From a virus (taxonomy: Duplodnaviria; Caudoviricetes), in IMG/VR virus record IMGVR_UViG_3300025718_000003, positions 1 to 55,884 of that record: a DNA stretch of 55,884 bases; one strand, written 5' to 3'. Under the pieces are notes generated by a model. That model had not been told where the DNA came from. It did no database searches and saw only the letters and a program-made list of their open reading frames with translations. Position numbers and translations under genes: made by a program. This document shows, in pieces, positions 1-55,884 of this stretch; within the stretch, counting starts at the first letter, position 1; each line of letters begins with the position of its first letter.

Positions 1-118
1 GTTATTGCCACGTCCTTGACATAGGCAGTAGGACAATTAATATGTTAACTATGTACAATAATCGTTTTGTGAGCGCCCGGTCGTATACGCTTGATTATGG
101 CTGCTTCATGTACGAGCA
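1..118. repeat. Terminal direct repeat copy 1 (circular-assembly overlap)
   Basis: 1-118 is identical to 55767-55884, and an ORF reads in frame through the junction. Confidence 0.97.
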
Positions 119-344
119 AAATTTAATGACAAAAGAGGACTTCGCCAGTAAAATAGCTGGGGACGTAAAAAAGAAGTGGCTTGACCACGATAAAAATAAG
201 ATGTATATAGGTGGGGGCGGTGTAATTTTGGCAGGGGAGCAGCTACATAAACACTTCCCACGGGCTACAATAGTCGAAAACCCTGTAGAAGCCAATTCGT
301 TAGGATTCAACGCCATGGCGGTAGCAAAATGTCAAAGAAGCTGA
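3..344 (+). CDS. parM: ParM/StbA-family actin-like ATPase, 3' part (gene starts at 55304 and crosses the circular junction, 268 aa in total)
   Basis: In frame with the ATG at 55304. Carries the phosphate-2 motif LDIGSRT, the adenosine motif GGGG and a C-terminal NPVEANSLG motif. Confidence 0.88.
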   Translation, partial: YCHVLDIGSRTINMLTMYNNRFVSARSYTLDYGCFMYEQNLMTKEDFASKIAGDVKKKWLDHDKNKMYIGGGGVILAGEQLHKHFPRATIVENPVEANSLGFNAMAVAKCQRS

Positions 345-535
345 TAAAAAATGTATCGTTTCGAAATACAGAATCTGAAATACGTTTGATGGAACACGCT
401 AGCAGCAAGCGTAATTTTTCAGAGTGGGTAAAGCAGAAACTAGAGGAAGATATGGGAATTGCTAGCGTAAAGGTAAAGGCCGAAAAACCAGCCGACGAAC
501 AAATTACTATCAATGTTGACGATAACCTATTTTAG
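329..535 (+). CDS. Small ribbon-helix-helix-like protein, probable ParR-type adaptor
   Basis: Overlaps the parM stop. N-terminal beta-strand-like KNVSF, then helices (NFSEWVKQKL) and an acidic tail. Position fits a type II partition operon. Confidence 0.65.
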   Translation: MSKKLIKNVSFRNTESEIRLMEHASSKRNFSEWVKQKLEEDMGIASVKVKAEKPADEQITINVDDNLF

Positions 536-555
536 CCCTACGGGGCTATTTTTTC
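533..555 (+). terminator. Intrinsic terminator after parM-parR
   Basis: TAGCCC-TACG-GGGCTA hairpin followed by a T run. Confidence 0.8.
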
Positions 556-563
556 TTTTTACG

Positions 564-592
564 TTTACGTAGCTTACGTAGTACTATATAAT
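564..592 (+). promoter_or_regulatory. Sigma-A-like promoter for ORF 620, overlapped by TACGTAG repeats
   Basis: TTTACG-N17-TATAAT. TACGTAG occurs at 566, 575 and 603. Confidence 0.6.
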
Positions 593-619
593 GGAAGGAA
601 ACTACGTAGAGAGGTAAAG

Positions 620-1108
620 GTGACAGGCATGGACTTGTGGAAATCCTATAAAGAACTGATTGTTTCAACAGTAGAGAATCGGGAAAAGATAGATATGCAG
701 CTGCAGGTTATTGCAGGAAATCATTATATACCTACTGGAAAAGTAACTATAACAAATGGTGCCACGCTGCGAGAATTAAAGTTTAAAATTTCTTGGACGA
801 ATACACAAACGGCAGTAGTGCGTAGTATTGAATGGCAGGGTAAAAAAGAAAGTAGTGCGAAGGGGGCTATCGGGGGAGCTGTAGCAGGCGCCATCCTATC
901 GGGGGGCATTGGAGCTATTGCAGGGGCAGCCATTGGCGGGCGTAGCAAAGACGCTTCTACAGCTGTAATAGGCCTGGAAGACGACAAGGGCCAGGTAAGT
1001 GAAATATATGTAAAGTGTTCGGGTAAAGAGTACGAGACTTTACAGCGTCTCATAATGTATGAGGAAAGCGAAGCATTAAAGAATATAAAGGGTATGCTCA
1101 ATAAGTAA
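620..1108 (+). CDS. Hypothetical protein with glycine-zipper membrane segment (moron-like)
   Basis: GAIGGAVAGAILSGGIGAIAGAAIGG segment. Has its own promoter and lies next to attP. Confidence 0.7.
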   Translation: MTGMDLWKSYKELIVSTVENREKIDMQLQVIAGNHYIPTGKVTITNGATLRELKFKISWTNTQTAVVRSIEWQGKKESSAKGAIGGAVAGAILSGGIGAIAGAAIGGRSKDASTAVIGLEDDKGQVSEIYVKCSGKEYETLQRLIMYEESEALKNIKGMLNK

Positions 1109-1140
1109 AAAGAAAAATGAGTAGCTATAAAAACTACCCA

Positions 1141-1434
1141 TTTGTAAACATTTTGGTAACCAAATTGATATTTACAGGCTTTTAATGCGGGCACGTACTA
1201 CGAGATATTACACCATTATCCTACTTATTTAACCCCTAAATATACGCGTATGGTGTTGATTTTGCTGGTGTCATGGGTACTATATATAATATAATGGTGT
1301 GGATAATGATGTAAATAATTGGTAATACGTAGCCCCGCCATATTGGGCGGCATGATGTAGTTAGGGGCTTCCGGCCTTTATATATCACGGGCCGACGCTT
1401 TTAAATACACCTAATGCTAACATTCTGCTAACAT
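1141..1434. other. attP region: arm-type repeats flanking a core that matches the groEL 3' end
   Basis: Arm-like pairs TGTAAACAttttGGTAACCA (1143-1162) and TGCTAACAttcTGCTAACA (1415-1433). Core TGGGCGGCATGATGTAG (1344-1360) reads G-G-M-M-stop, like the GroEL C-terminus. Lies directly downstream of int. Confidence 0.75.
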
Positions 1435-1445
1435 AAAAATAATTT

Positions 1446-2615
1446 TTATAGACTTTCCATTAGTTTGCTAAACTTTTGGGAAGTCTCTTTTTTTACTGTT
1501 TGGGTTACGTGTAGGTAAACTCTTTTAGTTACGTCGTCGTCAGAGTGGCCAAGACGTTCCATAATTGCTTCTAAACTGGCCCCGGCTTCGGCTAGGAGTG
1601 ACGTATGTGTATGGCGTAGGGAATGGGGGGTTAACTCTTTATTCAGCCCGGCCAGCGTTAAAATACGTAGCATCCTACTTTCGATAAACTTAATATAGGT
1701 AGGGTAGCCAGGGTATTTACTACTAGTGAAAATAAAACCTTTATCGTAGTACGTTTTACGATGCAGCATTTTTACCGCTTTTTCTTGGGCAATCAGTTTT
1801 TCAAGTGCCTTTATGACAATAGCGTCAACTTCTATAGTACGTATAGAACTTTTAGTCTTTGGTGTTTGTAGGCGATAATTAACAATAGAGTTAGTAGGGT
1901 TATAGTATGTTTTCGTGATACTTATGGTACTGTCTGTAGTATTTATATCGGAATTTTTTAGCGGGCACATTTCCCCAGCACGTATACCGCTGTAAGCTAG
2001 GGTTAAGAATATTTCGTAATCGCCCGCTAATCCTTTTTCCTGGGCCGTTTTAAGAAATAGCGCTAGTTCTTGTTTTTCCAGGTATTTAGGTATAGCGTCC
2101 TTATTTTCTATGTCTTCGACTGTTTGCTGGGTTTTGGGAACTTTAGCGTATTGCGTAGGGTCTACTTTCAGCATATCGAATTCTACAGCCTTTTTGAAGA
2201 TCATACGGGCCGTGCCGTGTACCCCGGAGATAGTATTTTCAGCGTAACCTCTTTTCTTCATATCGGTTAGCGCATTTTGGTAAGCCCGTTTTGTGATACT
2301 GTTTAGATTTAATTCTTTAAAGTAGTGGTTTAAGCAACCTATTTCGTGTTCCCTAACCCTAACCGTACTTCCTTTTACACTGTCACTGTAGCCAGCTAAC
2401 CACTCAATAGCAAAGCTTTTAAATACTATATCCCTTTCCTCAAAGTATGTACCGTCGCCTAAGTCCTTTTGTAGTGCTGCAGCTGCTAACTGGGCTTCTT
2501 TTTTTGTCTTAAAACCCCCTTTAGATTTTTGTTTTCTATCGCCTGTAGTTGGGTTTTTACCAATATCTATTAAGTATGTCCATGTAGTCCCACGTTTGTA
2601 AAAGTGCCCTTGCAT
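1446..2615 (-). CDS. int: Tyrosine integrase with N-terminal arm-binding domain
   Basis: Catalytic residues R (GIRAGE), K (TPKT), HSLRH, LGH and Y (VYLH). N-terminal GGFKTKKEA arm-binding motif. Confidence 0.96.
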   Translation of the reverse strand: MQGHFYKRGTTWTYLIDIGKNPTTGDRKQKSKGGFKTKKEAQLAAAALQKDLGDGTYFEERDIVFKSFAIEWLAGYSDSVKGSTVRVREHEIGCLNHYFKELNLNSITKRAYQNALTDMKKRGYAENTISGVHGTARMIFKKAVEFDMLKVDPTQYAKVPKTQQTVEDIENKDAIPKYLEKQELALFLKTAQEKGLAGDYEIFLTLAYSGIRAGEMCPLKNSDINTTDSTISITKTYYNPTNSIVNYRLQTPKTKSSIRTIEVDAIVIKALEKLIAQEKAVKMLHRKTYYDKGFIFTSSKYPGYPTYIKFIESRMLRILTLAGLNKELTPHSLRHTHTSLLAEAGASLEAIMERLGHSDDDVTKRVYLHVTQTVKKETSQKFSKLMESL

Positions 2616-2683
2616 AAATGCCCTCCCTGTTACCGTTTATTTTGTAAACAACGCAGCCTTACAGCTACGTAGAAACCCTTAAG

Positions 2684-2883
<200 letters not shown>

Positions 2884-2917
2884 AAAAGCTGTAAAGTTTA
2901 TTTATGTATTTTAGCGC

Positions 2918-3574
2918 TTAGTAGTTAACAACTACCTTTTTCAATTTGCCGACAATAAAACAGGTACCTACGTCGTTACTGTTATACACCTTGGGCGGGT
3001 ACAAGTTATTTTCTGATTGCAGGATTATCGTACCATCACGTTTATATACTCTTTTTAGAAAAATATGGTCATCAATTACAACAGCTGCAATCTCGCCATC
3101 GTCTACGTCGGATTGTTTGCGTATTAAAACTAGGTCGCCGTCATGGATGCGCGCATTAATCATACTATCGCCTTGGGCGCGGGTATAAAAGTATTCGCCA
3201 CCGTTCAACCAGCTTTTAGGTGTTTGTTCGTAGCCTTCTATTTCTTCAAGGGCTAATGCCCCAGCGCCGCAGGATACTTTTCCGACTATCGGTAGGCTGA
3301 CCATTTGTAGGTCATTCACACTCAGCCCTAAAAACTCATAAGCGCCTTCTAACAGGGAATCTATTCTGACATTGAGAGCGTTAGCTATATCGCTAATTCT
3401 ATCCATATCAATTTTAATCTCGCCTGTTTCGTAACGTTGTATTGTTTTTTTCGTTAGTCCGATTTTTTCAGCAAGAACTTGCAAACTAAAATTTCTAATA
3501 TCTCTATACTTTTTAATGTTTTTACCGACAACTAAATAAAAAAGTTTTGAATCGTTTCCGCCCAATATTCTCAC
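2918..3574 (-). CDS. CI/LexA-like repressor (XRE HTH plus S24 autopeptidase)
   Basis: N-terminal HTH, VSCG cleavage loop, GDSM catalytic Ser and LKR catalytic Lys. Confidence 0.93.
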   Translation of the reverse strand: MRILGGNDSKLFYLVVGKNIKKYRDIRNFSLQVLAEKIGLTKKTIQRYETGEIKIDMDRISDIANALNVRIDSLLEGAYEFLGLSVNDLQMVSLPIVGKVSCGAGALALEEIEGYEQTPKSWLNGGEYFYTRAQGDSMINARIHDGDLVLIRKQSDVDDGEIAAVVIDDHIFLKRVYKRDGTIILQSENNLYPPKVYNSNDVGTCFIVGKLKKVVVNY

Positions 3575-3658
3575 CGCTTTCTAATGATTATTTAATTACA
3601 TTATAGACACAAAAAGACACTTTAGCAAGTGAATTTAAAATATTTGTGTCTTTTTGTG

Positions 3659-3708
3659 TTGACACATTTTTTAAGTAATGCTATCATAAAAGTGTCGTTA
3701 CAAGACAC
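3659..3708 (+). promoter_or_regulatory. Early rightward promoter with adjacent operator
   Basis: TTGACA-N17-TATCAT with extended TG. Palindrome GTGTC-N7-GACAC at 3692-3708 and further GACAC/GTGTC half-sites at 3606-3665. Confidence 0.8.
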
Positions 3709-3741
3709 AAAAGAACACATAAGGAAAAGAGGTGATAGTTT

Positions 3742-3978
3742 ATGTCGAAGGGTGAAAGAGGAATGACTATGACGGTAAAAGCCGCAAGGGTAAATGCAGG
3801 TAAGACGCAGGAAGAAGTAGCTGCATATATTGGCTTATCAACGACAGCATACAAGCGAAAAGAGAACGGCCAAAGAAGATTTTACATTGACGAAATAGTG
3901 GGTATAAGTATTTTATTTAAGATGGATGTGATAAATTTTTTTGAATCGCAGTGTCGTAATAAGACACAAGAGGTATAA
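3742..3978 (+). CDS. Cro-like XRE HTH regulator
   Basis: ARVNAGKTQEEVA...KENG HTH pattern. Divergent from the repressor. Confidence 0.88.
   Translation: MSKGERGMTMTVKAARVNAGKTQEEVAAYIGLSTTAYKRKENGQRRFYIDEIVGISILFKMDVINFFESQCRNKTQEV
3951..3967. promoter_or_regulatory. Operator palindrome GTGTC-N7-GACAC
   Basis: GTGTCGTAATAAGACAC, same consensus as 3692 and 14086. Confidence 0.7.
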
Positions 3979-4001
3979 ACCGCGAAACTAATTACTGGGG
4001 G

Positions 4002-4244
4002 GTGCTTAACATGGCAAGGGTAAAAATTACGTGTTGGGAGGGTCTACCCGAAGTACTAACCGCGCAACATATAGCGGACTACGAGGGTATTTCCCGGCAG
4101 AGTGTTTATGAGTTGCTTCGTAGAAACCCCGTGTACGGGGGGCTAGCAAACTATGAAATAGGTACTGCAAAACGGGTGGAAAAAGCGGATTACGCTGCTT
4201 GGCGGGCAGCGCGGAAGGCAGATAGAACTAAAAGATTTTCATAA
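4002..4244 (+). CDS. Excisionase-like winged-HTH protein
   Basis: LPEVLTAQHIADYEGISRQSVYEL...IG...RV pattern typical of HTH_17/Xis proteins. Confidence 0.7.
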   Translation: MLNMARVKITCWEGLPEVLTAQHIADYEGISRQSVYELLRRNPVYGGLANYEIGTAKRVEKADYAAWRAARKADRTKRFS

Positions 4245-4259
4245 AGTTAGTGAAAGGGG

Positions 4260-5678
4260 GTGAAAACAGTGTTATCAACAATAGAAGCCGTACACCTTAG
4301 AGGGTGGCAATCCCATATAGACAGTAGATTTAATTTAGGCCCTGGGCTTAATGTTATTACTGGGCCCAGCGACGCGGGAAAAACGTCAATAATACGGGCC
4401 GTAAGATGGGTAGCGTTTAACGACCCAGCAGGGGAAGCATTTATAAACAAAGCTGTAGGGGAAACCCAGGTAGTTATTGCACTAAGTAACGGCGTGGTCG
4501 TAGAAAAGCGAAGGCGTAGCGGTAAAACAGCTTACATGCTGCAGATTCCTGGGGACGAACCTAAAATATTCGAAAAGTCAGAAGTACCCGAAGAAGTAAA
4601 AACCGTGTTAGGTATTGTTAAACAGTCATTCGGGGACTTTGCGGCCACGTTGAATTTTTCCTTCCAGCTAGACGCCCCGTTCCTAATCAGTGAGCCGCCA
4701 AGTGCTGGGGCGAAGGTACTAGGAAGAATAGCGGGTACCGAAGTAATAGATATGGCCATTAAGTCAGTAGCTAAAGATAACTACAAGGCTAACCAGGATA
4801 GGCTACAGTCAAATAAGGACATTGAACGTATTGGAAAAGAGTTAAAGGATTTTGAAGACCTGGACACTTTAAAAAACCAGCTGGAAGCCTGTGAGTATCT
4901 TATAGAGCAGGTAGATATCGCAGCTACTAAAAAGGACAGGCTTACAGCGCATAAAGATACGTACGTGGTGGCTTCCACGAAAATAACGGAATTAGCGCAA
5001 GAACTTGACCGCCTGGCTATTGTCGAAGACCTGGAAGTAGACATTCTGAACATGGGAAAAGCCCAGCAACGCTACGACACGTTACTAGGCTTACACAGCA
5101 GGCTAGGACACTTGGAAAACTCCATAGCCGACCTTACCCATCAACTAGATAGTTATTCAAGAGTAGACGCGCTTTTTGACGAAGTAGCTACCCTGGAAAA
5201 AGATCGTACTAGACTTTCTTTGTTATCTAATTTAGCCATAGTATACAAAAAATACACAGAAGAAGTAAAGAGAATTAACAACCTTTTAGCTTCTACAGCA
5301 GATTTAGATATAGCCAGTGAGTTACTTACTACCGTAAATAGTACCGCCAGTAGATTAGGGCGGCTGCAGCACGTTGCGAATGCCTACCAAGAAAACGCTA
5401 GCAGTATAGCAAGGTACCAAAAAGCTGTGCAGGTTACCAATGGTATCAGCGGGGTAGCGGATTTATTAGCGGAAATTGATGCTGGTAGAGGACGATTACA
5501 ACGGCTTGCAGGGTTAACAGCTACGTACAACGTAAAGCGTCGTACATTTGCCCAGGCTAATACAGACGAGCGCAGCGCAGGCATAAAAGTAGATACCTAC
5601 CAACAAGAACTAAAAACTATATGGGCCAGCTTAAAAGTTTGCCCACTATGCGAGAGATCAGTAGAGGGGGCGGGGTAA
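4260..5678 (+). CDS. SbcC/Rad50-like ATPase, N-terminal half
   Basis: Walker A GPSDAGKT, Q-loop FSFQ, long coiled coil ending in a CPLC zinc hook. No Walker B. Confidence 0.85.
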   Translation: MKTVLSTIEAVHLRGWQSHIDSRFNLGPGLNVITGPSDAGKTSIIRAVRWVAFNDPAGEAFINKAVGETQVVIALSNGVVVEKRRRSGKTAYMLQIPGDEPKIFEKSEVPEEVKTVLGIVKQSFGDFAATLNFSFQLDAPFLISEPPSAGAKVLGRIAGTEVIDMAIKSVAKDNYKANQDRLQSNKDIERIGKELKDFEDLDTLKNQLEACEYLIEQVDIAATKKDRLTAHKDTYVVASTKITELAQELDRLAIVEDLEVDILNMGKAQQRYDTLLGLHSRLGHLENSIADLTHQLDSYSRVDALFDEVATLEKDRTRLSLLSNLAIVYKKYTEEVKRINNLLASTADLDIASELLTTVNSTASRLGRLQHVANAYQENASSIARYQKAVQVTNGISGVADLLAEIDAGRGRLQRLAGLTATYNVKRRTFAQANTDERSAGIKVDTYQQELKTIWASLKVCPLCERSVEGAG

Positions 5679-6203
5679 TTGAGAAATACCTATGAAGTTC
5701 GGGCAAATTATACTGTAATATTTCTACAGCGAAAAGATGGCAGCCAAATGGAAGCCCGTATATCGAATTCTAAACTTGAAAAGGTACTGGCGATAGACGG
5801 TAAGTTCTACCCCATGTGGCATAAACGTAAGCAGACGTTTTACGCCCGCTGTGATTTAAAAATATCAGTATCCCGTGTTAAATGTACTATGCTTCACCGT
5901 GTTATAAAAGAACCGGGTACGGGCCAGCATACAACGCATTTAGACGGCGACGGCCTAAACTGCGTAGACAGTAATCTGATGAATGTAGCGCCTTTTATAA
6001 AAACGAAGGACGCTATACAGCAGGCCATACCCGCGAAACGTCCTACCAGCGGCACGAAGGGCGTGACCTGGCATGTAGCTACTAGTAGGTGGGCTTCCAC
6101 AGTCTTTTACCAAGGCAAACGTTATTGCCTGGGGTACAGTAAGACGGAAGCGGAAGCGGTTAAAATTGTAATGGATTTTAGAAAAGAAAAGGGGATAAAG
6201 TAG
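5679..6203 (+). CDS. HNH-AP2 domain endonuclease-like protein
   Basis: LHR...THLDGDGLNC..NL followed by an AP2-like SGTKGVTW...RW segment. Confidence 0.75.
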   Translation: MRNTYEVRANYTVIFLQRKDGSQMEARISNSKLEKVLAIDGKFYPMWHKRKQTFYARCDLKISVSRVKCTMLHRVIKEPGTGQHTTHLDGDGLNCVDSNLMNVAPFIKTKDAIQQAIPAKRPTSGTKGVTWHVATSRWASTVFYQGKRYCLGYSKTEAEAVKIVMDFRKEKGIK

Positions 6204-6247
6204 CCTACATTAAAAGTAATACAAACTAGCAGCGGGAGGAATGTAAA

Positions 6248-6454
6248 ATGCCAAGACCAAGGGAAAAAGCAAAAATTGATATGTCACAGCCTGCGTTCAG
6301 TGTTGACGAGAGTTGCAACATATTAGGCATATCACGTAACACGATAGACAAATTAATACACAGCGGCGCACTAAAAGCGGTTAGGGCTGGTGAACGTAGG
6401 TGGCTAATACCTAATTGGGCAATTACTGAATTTTTAGCGTCACCATCAAACTAA
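6248..6454 (+). CDS. Excisionase-family HTH_17 protein
   Basis: FSVDESCNILGISRNTI..LIHSGALKAVRAG.RRWLI pattern. Confidence 0.85.
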   Translation: MPRPREKAKIDMSQPAFSVDESCNILGISRNTIDKLIHSGALKAVRAGERRWLIPNWAITEFLASPSN

Positions 6455-6499
6455 TGGGGGCGTGGATATTATTAAAGAGGTGGGGGGTGGTATTCGATA

Positions 6500-6814
6500 A
6501 TGGGTACTAAAATTACGGTAGAGACTACACGCGACGACGGCACGGTATCAATGGAAGAATACAAGGGCAGCGCTTTTACTCTATCAGTAGTACAGCCTAC
6601 AGGGGTAGCTACTGAAAGCAGCATTAACGGAACAGGCGACGGGATATCGCTATTAACGGGGGCCGTAGCTGCAGTAGCTGGGATAGCCAAAAACAACGGC
6701 CTTAGTTTTAACGAAATTGTAGAAATGGTAGCCAAAGGTACTAGCGACGGTGTACAGGTAGCGTTAGGCCATAAATGCACCAATTGCGGTAAGTGCGGTA
6801 AGAAAGTTAACTAA
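6500..6814 (+). CDS. Hypothetical protein with C-terminal Cys cluster
   Basis: RBS present, CTNCGKC motif, operon context. Confidence 0.65.
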   Translation: MGTKITVETTRDDGTVSMEEYKGSAFTLSVVQPTGVATESSINGTGDGISLLTGAVAAVAGIAKNNGLSFNEIVEMVAKGTSDGVQVALGHKCTNCGKCGKKVN

Positions 6815-6831
6815 AAAATAAATGGGGGTAT

Positions 6832-7071
6832 TTGACAATGGATATTAACCAACGTATTGAGGTAGCTAAAATTAATCTAAAAAAGGCAGAACAGGCCAAG
6901 ACGGTAGCAGAAACCCAAAAGGCCGCAGCTGAAACCCAGCAGACCGAAGTTGTAAAGCAAATGGAAGCTGAAAGCGTTACACCTACTACGATAAGCGACG
7001 AAATAGCACGGCTGGAATCAAATATTAATGAGACTCTAACAAAGGTCGAAGGTCTTATACCTAAAGTATAA
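6832..7071 (+). CDS. Small coiled-coil protein in the SbcCD cluster
   Basis: Heptad-rich 79 aa with a GGGGG RBS. Confidence 0.75.
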   Translation: MTMDINQRIEVAKINLKKAEQAKTVAETQKAAAETQQTEVVKQMEAESVTPTTISDEIARLESNINETLTKVEGLIPKV

Positions 7072-7075
7072 GGGG

Positions 7076-7990
7076 GTGGCAGATATGAGTAAGAACCTTA
7101 ACGACTTATTCGGCAGAACGCGAACCCCGGCCCTAAAGTATAACGACCCTAAAGAGGTAGCGGCCAGGGCAGAACGGGAAGCAATCAATAACCCGCAGCC
7201 TTCCGTAGAACTGGAACTAAAGGTGGTAGGTAGCGAACCTATTAGCCCTATACTTGCTAGACAGGTACCCAGTAGCTATAAAGGTACGGTAAGCGGCCGA
7301 CAAAATGCCAACAGTCCCGAATTACAGCAACTACCGCAGCCTAACCGGGTAGACGGCCCTAGGCGTGATAAACTGGCCGCTGACATTAGGCAGGCACAAA
7401 AGCGGCTAGACGTTCGCCAAGGTAAAAAGGAGCTATTAGAGCAGCAGCATAACGAAGCGGTAATGAAGCGCCTAGAAGCCCAGCAGCAACTAGACACGTT
7501 TGACTTAGTACAAATATTGCTGCAGAAGACGAGCGACTACGCCAGGCAGCAAGCGAAAAGCCGCATAGAGGAAATTGTTACTAGTGCATTGAGCGTAGTA
7601 TTCGGTAAAGATTATTCTTTTGCTATAGACCTGCAGGTACGTAGTAATAGGCCCGAAGCAGATTATTACTTGACTAGCGAAGGGGTAACTACACAACTAA
7701 AGCCCCCCGATTACGACCGCGGCGGCGGGGTAGCAGACGTAGTAAGCCTGGCGCTTCGCCTGGCAGTAGGGGAGCTGGAAGGTATAGCAGGGCCGTTATT
7801 CTTAGACGAGGTAGGCAAGCACGTAAGCGCAGAATTCGCGCCGAATGTAGCGTACTTCCTAAAAGAATATAGTAGTAAATTCGGGCGGCAGATCGTACTA
7901 ATTACACATAACGAAGCCCTAGCCGCTGTAAGTGATCATAGTCTAGCAGTAACGCAAAGGGGCGGGATAAGTAAGGTGGCGGTAATATGA
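7076..7990 (+). CDS. SbcC/Rad50-like ATPase, C-terminal half
   Basis: Coiled coil, signature-like RGGGVADVVSLALRL, Walker B LFLDE and H-loop LITH. No Walker A. Confidence 0.85.
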   Translation: MADMSKNLNDLFGRTRTPALKYNDPKEVAARAEREAINNPQPSVELELKVVGSEPISPILARQVPSSYKGTVSGRQNANSPELQQLPQPNRVDGPRRDKLAADIRQAQKRLDVRQGKKELLEQQHNEAVMKRLEAQQQLDTFDLVQILLQKTSDYARQQAKSRIEEIVTSALSVVFGKDYSFAIDLQVRSNRPEADYYLTSEGVTTQLKPPDYDRGGGVADVVSLALRLAVGELEGIAGPLFLDEVGKHVSAEFAPNVAYFLKEYSSKFGRQIVLITHNEALAAVSDHSLAVTQRGGISKVAVI

Positions 7991-8976
7991 TAAGATTTTT
8001 AGTTTGTGGCGACTGGCACCTAAAGGGGGCGAATCCCCGTAACCGCGTAGGCAGCTACAAACAGGCGGCCATAGACAAGCTGCGTGAGGTATTCCAGTTG
8101 GCACAAGCGTACGGCTGCGAAGCAATTATACAGCCTGGGGACATATGGGACAGCCCCGAAGTAGCTAACGGCGTACTGCTGGAATACATGGCCGTACTAC
8201 AAGAAAGCCCCTGCCCCATAATATCCTGCAGCGGTAACCATGACGTGTACGGCTACAACCTGGAAAGCTTAGAACGGGCCAGCCTTCATATTCTTGAATT
8301 ATTAGTACCGAAACTTTCGGTAAACAAGGGTATGGGTTACAGGGTAACCGAAAAGCCGTACGTAGATATAACAATGCAGCCTTATGAGGGTAAAGTAGAT
8401 GTAGACGGCTGGGGTTATGCTTACGAGTGGCCCAAAAATAAAAGACAGACAGACTACAGCGACATAACCCATATTCACGTTGTACACGGTATGCTATTAG
8501 ACCATGAACCCCCTTTTGATAAATTTACGCTGCTGAAAGACGTAGTAACAAACGCCGACATAGTAATTAGTGGCCACGACCATACGGGCTACGGAATTTA
8601 CAGCAGGGCCGACGGCGTGACTTTTATAAACCCAGGCGCCCTACTACGTAGCGCGGCCAGCATATCAGAAATTGAACGGCCGATACAGGTAGCGTTAATA
8701 GAAATAAGGGGTAAGGGTGACTACGACGTAAAGCTTATACCGATAACCTGCGCTAAACCGGGTAACGAAGTACTAGACCGTAGCAAGATAGAAGCCGACA
8801 AAAAGCGGGCCTATGCTATGGAAAGCTTCGCAGCCCTCATACAATCGGATGCGGGGGAAAAGGTACTGATAGATATTAACGGCATAGTAGAGCAGATCGC
8901 GGCTAGCGAGAAGTACAGCCCGGCGGTAGTAGCGGCGACCCTAGAGCGTATAGCCGTGGAGCGGGAAAAACTATGA
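7987..8976 (+). CDS. SbcD/Mre11-like metallophosphoesterase nuclease
   Basis: GDWH, GDIWD, GNHD, H and GHDH motifs, plus NPG. Confidence 0.92.
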   Translation: MIRFLVCGDWHLKGANPRNRVGSYKQAAIDKLREVFQLAQAYGCEAIIQPGDIWDSPEVANGVLLEYMAVLQESPCPIISCSGNHDVYGYNLESLERASLHILELLVPKLSVNKGMGYRVTEKPYVDITMQPYEGKVDVDGWGYAYEWPKNKRQTDYSDITHIHVVHGMLLDHEPPFDKFTLLKDVVTNADIVISGHDHTGYGIYSRADGVTFINPGALLRSAASISEIERPIQVALIEIRGKGDYDVKLIPITCAKPGNEVLDRSKIEADKKRAYAMESFAALIQSDAGEKVLIDINGIVEQIAASEKYSPAVVAATLERIAVEREKL

Positions 8977-9323
8977 AACCAGCAGGAGTAATACACCTAC
9001 CAGGCGGCGGGGCTATGGTGGTAGTAGCCAAGCATAGGGGCCTGGGTACAGCTAAAGCACTACAAGCGGCTATGCAGGCCGAAGACGTAAAAGTAGCCCA
9101 GGTAGCAAAGGTAAAGTATTGGAATTGTAAAAATTGCGGGCACCTAGCCGAGCAAACCGCGCAGCTGAAAGAATTGTCTTTCAAATGGCTGGGGCCGCGG
9201 ACTTCGAAAACGACCTGCCCGAATTGTGGAAGCTACACGCTGCAGCAGGCATACGACGAAACTTTTAAGGCGGGCTACTTCGTAGTAGTAAAATCCTATA
9301 ACGGCATAAGAGGGAAGGGGTAA
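8973..9323 (+). CDS. Zinc-ribbon hypothetical protein
   Basis: CKNC...CPNC pairs. Translationally coupled to the upstream gene. Confidence 0.65.
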   Translation: MKPAGVIHLPGGGAMVVVAKHRGLGTAKALQAAMQAEDVKVAQVAKVKYWNCKNCGHLAEQTAQLKELSFKWLGPRTSKTTCPNCGSYTLQQAYDETFKAGYFVVVKSYNGIRGKG

Positions 9324-9325
9324 AC

Positions 9326-10006
9326 ATGAACCAGGAACAGCGCAAAGATATACTAAAAAAGTACGCTAAAGAATTCGCAGTGTGTCCTAAATCAAACAAT
9401 ACACTACTGGAAGGTATCTACTACGATAGTAAAGGGCGTGGCATAGTGACAAATACGCACGTACTACTGCTAGTAGACGACGTAGCTAGCCCTGGCACAA
9501 GCCCTGTAGTGTTACACCATGCGACAGGTAACATTTTAGAAGGTACTTACCCTAATGTTGACCGTATAGTACCCGAAAAATACAGCCTAAGTATTGACCT
9601 GTTTCCCGAAGTTTGGCGAGAAATAGAACCTAAACAGCTAAAAGCTTTAGAAAAACTACATAAAGTAGCTGAGGGTGTAGCTACCCTGCTAGATGGGGTA
9701 CCCGCGATCATGGCAGGTGTAGAGTTTTATACAAAAGTAGCAAGCTACGAAGTAGGGGGCTGCGAACTTATGCTAAAGGTCAGTGACAGCACTATAACAT
9801 TTTCGGCCATACTTCCAGCGGTAAAAGTACGCGAGGTAGAATTTCAAATAGGATTTAATCCCACGTACGTAGTAAGCGCCTTAAAATTGATAGCGGCCTT
9901 TAAGCCGAAGAAGGTAACGCTAAACTTTAATACAGCCTTAGCGCCTATGGTATTCACTACCGACGTAGGCGTAACGGTACTGGTAACCCCTATAAGAATA
10001 CCGTAG
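9326..10006 (+). CDS. DNA polymerase III beta-clamp-like protein (short, about two domains)
   Basis: LEGIY, TNTHVL, GTYPNVDRIVP, IGFNPTYV and LVTPIR match motifs of DnaN domains 2-3. Confidence 0.7.
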   Translation: MNQEQRKDILKKYAKEFAVCPKSNNTLLEGIYYDSKGRGIVTNTHVLLLVDDVASPGTSPVVLHHATGNILEGTYPNVDRIVPEKYSLSIDLFPEVWREIEPKQLKALEKLHKVAEGVATLLDGVPAIMAGVEFYTKVASYEVGGCELMLKVSDSTITFSAILPAVKVREVEFQIGFNPTYVVSALKLIAAFKPKKVTLNFNTALAPMVFTTDVGVTVLVTPIRIP

Positions 10007-10019
10007 TAAGGAGGGCAAC

Positions 10020-10304
10020 ATGGATTTATTAGAACAAAAACCACAATTTAGCGCTAAAGCTTTCGGACTAGGAAAAGCGGTAAGGGTAGAGGATATTAGC
10101 TACCTGCAGTCGGGTCGTAAGCTGGTATATAACAGCAAGTTTAAAGACTTAAAGACCGACGCTATTATTGCAAACTTCGCACCGTTAGAATTAGTAATAT
10201 CTTACTGGGATAAGAAAGAAGTCGGCGTACGAACGCTGCTGATACCTGTAGACCTGGTAGCGGATAAGCTAATAGAAATTAAACTTATGGAGGTAGCCCC
10301 ATGA
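10020..10304 (+). CDS. Hypothetical protein
   Basis: AAGGAGG RBS, operon context. Confidence 0.7.
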   Translation: MDLLEQKPQFSAKAFGLGKAVRVEDISYLQSGRKLVYNSKFKDLKTDAIIANFAPLELVISYWDKKEVGVRTLLIPVDLVADKLIEIKLMEVAP

Positions 10305-11035
10305 AAGAGAATATAAAAGAACAGCTGCAGCAACTAATACAGGTATTCGGTCCCGAAAAGGTACTGCATAACGCGTACCAGCTGCTAGGCGGCCCAGGCG
10401 TAGAACCAAAGGTAGCTACAGTAACCCACGAACTTAGCGTAAGAAAGGCTGTAGACGGTAGCCGAATGATTATAAGCGCCCTGGACGAGTGTCTAGGGAA
10501 AGCAGCAGATAACGCGCACGAAATTATTACCCGGTTAAACGAATTACAGGCCGCTAAGGGTAAAGGCGTACCCGCTGAATACTTTAAAATATTAGGCCCC
10601 GAAGGTTTAGACTACACTTTTTCAGCCTTAGACAGCGCGGTAACTTCCCAGCTGGAAGCAGGCAATAAGCGCGAAGCCGCCCACCGTGACCGTAGCGACC
10701 TGGTACGTAGACGGGCGCAGCTAGAAACTAGTATAAAGTTAACGGAAGCCGAAGCTATCATGGGCATAGTGGGCACAGGTAAAGACGCTTATGTACTGAT
10801 AGGCGACAAAATGACTTACATGCCTAACGACACAGCCCGCGACGCTTACCGCCGCACTATGTCAATGGTAGACCGTCAAGAACTGGCCAAGGTAAACGGC
10901 GAAATCTACAGCATAGAAGCCGATATAGTACGAGCAAAAGACGCCTGGGACACAGCCAAGGAATTAAGCGACACGCTACGGGCCAGGGGTAACGCCCAGG
11001 CCGCGCTACTTAACTTTTTAGCTAGCCGGGGATAA
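10301..11035 (+). CDS. Hypothetical coiled-coil protein
   Basis: GGAGG RBS, ATGA overlap with the upstream gene. Confidence 0.75.
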   Translation: MKENIKEQLQQLIQVFGPEKVLHNAYQLLGGPGVEPKVATVTHELSVRKAVDGSRMIISALDECLGKAADNAHEIITRLNELQAAKGKGVPAEYFKILGPEGLDYTFSALDSAVTSQLEAGNKREAAHRDRSDLVRRRAQLETSIKLTEAEAIMGIVGTGKDAYVLIGDKMTYMPNDTARDAYRRTMSMVDRQELAKVNGEIYSIEADIVRAKDAWDTAKELSDTLRARGNAQAALLNFLASRG

Positions 11036-11038
11036 CCC

Positions 11039-11545
11039 ATGGACGTTAAGCAGAAAGAAAGGCAGCAGCGCGGCGAAGACTTTCAAAATGAGATTAGACG
11101 GGGCTGGCGCTTAGTGCCTAACTCATGGCGACGTCGCGTAGTGGATGGCCAGGGCAGCGGTACGCAGCCCGCAGACGAAATAATACTACTACCCGAAGGT
11201 AACGTACTGGCCGAGCATAAACGGACGGTAAACGACCGCTTTAACATTAACAAGCTGGAACCTAACCAGCAAAAGGGCCTGCTAGACTTCGACGCGGTAC
11301 TGCCTAATAACTACGGCCTGGTATTCATTAGCTTTTTAGACGAAGCCCGGCATGTAGACGAAACGTACGTAGTAAGGTTTTTAAGTTTGGCCAAATACCT
11401 ACGTAGTAAAGGGCGTATAAGCATAACCAGGAATGAATTAATGGTAAATATCCTAAGTGGTAAGGTGTGCTTTATACCTACAACAACGGCAATAGAAAGA
11501 ACTTATGATTTAAGGGGGCTGGGTACTTGCTTGAAATCTATGTAA
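11039..11545 (+). CDS. RecU-like Holliday junction resolvase (PD-(D/E)xK)
   Basis: RGEDFQ, PAD, AEHKRT and NQ motifs. Confidence 0.7.
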   Translation: MDVKQKERQQRGEDFQNEIRRGWRLVPNSWRRRVVDGQGSGTQPADEIILLPEGNVLAEHKRTVNDRFNINKLEPNQQKGLLDFDAVLPNNYGLVFISFLDEARHVDETYVVRFLSLAKYLRSKGRISITRNELMVNILSGKVCFIPTTTAIERTYDLRGLGTCLKSM

Positions 11546-13224
11546 GTAACAATATACGGATACGCGGGGCTACTACCCCACTAAGGGCGGCGGTAACAAG
11601 AGCGTTAACCATACCGAACCCCGAATATCTAAAGCGCAGGGCGCAGCGTAGGCCCTGCTGGGGCATTACGGCGACACTAACCTTATACATAGTCGTAGGC
11701 GATATTATAATAGCGCCTAGGGGCTTCCTAGCGGAACTACAGCTAATACTACTAGACCAGGGGCTACGGCCTACAGTAACTTTTAACTATAACCAAGCCA
11801 AACACGTAGACTTCGGGGCGTGGAACCCAGCTTACGAGCCATTCGGCCACCAGGTACCAGCAATAGCCGCTATGGTAGCGCAAAACGGCATAATCCTAGC
11901 GCCTGCAGGGGCGGGTAAAACGCTTATAGGTATGGCGGCCATTCGAGAAATAGCCGTACCTACGTTATGGCTGGCCCATACAATAGACCTAATAAAACAG
12001 TCGGCAGCTGCAGCAATGAAGTATATGCCAGGCGTCGGTCGTGTAGGTATGCTGGCCGAGGGTACAGTAGACTGGGGTGACGGTAAACTAATCGTAGCCA
12101 CAGCGCAGACCCTGCAGGGTAATGACAGACTGATACAAGCACTTAACGGCTTCCTGGGTATGGTAGTAGTTGACGAAGCCCACCATTTTCCTAGCGAAAT
12201 GTTTAACAGCGTAGTAGACCAGTTTACCGTTAAACATTTAAAAGGCGTAACGGCTACAGCCGACCGTAAGGACAGAATGGAAAAGGTAATGTACTTAGGG
12301 ATAGGCCCTGTGCTACACGAAGTACCCCGCGACATTCTTTACGACAATGGTTTTCTGGTAAGGCCGAAAATAGAATTTATCTATACGGACTTTTGCAAAG
12401 AAAGCGCCAGCGATCGAAACGAAATAGACGCCGTGGACGCTGGGGGCGACGACTTCGACTATGTAGGGCTAATACGGGACTTATGTGCAGACGAAGCACG
12501 TATAGAACTGATTGCCCAGGAAATTGTAGACAGCGTAGCGGGTAATTGCCAACTGGTATTATCTGATAATATCCGATATTTGTACAGGCTGCAGGCTAGG
12601 GTAAATGTACTATGGCACGCTTCCAAAGTATCCTATCCTCTATTTGACGGCGTTATACACGGTAGCTTACAGCGCTATGTATGGTACGTAGTAAAGAATG
12701 AAAAAGCGGGCCTACAAATGGTAGCCGAGGGTGCAGCCTTAGCAGTAAAGCATAACAAGGGCCTAAAGCGCTGGGAAACGAAGCACGAACAGTACACGCC
12801 CCAGGAATACGCCGCCTGGCAGATTAACCCCAGGGAACGGGCCGACCGTATCGACGCCCTAAGAGAAAGAAAGCTGCAGATCGTGTACGCCACGGCCCAG
12901 CTGGTACAGGAAGGGCTAGACATTCCCCACCTAACAGTAGGTCACCTGGCGACACCAAAGCGGGGCGACAGTAAGGAAAAGGGCAGGCAGGACGGCAGCG
13001 CAGTAGAGCAAGCTATAGGACGGCTGCAGCGTCGCGATCCTAAGAACCCTAACAAAGTGTCCATATGGAAGGACTACGTAGACTACAATATCGGTGTATT
13101 TAAAGATCAGTACCTAAGTAGGCGAAAAGTGTATAAGCGCCTGGGCCTGGTACTACCGAAAAAAGAAGCGGTAAAAAGTACTATAAGCCAGCTAGACGAT
13201 TGGCTGGGGACTATGCCGTATTAA
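11527..13224 (+). CDS. SF2 DEAD/DEAH-box helicase
   Basis: APAGAGKT, DEAHH, TAT, EGLDIP and QAIGRLQR motifs. Confidence 0.93.
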   Translation: MLEIYVSNNIRIRGATTPLRAAVTRALTIPNPEYLKRRAQRRPCWGITATLTLYIVVGDIIIAPRGFLAELQLILLDQGLRPTVTFNYNQAKHVDFGAWNPAYEPFGHQVPAIAAMVAQNGIILAPAGAGKTLIGMAAIREIAVPTLWLAHTIDLIKQSAAAAMKYMPGVGRVGMLAEGTVDWGDGKLIVATAQTLQGNDRLIQALNGFLGMVVVDEAHHFPSEMFNSVVDQFTVKHLKGVTATADRKDRMEKVMYLGIGPVLHEVPRDILYDNGFLVRPKIEFIYTDFCKESASDRNEIDAVDAGGDDFDYVGLIRDLCADEARIELIAQEIVDSVAGNCQLVLSDNIRYLYRLQARVNVLWHASKVSYPLFDGVIHGSLQRYVWYVVKNEKAGLQMVAEGAALAVKHNKGLKRWETKHEQYTPQEYAAWQINPRERADRIDALRERKLQIVYATAQLVQEGLDIPHLTVGHLATPKRGDSKEKGRQDGSAVEQAIGRLQRRDPKNPNKVSIWKDYVDYNIGVFKDQYLSRRKVYKRLGLVLPKKEAVKSTISQLDDWLGTMPY

Positions 13225-13236
13225 GGGGGTAATATT

Positions 13237-13398
13237 ATGGCCATATCAAAGGCCGAAGAATTAGCAAGAAATTTGCGGTATCTAAACTACGCGCTTACCG
13301 AAGAAGAACTTAACGCAATAGACGACATACTAGTAAACGCACTAATACGGATAGGTAGCGAAATACGAGAAACATTAGAGGGGGTATCACTAGATTGA
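13237..13398 (+). CDS. Small hypothetical protein (53 aa, not in the ORF track)
   Basis: AGGGGG RBS, MAISKAEELARNLRY..., stop overlaps the thyX start. Confidence 0.65.
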   Translation: MAISKAEELARNLRYLNYALTEEELNAIDDILVNALIRIGSEIRETLEGVSLD

Positions 13399-14060
13399 AA
13401 ACAGTAAAAGCAGGGTTTTCCATAATTGACCACGTAAGCGGCGGGGCCATACTTGAAAAATTAGAAATGATAGGCCGTATCTGCTACAAGTCGGAAGAAA
13501 AAACTACCGCAACTTCTGCGGCGCCTTTTGTCACTGGGCTAATAAAACGGGGGCACGAAGCCATGCTAGAACATGTAAGCCTTAGCGTACAGTTTACGAC
13601 TGACAGGGGCGTAACCCATGAACTAGTACGGCACAGGCTGGCCAGCTTCGCCCAGGAATCGACAAGGTACTGCAACTACAGCGCCGATAAATTCGAAAAC
13701 AGCGTAACGATTATAAGCCCTGGCTACTGGGAAGCCGCTAGCGACGACACCGAGTACGACGCCCATATTAAAAGAATGTCTAGGAGCATATACCAAGACA
13801 CCGCGCATACCGTGGAAAAAGCGTACTTCGACCTGTTAGCCTTAGGTAATAGCCCGCAGCAGGCCCGTATCGTACTAATGACTGGCACAAAAGCCGAACT
13901 AGTTATAACTGCTAACTTACGAGAATGGCGGCACATTATGAACCTTCGGGCCGTAGGCACTACAGGCGCCCCGCACCCGCAAATGATCGAAGTCATGCGG
14001 CCACTACTTGACACGTTTCACGATTTTGTACCCGTTATTTTTGATGATATTAACTACTAG
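13395..14060 (+). CDS. thyX: FAD-dependent thymidylate synthase
   Basis: ThyX motif RHRLASFAQESTR, plus GHEAMLEH and NLREWRH. Confidence 0.96.
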   Translation: MKTVKAGFSIIDHVSGGAILEKLEMIGRICYKSEEKTTATSAAPFVTGLIKRGHEAMLEHVSLSVQFTTDRGVTHELVRHRLASFAQESTRYCNYSADKFENSVTIISPGYWEAASDDTEYDAHIKRMSRSIYQDTAHTVEKAYFDLLALGNSPQQARIVLMTGTKAELVITANLREWRHIMNLRAVGTTGAPHPQMIEVMRPLLDTFHDFVPVIFDDINY

Positions 14061-14085
14061 GTATGTCAAATTTTTTTAATGCCGA

Positions 14086-14102
14086 GTGTCTTAAAAAGAC
14101 AC
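14086..14102. promoter_or_regulatory. Operator palindrome upstream of the replication genes
   Basis: GTGTCTTAAAAAGACAC, same GTGTC-N7-GACAC consensus. Confidence 0.7.
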
Positions 14103-14163
14103 GAAATACTTATTGCGTATACCAATTAATATAAAAAATAAAATTTATGGGGGAATTTACATT

Positions 14164-14955
14164 ATGACAACAGTAGCAAACACAAATGAAGAATTAGCGG
14201 CACAAAACGCGCTGCAGACTAAAGACTTAGTACAGGTACCAGCTGTGGGCGCAGTAGCCGCAGTGGCCAAAACGAAAAGCTACGCAGCGGCCCTACTCGA
14301 AGGCATGAAAGCTGACTTCCTAGAGGTCAATGATGGCATGGACTTAGATTTTGTGTACTTAGGCAGCTGGCTTACCCTAGATAAAAAAGGTATTTTCGTG
14401 GAGAAAGACGGCAAGGAAGACGTAAAAACCCGCGTAGCATACGGCGAAACTATCGACGTTATCGTAGCTCAGGGAGAAAAACGTTGGACATTATGGGGAA
14501 AACAAAAAAGCCCCGAAGATGGCCAGTTAATTGTAGCCGAGCGCGAAGAAGTAGACGCAGTAGCCAAGTTAGAAAACTGGTTAGAGCAGCACCCGGAAGC
14601 CGCAGACCGTTACGACGCACACAGCGCAAAACTTTGCTACCTGGCGTATGTTATCCCGGTTAAAACTCTTAGCCCTGACGACTACCCTAAAATCTACCTT
14701 ATGTCATTCCCTCCTACAGCTACCATAAGTTACGGCAAATACGCCTTTAACGGGGTATTCCAGGGTAAGTACAAAGTGCTAGGAATTCCAGCCCGTACAG
14801 GTATGGCCAGCGTAGTAACCCGTATCGGTAATGTAGAAGCGGGTAGCGGTAGCGAAACCTATCTAGCCCTAACCTTTGAGCCTGTAGGAATGTTTAGACC
14901 CGAAGAATACGGCGTAAATCCTAACGGCGACGTAGGCGCCCAGCAAGCAGAGTAA
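14164..14955 (+). CDS. Hypothetical replication-associated protein (possible ssDNA-binding protein)
   Basis: GGGGG RBS before ATG 14164. Lies immediately upstream of the primase-helicase. Function inferred from position only. Confidence 0.6.
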   Translation: MTTVANTNEELAAQNALQTKDLVQVPAVGAVAAVAKTKSYAAALLEGMKADFLEVNDGMDLDFVYLGSWLTLDKKGIFVEKDGKEDVKTRVAYGETIDVIVAQGEKRWTLWGKQKSPEDGQLIVAEREEVDAVAKLENWLEQHPEAADRYDAHSAKLCYLAYVIPVKTLSPDDYPKIYLMSFPPTATISYGKYAFNGVFQGKYKVLGIPARTGMASVVTRIGNVEAGSGSETYLALTFEPVGMFRPEEYGVNPNGDVGAQQAE

Positions 14956-14976
14956 ATTTACTAGGGGGCGTACTAC

Positions 14977-17900
14977 ATGGCAGGCAAGGAAAAAGAAAAT
15001 ACCGCCGACCAATTTAAGTACGTTGATGTTTGGCATAATGCGGAGAACGAGAGGTCTAGCGAATGGGAACGTATAGAATATACTAACGTTCCCAAGTACC
15101 AGCAGGAAGTAGCTTTTAACTACAATTGCTTCGCGACTATACAGCGTTTTGCTAACGAGGTAAGGGCACGGGGGGAAGAATTCATAGCCCCCCTTTACTT
15201 TGACCTAGACAGCGCCGACCCGAGCATTAGCCAGGCAGACAGCGTAAAACTTATAGACTTTCTTACAATAGAATTAGAAGTGCTGCCTACAGATATATGG
15301 ATATATTTTAGCGGAAGTAAGGGCTTTCATATTCTGATATCTAGTACAGCAGCAGGTGTACAGCCAAGCAATTATTTACATAAAGTATATAAGCATATGG
15401 CGGGCTATTTAATTCACAGGCTGGGCCTTACTACGCTGGACTTAGTTGTATACACTTCTTCGCGTATGCTGCGGCTGCCGAATTCGGTACACGCCACGAC
15501 AAAAAAATACAAAGTCGAATTATCTATTGAAGAACTGAAAACTTTAACACTAGATCAAATAAAGGAACTTGCTTCACAGCCCCGCAAAAATGCAGCCTTT
15601 ACAGGAGAGCAGCGGCGCGAAGGCCGAGCAGTACGCCCAAAGCTTGCCGACTTCTTCGAGAATAAGAAGCAAGAGCAGCAGCAGGCCATAGCAACGACCA
15701 GCGCTAGGTACCAAAAAGAAAAGTACCACTTTAGCAAAGAGCAAGCGCCCGCCTGCGTGGAAGACATTTTAGCTGGCGGCTGGAAGAAGGAAGGCGACAG
15801 GAACCAGGCTACTATACAGCTGGCCTGCTACTTCAAAGACGCAGGGCACACGAAAAACGAAGCCCTGGACATTCTAGTAAACTGGGCCACGCAGCACACT
15901 AGCGCCGAAAAAGGCTACCAAGTGCAGCAGCGTACCGCTAACACTAGAAGCGTAGTAGACGTAGTTTACAGCCAGGATAATGATTACAAGTTTGGTTGTG
16001 CTTTCATTCGCAGCCTACACGGGGAAAAGAAAATAGGCAGCAAAGACTACCAGCGCGTAGCCTGCAGCGGCGACCTTTGCCCATGTATTGGAACCGAAGA
16101 ACCTACAGAAGCGCCCATAACCCTACACTTAGCGCAGACAGGCGACGCTAGCCTAACGGGTAAGTTAATTCGAACTAGGGTAATGGTCGCAGGTAAAAAG
16201 CATACGCCGTACATAGTGCCTAAGAAAGTGGAATATAGCTGCTGGGGATATAAAGGCTGTAAAAAGGTACATTGCCCCCTATTCGATATACCGACCCATA
16301 CCGTGTACAAAGATATGGGAGTAGCTAACCGGGAACTTATACAAATGACGGGTACTGCTGACGACAACATAAAAGGAATACTACGTGAATTATCGGGTAT
16401 TCCCAGCTGCCCCAAGTTCACTATGGAAACGGTAGAAACGACCAACGTAGACGAACTACTGGTAATACCGATGGCAGAGCAAATGGACAGCAAAGAAGCG
16501 GATACGGCAGAAGGCAGCGGCCACTACGTACTACGTAAGGTATACGCAATAGGCGGGCTGGACGTATCAGAAAACAAATACTACGAACTGGACGGCTACG
16601 TATACGCCCACCCGAAGAACCAGGAAAGTACGGTACTAATCAAAGAAGCCAGGGCCTTACAGGACGTAGTAGCCAGTTTTAAGCTTACGGAAGAAGCTAA
16701 GGAACTACTGCAGGTATTTAAGCCCCACGACTACAGCCCGGAATGTATCGAAGAAAAGCTAGCGGCCATATGCGCCGACCTAACGTACAACGTAACCCGT
16801 ATCGTACAAAGAGACGAAACGCTGCTAGCCCTACTACTTGTACAGCACAGCGTACTACGCTTTTCGGTACCCTGGGACAGCAGCCAGCTACGCGGCTGGG
16901 TGGAAGCTATGATAGTAGGCGACACTTCGACAGGTAAGAGCGCACTAATAGAAAAGCTTATGCGGTACTGCGGCCTAGGGGCACGGGTAAACGCTGAGAG
17001 TACCAGTAGGACAGGCTTAACCTACAAGATGGAGCAGAGCGGGGCAGGCGGTAGCTGGTACATTGTATGGGGCGCCTGGCCACTAGCTGACAAAGAAATG
17101 ATATGGATTGACGAAGCTAGCGGCATAACTAAGGATGAATTCGGAGAAATGACGCTAGCCCGGTCAGACGGCCGCCTAGAAGTAAAGCGGGCTGTAACAG
17201 CCGAAACGCCGTGTAGAGTACGGGCTATATTGACCAGTAACGTACCGAAAGGAAAAATGTTAGCTGATTATGGCCAGGGCGTAGAGAGCCTTAAAGACCT
17301 GTTTAATAACGAAGATATACGCCGCTTCGATATGGCCGTGTTTATGAAGGCCGCAGACGTCGCGCCCGAAGTTTATAATCAACAGTTGCCTACGTACCCT
17401 AGCATGATAACCAGTGAAGCGTATAAAACCAGCATACTGTTTGCCTGGTCACGTAAGCCCGACGACGTTATTTTTGCAGAGGATACTATAGACCGCATAC
17501 TTTCAGTATCTACAGAACTTTCTAAAATATATGGAAATGCTGCAGACATTCCACTGGTGAACCCTGCCGATCAACGTAATAAGATAGCCCGTCTTAGTGT
17601 AGCGCTGGCCGTACTCACTCATAGCACCGACGAAACGGGCCATAAAGTGGTAGTACACCCTGGGCACGTAACATTTATAGGCGAGTACCTTAAAAGCTTA
17701 TACAACGCCCCAGGCTGCGGCCTTAACTATTACGCAAAGCTAGCCATTAAAGAAATGGAAATGACTAAAGACCGCTATGAGCGAATAACCGTAGACCTTA
17801 GAAAAATAGACACTTTAAAAGGTGATATTAAATTCTTTGAGTTTATAAAGCTTTTCGCCAGGCAGAAGTATTTAAGGCTGGGGGACGTCGAAGCCATGCT

Positions 17901-18063
17901 TTCAATTGATAAGGAAGAATCTAAAGCTATTGTAAATACTCTGGCTAAAATGCGAATGGTAGAAATGACTAGCGGCGGCTACCGCAAAACTTCCCGGTTT
18001 AACGCGTATATAGCCTACTGCTTCAAACTAGGGCTATTTGATGATATGGAAGATGATTATTAG
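14977..18063 (+). CDS. Archaeo-eukaryotic primase (AEP) fused to an MCM-like AAA+ helicase
   Basis: AEP motifs FDLD, SGSKGFH and RLPNS. PriCT-like EGDRNQ. Cys clusters. MCM motifs GDTSTGKS, STSRTGLT, GAWPLAD, IDE and RRFD. Confidence 0.9.
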   Translation: MAGKEKENTADQFKYVDVWHNAENERSSEWERIEYTNVPKYQQEVAFNYNCFATIQRFANEVRARGEEFIAPLYFDLDSADPSISQADSVKLIDFLTIELEVLPTDIWIYFSGSKGFHILISSTAAGVQPSNYLHKVYKHMAGYLIHRLGLTTLDLVVYTSSRMLRLPNSVHATTKKYKVELSIEELKTLTLDQIKELASQPRKNAAFTGEQRREGRAVRPKLADFFENKKQEQQQAIATTSARYQKEKYHFSKEQAPACVEDILAGGWKKEGDRNQATIQLACYFKDAGHTKNEALDILVNWATQHTSAEKGYQVQQRTANTRSVVDVVYSQDNDYKFGCAFIRSLHGEKKIGSKDYQRVACSGDLCPCIGTEEPTEAPITLHLAQTGDASLTGKLIRTRVMVAGKKHTPYIVPKKVEYSCWGYKGCKKVHCPLFDIPTHTVYKDMGVANRELIQMTGTADDNIKGILRELSGIPSCPKFTMETVETTNVDELLVIPMAEQMDSKEADTAEGSGHYVLRKVYAIGGLDVSENKYYELDGYVYAHPKNQESTVLIKEARALQDVVASFKLTEEAKELLQVFKPHDYSPECIEEKLAAICADLTYNVTRIVQRDETLLALLLVQHSVLRFSVPWDSSQLRGWVEAMIVGDTSTGKSALIEKLMRYCGLGARVNAESTSRTGLTYKMEQSGAGGSWYIVWGAWPLADKEMIWIDEASGITKDEFGEMTLARSDGRLEVKRAVTAETPCRVRAILTSNVPKGKMLADYGQGVESLKDLFNNEDIRRFDMAVFMKAADVAPEVYNQQLPTYPSMITSEAYKTSILFAWSRKPDDVIFAEDTIDRILSVSTELSKIYGNAADIPLVNPADQRNKIARLSVALAVLTHSTDETGHKVVVHPGHVTFIGEYLKSLYNAPGCGLNYYAKLAIKEMEMTKDRYERITVDLRKIDTLKGDIKFFEFIKLFARQKYLRLGDVEAMLSIDKEESKAIVNTLAKMRMVEMTSGGYRKTSRFNAYIAYCFKLGLFDDMEDDY

Positions 18064-18075
18064 GAGGGCGACAAA

Positions 18076-18363
18076 ATGTATGAAGTATCAGTAATGCGAG
18101 GGCTGCCGAAGCGCGGCGAACACTTCCAAAATACAAAGACCGGCGACACCTACGACGTAATCGAAATACTACCCTTAGGGGTAAAGCCCCCAGGCTTCGC
18201 CGTCAATGCTAACAATGGTAAACACTATTTGACAGAAGCCCAGGTACTGTATAGCAAAGGGGCGCTTACTTACTACCGAAAGGTAGACGAATTTATGGGC
18301 CTACGATTCGACGAGAAGCAGAAAGCCTACGTAACCCGCTTTATTAGGACAAAAGTGTTATGA
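18076..18363 (+). CDS. Hypothetical protein (DUF1653-like)
   Basis: G..FQNTKTG..YDVI...VLY...Y.R...EF.......RF pattern. Confidence 0.55.
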   Translation: MYEVSVMRGLPKRGEHFQNTKTGDTYDVIEILPLGVKPPGFAVNANNGKHYLTEAQVLYSKGALTYYRKVDEFMGLRFDEKQKAYVTRFIRTKVL

Positions 18364-20864
18364 GACTAGGCGGCATGTTCCCCAGCAGTAGGGGCCTAGC
18401 CGATACGGTGAAGAAAGCGGCACCCATAACGGCCGCCGCTTCTTCCCTGGCTACGGCCATAGTAAATGCTGTAAGTAAAAAGCCTGGTGAATTCAATATA
18501 AAATGGCCAAGAATGAGAACCCAAAAAGTAAAAGACTACAAGGTAATTACTACAGTAGAGCAGCTAAGGGCTTACATAGCCCGTTGCGTAGAAACTGGTA
18601 TAGGCGGCTTCGACTACGAAGCAGGGCCAAGCGCCAAGATACGCGCCAAGTATGAACCGAGGATAGCAGGACTGGAAAGCGAGTTATCAGCGCTAGCCCG
18701 TATAGAACCTTACGACGATAAAGAACGGCGGGAAATAACGGCCAAAGCTAAGACATTAGAAAGTCAGTTAAAAGCCACTAAAAAAGAATATGATCGAAGC
18801 CCGTTAGACCCGCACAGAGCGGCAATATGTGCCCTTAGCCTGTCAGCAGCCCCCGACGAAGCGCGGGCAATTTTTATAAGCAATAAGCCGGGTAAACGTA
18901 CTTTTGAAACGGGTATAACCGATAGGGACGAAGCAAGGCGCCTAGTATTCGACATACTGGAAGAAGAATTCTTTCACAGCCCTAAGATAATGAAGATCGC
19001 CGTTAACTTGCAGTACGAAGCTACGCAGACCGCAGCCCTAGGCAAGTACATTTTGCCACCAGTAGCCGACCCTTTCCTAATGTGGATACGTTGTCTGCAG
19101 GTAGTAGCGCCCCATAAGATAAATCCCGACGTACCGTACGAAGGCAAGGGCCTTAAACCTATGACAAAAGAATACCACGGCGTAGAAATGCAAGACTTTA
19201 AGGCACTGCTGGCAGAATTCGGCGTAAACTTCTTCGACGAGATACACGCCGACGAACCTAAAGCCCTTTCGTATTGCTGCGAAGACAGCGACTATGCAGT
19301 ACAGCATTATCTATACTGGCTAGAGATAGCCAGGCAGATACCGGGATACGACTACTGGCTGCATAATATTGAAATGCCTTTTGCCCGTGTCATAGGACTA
19401 ATGGAGTTTAACGGTATGGCCTGGGACAATAACCTAGCGGAAGTAAAAGAGCAGGAAGCGGCCATAATGCAGGAACAGGCCAGCGATGAGATAAAGCGTA
19501 TTGTGCTTGAAGCTACGGGCCTAAAAATCAATACGGGCAAGACAGGTAAAACCAATGAAGTAAAAAGCGTAATATTCGACACTATGGGGCTAAAGGCTGC
19601 CAAATGGTCGAAGACGACGGGCGATGCTAGCCTAGACGAAGAAGCCCTTATAGACATGCGCTTTATGTTGGAAAACAAGTTAGAGGATATTAAAGAAGAA
19701 AAGTACCTAGCAGTAGCCCTGCCCGATAAATGGGAAGCTTTAGACCCCGATACTGACCCCGAACTTAGTAAAGACGAACGCCAGGCTATAAGGATAGCCC
19801 GCAGGCCCTGGCACCCGTACAAAGACGCGGCCCTAGCTCTAATAGCGCAGCTACACAAGATACAGCAGTACAGTACGCTGCTATCTTCTCACATTATAGG
19901 GCGCGCCAAGTACCAGCACGAAGAAACGGGCCGTATTCATGCTAAGTACAGCCAATGGACGGAAACCAGCCGCCTAAACAGCTATTCACCGAACGGGCAG
20001 AACGTGCCCGCTATGCACAATGATGTATTTAAAATTCGTAACTTCTACGTACCTGCTAAGGGTAAAATACTCTATTTCATAGATTTTAGCGGCTTCGAAC
20101 TTCGGTTAATGGCCTGGAAATCGGGCGACCCGGTTATGATCGAACTATTTAACACGGGCGGCGATATGCACAGAAGAACAGCTGCGGAAATAACAGGTAA
20201 GGCAGAGAAGGACGTAACCGACCACGAACGTACAGACGCGAAACCCGCTAACTTCGGTATATCTTATGGGGGCACAGAACACGCCCTACAAAAAACCGTT
20301 AAAACCGATTACGGTAAGCGCTGGACGCTAGACAAATGCGCTAGTATCGTGGCTGCTGTAAAAAATGCTTACAAGGGTATCCCACGATACCAGCGGGATA
20401 TAGTTATCACGGCCAGGGAACAGGGATGGGTAAGCACTATTTACGGGTACATTCGTCTGCTGCATAACATTAACAGCCCTAACAAAAACACCAGGGGCAG
20501 CGACGAGCGCCGCGCTGGTAATACGCCAATCCAAGGTAGCGCGGCCGACGTTATGAAAAATTGCCAAAACCAGGTATACGACGAAATAGGGCGCGGAACG
20601 CTGGCGCGTAGACTCGACCCTAACGCTGACATTATCCTGGCCCATGGCGTTACTGATATGGAAGCGCAGATACACGATGAAATTATATTCGAAATGACTG
20701 ACGACGTTAACGTAGTAAGAAAAGCCAGTGCCTGGGTAAAATCCATTATGGAAATGCCGCCGCTTCCCGACTTCCCCGTAAAAATAGAAGCAGAAGCGTC
20801 GGTAGGGTATCGCTGGGGAGAAAAGGAGAAGGTAGACAAATGGATAGCAAAAAAGAACGCGTAA
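18360..20864 (+). CDS. Family A DNA polymerase with 3'-5' exonuclease domain
   Basis: FDYE and YCCED (exonuclease), TSRL...PNGQN, DFSGFELR (motif A), R..AKPANFGISYG (motif B), IQGSAAD and IHDE (motif C). Confidence 0.96.
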   Translation: MRLGGMFPSSRGLADTVKKAAPITAAASSLATAIVNAVSKKPGEFNIKWPRMRTQKVKDYKVITTVEQLRAYIARCVETGIGGFDYEAGPSAKIRAKYEPRIAGLESELSALARIEPYDDKERREITAKAKTLESQLKATKKEYDRSPLDPHRAAICALSLSAAPDEARAIFISNKPGKRTFETGITDRDEARRLVFDILEEEFFHSPKIMKIAVNLQYEATQTAALGKYILPPVADPFLMWIRCLQVVAPHKINPDVPYEGKGLKPMTKEYHGVEMQDFKALLAEFGVNFFDEIHADEPKALSYCCEDSDYAVQHYLYWLEIARQIPGYDYWLHNIEMPFARVIGLMEFNGMAWDNNLAEVKEQEAAIMQEQASDEIKRIVLEATGLKINTGKTGKTNEVKSVIFDTMGLKAAKWSKTTGDASLDEEALIDMRFMLENKLEDIKEEKYLAVALPDKWEALDPDTDPELSKDERQAIRIARRPWHPYKDAALALIAQLHKIQQYSTLLSSHIIGRAKYQHEETGRIHAKYSQWTETSRLNSYSPNGQNVPAMHNDVFKIRNFYVPAKGKILYFIDFSGFELRLMAWKSGDPVMIELFNTGGDMHRRTAAEITGKAEKDVTDHERTDAKPANFGISYGGTEHALQKTVKTDYGKRWTLDKCASIVAAVKNAYKGIPRYQRDIVITAREQGWVSTIYGYIRLLHNINSPNKNTRGSDERRAGNTPIQGSAADVMKNCQNQVYDEIGRGTLARRLDPNADIILAHGVTDMEAQIHDEIIFEMTDDVNVVRKASAWVKSIMEMPPLPDFPVKIEAEASVGYRWGEKEKVDKWIAKKNA

Positions 20865-21361
20865 GCCGCTGGCCGCTAGACGGAGAGCGCACAGCCTACA
20901 AAAAAGAGCACTGCGGTAGCTGCTGGGAATTTACTATGGAAGCTTTACAAAGGGGCTGCCGACAAGCAGAGGGCAGCCGCGGTAAGTTTGCAGTGCGGCA
21001 AGGCTTTAATAGCGCCTGCATTAACTGGCGACCTACCTTAACCCTGGCCAGCTACCAGGCAGACATACAACGAACAGCCCGCGAAGACCTTAGTAAGATA
21101 GACAGGCAGACCGAAGCGGCCATAGGAGCAGCTTCGGAAGCTGGGGAAATAGCCGACCTAATTAAAAAGCACCGTTACCAGGGGCACGACCTGGATACCC
21201 GTAAGATATTGGAGGAAAGCGGCGACGCCCTTTACTACATAGCGCGGGGCCTTCAAGAAATTGGCTGCAGCTTAGAACTGGCAATGTGTATAAACGTACT
21301 AAAGCGTAAGGAAATATACCCTAACGGCTTCGACCCCGAGCGTAGTAAGGGTAGGGCGTAG
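20840..21361 (+). CDS. MazG-like nucleotide pyrophosphohydrolase
   Basis: EAGEIADLIKK...EESGDALYY...N..K...YPNGF pattern. Confidence 0.85.
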   Translation: MDSKKERVSRWPLDGERTAYKKEHCGSCWEFTMEALQRGCRQAEGSRGKFAVRQGFNSACINWRPTLTLASYQADIQRTAREDLSKIDRQTEAAIGAASEAGEIADLIKKHRYQGHDLDTRKILEESGDALYYIARGLQEIGCSLELAMCINVLKRKEIYPNGFDPERSKGRA

Positions 21362-21433
21362 TTATGGCAAAGCGATACCTAAATAAAGATGAGCGCGACT
21401 AAATTCCCATATCAATATTAGGGAGGTAATAAC

Positions 21434-22075
21434 ATGGACAAAGACACTAGCAACCTGGCCGCACAGGTAACGCTTAACAGAACTTTTAACCGTCTTAACG
21501 ATGTACTGGAAGAAGAAGGCGTACACCTAGTAGCTAGGTATAATGGAGCGCCCGCACTAATGTTAGCCAGTACTAGGCACCAAATGAAATGGTACGAAGG
21601 CGTAAGAACCCACGCCTACAAGCAGGACAGGCCCCCGATTGACTGGGACGCATTTCTAGCCCAGCAGACAGAAATAAACACGCAGAAAGAACATGATTAC
21701 GACAAAGCTTTTACTAAGGGCCTGGTACAGTTTGGCCGCAGCGTATGGGATTGGGAAGCACATAAGAAGCTTAACCGTATTCGTACCTGGATAACGAAAG
21801 GTGAACTACGAGTAAAGGGCGATGGTATCGTAAACGCAGTAGGTGACCTGTTTAATTACACGGTTCTGTACCATACTTGGCTAGAAGCTACGGCCCTACA
21901 TAAAGATCCGCTAAGAGCTGACAACGTGACCAACTTCTACCGCATAGCTTCTATGTACACGCCTAAAGAGTGGGTACACCACTTAATAGACGAAGAACTG
22001 ATAGCAGAAGCGGAACACGACCTACAGGGTATCGTCTTTACTTTCATGGCTGGGGTAGGGGCCGCGTATCGGTAA
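21434..22075 (+). CDS. DUF1599-like (nucleotide-modification-associated, MazG-fold) protein
   Basis: KEHDY, KLNRI and DLFNY motifs. Confidence 0.6.
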   Translation: MDKDTSNLAAQVTLNRTFNRLNDVLEEEGVHLVARYNGAPALMLASTRHQMKWYEGVRTHAYKQDRPPIDWDAFLAQQTEINTQKEHDYDKAFTKGLVQFGRSVWDWEAHKKLNRIRTWITKGELRVKGDGIVNAVGDLFNYTVLYHTWLEATALHKDPLRADNVTNFYRIASMYTPKEWVHHLIDEELIAEAEHDLQGIVFTFMAGVGAAYR

Positions 22076-22736
22076 TAAGTACGTAGCAGGGCTGGCGGCC
22101 TTCGGGCTGGCCCTGCTACTAATAGGGGGCGTACCTAGTGGGGGGAAAACAACAAAAGAAATCATATGCCCAGCGCCAGGGAGACAAGAAGCAGGACAGG
22201 TACAAGAACGTAGTAGCAAAGCAGAAAGCAAAGGGGGCGCCGAAATTGAAGAAATCACAGAAAAACAGCCCACACTTCCAGCCGAAGAAGCCGCCCATAG
22301 AAGGGACACTGATAACGGGGGAATTCGCGAAGGCGTGGACAGCGAACAGGAAGAAAGCCTTTTACACGGGCTGGGCGATAGGGGCCAGTCAAGGGGCGAT
22401 AGTAGCCCTAGCCGTGGCGTACGTGCTGGGACATTTAAAGTAACAGCCTACAGCAATGGGCTGCAAGAAACAGGCAAGGCGCCTGGTGACTATGGATACG
22501 GAATAACGAAAAGCGGGCGTAAGACAGTAGAAGGCAGGACGATAGCCACCGACTGGAACGTACTGCCCGAAGGAACCGTAGTATACATAAAAGGCGTCGG
22601 ATACCGCACAGTAGACGACATAGGCGGCGGTATAAATGGGCGGGAAATAGACCTGTATATAGATGGCAGCCCCTACGTACTGAGTGAGTGGGGCGTAAAA
22701 TATTTAGAAGTTTACGTAGTAGGAAAGGAAGGGTAA
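22068..22736 (+). CDS. Membrane-anchored 3D-domain (peptidoglycan-active) protein, probable non-canonical ATC start
   Basis: 3D motifs VTAY, GITKSG, IATD, DDIGGGING.EIDLY and WG. The frame is open from 22059 and encodes a signal/TM segment YVAGLAAFGLALLLIGG. Confidence 0.75.
   Translation: MGNKYVAGLAAFGLALLLIGGVPSGGKTTKEIICPAPGRQEAGQVQERSSKAESKGGAEIEEITEKQPTLPAEEAAHRRDTDNGGIREGVDSEQEESLLHGLGDRGQSRGDSSPSRGVRAGTFKVTAYSNGLQETGKAPGDYGYGITKSGRKTVEGRTIATDWNVLPEGTVVYIKGVGYRTVDDIGGGINGREIDLYIDGSPYVLSEWGVKYLEVYVVGKEG
22138..22443 (+). CDS. Possible overprinted Lys-rich protein with C-terminal TM helix
   Basis: AGGGGG RBS before GTG. Lies entirely inside the 3D-protein reading frame. Confidence 0.4.
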   Translation: MGGKQQKKSYAQRQGDKKQDRYKNVVAKQKAKGAPKLKKSQKNSPHFQPKKPPIEGTLITGEFAKAWTANRKKAFYTGWAIGASQGAIVALAVAYVLGHLK

Positions 22737-22738
22737 AC

Positions 22739-23056
22739 ATGAGTAACATAAGGGGCGAACGGACTAGTCACTACGTAGTAAAACACCAATACGTCACAGT
22801 AAAACGGACGGCTGGCGTGTTCTACGTAGAAGGTACTTATAACCAAGATTTTATTAGTTACATAAAGACGTTACCAAAAACAGACCGCACCTATGAACCC
22901 GACGCCAAGCGCTGGGTAATAAAGATAATACACCTTAACAACGTAGTAGCCCAGGCCCGCGCTATGTTCTCTAAAGTACTATACGGCGAAGGCGGCGACT
23001 ATGAAGAAATGACTTTAGGAGGGGTAACGTGGAAACAGGAAAAGTTAGACCTGTAG
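22739..23056 (+). CDS. Hypothetical protein (HARP-like motif)
   Basis: YNQDFISYIKTLP...RTYEP..KRW pattern. Confidence 0.6.
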   Translation: MSNIRGERTSHYVVKHQYVTVKRTAGVFYVEGTYNQDFISYIKTLPKTDRTYEPDAKRWVIKIIHLNNVVAQARAMFSKVLYGEGGDYEEMTLGGVTWKQEKLDL

Positions 23057-23220
23057 AACCTACTCTAATGATCGACGACGCTAGGCTAGAGCTACTAGCC
23101 GAAACATTCATAAAACATAACGTATACGCTACGTATGGCGTAACATTCGAAAGATATCTAGGCTACGTAGCTGCGGGTAAACGTAGTTACTACGTATTTT
23201 GTAAGGGGGTAGTAAGATGA
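23029..23220 (+). CDS. Hypothetical protein
   Basis: AGGAGGGG RBS, operon context. Confidence 0.65.
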   Translation: METGKVRPVEPTLMIDDARLELLAETFIKHNVYATYGVTFERYLGYVAAGKRSYYVFCKGVVR

Positions 23221-23849
23221 AATTTCAAGCTATTATTTGCGTAGGGGCCAGGGCTTACACGGTAAACCTGGGCGAAGACTTACAATTCAAACACGCGCTA
23301 GATGCCTTAAAATTCATAAGAGAAGGGCTACTAACTGACGGGGTATTTAGTAACGATGGGAAAGAAGCCCTGGAAATTAATTGCCTAGATAAATATGATA
23401 GTATTCGCGTAGTTGAATGGGTAGACATGCCGCAGCTTCCAGCGGTAGAGCCTGCCGAAGCCGACCAGGTGACGGAAGGGGCGAAAGAGTACGCACTAGC
23501 AAATATAGCGGGCTTTAACTACCTGGCCCAACCGATGGACGTAAGCCTGTTAGTCTACTACGCAAGTAATGACCACAAAGTACTAATGCCTTCCGTGATA
23601 AACGGCAGCCATGCTCATGGATACATGAGCGAAAAAAACGTAGTAGAACTTATGCACAAGATCGCACAGCAGCGCCTACAGTTAACGCCTGACGGGTATA
23701 CCGTACTGCTATATCCCGGCCCTATTACGGATATGGAAGACGCCATAGAATACCTGCGAGAGTGGGCAACTTATAGGGACAGTGGGTATGTTTTTGCACC
23801 TAAAAGAAAAAACGCTAAAGCCTTCCACGGCTGGAATGAAAAGGAGTAG
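23217..23849 (+). CDS. Hypothetical protein
   Basis: RBS and ATGA coupling. Confidence 0.7.
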   Translation: MKFQAIICVGARAYTVNLGEDLQFKHALDALKFIREGLLTDGVFSNDGKEALEINCLDKYDSIRVVEWVDMPQLPAVEPAEADQVTEGAKEYALANIAGFNYLAQPMDVSLLVYYASNDHKVLMPSVINGSHAHGYMSEKNVVELMHKIAQQRLQLTPDGYTVLLYPGPITDMEDAIEYLREWATYRDSGYVFAPKRKNAKAFHGWNEKE

Positions 23850-23853
23850 TAAC

Positions 23854-24183
23854 ATGAAGTTAGTATATATAGCGCACCCATTCACCAGCCATGGCACCAT
23901 AGCCGAGAACCAACAGGCCATAGACACTATTTGCAGGAGTATAGTAGCCGATAGCCCCGACGTAGTGCCCGTTAGCCCGATACACGCCTTCGGATTTTAT
24001 GACCCGACAGGCTGCCAAGATAAGGTGATAGGCTACTGCAAAGAGCTACTAAGCGCTTGCAGCGAAATATGGTTATACGGACAATGGCGACATTCTAAGG
24101 GCTGCCGAGCAGAAGCCCAACACGCCATGATACAGGGATTACTAGTACGTGATATGGAAAAAGAAGGAGATAATACATTATGA
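23854..24183 (+). CDS. DUF4406 / nucleoside deoxyribosyltransferase-like protein
   Basis: VYIAHPF, SPIH and C.EIWLYG.W..SKGC..E motifs. Confidence 0.75.
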   Translation: MKLVYIAHPFTSHGTIAENQQAIDTICRSIVADSPDVVPVSPIHAFGFYDPTGCQDKVIGYCKELLSACSEIWLYGQWRHSKGCRAEAQHAMIQGLLVRDMEKEGDNTL

Positions 24184-24740
24184 AAAGCAGATTTACGGCA
24201 TTATTACTACAAACCGAGCGCCCAGGGATTGAACAACTTATAACCCATTTAGAAGGTACAGACTTCTTTACGGCCCCCGCGTCCACTAGGCACCACGGGG
24301 CACATGCAGGCGGGCTACTAGAACATTCTCTAGCCGTGTACGAACACCTGCTACGCCAGTCGGCAGCCTACCCCGAAAAGCTGGCCAATAATTACAAGCG
24401 GGAAAGCCTAATACTGACCGCGCTGCTACATGATATTTGTAAGGCCGACTACTACGTAGTAGAAATGCGGAACGCGAAGAACGAACAGGAAAAATGGGTA
24501 AAGGTGCCGTTTTATACGGTTAACGAGCAGCTACCATATGGCCACGGTCAAAAATCGGTTATCATAGCCCTGCAATTTATTCACCTAACGCCCGACGAAA
24601 TAGCGGCTATCTTATGGCATATGGGGGGCTTCGACGATCAAGCAAAAACCCATTCTTTCGGTAAGGCGTATAGTATGTACCCGTTATGCCTGGCGCTACA
24701 CGTGGCAGATATGGCAGCTACTTACTACGATGGTATATAA
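24180..24740 (+). CDS. HD-domain phosphohydrolase
   Basis: APASTRHH, GGLLEHS, LLHDICK, WHMG and LHVAD motifs. Confidence 0.9.
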   Translation: MKSRFTALLLQTERPGIEQLITHLEGTDFFTAPASTRHHGAHAGGLLEHSLAVYEHLLRQSAAYPEKLANNYKRESLILTALLHDICKADYYVVEMRNAKNEQEKWVKVPFYTVNEQLPYGHGQKSVIIALQFIHLTPDEIAAILWHMGGFDDQAKTHSFGKAYSMYPLCLALHVADMAATYYDGI

Positions 24741-24742
24741 CG

Positions 24743-25000
24743 ATGGGTAAAGTAGTACCGCTATTTAAGAAGGACGGCCCGCAGATAGAACTAGTAGACA
24801 AGCTGGAAGAAATCATAGAACTGGCCAGGGAAGGCTACTTTACAAACTTCGTATTCGCGGGCCAGCGCGTTACTGACGGCGACGTTACGACCGCGTTCGC
24901 CCACGCCGACGCCCCGAAGCGTACCGAACTTATCGCACATATGCAGGTAGAAGTCGTTAGCGATATGGTAGAAAGTATTTACGTAGTAGAAAGGAAGTAG
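24743..25000 (+). CDS. Hypothetical protein, paralog-like to 25005-25292
   Basis: VVPLF...LVDKLEEIIELAREG pattern. Confidence 0.65.
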   Translation: MGKVVPLFKKDGPQIELVDKLEEIIELAREGYFTNFVFAGQRVTDGDVTTAFAHADAPKRTELIAHMQVEVVSDMVESIYVVERK

Positions 25001-25004
25001 GGCT

Positions 25005-25292
25005 ATGAATACGCCAACGAAACCACCGAACATAGTACACCTAGACAAACATAACCAGACCGTAGTAGAAACGCTGCGCGAAATGCTAGCAGCGGCAGAA
25101 GCGGGGGAGCTAGACGAAATAGTAGTAGCCGCCCACTATAAAGGCGGCCGCGTAGTAACCCTGCAGAACTGTAATAGCTTGTACGAATACGGGGTATTGG
25201 TGATGTACCTGCAGGGCAATCTAGCCCGCAGGCTGACCACTAACCACCTTGCCGACGAGGGTTATATAATATACGAAACACCGCAGCGGTAA
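25005..25292 (+). CDS. Hypothetical protein
   Basis: IVHL...VVETLREMLAAAEAGE pattern. Confidence 0.65.
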   Translation: MNTPTKPPNIVHLDKHNQTVVETLREMLAAAEAGELDEIVVAAHYKGGRVVTLQNCNSLYEYGVLVMYLQGNLARRLTTNHLADEGYIIYETPQR

Positions 25293-25305
25293 GGGAGGTA
25301 CTACC

Positions 25306-25473
25306 ATGTTAATAGAACCGAAATACGTAATAACGAAAAATAGCGACCAGACGCCGCTATGCCAGGATTGTGAATACTTATATAAGAATTCTAGGGTAGT
25401 GCCCTGCGGCGAGTGTAAAGCGCTAGTATCGACTAGGCCGAAAAACTACTACAGCAAGAGGGGGCCACAGTAA
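25306..25473 (+). CDS. Small Cys-rich protein (55 aa, not in the ORF track)
   Basis: GGAGG RBS, CQDC...PCGEC. Confidence 0.6.
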   Translation: MLIEPKYVITKNSDQTPLCQDCEYLYKNSRVVPCGECKALVSTRPKNYYSKRGPQ

Positions 25474-25661
25474 TGCCCTGGGTATGCGTGGAAAAGCATA
25501 ATAAGGCCGTAGCCCATTACTTCGAGAAGGGCGCGGCCTTATGCGGGAGAGTTGAAGACCTGGAAGTAGGTAGTGACGACGGTACCGAAAGGCCGCCAGC
25601 GTATGCCTGCGGTAGTTGTAAGCGGCAGCTGATAATAAGGGAACGGGGGGTAAAGGCATGA
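25473..25661 (+). CDS. Small Zn-binding hypothetical protein
   Basis: AHYF...LCG...CGSC, coupled by TAATG overlap. Confidence 0.6.
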   Translation: MPWVCVEKHNKAVAHYFEKGAALCGRVEDLEVGSDDGTERPPAYACGSCKRQLIIRERGVKA

Positions 25662-25807
25662 ACGAGGTAATGTTAACGATAGCCTTCGGCGTGGCCGTGG
25701 GTATAGCCTTATACAACATAGGTATACGCGTAGTAGCATTTGTAGGGGATTTTATAAGGGAAGCACTGGAAACCCTGGTACGTGGCTTATGGCCAAGGGG
25801 ACGGTAA
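25658..25807 (+). CDS. Small membrane protein (49 aa, not in the ORF track)
   Basis: GGGGGG RBS, hydrophobic helix, ATGA coupling. Confidence 0.55.
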   Translation: MNEVMLTIAFGVAVGIALYNIGIRVVAFVGDFIREALETLVRGLWPRGR

Positions 25808-25939
25808 TGGCTACTATACATATACGCTGCGTGTACTGCGATAAGATGGGTAACGGGTGCCGAGGTAAGCCCAGCGGCTGCAACTTCGGCCGACCCGCTA
25901 ATAGACCAGGGCCTAGAAAAACGAAGGGAATTGATAGCA

Positions 25940-26101
25940 ATGACCAAAAAGGTAAAAGTACGCTGGTTTGACGGCTACCTGGAAGAATTTGACGCGGTAG
26001 AAGCCAGGGCAGGGAACGCCCTACTATGGATGAAACTAGCAAATGGGGAAACCAGGCACATACCGCTAATACAGGTAAGATGGTACAGCGGCGTAGCGTA
26101 A
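25940..26101 (+). CDS. Small hypothetical protein (53 aa, not in the ORF track)
   Basis: MTKKVKVRWFDGYLEEF...RHIPLIQVRWY, with RBS. Confidence 0.6.
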   Translation: MTKKVKVRWFDGYLEEFDAVEARAGNALLWMKLANGETRHIPLIQVRWYSGVA

Positions 26102-26267
26102 AAACTTAAAACGGAGTAATAGGGAGATATAACGAGGAAAACAGGGGTGCGTAACTAGTAAGATTATAGGCTGTAAAACGGGTTAATATGACGGTATACG
26201 GGTAGTGGAATTCGGGGTAAGAAGTACGTTTTGGGGTTTTACAGCTGTAATGTCTACGAGGGACGGA

Positions 26268-26463
<196 letters not shown>

Positions 26464-26477
26464 TAGGAGGTATTTGG

Positions 26478-26855
26478 TTGAAGGTACAGGGCTATATAGC
26501 TAAGGAGACGGTTAAGAAGTTGCTAGCGAACTACCAGGGGCTAATAGCGGGGGATTTGGCAGTAGATGCTATGCCTTGTAATTCGGGGCCAAAGGCTTAC
26601 GATGGCGTTACAGGTATGTTGCTTAATAAAATAATGCTGGATGAAGCCGTGGAAAGTCTACCACCAAAATTAAGGGCCTGTGTCACATTGCGCTGGTTGC
26701 GGGGTAAGTCGAGGGGCGAGACGCTTATGGAATTGGCCATCGGCCAAAAAGAGTACTACAAGAGTTGTGACCTGGCTGTAGATGCCATTTACAGAAAAAT
26801 TAACGGCCGGGCTACGAATTACCAAAACCTACTAAATAAGATAGCCGCAAAGTAA
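26478..26855 (+). CDS. Late transcriptional regulator, sigma-70 region 4 / ArpU-RinA-like
   Basis: LDEAVESLP..LR..V.LRW..G HTH pattern. Immediately upstream of terS. Confidence 0.7.
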   Translation: MKVQGYIAKETVKKLLANYQGLIAGDLAVDAMPCNSGPKAYDGVTGMLLNKIMLDEAVESLPPKLRACVTLRWLRGKSRGETLMELAIGQKEYYKSCDLAVDAIYRKINGRATNYQNLLNKIAAK

Positions 26856-27003
26856 CTATATGGAATTATGATAACTATATGGACGTATTATAAGGAAAAG
26901 TGTTTACACACCAGTAGTATGAATCTTATTATTACTATAACGGAAATTTTATGATCAAAAATAGACCAGGGAAGGCAGATAATGCCGCTTCCCTGGTCTA
27001 TTT
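26853..27003 (+). promoter_or_regulatory. Late control region: direct repeats and a long hairpin
   Basis: TAACTATATGGA at 26853 and 26872. 16-bp perfect stem 26959-26974/26988-27003. Confidence 0.55.
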
Positions 27004-27056
27004 CACGGAACACATAGGCGTTTACGTAGTTTTTACAGGAAGGAGGCACGGCAATT

Positions 27057-27788
27057 TTGGACACGGATTTAGAAACAAATGGTAATTTTAACCCCCATGA
27101 TGAAGCACTAAAAAAGCAATTACATGAAAAAGCCGACAAATTAAATTTTGTAGGCTCACGAAAAGGTACGACCGTTTTGTACTGTGGCGCTGTAAAGAAG
27201 GGAAATCCTTGTAAACAGCTAGCGGGGAACTATACCGATCATTTCGGGCATGGGCGCTGTAAATTTCATGGGGGCCTAACTACTGGCCCCAAGACCGAAG
27301 AAGGCAAGGCTATAACCGCGCAAAATGCTACGAAGCACGGCTTATACAGTAAAGGACTTAGCCCGGCAGAACGTGAGATATACGAAGAACTGTTAGAAAA
27401 GCCTAAGATAGACCTTTCGCATGAAATACGGCTGCTGCAGACTAAAATCATTACCTACCTGGAAGAATGGCGTAGACGATACGAATATTACGAACAGACT
27501 TTAGGCGTACATGAAGCTGATAAAAAAATGAAGGTATGGTATACAACAGGAGAGAACGGGGATAAAGGTTGTTATCATGCTGGCACGATCGAAGACAGGC
27601 CGCTTATTAGGGCACTAAACGAATTGGCCAAAATGGTAGAGAAAAACGCCAGGTTAGACCCCGAAGGAAACGAAGACCTTTTATCTATTGTTAATAAAGA
27701 ATTACAGGCGGCTTCTCATGGGAAGATTACAGTAGCTTGGGGCGCTAGAAATGCACAAGCTATACAGTCTACGTTAGCAAAATGTTAA
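27057..27788 (+). CDS. terS: Terminase small subunit (HGGxSTG motif type)
   Basis: C...GRCKFHGGLTTGPKT.EGK....NATKHG motif. Position before terL. Confidence 0.75.
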   Translation: MDTDLETNGNFNPHDEALKKQLHEKADKLNFVGSRKGTTVLYCGAVKKGNPCKQLAGNYTDHFGHGRCKFHGGLTTGPKTEEGKAITAQNATKHGLYSKGLSPAEREIYEELLEKPKIDLSHEIRLLQTKIITYLEEWRRRYEYYEQTLGVHEADKKMKVWYTTGENGDKGCYHAGTIEDRPLIRALNELAKMVEKNARLDPEGNEDLLSIVNKELQAASHGKITVAWGARNAQAIQSTLAKC

Positions 27789-27854
27789 CATTTGATACCT
27801 TTCAAGGCTTCGGCCCTTTATATACAAGGGCGTAAAGGGATAGATTACATCATG
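27773..27854 (-). repeat. Second, inverted att-like half site (core plus arm)
   Basis: The reverse complement aligns without gaps to 1351-1432, 58/82 identical by hand count. Confidence 0.85.
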
Positions 27855-27933
27855 ACGGGGATAACAGTGGTTAAAATACGCGGTTTTTATGTCTTAAAAA
27901 TAACTTTGTACAATAGTATAAAAGAATATGAGC

Positions 27934-27965
27934 AGGCGGGGGAGCAATAACCCCCGTCTTTCTTT
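27934..27965 (+). terminator. Terminator-like hairpin upstream of the terL operon
   Basis: AGGCGGGGG-agcaataa-CCCCCGTCT followed by TTCTTT. Confidence 0.5.
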
Positions 27966-27978
27966 ATGGGGGTGTACT

Positions 27979-28197
27979 ATGGAATTGACTAAAAAAGAAG
28001 AACGGTTAGCCGAGTTATTGGCCAAAACCCCAGGCGAGAGCCTTAATATAGGCTATGTTTGCAGCACACTTAGGACAACGCCGCGTATGCTATTAAGTAA
28101 GACGCTTCCGGGGTTACGTGCAAAGCTGGAAGCACACGCTACAGAGCAGCAGCTAACCGCAGCAAGAAAGGCGGCCAATTATGGCGCCAGTACCTAA
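27979..28197 (+). CDS. Small HTH-like hypothetical protein
   Basis: GGGGG RBS before ATG 27979. Overlaps the terL start. Confidence 0.6.
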   Translation: MELTKKEERLAELLAKTPGESLNIGYVCSTLRTTPRMLLSKTLPGLRAKLEAHATEQQLTAARKAANYGAST

Positions 28198-29857
28198 CAC
28201 GGAATTCGATTACCGGGAGGACGTAGACCCGATAAGTGGGGCACCTGTCATAATATCCGTACCTAAGACAGTAAGGGCCGCGCTAGAGGGTATACCATAC
28301 GCAGTTATTAACGACATTGCCGAGTTATTCCAGCCCGACCGCTTACGGGAAGCTTGGCGCATACTACGGCGTAACGACCCATTCGACTACCAACTAGAAA
28401 TAGCTGACGCAATTATATACAGCTGCGTCAATTACCTGGGCTGGTTATTCGTGGTAATGATAAGCCGCCAGGCAGGTAAAAATGAGATAAGCGCATTTAT
28501 AGAACATTATTTACTGCTGTATGGCTACGTATGCGGGGTGCCCGTATCGGGTGTAAAGTTTGCCCCTGTACATAAGCCCCAGGTACAGGCTTCGAAAGAT
28601 AGGCTAGAAGGTAGCGACACGGTAGAGGGTAATGGACTAGCTGGCTGCTTGCTTACTAAAAATCTATGGAAGTCGGCAGACGGTTTTAAGTATCATATAG
28701 GCCCGCCCCGCGATAGTAACAAATGGGTATTCTTGTCTATTAATCCTAGCGCTAGCGTCGCTTCACAAACAGCCCTTACGCTGCTGGAAGGCGACGAAGC
28801 CCAGGACATAGATACTAACAAGTGGGAACGTGATGCCCAGCCCATGGCCAGCTTTAGAAATGCTACTACAGTCTTTTATGGTGTAACCTGGACTAAGGGC
28901 TGCCATATTGAGAAAGCCAAGAACCAGGCGTATGACATGGAAGTTCGGCTAGAAGCAGAATTAGGGTACAGGCCGAAGCTAGTATTTAAGGTGGACGCCC
29001 TGGCCGTAATACGCAGCGGTAACGCCTTCTACAAAAAGGCGTTCGAAAGTCAGCTAGCCAGGTTAGGCCCCGATCATATAGCTATACAGACGCAGTACTT
29101 ACTAAATGCGGTAGATACAATCGGTAAATTCTTTACAGTAGAGCATAGGGCGCGAATGTATGCCAATACCCACCGTATGAGGGTAGGCCCCGACCCTAAA
29201 AGCATATACGTATTCAGCGTAGACGTAGCGGGCCAGGAAGAAGAAGTAACCGAGATAGACGAGGTAGAGGTAGGCTGTCATAAGCGCGACGGAATAGTGC
29301 TACTTATAGGGGAACTTCAAACAGACGGTACAGTCGTGCCCGTATGTATTTATCAATGGGTAGGTATAGCGCATAGTAAACAGCGCGATCAAATACTAGC
29401 CATTATAAAACATTGGCGCTGCATAGGCGGCGCGGCCGACGCTACAGGCATAGGCGAAGCGTTAGCCTACTACCTAATAGAGAAGCTTCCACGGCTGGAA
29501 GTCGAAGCTTATAAATTTAAGGCCCAGGGCGACGAGAATAAGAGTAAATTGGGCTACCTGGCCTACAACTACGTAGCTGCTGACAAAATAAAGATACCAC
29601 CTAGACCAATAAACGACCCCCTACAGGCAGAATTATGGGACGAGTTAAAATGGCAGGTAGAAGAACTGGTACGAGTGGCTAAGAAGCAGCAAAGTATTAA
29701 TTTCCACGTACCAGCTAACGCGATACCCCGTAAAATAGGACATCAAGCGCATGACGATTTAGTTATGGCGCTTTTTTTGCTTATTAGGGCTGCTTTTATC
29801 ATTAAAAACCCTAACCTGAGACAGGCGAAGGCTATAGACAGAAACCAAATAATGTAG
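28181..29857 (+). CDS. terL: Terminase large subunit
   Basis: SRQAGKN Walker A, DEAQD Walker B, nuclease motifs DVAG, DATGIG and HDDLVMA. Confidence 0.93.
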   Translation: MAPVPNTEFDYREDVDPISGAPVIISVPKTVRAALEGIPYAVINDIAELFQPDRLREAWRILRRNDPFDYQLEIADAIIYSCVNYLGWLFVVMISRQAGKNEISAFIEHYLLLYGYVCGVPVSGVKFAPVHKPQVQASKDRLEGSDTVEGNGLAGCLLTKNLWKSADGFKYHIGPPRDSNKWVFLSINPSASVASQTALTLLEGDEAQDIDTNKWERDAQPMASFRNATTVFYGVTWTKGCHIEKAKNQAYDMEVRLEAELGYRPKLVFKVDALAVIRSGNAFYKKAFESQLARLGPDHIAIQTQYLLNAVDTIGKFFTVEHRARMYANTHRMRVGPDPKSIYVFSVDVAGQEEEVTEIDEVEVGCHKRDGIVLLIGELQTDGTVVPVCIYQWVGIAHSKQRDQILAIIKHWRCIGGAADATGIGEALAYYLIEKLPRLEVEAYKFKAQGDENKSKLGYLAYNYVAADKIKIPPRPINDPLQAELWDELKWQVEELVRVAKKQQSINFHVPANAIPRKIGHQAHDDLVMALFLLIRAAFIIKNPNLRQAKAIDRNQIM

Positions 29858-29872
29858 AAAGGGGGCCTTTTA

Positions 29873-31426
29873 ATGGCAATAGCCGCAGCAGTACCTGTAG
29901 CTTTATCCCTGGCCATAGGCGCGCCAGCATGGGCACAGGATAACGGGGTGTGGTTACGGACGCTAATCACGAAACATAGTAACTACCTTAACGAAGAAGG
30001 TATATTAGCCTACCAGGCAGCGTATGACGGCGACCTAGAGAGTATAACCAGGCGCGAAAAAGACCGGGGCGATAGTATCAATAATAAGCTGCAAGTAAAC
30101 CTATCCCAGCTGATTATTGATACCGTAGTAGACTATTTGACCGGGAAGCCGATAGTATGGACGGTAGAAGATAGCGAAGAAGTCGCAGACAAAACCCTGC
30201 TGGAAGAATACCGTAAAACTATTATTCCACTACTACGTAAGAACGAAGCACAGCTAGTATTAGCCGAACTACTACGTCAGGGAAGTATAGGCGGGTACGG
30301 CGCAGTAATTGCATGGGTAGATGAAAACGGTAAAATTGATTTTAATGAGTACCCGCTTAACGAGGTTATACCCGTATACGATACGAAAGGTCGCCTATGT
30401 ATGGTAGTACGCTACTACGTATTCGCTGTAGCCGACATTAACGGTCAGGAAATAGTACAGACACGGGCCGAAGTATACGACGAAAAGTACGTAACCTATT
30501 ATATCGGTAACGACGGTGGCGATGGCTTCGAACTAGACGCCGACGAAATACCGACAGGGAACCCGGTAGAGCATAGGGCGGGCCGTATTCCAGTAGCTAT
30601 ATTTACAAATGGGACGCCTGCCAGGTACATAAAGCGCTTACTACGTGGCGGCGTTAGCGACTTAGGTAACGGTGTTTTAACATTGCTGGAAGCTTACGCC
30701 CACGGCATGAGTGATAAGGCCAATTACGTAGAATACCTACAGGACGCTTATCTGCTGCTTAAAGGGGTAGATGTAGACGAGAGAGAGGTTATAAAAATGC
30801 GGAAGGCTAGGGCGCTGGCCCTTACTTCCGTAGAGAGCGACGCGTCTTTCATAGCGCAAGACCAGGAAGACAAGGCGGTAGAAAACCATTTAGACCGCAT
30901 ACGCGATACTATACACGATCAGACACAAATACCCCGGCTAAACGATATAAGCGGTACTACAGCGACCGAAGTAAAAATGAAGTACGTACCCCTGGACATA
31001 AAGGCAGGAAAAAAAGAATTATACTTCACTTCGGCAGTAAAACAGCTGACGGCCATTATTACTGATATGCTGAACGCGAAGCGCCTAGTAGACGCGGGTG
31101 TAGCTGACGAAGACATACATAGCATTATATCGGGCATGGTTGAAACAAAGACAGCCCTTTTTAATGCGGAATGGCTGCAATTCACGGTAAGCCGCAATTT
31201 GCCGCAGAACTTTAAAGAAATTGCCGATATTGTTACTGAATTGTCGGGCAAAGTACCCGACGCTTATCTGTATGAATTACTATGGTTTATAGACGACCCA
31301 GTAGCAGCCCTGGAAGAAATGAAGAAACAGACCCAGGCTACGGCAGATATGACCGCTTCTACAGCTTTAGGCTTCGGGGCTGGTTTTGCTGGTACTGGCG
31401 TAGTAGATAGCACGGGCACCGCATAA
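29873..31426 (+). CDS. Portal protein (SPP1 gp6-like)
   Basis: NNKLQVN...IIDTVVDYLTGKP, SDL and RNLP.N motifs. Confidence 0.92.
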   Translation: MAIAAAVPVALSLAIGAPAWAQDNGVWLRTLITKHSNYLNEEGILAYQAAYDGDLESITRREKDRGDSINNKLQVNLSQLIIDTVVDYLTGKPIVWTVEDSEEVADKTLLEEYRKTIIPLLRKNEAQLVLAELLRQGSIGGYGAVIAWVDENGKIDFNEYPLNEVIPVYDTKGRLCMVVRYYVFAVADINGQEIVQTRAEVYDEKYVTYYIGNDGGDGFELDADEIPTGNPVEHRAGRIPVAIFTNGTPARYIKRLLRGGVSDLGNGVLTLLEAYAHGMSDKANYVEYLQDAYLLLKGVDVDEREVIKMRKARALALTSVESDASFIAQDQEDKAVENHLDRIRDTIHDQTQIPRLNDISGTTATEVKMKYVPLDIKAGKKELYFTSAVKQLTAIITDMLNAKRLVDAGVADEDIHSIISGMVETKTALFNAEWLQFTVSRNLPQNFKEIADIVTELSGKVPDAYLYELLWFIDDPVAALEEMKKQTQATADMTASTALGFGAGFAGTGVVDSTGTA

Positions 31427-31438
31427 GGGGGCTAGATC

Positions 31439-32962
31439 ATGGCCGATGAATTAGACGCCAGGGTATTAGCCAGGCGGCAAAAGGATATAAGCGGCTGGGT
31501 AGACGACTACGAGGTACTTATGCAGCGGCGGGCGCTCAAATTCGGGGATAAAATAGCCCCGATATGGCAGCGAACAGCCCAGCGGTTAGATAAGGAAATA
31601 CGCAGCCTGCTACTACAGTATTCGAACCCCGATGGTACCCTAAGCGAAGCAAAGCTTCGGACAATGGGCTACAAAATAGCTAATATGGACAAGCTGCGGC
31701 AAAGCATACTACAAAACCTAGGGCAGACCACGGCCCCACTAACCGAAGGGCTGGGGAACGCGATAGGCTACGAATATGTTAGAGCCATTAACTACACAGC
31801 CTACGGACTAGAGCAAGCGGCCCAGGTAGCCATAAACGTACCGCAGGTAACAGCAGCCCAGGTAATGGGCGTAATAAATAACCCTTGGCTACCCGATGGT
31901 AAGAATTACAGCGACCGAATAAGACAGAACACGCAGTACCTGGCCGACAAAATGTATAATTCCATAGGCCGCGGCGTAACGGAAGGCTGGGACGTTAACA
32001 AAACCGCCCGCGAAATACAAAGAACAGCGGGCGAAGGGTATTTTAATTCGGTACGCCTGGCCCGTACAGAATTTACTAGGGCAGCTTCCCAGGGCGCCAG
32101 TCAATTGTATATGGAAAACAGCGACGTACTGGACGGTAAGCGCTGGAACGCTACGCTAGACAGCAGGACGGCAGCCAGGGACGCCAGGAACGACGGTAAA
32201 GTATATCAGTTAGAGTATGACACTCCCGAAATACCCGGTAAACCAGGGGAAAGAATTCCTAATCATCCACATTGCCGCTGCCGCTGGACGCCGATACTTT
32301 CGGCGCTAGGTATAAGCACAAAAGAGCGCATAGCCAGGGGCGACGGCGACACGGCCGACAGCTTCGGGGAACGGATTTACACGAAAGCCCGAACCTACGA
32401 AGACTACGCTAAGGAACGCGGCCTACCCGACCTAAACGAGCGGATAGCCAGCGAAAAACCTACTACGTACCTACGGGCAGGCGAAAGCTTCGGCGCGCAA
32501 GTCGGTAAAGTTTACACTAACCCTACGCCAGCGCCTGCGGTAGTAGTAACTACGGCGGCCACTGCTACAGCGTCTACTACGTATACGCCGCTTAACGACG
32601 TAAAGAAAGCGACGGCCTGGGCAGAGGATAACTTACCGATTGACTACGTAAATTATAAAGGCTTCGACCCTAAAATGGCTGACGAGATTAATGCGGGTGT
32701 ACAGCAGCTTTATACTAGGTACCCCGAAATGAAGGGGCGTACCAAGTGGCTAGGAACTTCACAGGAACGTAATAGGCAGTACACGCAGCGACGAGTAGAC
32801 GAAATTATGAAGGACTATTTAGAAAGCTACAAAGACAAGCCGCTGCCTTTCACAGAAGAAGCTTACCGAAAGGCTGCTACTAAGCGCATAAAGCCAAAAC
32901 CTACAGGCGCCCATACAGTAGCGGAAAGCACGACTAAAGCCTGGGGGCGCAGGAAGGTATAG
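31439..32962 (+). CDS. Minor head protein (MuF / SPP1 gp7) with C-terminal extension cut by a frameshift
   Basis: RLARTE, WNATLDSRT and HPHCRC motifs. Confidence 0.88.
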   Translation: MADELDARVLARRQKDISGWVDDYEVLMQRRALKFGDKIAPIWQRTAQRLDKEIRSLLLQYSNPDGTLSEAKLRTMGYKIANMDKLRQSILQNLGQTTAPLTEGLGNAIGYEYVRAINYTAYGLEQAAQVAINVPQVTAAQVMGVINNPWLPDGKNYSDRIRQNTQYLADKMYNSIGRGVTEGWDVNKTAREIQRTAGEGYFNSVRLARTEFTRAASQGASQLYMENSDVLDGKRWNATLDSRTAARDARNDGKVYQLEYDTPEIPGKPGERIPNHPHCRCRWTPILSALGISTKERIARGDGDTADSFGERIYTKARTYEDYAKERGLPDLNERIASEKPTTYLRAGESFGAQVGKVYTNPTPAPAVVVTTAATATASTTYTPLNDVKKATAWAEDNLPIDYVNYKGFDPKMADEINAGVQQLYTRYPEMKGRTKWLGTSQERNRQYTQRRVDEIMKDYLESYKDKPLPFTEEAYRKAATKRIKPKPTGAHTVAESTTKAWGRRKV

Positions 32963-33420
32963 GCTTTAACGAAAAATTCGCCAAAGACTACGCCCTTATG
33001 GAAACAAGTAACGCCCGATCTGTACAAAGCGGCTGGCACCCTGCAGGTACTGAAAGCCCAGTAAGTAACTTTACCCATGAATTCGGGCACCAAATAGATA
33101 ACCTTATAACTGAAAAAAACCAAAGGGGCGAACTAAACACTTTATGGGATAAGTGGCGTAAGGACACACTAATCACTAGGCGCGGCACAATCGTGGAAGC
33201 CGAAACGCTTAGTAAGTATGCAGCCACTAACTCGAAAGAGTTTATAGCCGAAGGCTTTAGCGAGTATATCCATAACCCAAACCCGCGGCCAGTGGCCAAA
33301 GAGATAGGCGCAGCTGTAGAAAGGGCCTTCGAAAACATTCGAGAAGCCGAGCAAGCAAACAAAGAGTACTTAAAAAGCGCTGAATACCTGGCTAAACTAA
33401 AAAGGAGGGGCTTGGATTGA
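32938..33420 (+). CDS. Zincin-like metallopeptidase domain, -1 frame continuation of MuF
   Basis: HEFGH and SKYAATNSKEFIAE motifs. The frame is open from 32938 and no clear RBS precedes ATG 32998. Confidence 0.7.
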   Translation, partial: SLGAQEGIGFNEKFAKDYALMETSNARSVQSGWHPAGTESPVSNFTHEFGHQIDNLITEKNQRGELNTLWDKWRKDTLITRRGTIVEAETLSKYAATNSKEFIAEGFSEYIHNPNPRPVAKEIGAAVERAFENIREAEQANKEYLKSAEYLAKLKRRGLD

Positions 33421-33605
33421 CAACTGAACAGCCTAATTTTATCAATAGCCCTTACTTCGTCGGGGAACCAGGTAACTGGCATTTAAAAGCTGGGGCACCC
33501 GCTGACGTAGAAGAAGAATTTACGTTATTCATGCAAGACCTAGCGGGTAACGAACCCCCGCAGCGGCCCAGCGTAGAAGACATACTACGCGACTTATCTA
33601 AATAA
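33417..33605 (+). CDS. Small acidic protein after the MuF extension (candidate immunity protein)
   Basis: AGGAGG RBS, coupled to the upstream stop, W.LK.GAP..V.EEF. Confidence 0.6.
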   Translation: MTTEQPNFINSPYFVGEPGNWHLKAGAPADVEEEFTLFMQDLAGNEPPQRPSVEDILRDLSK

Positions 33606-33609
33606 CAAC

Positions 33610-33742
33610 ATGGCCGCCGCTGGTAAAGCTAGTATAGAGACGGTATACCGTCGCTGCTACAGGGTAGCCCATACGCCGCCCCGTAAATTCGGATAAGGCT
33701 GCAAGCTTACGACATAGCAGGCCAGCCAGAGCAGGTGGCCAT
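33610..33742 (+). ncRNA. Putative multibranch structured RNA of unknown class
   Basis: Nested stems ATGGCCGCC/GGTGGCCAT, GCTGG/CCAGC and GCTA/TAGC enclose three hairpins. A terminator follows. Confidence 0.5.
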
Positions 33743-33754
33743 AAACTCACATGT

Positions 33755-33776
33755 AACGGCTTCGGCCGTTTTTCTT
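33755..33776 (+). terminator. Intrinsic terminator
   Basis: AACGGC-TTCG-GCCGTT followed by TTTCTT. Confidence 0.8.
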
Positions 33777-33870
33777 ATTTCCGTACCGCTTACGCGGGCA
33801 TGGCGTTTACCTGGAACGCATGATAAACAGGGCATAAATGGGCGACGGCCCTAAAACGGGAGGTATTACC

Positions 33871-34638
33871 ATGAACAAACTGCAGAGATTGCAGGCCGAC
33901 TACCAGGCGGGAAAAGTAAATAAGGCCGACTACCTGGCAAAGCTTACGGCGCTGCTCACAGCGGAAGACATCGACCAAAAAGAGCATGATACAGCTGTAG
34001 AGTACGACCCAGCAGATCCCGACGACGTACCGCGCTATTCGCAGAACGAAGTAGACCGGGTTATAGCAAAGAAAGCGCGAACGGTAGTACGGCAAGCGTT
34101 AAAAGCTGCGGGCGTGACATTAGACCCTGCAACTATTAACGATAAGAACCTTTTTGAACAGGTAGCATTAATGGTACAGGCGGGCCAGGGTAAACTACCA
34201 AGCGAAAGCGAAGTACAAAAGCAGCTGAAAGAAGCGACCGACAAGCTAGCCAAAGTAGGCGAAGCTGGCAGCACTATACAGCGGCTAACCCTAGAAAACG
34301 CCGTGCTTAAAATGACGGGGAAACATAAACCTGTAAATCCCGCCCAGGTTGTACGAGCGCTGGCCGATTATAGCGACCATATCGAATACGATGACGATGG
34401 TAAGCTAGTAGGTAAGAGCGTAGAAAAGGCTATTCGCAAGATGGCCGAAGCAGAACCTAACCTATTCGCAGCTGCTACAGGCGAAGAAGACGACGACGGC
34501 AGCGGAGCAGGCGCGGGCTTCAAAGGTAAACCACCAGGGGGCGGCGCCCCGGCAGCAGGCACTGCCGCAGCTGCTAAACATGCAGCCCTAAAGAAAGAAG
34601 CCCTAAGCATGTTAGGCATTACCAAAGAGGAAAAATAA
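33871..34638 (+). CDS. Capsid scaffolding protein
   Basis: YSQNEVD motif, coiled coil, EPNLF and a Gly-rich tail. Lies before the capsid genes. Confidence 0.8.
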   Translation: MNKLQRLQADYQAGKVNKADYLAKLTALLTAEDIDQKEHDTAVEYDPADPDDVPRYSQNEVDRVIAKKARTVVRQALKAAGVTLDPATINDKNLFEQVALMVQAGQGKLPSESEVQKQLKEATDKLAKVGEAGSTIQRLTLENAVLKMTGKHKPVNPAQVVRALADYSDHIEYDDDGKLVGKSVEKAIRKMAEAEPNLFAAATGEEDDDGSGAGAGFKGKPPGGGAPAAGTAAAAKHAALKKEALSMLGITKEEK

Positions 34639-34654
34639 GTAGGGGGTATTATTC

Positions 34655-35044
34655 ATGGCTGATACAACTATTAGACATTACAACGCTACCGCTGGCCGGG
34701 AAATCAAAGCTAGTGCCCATTATGCGTACATTACTACGGGTATCACGCTTGACGGTAGTAAATTCGCAATAAACGAATTGGTACTTGAAGGCACCTGTTT
34801 AGTAAAAGACAATACCAGCGGCCTGTATGAGAAGTACGCAGACGCTACCGGGGCTTTCCCAGCAGGGAAGTCTAATCCTGTTATCCTAGACGAGAGCATT
34901 AAATTTAGGGCCGACGACGACGGGGATAACCCGAACGTAACCGCGGGCCAAGTAATGGTACACGGCGCTGTATACAATGGTATGCTCATAGGAGCTACGG
35001 CAGCCTTCAAAACGGCGCTGCAGGGCTTCATTCGTTTCGTCTAA
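34655..35044 (+). CDS. Head decoration protein
   Basis: Size and position between scaffold and major capsid genes. GT.L...SG.Y..Y pattern. Confidence 0.7.
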   Translation: MADTTIRHYNATAGREIKASAHYAYITTGITLDGSKFAINELVLEGTCLVKDNTSGLYEKYADATGAFPAGKSNPVILDESIKFRADDDGDNPNVTAGQVMVHGAVYNGMLIGATAAFKTALQGFIRFV

Positions 35045-35079
35045 TACATAGTAAAAATAAATTTAGGGGGCTTACATAT

Positions 35080-36084
35080 ATGGCTGGTTTAGCACAATAT
35101 AGCGAATTCTTCACCAATCCACTATTCACGGAGACGATCAAAGAGATACCCGTAAAAACCGGGTATATCGGCAGCCGCTTTTTGCCGAACGAAGATACCT
35201 ACGATATTGATTTTAACGAGACAGTACTAACCCGCCAGGCTGATATGGCCGACATTGTAGACAGCGGCGCCGAATTGCCTTTAACTGACCGCGACCCTGT
35301 ACGCAGAGTAAGCGGCGAAATTACAGACATTGGCCAGTCGTACATTGTCACTAAGAAGGAATTAGCAGCCTTACAGGACAAAGGCAACGCAGGCCGTCGC
35401 CGTATCGCAGAAAGGCAATTGCTGGGCAAAGCGGCGCTAATCAAGGGTAATCTTGATGCACGTATTGAGTGGATGAAATGGCAGGCCCTGGGTACTGGTC
35501 AGCTGGCATACAATAAGGGCGGTATTGCGTTGGGCGTAGACTTTGGCGTAACCAATATCGAAGTGGCAGCCATAAAGTGGAACGGTACAAACCCTACCAT
35601 TTTGCTGGATTATGAAGCCTGGGTACAGGACTACGTAGACCTTAACGGCTTTAGCCCGGATATTTATGTAACGTCCATTGCTGCGATTAGGGTAATGATG
35701 AATGACGTCGCGTTACGTAAGGCTATTACCGGGTATTCTGACAAGGTTTTGACTATTGCCGAATTGAATACCTTCCTGGTTAGTCGCCAAATGCCTAAAG
35801 TCGAAGCGTTCGATAGCCTAGTAACTTATCGCGACGTTGATAGCGGCGGTGCCCGTGTCACGCAGCGTTTACTAGACGCTAAGAAAGGCGTGTTTTTGAA
35901 AGAGGGCGGCGAAATTGGTAGCCTGCTTATGGGGCCGACCGTAGAAAACGGTATGAACCCTGGCGTATATGCCCATACAATCGACCAGCAGCGGCCTATG
36001 CGTTCCATCATCGAAGTGGTAGCCGCAGCCTTCCCTAAAATCCTGGAACCAAACTACATTACCATTACTACCGTATTAGCATAA
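35080..36084 (+). CDS. Major capsid protein (lambda gpE-like)
   Basis: RIEWMKWQALGTG and VDFG motifs, 334 aa, position. Confidence 0.9.
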   Translation: MAGLAQYSEFFTNPLFTETIKEIPVKTGYIGSRFLPNEDTYDIDFNETVLTRQADMADIVDSGAELPLTDRDPVRRVSGEITDIGQSYIVTKKELAALQDKGNAGRRRIAERQLLGKAALIKGNLDARIEWMKWQALGTGQLAYNKGGIALGVDFGVTNIEVAAIKWNGTNPTILLDYEAWVQDYVDLNGFSPDIYVTSIAAIRVMMNDVALRKAITGYSDKVLTIAELNTFLVSRQMPKVEAFDSLVTYRDVDSGGARVTQRLLDAKKGVFLKEGGEIGSLLMGPTVENGMNPGVYAHTIDQQRPMRSIIEVVAAAFPKILEPNYITITTVLA

Positions 36085-36092
36085 CCAAATAA

Positions 36093-36127
36093 AAGGGGCG
36101 TATTAATCATACGCCTCCTATTTTTTG
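36093..36127 (+). terminator. Intrinsic terminator after the capsid gene
   Basis: AGGGGCGTAT...ATACGCCTCCT hairpin followed by a T7 run. Confidence 0.7.
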
Positions 36128-36143
36128 TATAGGGGGACTTAAA

Positions 36144-36551
36144 TTGAGTATTCGAATGTTAGTAAACAGTAAATATAATGGCGCCAGGGTACCAGCTGGC
36201 GAGGTCGTGGACTACGGCGAAGAAATTAACAAACAGTTAATCACCGAAGGAAGCGCGGAAGCGGTCACAGGTGGCGCAGAAGACGCGGTAGGGGCTACCC
36301 CTACCGATACTATTCAAGGCGGTAAAAATAGCGAGGACGGCAAATCCACCGCGGAAGAACAGGAAGCGGCGGCCGTAGCTGCAGCCGAAGCCGTGGCCCT
36401 GGTAAGAAAAGCCCTAGAAAGCCAGTATAAAAAGGACGAATTAGTAGAAGCAGCTTTTAAGGTGGGCGTAGAATTCCCAACAGAAGCTACTAAAGCCGTT
36501 ATTATCGAAGCCGCAGTAGCCCAAGGGAAAGCCGAAGCGCTACTAAAGTAA
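36144..36551 (+). CDS. Head-associated hypothetical protein
   Basis: Position. C-terminal K.ELVE.A...GVE....ATK (HeH-like) motif. Confidence 0.65.
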   Translation: MSIRMLVNSKYNGARVPAGEVVDYGEEINKQLITEGSAEAVTGGAEDAVGATPTDTIQGGKNSEDGKSTAEEQEAAAVAAAEAVALVRKALESQYKKDELVEAAFKVGVEFPTEATKAVIIEAAVAQGKAEALLK

Positions 36552-36564
36552 AGGAGGCGCTAGT

Positions 36565-36951
36565 ATGTCATATGTAACAGCTACAGAATTGCCCGCCTTA
36601 TACCCTACAGCCCTTAGTATGGACGCTGGGGACGTTACTAAATTCCTGGGCAGGGCTAACGCCTACGCCGTCGGAATTATAGGCGGCGTTCTTCCAACTA
36701 CAGCCTACAGCGACCAGCTGCCTATTACAGCGGTAAAAGACGCGGTAAGCCTGGCCTTCGAAATAATGTCAAAGGGCCTTACAGGGGCGGCCGACAGTTT
36801 GACGGGTAACATTACCGAGTTAGGCCCTACGGGATTATACGCCAAAGCGCCCGATCCCCTAAAGACGGTAGACGCTATGTTAGCACCGTACGCCGCAGCT
36901 TATGACCGTCGTAATACGGTAACTTCCGAACGCGGCGTACGCTTTTTGTAA
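36565..36951 (+). CDS. Head-tail connector protein
   Basis: MSYVT..EL N-terminus and position. Confidence 0.7.
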   Translation: MSYVTATELPALYPTALSMDAGDVTKFLGRANAYAVGIIGGVLPTTAYSDQLPITAVKDAVSLAFEIMSKGLTGAADSLTGNITELGPTGLYAKAPDPLKTVDAMLAPYAAAYDRRNTVTSERGVRFL

Positions 36952-37448
36952 TGGCCAGCAGCGGTATTCGCATAGACGGACTGGAACGCTGGGCGTCCTG
37001 GCTGCAGACGCTACCGACAAGTGGCGTTAATCGCATGAAAGACCGCGTACTACGTACTGCAGGGCTTCGAACCCTGGAATACTTACAAGACCTAACGCCT
37101 GTAAGAACGGCGCGCTTGGCTAACAGCTTTTCAATGGGTAGCCCCGACAATGTATACGAACTGAACGTAAATAGCGGTGTATCCTATGTACGTGTCGGTA
37201 CTGCGGTAGAGTATTCGGTATACGTAAACGATGGCTACACGCAGAAGGCGGGCCAGTTTGTACCCGGCAGCTGGACAGGTAGCGGCTTCCACTATGACCC
37301 TGGGGCCAGCGGCGGTATGGTACTAAAAGGTAAAACCATTGTTGGGGCGCATATGTTCGAAAAAACTATGCAGTACCTAGAAGAAGACGTACCTACTATT
37401 ATAGAATTCGAACTACGGCGCTTATGGGACGAAGTGAACGGGGGGTAA
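36951..37448 (+). CDS. HK97 gp10-family tail completion protein
   Basis: TPVRTARL..S, VEY..YVNDG and G.HMFE motifs. Confidence 0.85.
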   Translation: MASSGIRIDGLERWASWLQTLPTSGVNRMKDRVLRTAGLRTLEYLQDLTPVRTARLANSFSMGSPDNVYELNVNSGVSYVRVGTAVEYSVYVNDGYTQKAGQFVPGSWTGSGFHYDPGASGGMVLKGKTIVGAHMFEKTMQYLEEDVPTIIEFELRRLWDEVNGG

Positions 37449-37450
37449 CC

Positions 37451-37933
37451 ATGGCAGATAAATATTTAGCAGAACTTAACGCTTTACAAATATGGATAAA
37501 AGCGGCCGTTAACATTGACAGCTACCGACTAACTACAGCGCCCCCGCAGCTGCCTAGGCCCGTAATACTATGGGAAGCGCCGCATAGGGGTAAAGATCGT
37601 AATTTAGGACGCTGGGTATACGTAAATAAAGTAACCCAGTACGGTAAGCTTTACGTAACCAATATCGACCAGCTGGCCGTCGTACAAGAAAGGTTATTAA
37701 CAGACCTGGAAGAACGTACAGGGCTGCTGCCTATAACCAGCGTAGAAGGTACCGTAGTAACGCTGCTAAAACGCTGCGAAATTACTTTCGAAAATGCGGA
37801 AAACCTAAATGTACCTTTTAACGTGGTGTATGAAATAGCTTACACCAGGATAAGGCCACCCGAAGCGCCGAACGCTACCTTTGTAGGCAATAGGTTGAAA
37901 GGTGGCTGGGGCTACGATGTTAAAAACGATTAA
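37451..37933 (+). CDS. Probable tail terminator protein
   Basis: Position before the sheath gene and size. Confidence 0.55.
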   Translation: MADKYLAELNALQIWIKAAVNIDSYRLTTAPPQLPRPVILWEAPHRGKDRNLGRWVYVNKVTQYGKLYVTNIDQLAVVQERLLTDLEERTGLLPITSVEGTVVTLLKRCEITFENAENLNVPFNVVYEIAYTRIRPPEAPNATFVGNRLKGGWGYDVKND

Positions 37934-37947
37934 GGGGGCTTACTTTC

Positions 37948-38145
37948 ATGGCAGAAGAAAAAAATGTAGTAGTAAAAGAAGAAGCTAGCAAGTACAGTAA
38001 GCGCGAACTACTTACCGCTGCGAAGGCTTTTTTCAATGTAAAACCCGAAATACTAGCGGGCGCTTTATACGGGGTAACTGAACCCATTACCGTAGAAGAA
38101 GCGAAAGCCAAGCTAGAAGACTTTCGTAAAAAGGTGGTGGACTAA
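37948..38145 (+). CDS. Small tail-region protein (YqzN/YkzM-like)
   Basis: F.VKPEILAGAL...T.EEAK...F pattern. Confidence 0.65.
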   Translation: MAEEKNVVVKEEASKYSKRELLTAAKAFFNVKPEILAGALYGVTEPITVEEAKAKLEDFRKKVVD

Positions 38146-39552
38146 ATGGCAGGTACATACTTAGAAGGAACTAGTAAAATTCTTTCGGGCGTTTACACCC
38201 TAATGCGCGCAGCTATCGAATATGTAGCCCTGGGCGCAAGGGGTACAGTAGCCTACCCATTTACTTCTAACTGGGGGCCGACTAACCAGCTAAAAACTGT
38301 ATTGTACGGCAGCGAATTCGATAAGCTGTATAATGCCAAACTTACGGTACTTACAGCTTTTAAAATTAACGCTCATGCTTTCAAAGGTAAACCGCAGCGC
38401 GTTATGTGCTGGCGTATGGCCACACCTACAGCAGCAAAAGGCGGCTGCATACTACCCGCTGCAGCAGCGGCAATGTCGCTAACCCTAGAAACGCTTTACC
38501 CTTCCGACCGCGCATTTACTGCCGCTGTAAAAGACAGCCTTAACTACGTAGGCGGTAAAATGGTAGAACTTACGGAGAACGGCCGACTACTAGGGCGCTT
38601 CGACGCTGCCACATTGGAAGACCTGTATATTAAAATCAATTACAGCGAATATATTAGGGCTACGGCTATGGGTACAGTATTGCCAGTCAATACCGCAGGC
38701 GTACTGTTTACGGGCGGTAATAATGGCAGTACTATCACAGCCGAAGACTACGGCGACTTTATGACAGCTATCGAAGCCGACGGCAAAGCTAACGCATTTA
38801 CTTTAGACGGTATTAGCGACGAAGCAATTTTAGCGGTAGCCGAAGAATACACTAAGCGCGTACGTAGTGAAGGATTTTACGTTACCTGGGTACGTGGCGG
38901 CCCTGCTGGATGGGATACAGCCCGCGACGCTGCAGACGAAGCTAGCACAAACAGTAACCACCGCGGCATAGTAAACGTAGGCAATGGCTGCGACGCTTAC
39001 ACAGCGGCAGAAATGGCCATTTTCGTAGCGGCCCGCGTCGCTTCGGTACCGTTAAACCGTACCCTATGCGACGAAGTAATAGACTATAACCTGGTAAACA
39101 AACAGCCAACCCCTGGCGAACGTGCAGTAGCTAAGGAAAACGGTACTTTACTGTTTATGATGGAAGGTACGGCCTGCCTTATCGACGAGGGCGTTAATAC
39201 GCTGGTTAACCCGACTACTGACGAAGTGAAGGAAATGGGTAAGATACGTATTAATAATGCGTTAGACCAAATTTCCCACGACTTAGAAGTCTTCGGCAAT
39301 GAGTATAAAAAAACACGTAGTAATACGGCGGCCGCCCGTCAAACTTACGCTAGTACGGTAGAGGATACCTACCTACGGGGCTTAGTGACATTAGAAGTAG
39401 TACAACCTGGCTTCTACTACCGCGAAGACCCAACGTACCACGGCAAAGACGCCGTATTCCACCCAAAACCCGACGAAGCTTTTTTCTATGCCGACCTTAC
39501 ACCAGTAGACAGCATGGAACGTATCTACCAAAAAATTACACTACACTTCTAA
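38146..39552 (+). CDS. Contractile tail sheath protein (XkdK-like)
   Basis: GVY, RG.VA.P...WGP, GVNTL, KIRI...D and DSMERIY motifs. Confidence 0.93.
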   Translation: MAGTYLEGTSKILSGVYTLMRAAIEYVALGARGTVAYPFTSNWGPTNQLKTVLYGSEFDKLYNAKLTVLTAFKINAHAFKGKPQRVMCWRMATPTAAKGGCILPAAAAAMSLTLETLYPSDRAFTAAVKDSLNYVGGKMVELTENGRLLGRFDAATLEDLYIKINYSEYIRATAMGTVLPVNTAGVLFTGGNNGSTITAEDYGDFMTAIEADGKANAFTLDGISDEAILAVAEEYTKRVRSEGFYVTWVRGGPAGWDTARDAADEASTNSNHRGIVNVGNGCDAYTAAEMAIFVAARVASVPLNRTLCDEVIDYNLVNKQPTPGERAVAKENGTLLFMMEGTACLIDEGVNTLVNPTTDEVKEMGKIRINNALDQISHDLEVFGNEYKKTRSNTAAARQTYASTVEDTYLRGLVTLEVVQPGFYYREDPTYHGKDAVFHPKPDEAFFYADLTPVDSMERIYQKITLHF

Positions 39553-39572
39553 AAAGAAAGGGGGCCGCTTAA

Positions 39573-39995
39573 ATGGCAGAGTATGAAGCTAATGAGGTAA
39601 TAAACGGGCTGTATGGCTTCGTTTATGACGAAAACGGGCAGGAATTACAATCTACCCAGGAATTCGAAGCAGGCGTAAAATTCGATAAGTCGGATATAAA
39701 GCAAGCGGGTAAATTTCTTACCAGCCATAAGGTAACCGGGGGTACAGGTACTGGCAGCATTAATATGCTGAAAGTAGACAGCCGCCTGGTAGTAAAAATA
39801 GCTGCTAGCCCTACGGGGAAATATTCCTACATTGGTAAATTATCCGACCCTACAGCCAGGGGCGACGAAGCTATTATGTTTACAGGTGTAAGCTTCGATA
39901 GCGCGCCGCTTATCGGCTGGAAGCTGGGGGATTTAGCAGAAGTTGACGTAGATTTTACTTTTGATGGCTTCCGCTACTTAACTAGCATAGCGTAA
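39573..39995 (+). CDS. Tail tube protein (XkdM-like)
   Basis: INGLYG, L.DP and FTF motifs. Confidence 0.9.
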   Translation: MAEYEANEVINGLYGFVYDENGQELQSTQEFEAGVKFDKSDIKQAGKFLTSHKVTGGTGTGSINMLKVDSRLVVKIAASPTGKYSYIGKLSDPTARGDEAIMFTGVSFDSAPLIGWKLGDLAEVDVDFTFDGFRYLTSIA

Positions 39996-40062
39996 TAACA
40001 AAAGGGGGCCAGGCCGTAGTAGCCTAGGCCCTTATTATTTTAATTTGTGGAGGAATTACAAC

Positions 40063-40518
40063 ATGGAAAAGAAGTATATTACCTTGGCCGAGATACTAAC
40101 CAAGGACGACGCGACCCTTACGGCCATTAAAAACAGCGAATTCGAAAGCGTGAAAATCGGCTGCATACCTTTTTCGGCCATTAATCACGACGAATACAAG
40201 GTAGCGAAAAAGTCCTGCATTACTTACACAAAGGTTAAAGGCGGCCGCATGACCCCCGAAATGGACGACGATAAGCTGCAGCTTTTAGTTATTATAGCGG
40301 CTGTAGAAAAAGATAAGCGAAGCGACTTTACTTTTGCTAGCAAAAAACTTTTTGATAAGTTGAAGGCTGCAGGCATGGAAGTAAACACCGCAGAAGGTGC
40401 CGTAAAAGCATTACTAAGCCCTGGCGAAATTGCAAACTTCGCTATCGACGTACAAGAAACTAGCGGCTTCGGCCCGCAAGCGGTAGCAGAGGACGCGGAA
40501 GAAATAAAAAACTCTTAA
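40063..40518 (+). CDS. Tail assembly chaperone (XkdN-like)
   Basis: LLSPGEI, SGF and C-terminal IKNS. Confidence 0.88.
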   Translation: MEKKYITLAEILTKDDATLTAIKNSEFESVKIGCIPFSAINHDEYKVAKKSCITYTKVKGGRMTPEMDDDKLQLLVIIAAVEKDKRSDFTFASKKLFDKLKAAGMEVNTAEGAVKALLSPGEIANFAIDVQETSGFGPQAVAEDAEEIKNS

Positions 40519-40676
40519 AGACTGACGGCGAAGCTAAATTATTAGCTTACATATGGAATGAAAAAAGCATACTACCGAGCGTAGTATATAATTTGCCGCC
40601 GTTAGAGAGGGAATTTATTTACCAGGCTACGCTACTGGCCATAGAAGAACAGAATAAAGCAGCTAAAAAGAAGTAG
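40506..40676 (+). CDS. Programmed -1 frameshift extension of the tail assembly chaperone (G-T type)
   Basis: Slippery site A AAA AAC at 40506-40512. The -1 frame reads KLLKTDGEAKLLAYIW...LPS...LPPLEREF to TAG at 40676. Confidence 0.85.
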   Translation, partial: KKLLKTDGEAKLLAYIWNEKSILPSVVYNLPPLEREFIYQATLLAIEEQNKAAKKK

Positions 40677-40691
40677 GAACGGGGGGTAGTT

Positions 40692-43232
40692 ATGGCAAGA
40701 GAGTTTAGAATGGGCGCCCGTATTGATATGGCAGACGGTTTTTCCGACCCCGTTAGTCGAATGTCACGAACTACGCGGCAATTCGGGGACGCAGCCCGAA
40801 GTAGTGGCCACAACGTGGATAATATGAGCAGAAGCGCTATAAGTGGTACGGGAAGCCTGGGAGCCTTTACAGCAGGTAGTAGGGCGGCAGGACTAAACGC
40901 CCGCGGTCTAGCTGGGGGCGTAGCGTCGGTAACGGCGTCGCTTATGGGACTTACTAGCGTCCTGGGTATTGTTATGGGTATGTTAACAGCCGTATCCTTA
41001 TACCATTGGTTAATTGATTCTAACGCTGAAATGGAACAGTTTCAAAATACCCTTACAGTAGTTTTAAAGAGCAGCGAACGGGCCGCGGAAATGCTAGAAT
41101 GGGCTTCCAAGTTTGCGGCGCAGACGCCTTTCGAAATACCCCAGGTAGTAGAAGCTACAACTAAGCTAGAAATGTACGGGATAAGCGCGCAAAAGACGCT
41201 AGGTACAATAGGGGATATGGCTAGCGTAATGGGTAAGCCATTAATGCAAGCTGTAGAAGCTGTAGCAGACGCCCAAACGGGGGAGATTGAAAGGCTGAAA
41301 GAATTCGGTATAACAAAAGATATGCTGATAGCCCAGGGTACGAAGATGGGCACCAACGTAGTAGATAGTAAGGGCACTATTACGGATATGGTAGCATTTA
41401 ACGCGGCACTGTTTACTTTGATGGAAGACCGCTATAAGGGCGGCATGGAAATGCAAAGTAAAAGTTTTAAAGGTATGATCTCCAACGTGGCCGACTTTAT
41501 CGGTACAATGGGGCGCGAATTCGGTAAACCAATATTCGACCGTATGAAAAACGGCCTAGCCAATTCCCTAAGCTTCTTAGACAAAATAAAAGAAAACGGG
41601 ACTATGGAAGCAATCACAGCGAAGGCCCAGGCTTTCGGTATATCATTCGCGGATAGCTTCGGCGCGGCTTTCGGGCTGCTAGGTAACATACTGGGCCAAA
41701 TATCCGACAAGGTAGGCGCGTTTATGGATAACAACGCTGCCCGCTTCGCCCTTATAGGCGCGACAATGGGGGCAGGCTTCGCCTTACTATCTGACTACGC
41801 GACGCCTATACTTAACTGGCTATTAGATACGGCTTTTCCTGCGACCTTAACGGCGCTTTCTGCCGTAGGTACCGCAATACTAGCCGTAGCTGAATTTTTT
41901 ATAGTTTACTGGCAGCCTATAGCGCCTTTCGTAGAAGGTATAGCGATAGCCTTCGGCTTATTGTTAGGCCCTGGCTACGCCATCATAGGTATGATGTATG
42001 TAGCGGCCCAGGCTACTAGGTTATGGGCAGCAGCGCAGCTATTTCTTAATACTACTATGCTTCTGAACCCTACGTACTGGCTAGTAATAGGTATCGGCTT
42101 ACTAATAGGCGCGGGTATATGGCTAGTACAGAACTGGGGCCTAATTAAAAGCACGGCCGCCGATGTATGGGACAGCTGCAGCAACTATATAGTAGGCGCC
42201 TGGGATACATTTACGGCTTTTGTTAGTGGGGCCTGGGATAGCTTTACTGGCTTCCTTAGTCAATTAGCGGCGGGCTTCGTGTCTTTCGCTAAGATGGCGG
42301 CTACTGCTTTCTTAACCGTAATGTATTTTATAAACCCTTTTGTTTATTTAGGGGTAAAGATAGCGCAGAACTGGGGTACTTTAGGCCCGATATTCGCGGG
42401 TATATGGGCTAGCATTACGCAGCCTGTAGTAAATGTATATAATGCCGTGGTAAACGCCTTTTCTAATGCCTGGAACTACGTAGTAGGTATAGGCAGTAAC
42501 ATAGTTAGCTTTTACGTTAATACCTGGCAGCAGGTAATAGCTGGCGTAGTAAGCTTCTTAGGGCCTATCGTAGACTACATAGCTAATATCGGCATGAGTA
42601 TAGCCGCTTTCTTCGTTAATACCTGGAATACCATAGTGGCAGATATAGCGGCTTACTTTGGGCCAGCTGTAGCAGCCGTTACTACGGTAGGGCAGGGAAT
42701 TACTGGCTACTTCGGTACGCTAATAGATCAAGCCTTTACCTGGGGCGGTAATATCATAGACACTATGCTAAATGGTGTACTATCCGCTAAGGACAGGCTA
42801 GTAAATGGCTTTATGTCGGTATTCGGAGAAGTACGGCAGCTAATGCCTTTCAGCGACGCGAAGCAGGGGCCTTTTAGCCAGCTTACGTATAGTGGTGGCG
42901 CTATAATGTCTACAATGGCCGAAGGTGTAACGGGTAACGCTGGTACGCTTTACGGGGCTATGAATGACGCTTTCGGACAGGCCCCAGGCATAGGCGATGG
43001 TGGCGTAAGTTTAACAGCTGGGGCAGTCGGCAGTATCCCTATAAGTGCTAGCGCCGCAGCGCAAACCGCAGGCGGCAGCCGCACGACAATAGGTACGCTA
43101 ATCGGCCAGCTTACAATTACAGGCACAGACAAAGACGCCGAGCAGCTAGCAAATGAGATAATAGAAATACTTCACGACAGACTAAGCAGTGCTAGCGAGA
43201 TAGCAAGCGCTGGTATGGGGGCGCTTCTATAA
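40692..43232 (+). CDS. Tape measure protein
   Basis: FAAQTPFE motif, Trp-periodic amphipathic repeats, PFSDAK.GP. Confidence 0.93.
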   Translation: MAREFRMGARIDMADGFSDPVSRMSRTTRQFGDAARSSGHNVDNMSRSAISGTGSLGAFTAGSRAAGLNARGLAGGVASVTASLMGLTSVLGIVMGMLTAVSLYHWLIDSNAEMEQFQNTLTVVLKSSERAAEMLEWASKFAAQTPFEIPQVVEATTKLEMYGISAQKTLGTIGDMASVMGKPLMQAVEAVADAQTGEIERLKEFGITKDMLIAQGTKMGTNVVDSKGTITDMVAFNAALFTLMEDRYKGGMEMQSKSFKGMISNVADFIGTMGREFGKPIFDRMKNGLANSLSFLDKIKENGTMEAITAKAQAFGISFADSFGAAFGLLGNILGQISDKVGAFMDNNAARFALIGATMGAGFALLSDYATPILNWLLDTAFPATLTALSAVGTAILAVAEFFIVYWQPIAPFVEGIAIAFGLLLGPGYAIIGMMYVAAQATRLWAAAQLFLNTTMLLNPTYWLVIGIGLLIGAGIWLVQNWGLIKSTAADVWDSCSNYIVGAWDTFTAFVSGAWDSFTGFLSQLAAGFVSFAKMAATAFLTVMYFINPFVYLGVKIAQNWGTLGPIFAGIWASITQPVVNVYNAVVNAFSNAWNYVVGIGSNIVSFYVNTWQQVIAGVVSFLGPIVDYIANIGMSIAAFFVNTWNTIVADIAAYFGPAVAAVTTVGQGITGYFGTLIDQAFTWGGNIIDTMLNGVLSAKDRLVNGFMSVFGEVRQLMPFSDAKQGPFSQLTYSGGAIMSTMAEGVTGNAGTLYGAMNDAFGQAPGIGDGGVSLTAGAVGSIPISASAAAQTAGGSRTTIGTLIGQLTITGTDKDAEQLANEIIEILHDRLSSASEIASAGMGALL

Positions 43233-43936
43233 TGGGCTTTAGTTTTGGGGCTTTTAAAAGTTTAGCAATAGCACAGGCCGCGCCTTTCATGCCTAAGCAA
43301 ATAGGCGAACTTTCCAGCATTTTAGGCTTAGGTATAACAATGCCAGGCGGCCCCGCGTCGGATAACTGGAACAAAAAACCCGTAGAAATAACGGTATATG
43401 ACGCAAAGAATAATATTTACCTGTTAGTACCTGTAGTACCGGAAAAAATAGACTACAGCGACGGTGGCCCGCTAACCGATACGATAAAGGTTATAAACCT
43501 GGGGAATGTAGACTTTCATAGCGGCGTAGAACTAGACGGCATAAGCTGGGCTAGTTTTTTTCCTGGCAGGTATGATGCTTCATACTGCAGCACCCCAGCC
43601 ATAAAAACGCCTATCGAATACCGTAACTGGTTTAGCACCTGGAAAGACGAAGGGCTGCCGCTGCAGATTATTGTAGCCGCCTACGATATTAATAAACCGA
43701 TGAAAGTTAGTGCTTTTACCTGGTCGGCTAGCGGCTTCGAAGGAGATATAACGTATAGCGTATCTTTTAAAGAACATAAAACCGTAATGCCTAAACAGGT
43801 AGACACAGGGGGAACGCTACCGCCTAAAGGTACAAAGCTTTCGGAAGAACGGCCCGCGGCCATAGAACCAGCAGCCGCTACGCCAATCGAAGAAGCGCCC
43901 GTAGAGGAAGCGCCCGTAGACGACGGGGAGGAATAA
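43232..43936 (+). CDS. Tail tube initiator (XkdP-like, no evident LysM)
   Basis: PVVPE.I, SFFP and GDI.YS..FKE motifs. Confidence 0.8.
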   Translation: MGFSFGAFKSLAIAQAAPFMPKQIGELSSILGLGITMPGGPASDNWNKKPVEITVYDAKNNIYLLVPVVPEKIDYSDGGPLTDTIKVINLGNVDFHSGVELDGISWASFFPGRYDASYCSTPAIKTPIEYRNWFSTWKDEGLPLQIIVAAYDINKPMKVSAFTWSASGFEGDITYSVSFKEHKTVMPKQVDTGGTLPPKGTKLSEERPAAIEPAAATPIEEAPVEEAPVDDGEE

Positions 43937-43938
43937 CG

Positions 43939-45084
43939 ATGTTAGACATACGGCTTAACGGCCAAAGTTTGCGCGACATACTAACAGCCCCCCCGAAGAT
44001 AAGCGACCAGGCGAACGGGGTATGTAGGGTATTAACCTTCGAAGTAGTGTACAGCGACAAACTGGCCAACTTCTTAGGGCAGCCAGTAGAATTATGGTAT
44101 AACAGTACGCGCTGGTTTTTCGGATTCATGCTAAAGCGGGGTAAAACGTCCGACCGTAAAGTAACCTTTACAGCGTACGACCCGCTTTTTTATTTTAAGC
44201 GTACCCAGGACGACTACTATATAACCAATCAAACAGCTACCCAGGGCTTCCAGTACCTGGCCGAGCAGGTAGGTGTAAAAGTTGCCAGCCTAGCAGACAC
44301 GGCCGCGGTATTCGAAGCCCTTTACTATTCGGGTAGTACACCCGACAAAATAGCTGTAGACCTGCTGGCCCGCACGTATAAAGCTAACGAGCGTAAATTT
44401 TGGTACAGGTATAACCCTGGCGTAGACGACGAAGGGCTAAACCTATTCGAACGAACGGTACCCGTTAAAATATGGGCCTTTACAGTAGGGGTAAACCTTA
44501 GTAGCGCCAGCATTGAAGAAAGCGCAGAAGAAACCTGCCCCGTAATAAAGTTAGTAAACCGGGAAACGGGTAAAACAGTCTACGAATATGATAATGACGC
44601 CATAATGCAGTACGGGCACCAAATACATTTTGAAGAAGTAGACAAGGATAAGGCCGACACGATGGAAGCCTACGCCAAAGAGCTACTTAAAAAGTTGTCG
44701 AAGGTAACCACGACCATGAACATAGAGGGTGCTAACCCCGATAGGGTAATGCCTCAATTTTACAGCGGCGACGTTATTTACGTAGAAGAAGAACTTACGG
44801 GGGTTATAGGCGGCTTCTATATCCGAAATATTACACAGACTTTCGAAAGTGACAACCTGGTAACGATAAGCGCGGAGATAATCGAAGAACCCGACATACC
44901 CGAAATACAATATCAAACGGCTACAGAAGATAAAAAGGAACTGGCTACAGCTAAAGCCGGGCGCAAAGGCAAGAAGGCCGACGCTACTACCGATGAGGGT
45001 ACAGGCGTACAGCAAAGCGAAGGCTACAGCGATTTTATGAAAGCACAAATTGAGAAGTACGGCATAAAGAAAGGGGGTACATAA
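43939..45084 (+). CDS. Baseplate hub protein (XkdQ-like)
   Basis: TAYDPL.Y, I..YG and G.FYI motifs, position. Confidence 0.85.
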   Translation: MLDIRLNGQSLRDILTAPPKISDQANGVCRVLTFEVVYSDKLANFLGQPVELWYNSTRWFFGFMLKRGKTSDRKVTFTAYDPLFYFKRTQDDYYITNQTATQGFQYLAEQVGVKVASLADTAAVFEALYYSGSTPDKIAVDLLARTYKANERKFWYRYNPGVDDEGLNLFERTVPVKIWAFTVGVNLSSASIEESAEETCPVIKLVNRETGKTVYEYDNDAIMQYGHQIHFEEVDKDKADTMEAYAKELLKKLSKVTTTMNIEGANPDRVMPQFYSGDVIYVEEELTGVIGGFYIRNITQTFESDNLVTISAEIIEEPDIPEIQYQTATEDKKELATAKAGRKGKKADATTDEGTGVQQSEGYSDFMKAQIEKYGIKKGGT

Positions 45085-45085
45085 T

Positions 45086-45616
45086 ATGAGCGCTGACAGA
45101 AGCGTAGACCTACTGGGCATTATGTGCGGCGGCGACAAAAGTACCCCGGGTATGCGCGTAATTAAAGTAGTAACTACCGAACCATCCCCGTACAGCTTCA
45201 TTTTTGAAGGGGATAAACAGGCTGTAGATATGGCACTTTTCGAAATGCCTGTAAGTATGTACCCGCTTAGGCTGGCCGACCGTATTATAGTTTATCCCAT
45301 GGTAGATACCGCAGCTTCCCAGCGCTGGGCGGCTATTGAAAAGATAAACGGCGGCGTAACAATTGGAACCATGACAGGGGCCAACAGCGTACAGGTAGAG
45401 GGTATCGGCAGAGAGTACAGCGGCAGCGAATTAATAGTACCGCCTTTCGTAGTAAGGAATAACGCCCAGGGACACGATAACAGCGACCCGCACGAATACT
45501 ATAAGACGGGCGACTTAACCCCGCTAGAAGCTGGCGACGTAGTAAGCCTAGGGCCTACCATTGTAAGCGGGGCTATTAAGTACGTAGTAATGAACTGGCA
45601 CGGAAAGGGGGGCTAA
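45086..45616 (+). CDS. Baseplate spike-like protein (XkdR/DUF2577-like)
   Basis: Two L..GD.V motifs, position. Confidence 0.65.
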   Translation: MSADRSVDLLGIMCGGDKSTPGMRVIKVVTTEPSPYSFIFEGDKQAVDMALFEMPVSMYPLRLADRIIVYPMVDTAASQRWAAIEKINGGVTIGTMTGANSVQVEGIGREYSGSELIVPPFVVRNNAQGHDNSDPHEYYKTGDLTPLEAGDVVSLGPTIVSGAIKYVVMNWHGKGG

Positions 45617-45617
45617 T

Positions 45618-46061
45618 ATGGCTACCATCCTAGCAAATAAGAAAAGCCCAGTATTCGACTGGCTCACAGGCGAATTCGCTACCGACATAAACGGTAAAGT
45701 ATTGGTAGTAGGCGCTATGGAAGCGGCCGAGCAGATTATTATTAAGGCTGAACAAACGACCCGCGGGCGCTTTCGTATCTACGCTAACCCCGATAACGCA
45801 GCGCTGCACCACAAATACGGGAACGACGCTAGCATAATACTAACCAGGCCCGACATAACGGACGCTACCCGCCTATCAGAACTACGGCGGGCGGTAAGAG
45901 AAGCAATTATATACGACCCTTGGATTAATGACGTAGTAGACATAGTTATAGCCCGCCAGGACGCTAACGACGTCTACGTAGTATTTACAGCTACGACCAT
46001 ATTCGACAAGGAAGTAACGGTAGAGGGGGTATTAACTAGTGTATGGCCGACCAACATATAG
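45618..46061 (+). CDS. Baseplate wedge protein (XkdS/DUF2634-like)
   Basis: FDW..GEF, T.RGRF.IY...YG and EAI.YDPWI motifs. Confidence 0.85.
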   Translation: MATILANKKSPVFDWLTGEFATDINGKVLVVGAMEAAEQIIIKAEQTTRGRFRIYANPDNAALHHKYGNDASIILTRPDITDATRLSELRRAVREAIIYDPWINDVVDIVIARQDANDVYVVFTATTIFDKEVTVEGVLTSVWPTNI

Positions 46062-47172
46062 CCCCATATTTGAAGAAAAGGAAACAGTAATACGCGACCG
46101 TATTATAGCGCGTATACCCGATACCTGGCGTAAAGACCCTGGCGACTTTACGTATGACACGGTAGCAGCTACGCCTATCGAAGTAGCCAAGCTGCAAGCT
46201 GGCCAGGACGCAGTACTAAAAAATAGTTTTGCTACCTATGCTACAGGGGCCTGGCTAGACTTAAAAATGGCCGAAATAGGTCTAACCCGTGAACCAGCGG
46301 TAGCCGCCAAACGCAGTATTACCGTAGAAGCTGACGCGGGCGTAGTAATACCAGCGGGCTACAAGGCTAGTACGATAGTACTTGACGGCGGCGGGAACCC
46401 TGTAACCTACGTAGTAGATGCTAAAGTAACATACACAACTACAGGGCTGCAGACGGTAAACCTAACATGTGACCGGGTAGGCGATATTGGTAATGCGCCC
46501 GAAGCCAGTAGGTTTATACTGCTGCCACCGATACCCGGTATACGCGTCATAACCGACGGGGCTATAACCCTACCAGGCGCAGACCTGGAAAGTGACGACG
46601 CAGCCTACGAGCGCTACGACTACAAAGTACAGCACCCGGATACTGGCGGCAATAAGCACGATTACAAACGCTGGGTAGAACCGATAGCAGGCGTCGGAAA
46701 AGTACAGGTTATACCGCGCTGGAATGGCAGGGGCACGGTAAAAGTAGTTATAGTAGGAACCGATTACCTGCCAGCTACTGCCGAAGTAGTGGCCGCCGTG
46801 CAGGAGTATTTAGACCCTGGTAGTACTGGCATGGGTTACGGAAAAGCGCCCTGCGGTGCCCAGGTAACCGTAAAAGCTGCAGACCCGTATAACCTAACAA
46901 TAGCTACTACGGGCCTAGTACTGAACGCTGGGTACACGGTGCCCGACGTTACTGCAGCTTTTGGCTTATTGTTGCAGCAGTACGTAAAAGACATTATTTT
47001 TGAAACGGAAGCCACGGAGCAGCAGAAGGTAGTCTACGCTAAAATATGGGGGCTGCTGATTACTACGCCTGGCGTAAGTAACTTTGCAACATTTACAATT
47101 AACGGCGCGGCTGCTGACGTAATAGTAGGGGCCGAAGAAGTAACAGTAGTCGGGGAGGTTTTGCTAGCATGA
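46039..47172 (+). CDS. Baseplate J/gp47 protein (XkdT-like)
   Basis: ATG.WLD, G.D.ESD, GGN..DY..W and PRWNG.GTVKV motifs. Confidence 0.93.
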   Translation: MYGRPTYSPIFEEKETVIRDRIIARIPDTWRKDPGDFTYDTVAATPIEVAKLQAGQDAVLKNSFATYATGAWLDLKMAEIGLTREPAVAAKRSITVEADAGVVIPAGYKASTIVLDGGGNPVTYVVDAKVTYTTTGLQTVNLTCDRVGDIGNAPEASRFILLPPIPGIRVITDGAITLPGADLESDDAAYERYDYKVQHPDTGGNKHDYKRWVEPIAGVGKVQVIPRWNGRGTVKVVIVGTDYLPATAEVVAAVQEYLDPGSTGMGYGKAPCGAQVTVKAADPYNLTIATTGLVLNAGYTVPDVTAAFGLLLQQYVKDIIFETEATEQQKVVYAKIWGLLITTPGVSNFATFTINGAAADVIVGAEEVTVVGEVLLA

Positions 47173-47852
47173 CTTACAGCGTAAGAACGCTACGTATGGT
47201 TAATGCAGCCCCCGACTACTACGCGTATTCTAAGCTATTCGCAGACTTACAGCAGGCAATAGCCGACGACCTGGACGCGGCAGACGTAAATATGGTAGAT
47301 GTACAGCAGCAACTATACATTTCAACGGCCACCTGGGGGCTGCGTTATTGGGAACAGATACTACATATACCTACCGTACCAGCTGACGGCTACGCCTTGC
47401 GTAGAAGCCGAGTACTAGCCGCATGGCGCGGCGTCGGTAATTTCAGCGTAGCTATGCTTTACAAAACAATAGAAGCGTATACTACTACCCAGGTTAATAT
47501 TACGGTAGACGTTAACGACAGCCTGGTAACAATCGAAGTATACAACGACGCTAAAAGCCTGCTGCTAGCCCTGCCGCAAATAGATAATATTATACATGCT
47601 CATATAGGCATGGCCTTACGGCTAATACAGCAGGCCGACGTACAGTTAGTGTATGGCCAAGCTAATAGGCTGGGCGGTATAAAGACCGCGGGCCTACCCT
47701 TACCTACAGGCGACGCATTGGCGTACAGCCTAGGCAGGGCGGTACGACGTGGGGGTTATATTACACTATACCAGTCACGGCCACCAGGCGGCGAAAACTT
47801 GCTAGTATTCGGGGCTTTCGTTAGAACAGGCGGCATACTCACAGCTAAATAA
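47169..47852 (+). CDS. Baseplate protein (XkdU/DUF2313-like)
   Basis: TATWGLRYWE, RRSR and AHI motifs. Confidence 0.85.
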   Translation: MTYSVRTLRMVNAAPDYYAYSKLFADLQQAIADDLDAADVNMVDVQQQLYISTATWGLRYWEQILHIPTVPADGYALRRSRVLAAWRGVGNFSVAMLYKTIEAYTTTQVNITVDVNDSLVTIEVYNDAKSLLLALPQIDNIIHAHIGMALRLIQQADVQLVYGQANRLGGIKTAGLPLPTGDALAYSLGRAVRRGGYITLYQSRPPGGENLLVFGAFVRTGGILTAK

Positions 47853-47864
47853 GGAGGCTATAAC

Positions 47865-49088
47865 ATGGCACAATTTAACGGCCTGGCGCTTACTCTAAAA
47901 GGTTTAGCGCTACAAACAAAAGCACAGACAGGCGTGGAACTTCGCTTTAGCCGCGTCGCTTACGGCGACGGCCAGCTAGAAGAAGGGCAGCTACTACGTG
48001 ACTTAACAGCCCTAATAAGCCACAAAATGGACTTGCCAATAGTAGCTAATACCATAATAGGAAACGGCACATCAAAAATACAGGCTGTATGTCGAAATGT
48101 AGACGTACTGGTAGGTTTTGACGCCAGGGAACTAGGGGTATTTGCTACTGACCCCGACGAAGGGGAAATACTTTACTGCGTGGGAAATGCGGGCGACTTT
48201 ACCGACTATATACCAGCTGGAAACAGCGCCGACCTAATCGAAACAATTGTAGAGATTATTACAGTAATTAAGCAGGCGACGAATGTAACAGCGACTATTG
48301 ATACGTCACTTCTATTCACTACACAAGTAGAATTCAGTAACCATATAGGCAGCTTAACGCCCCACCCTAACGCGCCAAGCTTGAAAGCGGCCACTACAGC
48401 GCCTACACACTTTTGGGGCCAGGTAGCAGGGGATAATCATTTACACCCAATTACATTAGCGGCCGCACAGGTTGCTATTTTAGGCAGTAATGGAAGTACA
48501 ATACCCGTTATGGCGGCGCAGATCGACGCTACAAACCGCGAACTATCCAACATAGCCCTGTATATGCAGGCTATGCAGACCTACCCCGACTATAACGCAT
48601 TAATAGCTGAGGACTTTACCCCAGTAGTTAATTCTGACGTCTTTAGCTGCCAGGTAACAAGCGTAGGGGCGGGCAGTAACAGCCTGGGCGTGGCTACCTT
48701 GCAGGGCATAGTAGTAGGTAGCTGGTATACCGTTACAGACGGCGTGAACCAAGAACAGGTACAAGTAACGGCAGTCATTCAAAACGGTACGACTTTAAGG
48801 GCGCAGCTTACTAGTAACATAGTAAATACGTATAACATGTCAACCGTTATGCTATACCGTTCTACCGCACAAATTATACAGGGTACAGTAGGGCAGCCAG
48901 GTAGCGGAAATGCTCAAGGGGCTGGTAACCAATCCGCGTCAGTATGGGCACCTACAACACTTTGGACGGGTACTATAGCAAATAGTGTCGTTGCTGCAGC
49001 GTTACTAACAACGCAAGCTAATTCGGGATCGTTTACAATTGCTGGTAATATGGCTTTCGACGTAAGCGGGAACGTAACGCTAGTATAA
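47865..49088 (+). CDS. Tail fibre proximal / tail-collar protein
   Basis: LT.KG..L, GDG and RELGVFATDPDEGEILY (DUF3751-like N-terminus). Confidence 0.85.
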   Translation: MAQFNGLALTLKGLALQTKAQTGVELRFSRVAYGDGQLEEGQLLRDLTALISHKMDLPIVANTIIGNGTSKIQAVCRNVDVLVGFDARELGVFATDPDEGEILYCVGNAGDFTDYIPAGNSADLIETIVEIITVIKQATNVTATIDTSLLFTTQVEFSNHIGSLTPHPNAPSLKAATTAPTHFWGQVAGDNHLHPITLAAAQVAILGSNGSTIPVMAAQIDATNRELSNIALYMQAMQTYPDYNALIAEDFTPVVNSDVFSCQVTSVGAGSNSLGVATLQGIVVGSWYTVTDGVNQEQVQVTAVIQNGTTLRAQLTSNIVNTYNMSTVMLYRSTAQIIQGTVGQPGSGNAQGAGNQSASVWAPTTLWTGTIANSVVAAALLTTQANSGSFTIAGNMAFDVSGNVTLV

Positions 49089-49104
49089 GAGGGAGGGGAT
49101 ATAA

Positions 49105-51909
49105 ATGGCTTTTAAAGCAACAAGTGTAGGTGGTCTTGGGAAAGGTGAACTCGGTGATGTAGCTATTGCGTCAGCTTGTCAGATAAATAGTTATGCAAAT
49201 GTGGCTAGTATGTCGGCTGATGGGCAAACATTGACGATAGGTACAGCATTAAATGGGGTTTATGGTGCTTTTACAGTAGGGCAAGAAATATTGTTTCATA
49301 CTACTGGGTGCCTTACTGCGGAAACAACTAATATGGGCAAGTATGGCTTTGCTACGATATTAGCGGTAAATGGTAGTCAGCTTATTATCGACAAACCTAT
49401 ACCCATCATTGATTTAAGTAAATACGTTTGCCAAATTGTCACGGTGCCACACTTTGGGAATTTAACTGTTAACTGTCAGCTATCCGCATTAGCATATGAT
49501 GTTACTAATAAATGTGGTGGAATTCTAATAGTTAAGTCAAAAAATAACATAGATTTATCAAATGGAATGTTATTAGTAGAAGGTAAAGGGTTGCCTAATG
49601 GGAGTGCCCTAAAGCCTGCCGGGGTATCAAATGCAAATTTATTAACTAAATTAGTTATGAGTACAGGAAATGGGATAGTGCTGCCAATATGTAATACATT
49701 GAAAGTAACGGCATTAAGTAGAATTGGTGCGAGTTGGAGTGGGGCATTAGGTGCGGGAATTGGTGCTTTCTCTACATGGACTAAAATCGCCCCGGATGCT
49801 AATGGTGCTATTGGTGGTAATTCATTTGGTGGTACTGAGGTGGGTGTAGAACCAGGAGGATTGCCCGGTTATGGGCCTGCGAAACTTTTCTATTATGGGG
49901 CAATTGGAGGATTTGGTGGCGCTTGTGTATTTATAGTAGCTAATGTTATTACAGGGTTTATACTTGATGTTATTAGCACGGGCGGTGGTGGGGGTACTGG
50001 ATGTAGCGGTAGTGCTGGTAGTTCTCCTGGTACTCCTGGTGGTGCGGGATTTGGCGGTGGAGGCGGTGGCGGTAGTTCTGGATGCGGTGGCGGTGGTGGC
50101 GGGGGTGCAGGTGGTTGTTATATAGCCACGAATACTTCCTTACCTACAAATACCATTGCTTATGCTTTAGATACCCTTAGTACTAGTAAAACGGGGTTAC
50201 TCATATCAACAAATACCCAGCTTGATTGTAGTACGTTCACAAGTGTTGACGGGTTTACCATTACTGGTAGTCAGCCAAGCGGTACCGACCGTCGTTTTGT
50301 TTTTAAAGTTAATTCGGGCGTAGCGGGGGCTAGAACGTACCCAATTTCTACTAATACAGTAGCTGGGGATACCGTAGTAGTTAACGGCGTTACGTTCACC
50401 GCGATAGCTTCGGGGGCCACGGGTAATCAGTTTAATGTCGGGGCGAATACCACCATAACCGCAATAAATTTAGCTGCTACGCTAAATACTAACGCGACAA
50501 TAAACGCTCTTTATATGGCGACGGCATCAACGAATATCGTGACACTGACTGAAAAAACGGCAGGTGGGGGCAACACGCCAGGCGCAGCCACTAAGACTGG
50601 GACAATCGTCATTGACGCGGGGACAGCGACAACTTCTGTAGGTTGGCAAAAGATTAGTGGTACAGGCGCTGTAACGCTAACAAATGTAACCACGCAAGCT
50701 ATTACAGTAGATTCAGTTTTAGCAGAGGGTAATACTGTAGCTGAATTACTATTGGCAACGTCTATAGCTGGTTTTATAGGTAAAAAAATAACGCCTGTAA
50801 TTGCCTTATCAGTGCCCGACGACGGCACCACGTTAGCGCCTACAGCACAGTTAACTATCAATGGGCACTCTAGCGTAGCCCAACAGACCTATACAGCCCT
50901 ATCACCTATATATACACTGGCTAACCAGGACGTAACCGTTATAAGTGCTACGTCAAATGCCACAACAACGAACAGCGGTACCGTAACCGTAACCGCGGCG
51001 ATCATGCAGAATAACGCGTGGTCAGCATTTATGCCGCTAGCGTCGGTACTAAACCAAAAAGCCAGTAAAATACAATTCCAGTCCGTGTACGCAGCGCCGA
51101 CCATTGGAACATCTACGGCACAGCTTAACAGCGTAAATGTAGCCTACCGTACTAATAATGCCAATGTTTCGGGTACGTTGGCCGAACTAATTAGTAATAC
51201 AGAGGTATTCCCCGAAGGAATGTCGGGGATTAGGCTGCTTGTTAAACACCAAAAGCTATTTGACGCACAGTTAGCGGCTTATGCTTCCTTTAGGCCCCAG
51301 CCTTTACAGAGAAGTATGCTGAATATTGGCGTAGGAACTGGCGCGCGGCAGACTATACAGCTTGCAGATACAAGTATAAACCACGCAACATTGCAAGTTT
51401 TTGCAGGGACTAACCCAGCGGGGGTATTTGACTACAATACAGCATTAAGCCAGGTATCTGTAACGGCGCCAGCGGGGGTAACGATATTCGCTAGCTATCA
51501 ATGTAATTGGCAGCCCGAAAACTGGGTGCAAATGACTAAATGTAGCACGGATACTTACAATTATGAACCAGGTATCAACAGTACCGAATTTACCTACCAG
51601 CTGCCAAACCAAACAGCGCAGGGTATTTCAGCTACTAAGGTGCAGCTATTAAAACCTGTAGGAACTGTAACAAACGCACCGTTGGGGACAGCAACAGGCA
51701 GCCAACAAATGTATGTACTGCCCCACGCTGCGGTACCTAATACGATAGTATTAACCGACGGCACAAACCCAGTAAATTCCTGGTCGTACGATCAGAATAC
51801 GCGAATTATAACAGTAGTCGCTACGCAGGGTAAAAACTTATTAGTATCTTACACCTGGGCAGCTGAAATACCATTGGTTACGGGATTCGTGGCCGCGTGG
51901 AATCAATAA
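49105..51909 (+). CDS. Large Gly/Thr-rich tail fibre or receptor-binding protein
   Basis: 934 aa with poly-Gly tracts and beta-rich repeats. Position after the tail-collar gene. Confidence 0.75.
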   Translation: MAFKATSVGGLGKGELGDVAIASACQINSYANVASMSADGQTLTIGTALNGVYGAFTVGQEILFHTTGCLTAETTNMGKYGFATILAVNGSQLIIDKPIPIIDLSKYVCQIVTVPHFGNLTVNCQLSALAYDVTNKCGGILIVKSKNNIDLSNGMLLVEGKGLPNGSALKPAGVSNANLLTKLVMSTGNGIVLPICNTLKVTALSRIGASWSGALGAGIGAFSTWTKIAPDANGAIGGNSFGGTEVGVEPGGLPGYGPAKLFYYGAIGGFGGACVFIVANVITGFILDVISTGGGGGTGCSGSAGSSPGTPGGAGFGGGGGGGSSGCGGGGGGGAGGCYIATNTSLPTNTIAYALDTLSTSKTGLLISTNTQLDCSTFTSVDGFTITGSQPSGTDRRFVFKVNSGVAGARTYPISTNTVAGDTVVVNGVTFTAIASGATGNQFNVGANTTITAINLAATLNTNATINALYMATASTNIVTLTEKTAGGGNTPGAATKTGTIVIDAGTATTSVGWQKISGTGAVTLTNVTTQAITVDSVLAEGNTVAELLLATSIAGFIGKKITPVIALSVPDDGTTLAPTAQLTINGHSSVAQQTYTALSPIYTLANQDVTVISATSNATTTNSGTVTVTAAIMQNNAWSAFMPLASVLNQKASKIQFQSVYAAPTIGTSTAQLNSVNVAYRTNNANVSGTLAELISNTEVFPEGMSGIRLLVKHQKLFDAQLAAYASFRPQPLQRSMLNIGVGTGARQTIQLADTSINHATLQVFAGTNPAGVFDYNTALSQVSVTAPAGVTIFASYQCNWQPENWVQMTKCSTDTYNYEPGINSTEFTYQLPNQTAQGISATKVQLLKPVGTVTNAPLGTATGSQQMYVLPHAAVPNTIVLTDGTNPVNSWSYDQNTRIITVVATQGKNLLVSYTWAAEIPLVTGFVAAWNQ

Positions 51910-51924
51910 GGGGGATTGTAATAA

Positions 51925-52104
51925 ATGCACATATACCGAAAACCGACGCCAGCACAGCAACAACTAAAAAAAGCGCAGTCGGATTTATTAGACACGCAGG
52001 AAACAGCCGCTTCACTATTCGAAGGCAGCCTAGAACTACAGGCCCAGCTACTGGATACCCAGGAAGCTGTAGCCCTACTATTTGAAATGGGAGGTACCGC
52101 ATAA
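51925..52104 (+). CDS. Small coiled-coil tail-fibre accessory protein (59 aa, not in the ORF track)
   Basis: GGGGG RBS, internal repeat LLDTQE..A.LFE twice. Confidence 0.7.
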   Translation: MHIYRKPTPAQQQLKKAQSDLLDTQETAASLFEGSLELQAQLLDTQEAVALLFEMGGTA

Positions 52105-52235
52105 TGGGAGCAATCAACGAAACTATGGTAAAGCTTTACGCTAACTTAGTGGTAAATGGCAGACGGACAATCGAAAGCCTACCAGTAGACTACCAGCAGC
52201 CAGTAACCGACTACATAGCAGCTAATAACCTATAA
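52104..52235 (+). CDS. CD1375/XkdX-like small protein (43 aa, not in the ORF track)
   Basis: MVKLYANLVVNGRRTIESLP..Y...V pattern, TAATG coupling. Confidence 0.75.
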   Translation: MGAINETMVKLYANLVVNGRRTIESLPVDYQQPVTDYIAANNL

Positions 52236-52301
52236 ACCTTACCAGGGGCCGCAGCAGGCCCCTTTCCTATTACATACGGGTAGCGACAAAAGGAGAAAAT
52301 T

Positions 52302-52838
52302 ATGGAACTTGATACAATTGTAGAGCGCATGTACTACGTGGTAGGTACTTTAGTTAGTAGCTGGCAAGTAAAAACAATATGGGGCGTATTCTTTACAGTA
52401 ATAACTTTTCTAGCGGGGCCTATGGATACCGCGTTCTTAGCCTTATGGCTTATGGTAGTAATAGATCCCGTTACTAAGTGGCTAGCAATATCAATGCAGG
52501 CGCTGAAAGAAGCGCAAAGCTGCGGGGGTATTGTATGCGGCTTTCGCCTAGCCTGGAAAAGCGGGGCCTTAAATAGTTTGGCAATGCGTCAAAAATTCAT
52601 ACCTAAAATTTTAGGCTATATTATTGTATTGATAGCTGCTAATTTACTGGTAAAAGTACTGCCGCCTGCCTACTACGCGGGTAAGCTGCTTACCGAGATA
52701 CCGAAAGACCTTATAACTAGTTACCTAGCAGTAACCGAATTCGTAAGCATATGCGAGAACCTTACAGCTGCAGGGGTAGAGCAGCTATCTACAGTAGCTA
52801 AGTACTTCGGGACTAAGCGCGACGAGATACTAAAATAG
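52302..52838 (+). CDS. Holin (Phage_holin_4-like)
   Basis: TM segments, D.VT, S..MR and E..SI.ENL...G motifs. Confidence 0.88.
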   Translation: MELDTIVERMYYVVGTLVSSWQVKTIWGVFFTVITFLAGPMDTAFLALWLMVVIDPVTKWLAISMQALKEAQSCGGIVCGFRLAWKSGALNSLAMRQKFIPKILGYIIVLIAANLLVKVLPPAYYAGKLLTEIPKDLITSYLAVTEFVSICENLTAAGVEQLSTVAKYFGTKRDEILK

Positions 52839-52854
52839 TGGAGGTATACATATC

Positions 52855-53433
52855 ATGGCTAAAATGATCGTAATTGACCCAGGACACGCAGGCCCTACCA
52901 AAGACCCCGGCGCAGTAGGCCCAGGCGGCACATTCGAAAGTGACAGAGCGCTAGAAATAGCGCAAAAGGTACAGGCAGGACTTAGGCGGCTTAACATTCC
53001 CGTAGTATTAACCCGCGAAATGTACGACCAGCCAGTAACCGACGACCTGGACTACCGTACTACGTTATCGAATAACTACGCTGCTGCAGCCTTTATAAGT
53101 ATACATTGCAACGCGGCAGAAAACCCCACGGCTGTAGGCTGTGAGGTATGGACTAGCCCAGGGCAGACAGACGCTGATAGCCTGGCAGAATCGGTACTAA
53201 ACTCTTTCGAAAAATCAATGCCAGGGCTTTACCTACGTAAAGATACCAGCGACGGAGACGGCGACAAGGAAGCCCGCTTCTACGTACTCACACAAACGGA
53301 CGCGCCCGCCATACTCATAGAAACGGGCTTTATCAGTAACCCCGAAGAAGAAGTTAAGCTAGCCAGCTCGGAATATCAGTTTGCCGTAGCCCAGGCTATT
53401 ATAGACGGCCTGGTAGCATGGCTAGGGGGTTAA
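52855..53433 (+). CDS. Endolysin, N-acetylmuramoyl-L-alanine amidase (Amidase_3), catalytic domain only
   Basis: IDPGH, DPGA, E, ISIHCN and ILIETGFISN motifs. Confidence 0.95.
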   Translation: MAKMIVIDPGHAGPTKDPGAVGPGGTFESDRALEIAQKVQAGLRRLNIPVVLTREMYDQPVTDDLDYRTTLSNNYAAAAFISIHCNAAENPTAVGCEVWTSPGQTDADSLAESVLNSFEKSMPGLYLRKDTSDGDGDKEARFYVLTQTDAPAILIETGFISNPEEEVKLASSEYQFAVAQAIIDGLVAWLGG

Positions 53434-53436
53434 ACG

Positions 53437-54111
53437 ATGAACATACAGGATACGTTTGAAAAGTACAAAAGTGTGATACTGCCCGTATGCGCGGCCGTAG
53501 CCCTACTGATAATAGGGCTGCTGCTATGGCTGCATTTTCACCCAGCGCAGACCGTAACAACTAGCCTTAGCCAGCAACAAGCGCAGAGCGTAGCAGGGGC
53601 TAAGGCAGTACTAGACGCGGCCCAGGTACCCAGCACGTTATACCAGCAAATGGAGGTAGCCGAAGGTATTAAGGCGGCCATGGGTACGAAACCCGACGAC
53701 GTTATAAATACTACGGCCAAAGACTACGCGCAGGCTGCAGACGATTATAGGGAAGCTGTAGGCGGCGACGCTGTAGTAATAGTAGACCCGGCCCACCCCG
53801 ATAAGGCCCCGCCTAAAGTTGGCGACCAGGTGACGACTACAGACGCCAGCGGGAAAAGCACAACCACCACTATTACAGACAATACAGCTATGCGATTAGA
53901 CGCACATATTATAAAAGCATATCCTAAAACCCTGGATACCGTAGCCATTGACCAGGGCAGCGTTATACTAATGCACCAAGTACAGGTAAAAGTACCTAGG
54001 ATACCGCTGATACTTTCAAAAGGCGCTGTAGGCTATGTAGGCGCTTATGATAGGTACGATTACAAGCACCAAGAAAACTTTGTAGGCGTAGCCTTAACAA
54101 TAACGAACTAA
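53437..54111 (+). CDS. Membrane-anchored lysis-accessory protein (spanin-like candidate)
   Basis: N-terminal TM helix and C-terminal alternating beta-strands. Last gene of the lysis cassette. Confidence 0.55.
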   Translation: MNIQDTFEKYKSVILPVCAAVALLIIGLLLWLHFHPAQTVTTSLSQQQAQSVAGAKAVLDAAQVPSTLYQQMEVAEGIKAAMGTKPDDVINTTAKDYAQAADDYREAVGGDAVVIVDPAHPDKAPPKVGDQVTTTDASGKSTTTTITDNTAMRLDAHIIKAYPKTLDTVAIDQGSVILMHQVQVKVPRIPLILSKGAVGYVGAYDRYDYKHQENFVGVALTITN

Positions 54112-54152
54112 AATACAGTGCCCTGCCTTTACAGCTGGGGCACTGTATTTTT
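54110..54152. terminator. Bidirectional terminator ending the late operon
   Basis: AAAATACAGTGCCC...GGGCACTGTATTTT. Confidence 0.85.
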
Positions 54153-54180
54153 ACGTTATAAGTGAAGTTGTTATTACTTC

Positions 54181-54209
54181 TTGCTTTATTTACTTCTAAG
54201 CTTTACAAT
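54181..54209 (+). promoter_or_regulatory. Sigma-A-like promoter
   Basis: TTGCTT-N17-TACAAT with TTTACTTCTA in the spacer. Confidence 0.65.
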
Positions 54210-54244
54210 GTAGGTAATTATATACGTAGTAAGGGGGTAATAAG

Positions 54245-54487
54245 ATGAAAGGCCAGCAGGTAAATAACAGCACAAAACTGATACCATATAATACTAAGTT
54301 GATGCCCGAAACGAAAGAGTTATTAAGTGTTATAGCACAGGTGCAAAAGCTGGATGGCCAGCGGGAACTTATCGAGCGTATGCTAGTAGTTTATGGGGAA
54401 AAGTACCCCGATAGTCTACAGACGGCTAAGGACTTGCTTAGTATGCTGGGTAAATTAGAGCGCCCGGAAGACCCTATACGTGATTAG
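54245..54487 (+). CDS. Small RHH-like DNA-binding protein
   Basis: YNTKL.PETKELL.........QRELIE pattern. Confidence 0.6.
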   Translation: MKGQQVNNSTKLIPYNTKLMPETKELLSVIAQVQKLDGQRELIERMLVVYGEKYPDSLQTAKDLLSMLGKLERPEDPIRD

Positions 54488-54489
54488 AA

Positions 54490-54526
54490 ATTAGCGGCCT
54501 ATTTACAGGTCGCTAATATTTTTTTT
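54490..54526 (+). terminator. Intrinsic terminator
   Basis: ATTAGCGGCCT...AGGTCGCTAAT followed by a T run. Confidence 0.7.
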
Positions 54527-54547
54527 ATTTTTAGAAGTAAATACTTC

Positions 54548-54576
54548 TTTACTTCTTTACTTCTAGGGCTTATAAT
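54548..54576 (+). promoter_or_regulatory. Sigma-A-like promoter
   Basis: TTTACT-N17-TATAAT with tandem TACTTCT repeats. Confidence 0.65.
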
Positions 54577-54612
54577 ACAGTTAATAAATTGAATATGTGG
54601 GGGGCGGTAAAG

Positions 54613-54906
54613 ATGAAATTTGTAGAAAGATTAAATAGGGATTTAGTAAGAAACGCTTGTATTAAAAACAATTTTTGCACACGAATGGGTAACGCCGAAT
54701 ATTCAAATATGCTGATGATTGCAGAAAGAGAAATTGCTAACCACAAGGAATTGATTGCCGCTATAGAAGAAATGACAAGCCTGATATATTCCGGGACTTC
54801 GGTCGAAGGATTAACGCCTGAAGATATTGCAGGTATCATATTCAGAGAATGCGTAGACAGATTTTGTGATTATAACGCTCGAAGAGGCGACGGGTATTAT
54901 ATTTAG
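54613..54906 (+). CDS. Hypothetical protein
   Basis: GGGGG RBS, VR..CIKN.F.T......Y..ML pattern. Confidence 0.7.
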   Translation: MKFVERLNRDLVRNACIKNNFCTRMGNAEYSNMLMIAEREIANHKELIAAIEEMTSLIYSGTSVEGLTPEDIAGIIFRECVDRFCDYNARRGDGYYI

Positions 54907-54918
54907 AGAATGTGTTGA

Positions 54919-54985
54919 TAGCTTCGCAGAGTGACAGCCCTACGGGGCTGGTAATGCGGCAAGCTGGTCACAAGCCCAGCCGCTA
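54919..54985 (+). ncRNA. Twister self-cleaving ribozyme, circularly permuted (type P5)
   Basis: GCAGAGUG strand, closed P1 hairpin CAGCCC-UACG-GGGCUG, U^AAUGCGGC, P4 GCUGG-UCACAAGC-CCAGC, pseudoknot UCAC/GUGA and closing stem UAGC/GCUA. Confidence 0.88.
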
Positions 54986-55005
54986 AAGGATAAGGGGGTT
55001 ATAGG

Positions 55006-55218
55006 TTGAAAGCTCTAGAAAAGTTTAAAAAATCACCATGTAGCGGCTGCGGGTACTGCGCCGAAAAAGGAACTACCGACGAAGACCTGCTAGATGTTAG
55101 GGGCCACGGCGTTATCAAAATTTGGTGCCATGCTGCTGGCGACACTGGCGACGTAGTACAGTTAGCCGAAGGTAAAAAAGAAGATTGTTACCACAGACTA
55201 AAGGCAGATAATGAGTAA
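55006..55218 (+). CDS. Small Cys-rich hypothetical protein
   Basis: AGGGGG RBS, PCSGCGYC...WC...C. Confidence 0.7.
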   Translation: MKALEKFKKSPCSGCGYCAEKGTTDEDLLDVRGHGVIKIWCHAAGDTGDVVQLAEGKKEDCYHRLKADNE

Positions 55219-55225
55219 CTAAATT

Positions 55226-55289
55226 ACTGGTATTTACCCAGTATAGACTACCATAAAAAATAAAAATAAAATTCTATACCCAGTATAGA
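55226..55289. promoter_or_regulatory. Candidate parC / ParR-binding repeats upstream of parM
   Basis: TACCCAGTATAGA occurs twice (about 55235 and 55277), plus an inverted TACTGG half. Confidence 0.45.
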
Positions 55290-55303
55290 AAAGGAGAGGT
55301 ATT

Positions 55304-55884
55304 ATGAATATTGTAGCTGTAGATTGTGGCCGTAAATTTACAAAAATAACAACAAGCGGCAGGACAAAAACTATACCCAGCGTCATAGGTGGATGGGTAG
55401 AGCGGGAACTAGGAAAGTATGGGGACTACGAAATACACCTTGAAGGGCTGAAACATTTCGTAGGTGATCTAGCGTTTATAGAATCTCACACCTGCAGGGA
55501 AAATGCCGAAAGTACGAAATTAACTGACGAATTTAAAATTTTGACATTAACAGCAATTGCCGCTATGAACGTGGTCAATGACGTTATACTGATTACAGCC
55601 GTACCTGTTTCACAGCATAACCAAGCAACTAAAGACGCTGTAGTGGCCCTGTTCAAAGGTGATCATTTTATTACTATCAACGGAGCGACTAAACTTATTA
55701 CCATTCACGAAGTACTGGTAACGGTAGAAGGCGCGGGTATCTATTATAATAACCCAGCTGTAGAGGGTTATTGCCACGTCCTTGACATAGGCAGTAGGAC
55801 AATTAATATGTTAACTATGTACAATAATCGTTTTGTGAGCGCCCGGTCGTATACGCTTGATTATGGCTGCTTCATGTACGAGCA
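55304..55884 (+). CDS. parM: ParM/StbA-family actin-like ATPase, 5' part (continues at 119-344 after circularisation)
   Basis: AAGGAGAGG RBS, MNIVAVDCGRKFTK phosphate-1 motif, PS, FVGDLA, VEGAG and LDIGSRT. Confidence 0.88.
   Translation, partial: MNIVAVDCGRKFTKITTSGRTKTIPSVIGGWVERELGKYGDYEIHLEGLKHFVGDLAFIESHTCRENAESTKLTDEFKILTLTAIAAMNVVNDVILITAVPVSQHNQATKDAVVALFKGDHFITINGATKLITIHEVLVTVEGAGIYYNNPAVEGYCHVLDIGSRTINMLTMYNNRFVSARSYTLDYGCFMYE
55767..55884. repeat. Terminal direct repeat copy 2
   Basis: Identical to 1-118. Confidence 0.97.

Follow-up and report, generated by a model that had tools for sequence, protein, structure and literature searches.

The DNA analysed here, which we refer to throughout as the window, is an IMG/VR virus record of 55,884 nt. 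Its first 118 nt recur at its end, indicating that the assembly is circular or permuted with a length of about 55,766 nt, and the gene for an actin-like segregation protein spans the record ends. A leftward module with a tyrosine integrase gene (int) and a CI-like repressor gene (cI) is followed by a long rightward early block that holds genes for SbcC-like and Mre11-like proteins, a helicase, ThyX, a primase-MCM protein and a family A polymerase (Table 1). The late region begins with a 125-residue ORF (orf125) that we consider a candidate late regulator; it has a weak match to Sigma70_r4_2 at 0.009, which is under the cut-off. Candidate small (terS) and large (terL) terminase genes come next, and then portal, tail and lysis genes. 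The first-pass annotation had already named terL, a call that is upheld by DNA identity to a terminase gene of Bacillus phage vB_BboS-125 and by synteny with the portal gene, but not by searches of Pfam, PHROGs and PDB sequences, none of which gave a match. In the cultured phage collection that same terminase gene is the sole match to positions 26400-29900, and positions 1-3000 have no near relative. Among the ORFs scanned (20 early ORFs and others), no site-specific recombinase other than Int was detected.

Table 1 Features of the window around attP and between the terminase genes
Feature	Position	Strand	Description
P-arm tandem pair of probable arm-type sites, TGTAAAC-ATTT-TGGTAAC	1143..1160	+	~200 nt left of core
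attP common core, TGGGCGGCATGATGTA	1344..1359	+	last host groEL codons (M G G M M and TA of the stop); from contig ends and genome searches
Copy A	1351..1432	+	right core part and P' arm (host-like spacer with dyad, GGGCCGA, arm pair)
P'-arm tandem pair of probable arm-type sites, TGCTAAC-ATTC-TGCTAAC	1415..1432	+	starts +56 from core
int, tyrosine integrase with arm-binding N-domain	1446..2615	-	Pfam Phage_integrase 2.6e-23; Arm-DNA-bind_4 1e-16
Element X, between cI and int	2682..2883	.	stem (TAGGGGTA...TACCCCTA), (TAA)n tract, palindrome before ribosome site
cI, CI-like repressor	2918-3574		same strand as int, just upstream of int
Candidate excisionase (Xis)	4002..4244	+	phrog_66 'excisionase and transcriptional regulator', 3e-5
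Element X', inverted copy of X	26234..26462	.	upstream of orf125
orf125, 125-aa ORF, candidate late regulator	26478..26855	+	phrog_23784 (function unknown), 4.5e-23
Candidate small terminase (terS)	27057..27788	+	PHROGs terminase small subunit families, 3.7e-8 and 3e-7
Copy B, putative orphan half-att site	27773..27854	-	core box, spacer and arm pair, in register with copy A
Probable arm-type pair of copy B, TGTTAAC-ATTT-TGCTAAC	27773..27790	-	+56 from core box, one mismatch to P' pair
Core box, ATGATGTAA	27845..27853	-	same in all three terS-side copies
Conserved spacer, right of copy B	27855..27927	+	82% identity, window versus G001, against 62% inside copy B
ORF between copy B and candidate terL	27928-28197		
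Terminator-like hairpin, then T run	27934..27959	+	kept in G001
Candidate large terminase (terL)	28181..29857	+	73.7% DNA identity to vB_BboS-125 'terminase-like family protein'; portal gene next

The attachment site of the phage was located with the help of two public peat metagenome DNA runs, X1 and X2, which contain the phage (0.94 and 0.91 of sampled words, respectively) and whose contigs were aligned on window positions 1-20000. The search for runs returned these two and no RNA run. In each run, the contig that covers int and the adjoining arm has 12-14 divergent letters before position 1344, and one contig of X2 has divergent letters behind 1359 that by eye are another groEL-flank-like sequence. 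Translation of 14 of the contig letters in frame with positions 1344-1359 yields G M G G M G G M M stop, which we take to be a typical GroEL tail. The exact 16-nt core is present in 47 of 401 sampled genomes (one Bacillota-type phylum), against two hits for the reversed control. Of the 54 places found, 52 were retrieved and inspected: the 16-mer terminates a GroEL-type ORF reading ...TTEAV.ADKPE...GGMGGMM and stop in 41, lies inside an unrelated ORF in six, and in five is a second copy without a preceding groEL, as expected of attR. The 14 letters that precede 1344 in the contigs are those of the groEL end in six of the 52 loci. From the contig junctions and the position of the 16-mer at the ends of GroEL-type ORFs, we conclude that attB is the 3' end of host groEL and that the common core is 1344-1359. 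The sampled peat contains both lysogens, seen as attL contigs, and the circular form from which the window derives.

As in other elements that integrate at the groEL 3' end, the att core and the final codons of groEL overlap, and int and groEL are convergent. Staphylococcal phage-inducible chromosomal islands, for example SeCISE48, are described as integrating there (PMC8125051), and these islands and the phage have in common, as far as the islands are described in that source, that attB is the groEL 3' end, that the att site overlaps the last codons and that the gene stays intact (PMC8125051). The SeCISE48-type islands are small satellites of cocci according to the same account, whereas the element described here is a 55.8-kb phage from a peat metagenome, and the likeness noted here is one of target (PMC8125051).

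The organization of the site is that of a lambda-type attP: its core is shared with the host attB and gives hybrid junctions in two runs, its integrase has separate arm-binding and catalytic domains in Pfam, and arm-type repeats are present on both arms, at 1143-1160 and 1415-1432. When the whole window was searched with the arm-pair pattern, allowing up to 3 mismatches, three matches were returned against 0.23 expected by chance. They are the P arm (three mismatches), the P' arm and a pair in a segment described below, copy B (one mismatch). The same arrangement recurs in relatives of the integrase. An Int homologue (42-67% identity, some fragments) converges on groEL in seven of the 52 loci, and six of these seven carry a perfect tandem 7-mer with an 11-nt period that starts +55/56 or +65/66 from the core. 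The sequence of the 7-mer varies by lineage (TGACCAC, TGTTGCC, CGGTAAC, AAGTAAC or TGCTCAC); the window has TGCTAAC twice. In a prophage that is integrated elsewhere and encodes an Int 53% identical to that of the window (G002), the pair lies 56 nt away from the 16-nt attL/attR repeat of that prophage and the other arm bears another pair; in the attR of another genome (G059), three arm repeats are seen at 118-150 nt from the core. These repeats of G059 and G002, some 118-150 nt from their cores, are on the same side as the P-arm pair of the window. By eye, the stretch between core and arm pair resembles the native DNA behind groEL in element-free genomes, which has a small hairpin and then a TATAT-rich run. 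Their position, phasing and co-variation suggest that the tandem 7-mers are very probably arm-type Int sites. By its sequence features, 1360-1432 is a standard P' arm for this integrase family, in which a host-like spacer leads to a pair of probable arm-type sites at +56, spaced by one helical turn, and attP spans about 1143-1432.

Copy B sits 26.4 kb from attP, inverted, inside the phage genome. The first-pass annotation had identified 1351-1432 as the integrase-proximal (P') half of attP and 27773-27854 as an inverted copy in register with it, and both assignments are supported. Our recount of the ungapped match between the reverse complement of 27773-27854 and 1351-1432 agrees with the original figure of 58 identical positions out of 82, with zero gaps. 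Extended to 1348-1435 and 27770-27857, the two arms form an 88-nt inverted repeat of 70% identity (62/88), the second-longest of the window. When 1195-1445 was compared without gaps to the reverse strand of the genome, the highest score, 36, fell at copy B; 200 dinucleotide shuffles of the attP region gave a mean of 15.7 (sd 1.8, maximum 26). The blocks that had been named within the match are all present, namely CATGATGTA, GGGCCGA, and the arm pairs TGCTAAC-ATTC-TGCTAAC in copy A and TGTTAAC-ATTT-TGCTAAC in copy B. The spacer length had been described as kept, and it is 55 nt in both copies; as had also been noted, the stop codon of terS (TAA, 27786-27788) lies within the arm pair.

Two of the earlier statements hold in part. 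The nine shared core nucleotides are real, but they are merely the right part of the 16-nt common core at 1344-1359. Over that core, copy B matches at 12 of 16 positions, the right nine of which are contiguous, with mismatches at 1345, 1346, 1347 and 1350. Copy B had also been placed between terS and terL. It adjoins terS, but is separated from the terL-like gene by the ORF at 27928-28197 and the hairpin at 27934-27959. The arm pair of copy B is in register with its core box, as in a complete att site, whereas a second arm is lacking, with no tandem pair in 27855-28300. Homology with attP ends at the core box, and the left half of the core is missing. In its layout, copy B is what would be expected of a half-site of the attL kind, with terS in the place of int.

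Lambda-type heterobivalent tyrosine integrases act at arm-type and core-type sites in attP and attL. The system described here is like lambda-type att in having an Int with an arm-binding N-domain, a short core in common with attB and tandem arm-type sites at a constant spacing from that core, and copy B resembles the core-plus-P' part of a lambda-type attL. Unlike a lambda-type attP, copy B has a partial core and no partner arm, and lies inside the phage genome. We know of no description of an attP with an internal orphan arm of this kind, and a full-text literature search found none. Copy B was also considered as an RNA-level element. No Rfam family matched copies A, B or X, either at the gathering score or at E up to 5, single-strand folds of the window copies are unremarkable on both strands (z -0.6 to -1.6), and there is no intrinsic terminator within copy B.

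The inverted orientation of the two copies had led to the proposal that Int recombines attP (or attL/attR in a prophage) with the inverted copy, flipping about half of the genome and thereby connecting or disconnecting the late operon from its regulator and terS. Copy B is suitably inverted and in register, and it retains an arm pair along with nine contiguous nucleotides of the core; a 6-8 bp crossover located within CATGATGTA would make the two sites compatible, and Int is the sole site-specific recombinase among the ORFs scanned. Nevertheless, we find such a switch unsupported and consider it highly improbable. The sole full-length relative, the provirus G001, is collinear with the window from 1446 to 54980. 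No contig of X1 or X2 joins 1344-1359 to the flanks of copy B, in a search that used contigs, which drop rare isomers, and that covered 1-20000. The alternative flanks at 1344-1359 in the two runs are of groEL type instead, and by eye the letters behind 1359 in the contig differ from the reverse complement of 27816-27845 at 9 of 30 positions. The four mismatches in the left half of the core, two of which would fall inside a crossover centred on the core, and the missing P arm beside copy B also argue against recombination at this site, and a flipped form would transcribe the late genes away from their regulator and terS.

Programmed inversion is known from phages Mu (Gin/G) and P1 (Cin/C), in which dedicated serine invertases act at short identical sites flanking tail-fibre segments of a few kb, and both orientations are easily seen. 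The window is like these invertible segments in having inverted repeats of a recombination site within a phage genome. It is unlike them in that no dedicated invertase was found among the ORFs scanned, the two sites are 70% alike, and a second orientation was seen neither in G001 nor in the contigs at 1344-1359.

Conservation of the element was examined in relatives. Scans of IMG/VR with element X and with the copy B flank gave one match, G001, and a metagenome scan with X gave six loci of which one, L029, is related. G001 is a provirus record of 54.6 kb in which Int is 85% and TerS 88% identical to the window; it begins 3 nt past the int stop and ends within the phage, and attL and attR are absent from the record. 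L029 is a short, heavily deleted phage remnant in a bacterial metagenome contig. Both keep copy B without a gap. Out of 82 positions, copy A is identical to the window copy B at 58, to the G001 copy at 52 and to the L029 copy at 61, and the pairs of terS-side copies are identical at 51 (window and G001), 54 (window and L029) and 52 (G001 and L029), again without gaps. The L029 copy is accordingly closer to the attP copy of the window (61/82; 79% over 77 nt in blastn) than any two terS-side copies are to each other (51-54/82), which is a sign of exchange between the two kinds of copy.

Between the window and G001, copy B is 62% identical, whereas the terS 3' end is 83% and the right spacer 82% identical, showing that most of the element drifts about as fast as unconstrained DNA. 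The three terS-side copies share 42 invariant columns, with runs of nine (ATGATGTAA) and eight (TAACATTT) and a column-shuffle P of 0.002 for two such runs. In G001 and L029 terS ends before the arm pair and the boxes lie past the stop, so coding does not account for the second box, TAACATTT. Agreement between the arm repeats in the G001 copy, and likewise between those in the L029 copy, does not exceed 5/7 positions (by eye 5/7).

Outside this group the element was not found. In all 24 of the more distant terS relatives compared, the core box is lacking within 200 nt of the terS stop, and vB_BboS-125 has abutting terS-like and terminase genes. Directly past the terS stop, tandem repeats of another kind, with a period of 12-13 nt, are seen by eye in many of the distant terS relatives. 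In three further genomes that carry a groEL-site integrase (G059, G377 and G294, of which G059 alone has a complete prophage), an arm-pair scan allowing up to 3 mismatches found nothing beyond attL/attR, apart from one 2-mismatch match inside an ORF without other similarity. A search for terS in the 401 genomes gave two distant matches and nothing else. By these comparisons, copy B appears to be a lineage-specific element for which there is no general need.

This pattern bears on the main rival to a functional site, which is that copy B is a neutral relic, the decaying and functionless remainder of an old duplication or recombination in which the two flanks of the int cassette were copied, with boxes that are due to chance or have an unrelated purpose. 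We regard this as somewhat unlikely. A relic would be expected to diverge faster than its flanks (62% against 82-83%) and to have imperfect arm repeats, as the G001 and L029 copies do. It would also be dispensable, in keeping with the failure to find it in the other groEL-site genomes or in distant terS relatives and with the abutting terminase genes of vB_BboS-125, and it could persist even in a heavily deleted remnant in a bacterial contig such as L029. Against decay stand the absence of indels in three lineages at about 38% divergence and the concentration of invariant columns in the two boxes where Int would be expected to bind (P = 0.002). In addition, the terS-side copies are at least as similar to the attP copy as to one another, which constraint or conversion fits better than free decay. 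The zero gaps over 82 nt in the window, G001 and L029, together with the clustering of invariant columns in ATGATGTAA and TAACATTT, count for constraint on copy B.

The location of copy B at the terS stop raises another alternative, a packaging or expression signal that merely resembles an att arm, such as a pac site bound by TerS, a late promoter or operator, or a terminator. Tandem repeats of 12-13 nt are often seen by eye past the stop of distant terS relatives, and the terminal overlap of the record is as expected of circular or permuted DNA, both of which would suit a packaging signal. We nonetheless think it unlikely that copy B is such a signal, given that the homology with the P' arm extends over the full 82 nt, beyond the repeats alone, and that the core box is found within 200 nt of the stop in 0 of 24 distant terS relatives, against the conservation looked for in a pac site. 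A role as a terminator or RNA signal is further disfavoured by the lack of a terminator-like site inside copy B, by the fold z-scores of -0.6 to -1.6 and by the lack of an Rfam match.

Copy B is not the only part of the int region that recurs, inverted, in the late region. Element X, between cI and int, has an inverted counterpart X' upstream of orf125, with homology (26268-26439 on the X' side) over 94 nt at 87% and 51 nt at 84% identity. G001 has both X and X', and L029 has the one copy possible there. The int unit and the orf125-terS unit consequently have common 5' flanks (X) and common 3' flanks (Y, that is, copies A and B) in the same order relative to the direction of their genes. Int shows no similarity to orf243 or orf125, which were tested as paralogues, and the interval from X' to copy B holds no remnant of int, which means that the flanks alone are common to both units. 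The simplest guess is a single event in which the sequences on either side of the int cassette were both copied.

In run X1, one contig agrees with the window up to 2883 and then continues, for at least 255 nt, beginning with the exact reverse complement of 26238-26267. This contig is either an X-by-X' recombinant or a contig of X' placed on the 16 nt common to X and X'; that its aligned part has no mismatch slightly favours a real X/X' junction. It is conceivable, although we doubt it, that the nested inverted pairs X and Y are both working recombination sites, giving isomers in which the early region or the int-to-terS half is flipped and lysogeny is coupled to late expression.

Our preferred reading, which we put forward tentatively and from sequence comparison, is that copy B is an orphan half-att site that may still bind the integrase and has a local role between terS and the terL operon. 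The N-domain of Int would occupy the arm pair of copy B and its core-binding domain would contact ATGATGTAA, and the site would act locally and would not serve as a routine crossover partner. As int lies downstream of cI on the same strand, lysogens may make Int. By way of conjecture, the site could, when Int is present in the cell, form a protein block or an insulator ahead of the conserved hairpin at 27934-27959. The orphan half-site would probably have arisen together with X', in the event that placed a copy of X ahead of the late-regulator gene; a common origin of X' and copy B is suggested by the recurrence of both int-cassette flanks, in unchanged relative order, around orf125-terS.

Arm-type integrase sites are, to our knowledge, known solely as parts of attachment sites. 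A precedent for a local role comes from the KplE1 prophage, where IntS and TorI at attL are described as repressing the intS promoter (PMC2951348). As presented there, and as proposed for copy B, an integrase at att-type sites acts on transcription rather than recombination (PMC2951348). In the KplE1 account the site is a genuine attL and int itself is regulated, whereas here a separate copy lies before packaging and late genes and its part in regulation is a proposal (PMC2951348).

The P' arm layout described here, with a host-like spacer and an arm pair at +56, is common to a family of groEL-targeting elements. The common X and Y flanks of the int and orf125-terS units are an unexplained piece of genome architecture, and copy B offers a concrete and cheap target for binding and reporter tests. 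If the conserved copy B functions, the integrase of a temperate phage would have a further job or a further substrate.

Besides the half-att copy, the genome carries a second inverted pair, X and X', which lies between cI and int and ahead of the late-regulator candidate, respectively (see table). Each member has a conserved stem, a palindrome ahead of the ribosome site and a (TAA)n tract of about 12–13 units in the window and 8–9 in the full-length related provirus G001. Neither X nor X' has a match in Rfam. One contig assembled from peat metagenome run X1 tracks the window up to position 2883 and continues as the exact reverse complement of 26238–26267. It possibly represents an isomer produced by X-by-X' inversion, or else a paralogue aligned to the wrong copy.

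Coordinates of the features discussed in this part
Feature	Location	Strand	Remarks
Inverted pair X/X'	window 2682-2883 and 26234-26462		upstream of int (X) and of late-regulator candidate (X')
Second ATGATGTA box	window 1306-1313		P arm, 38 nt left of core
Palindromic stretch, 46 nt	window 26958-27003		between orf125 and terS; self-match in reverse 87%
Type-P5 twister ribozyme	window 54925-54979	+	score 64 bits (gathering threshold 37.6)
Actin-like segregation protein	window 55304-55884, continuing at 1-344		Pfam ALP_N, 9.8e-22
Short phage remnant	L029 4436-12385		in bacterial contig, adjoins histidine kinase genes
groEL-end 16-mer copies	G251:C14 33878, 42454, 47489

The short related remnant in metagenome contig L029 runs in the order X', late-regulator candidate, terS, half-att copy, tape-measure gene, HTH_17 protein and a different integrase. 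It lacks terminase, portal and head genes, and the tape-measure gene follows the half-att copy immediately. Many distant terS relatives (L098, L101–L102 and L104–L116) have tandem repeats directly 3' of the terS stop codon, with units of GTAGTAAA, TGCAGTAAA or TGCATAAA and a period of 12–13, and a terminator often comes next. The word TACAGTAAAAAGA, which resembles these repeats, is invariant across all X copies. The palindrome between orf125 and terS is kept in G001.

Near the right end of the window, 57 nt of the twister ribozyme are 98% identical to G001, and the DNA around the ribozyme is only about 78% identical. The actin-like segregation protein is encoded by a phage that integrates as well; the G001 record stops short of the region matching its gene.

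Of the five copies of the 8-mer ATGATGTA across the genome, three lie in att-type regions. At attP itself, two further contigs, both from peat run X2, diverge from the window, one behind 1359 and the other behind 1381, into sequence that is like the P' arm and the groEL flank but identical to neither copy. An empty attB or attR, together with at least one related groEL-targeting element, may be present in this sample. Several sampled genomes (G251, G278, G352, G059, G177 and G381) carry the groEL-end 16-mer twice or three times. In the first three the copies are a few kilobases apart and all on one strand, as would be expected of small islands in tandem integration at groEL.
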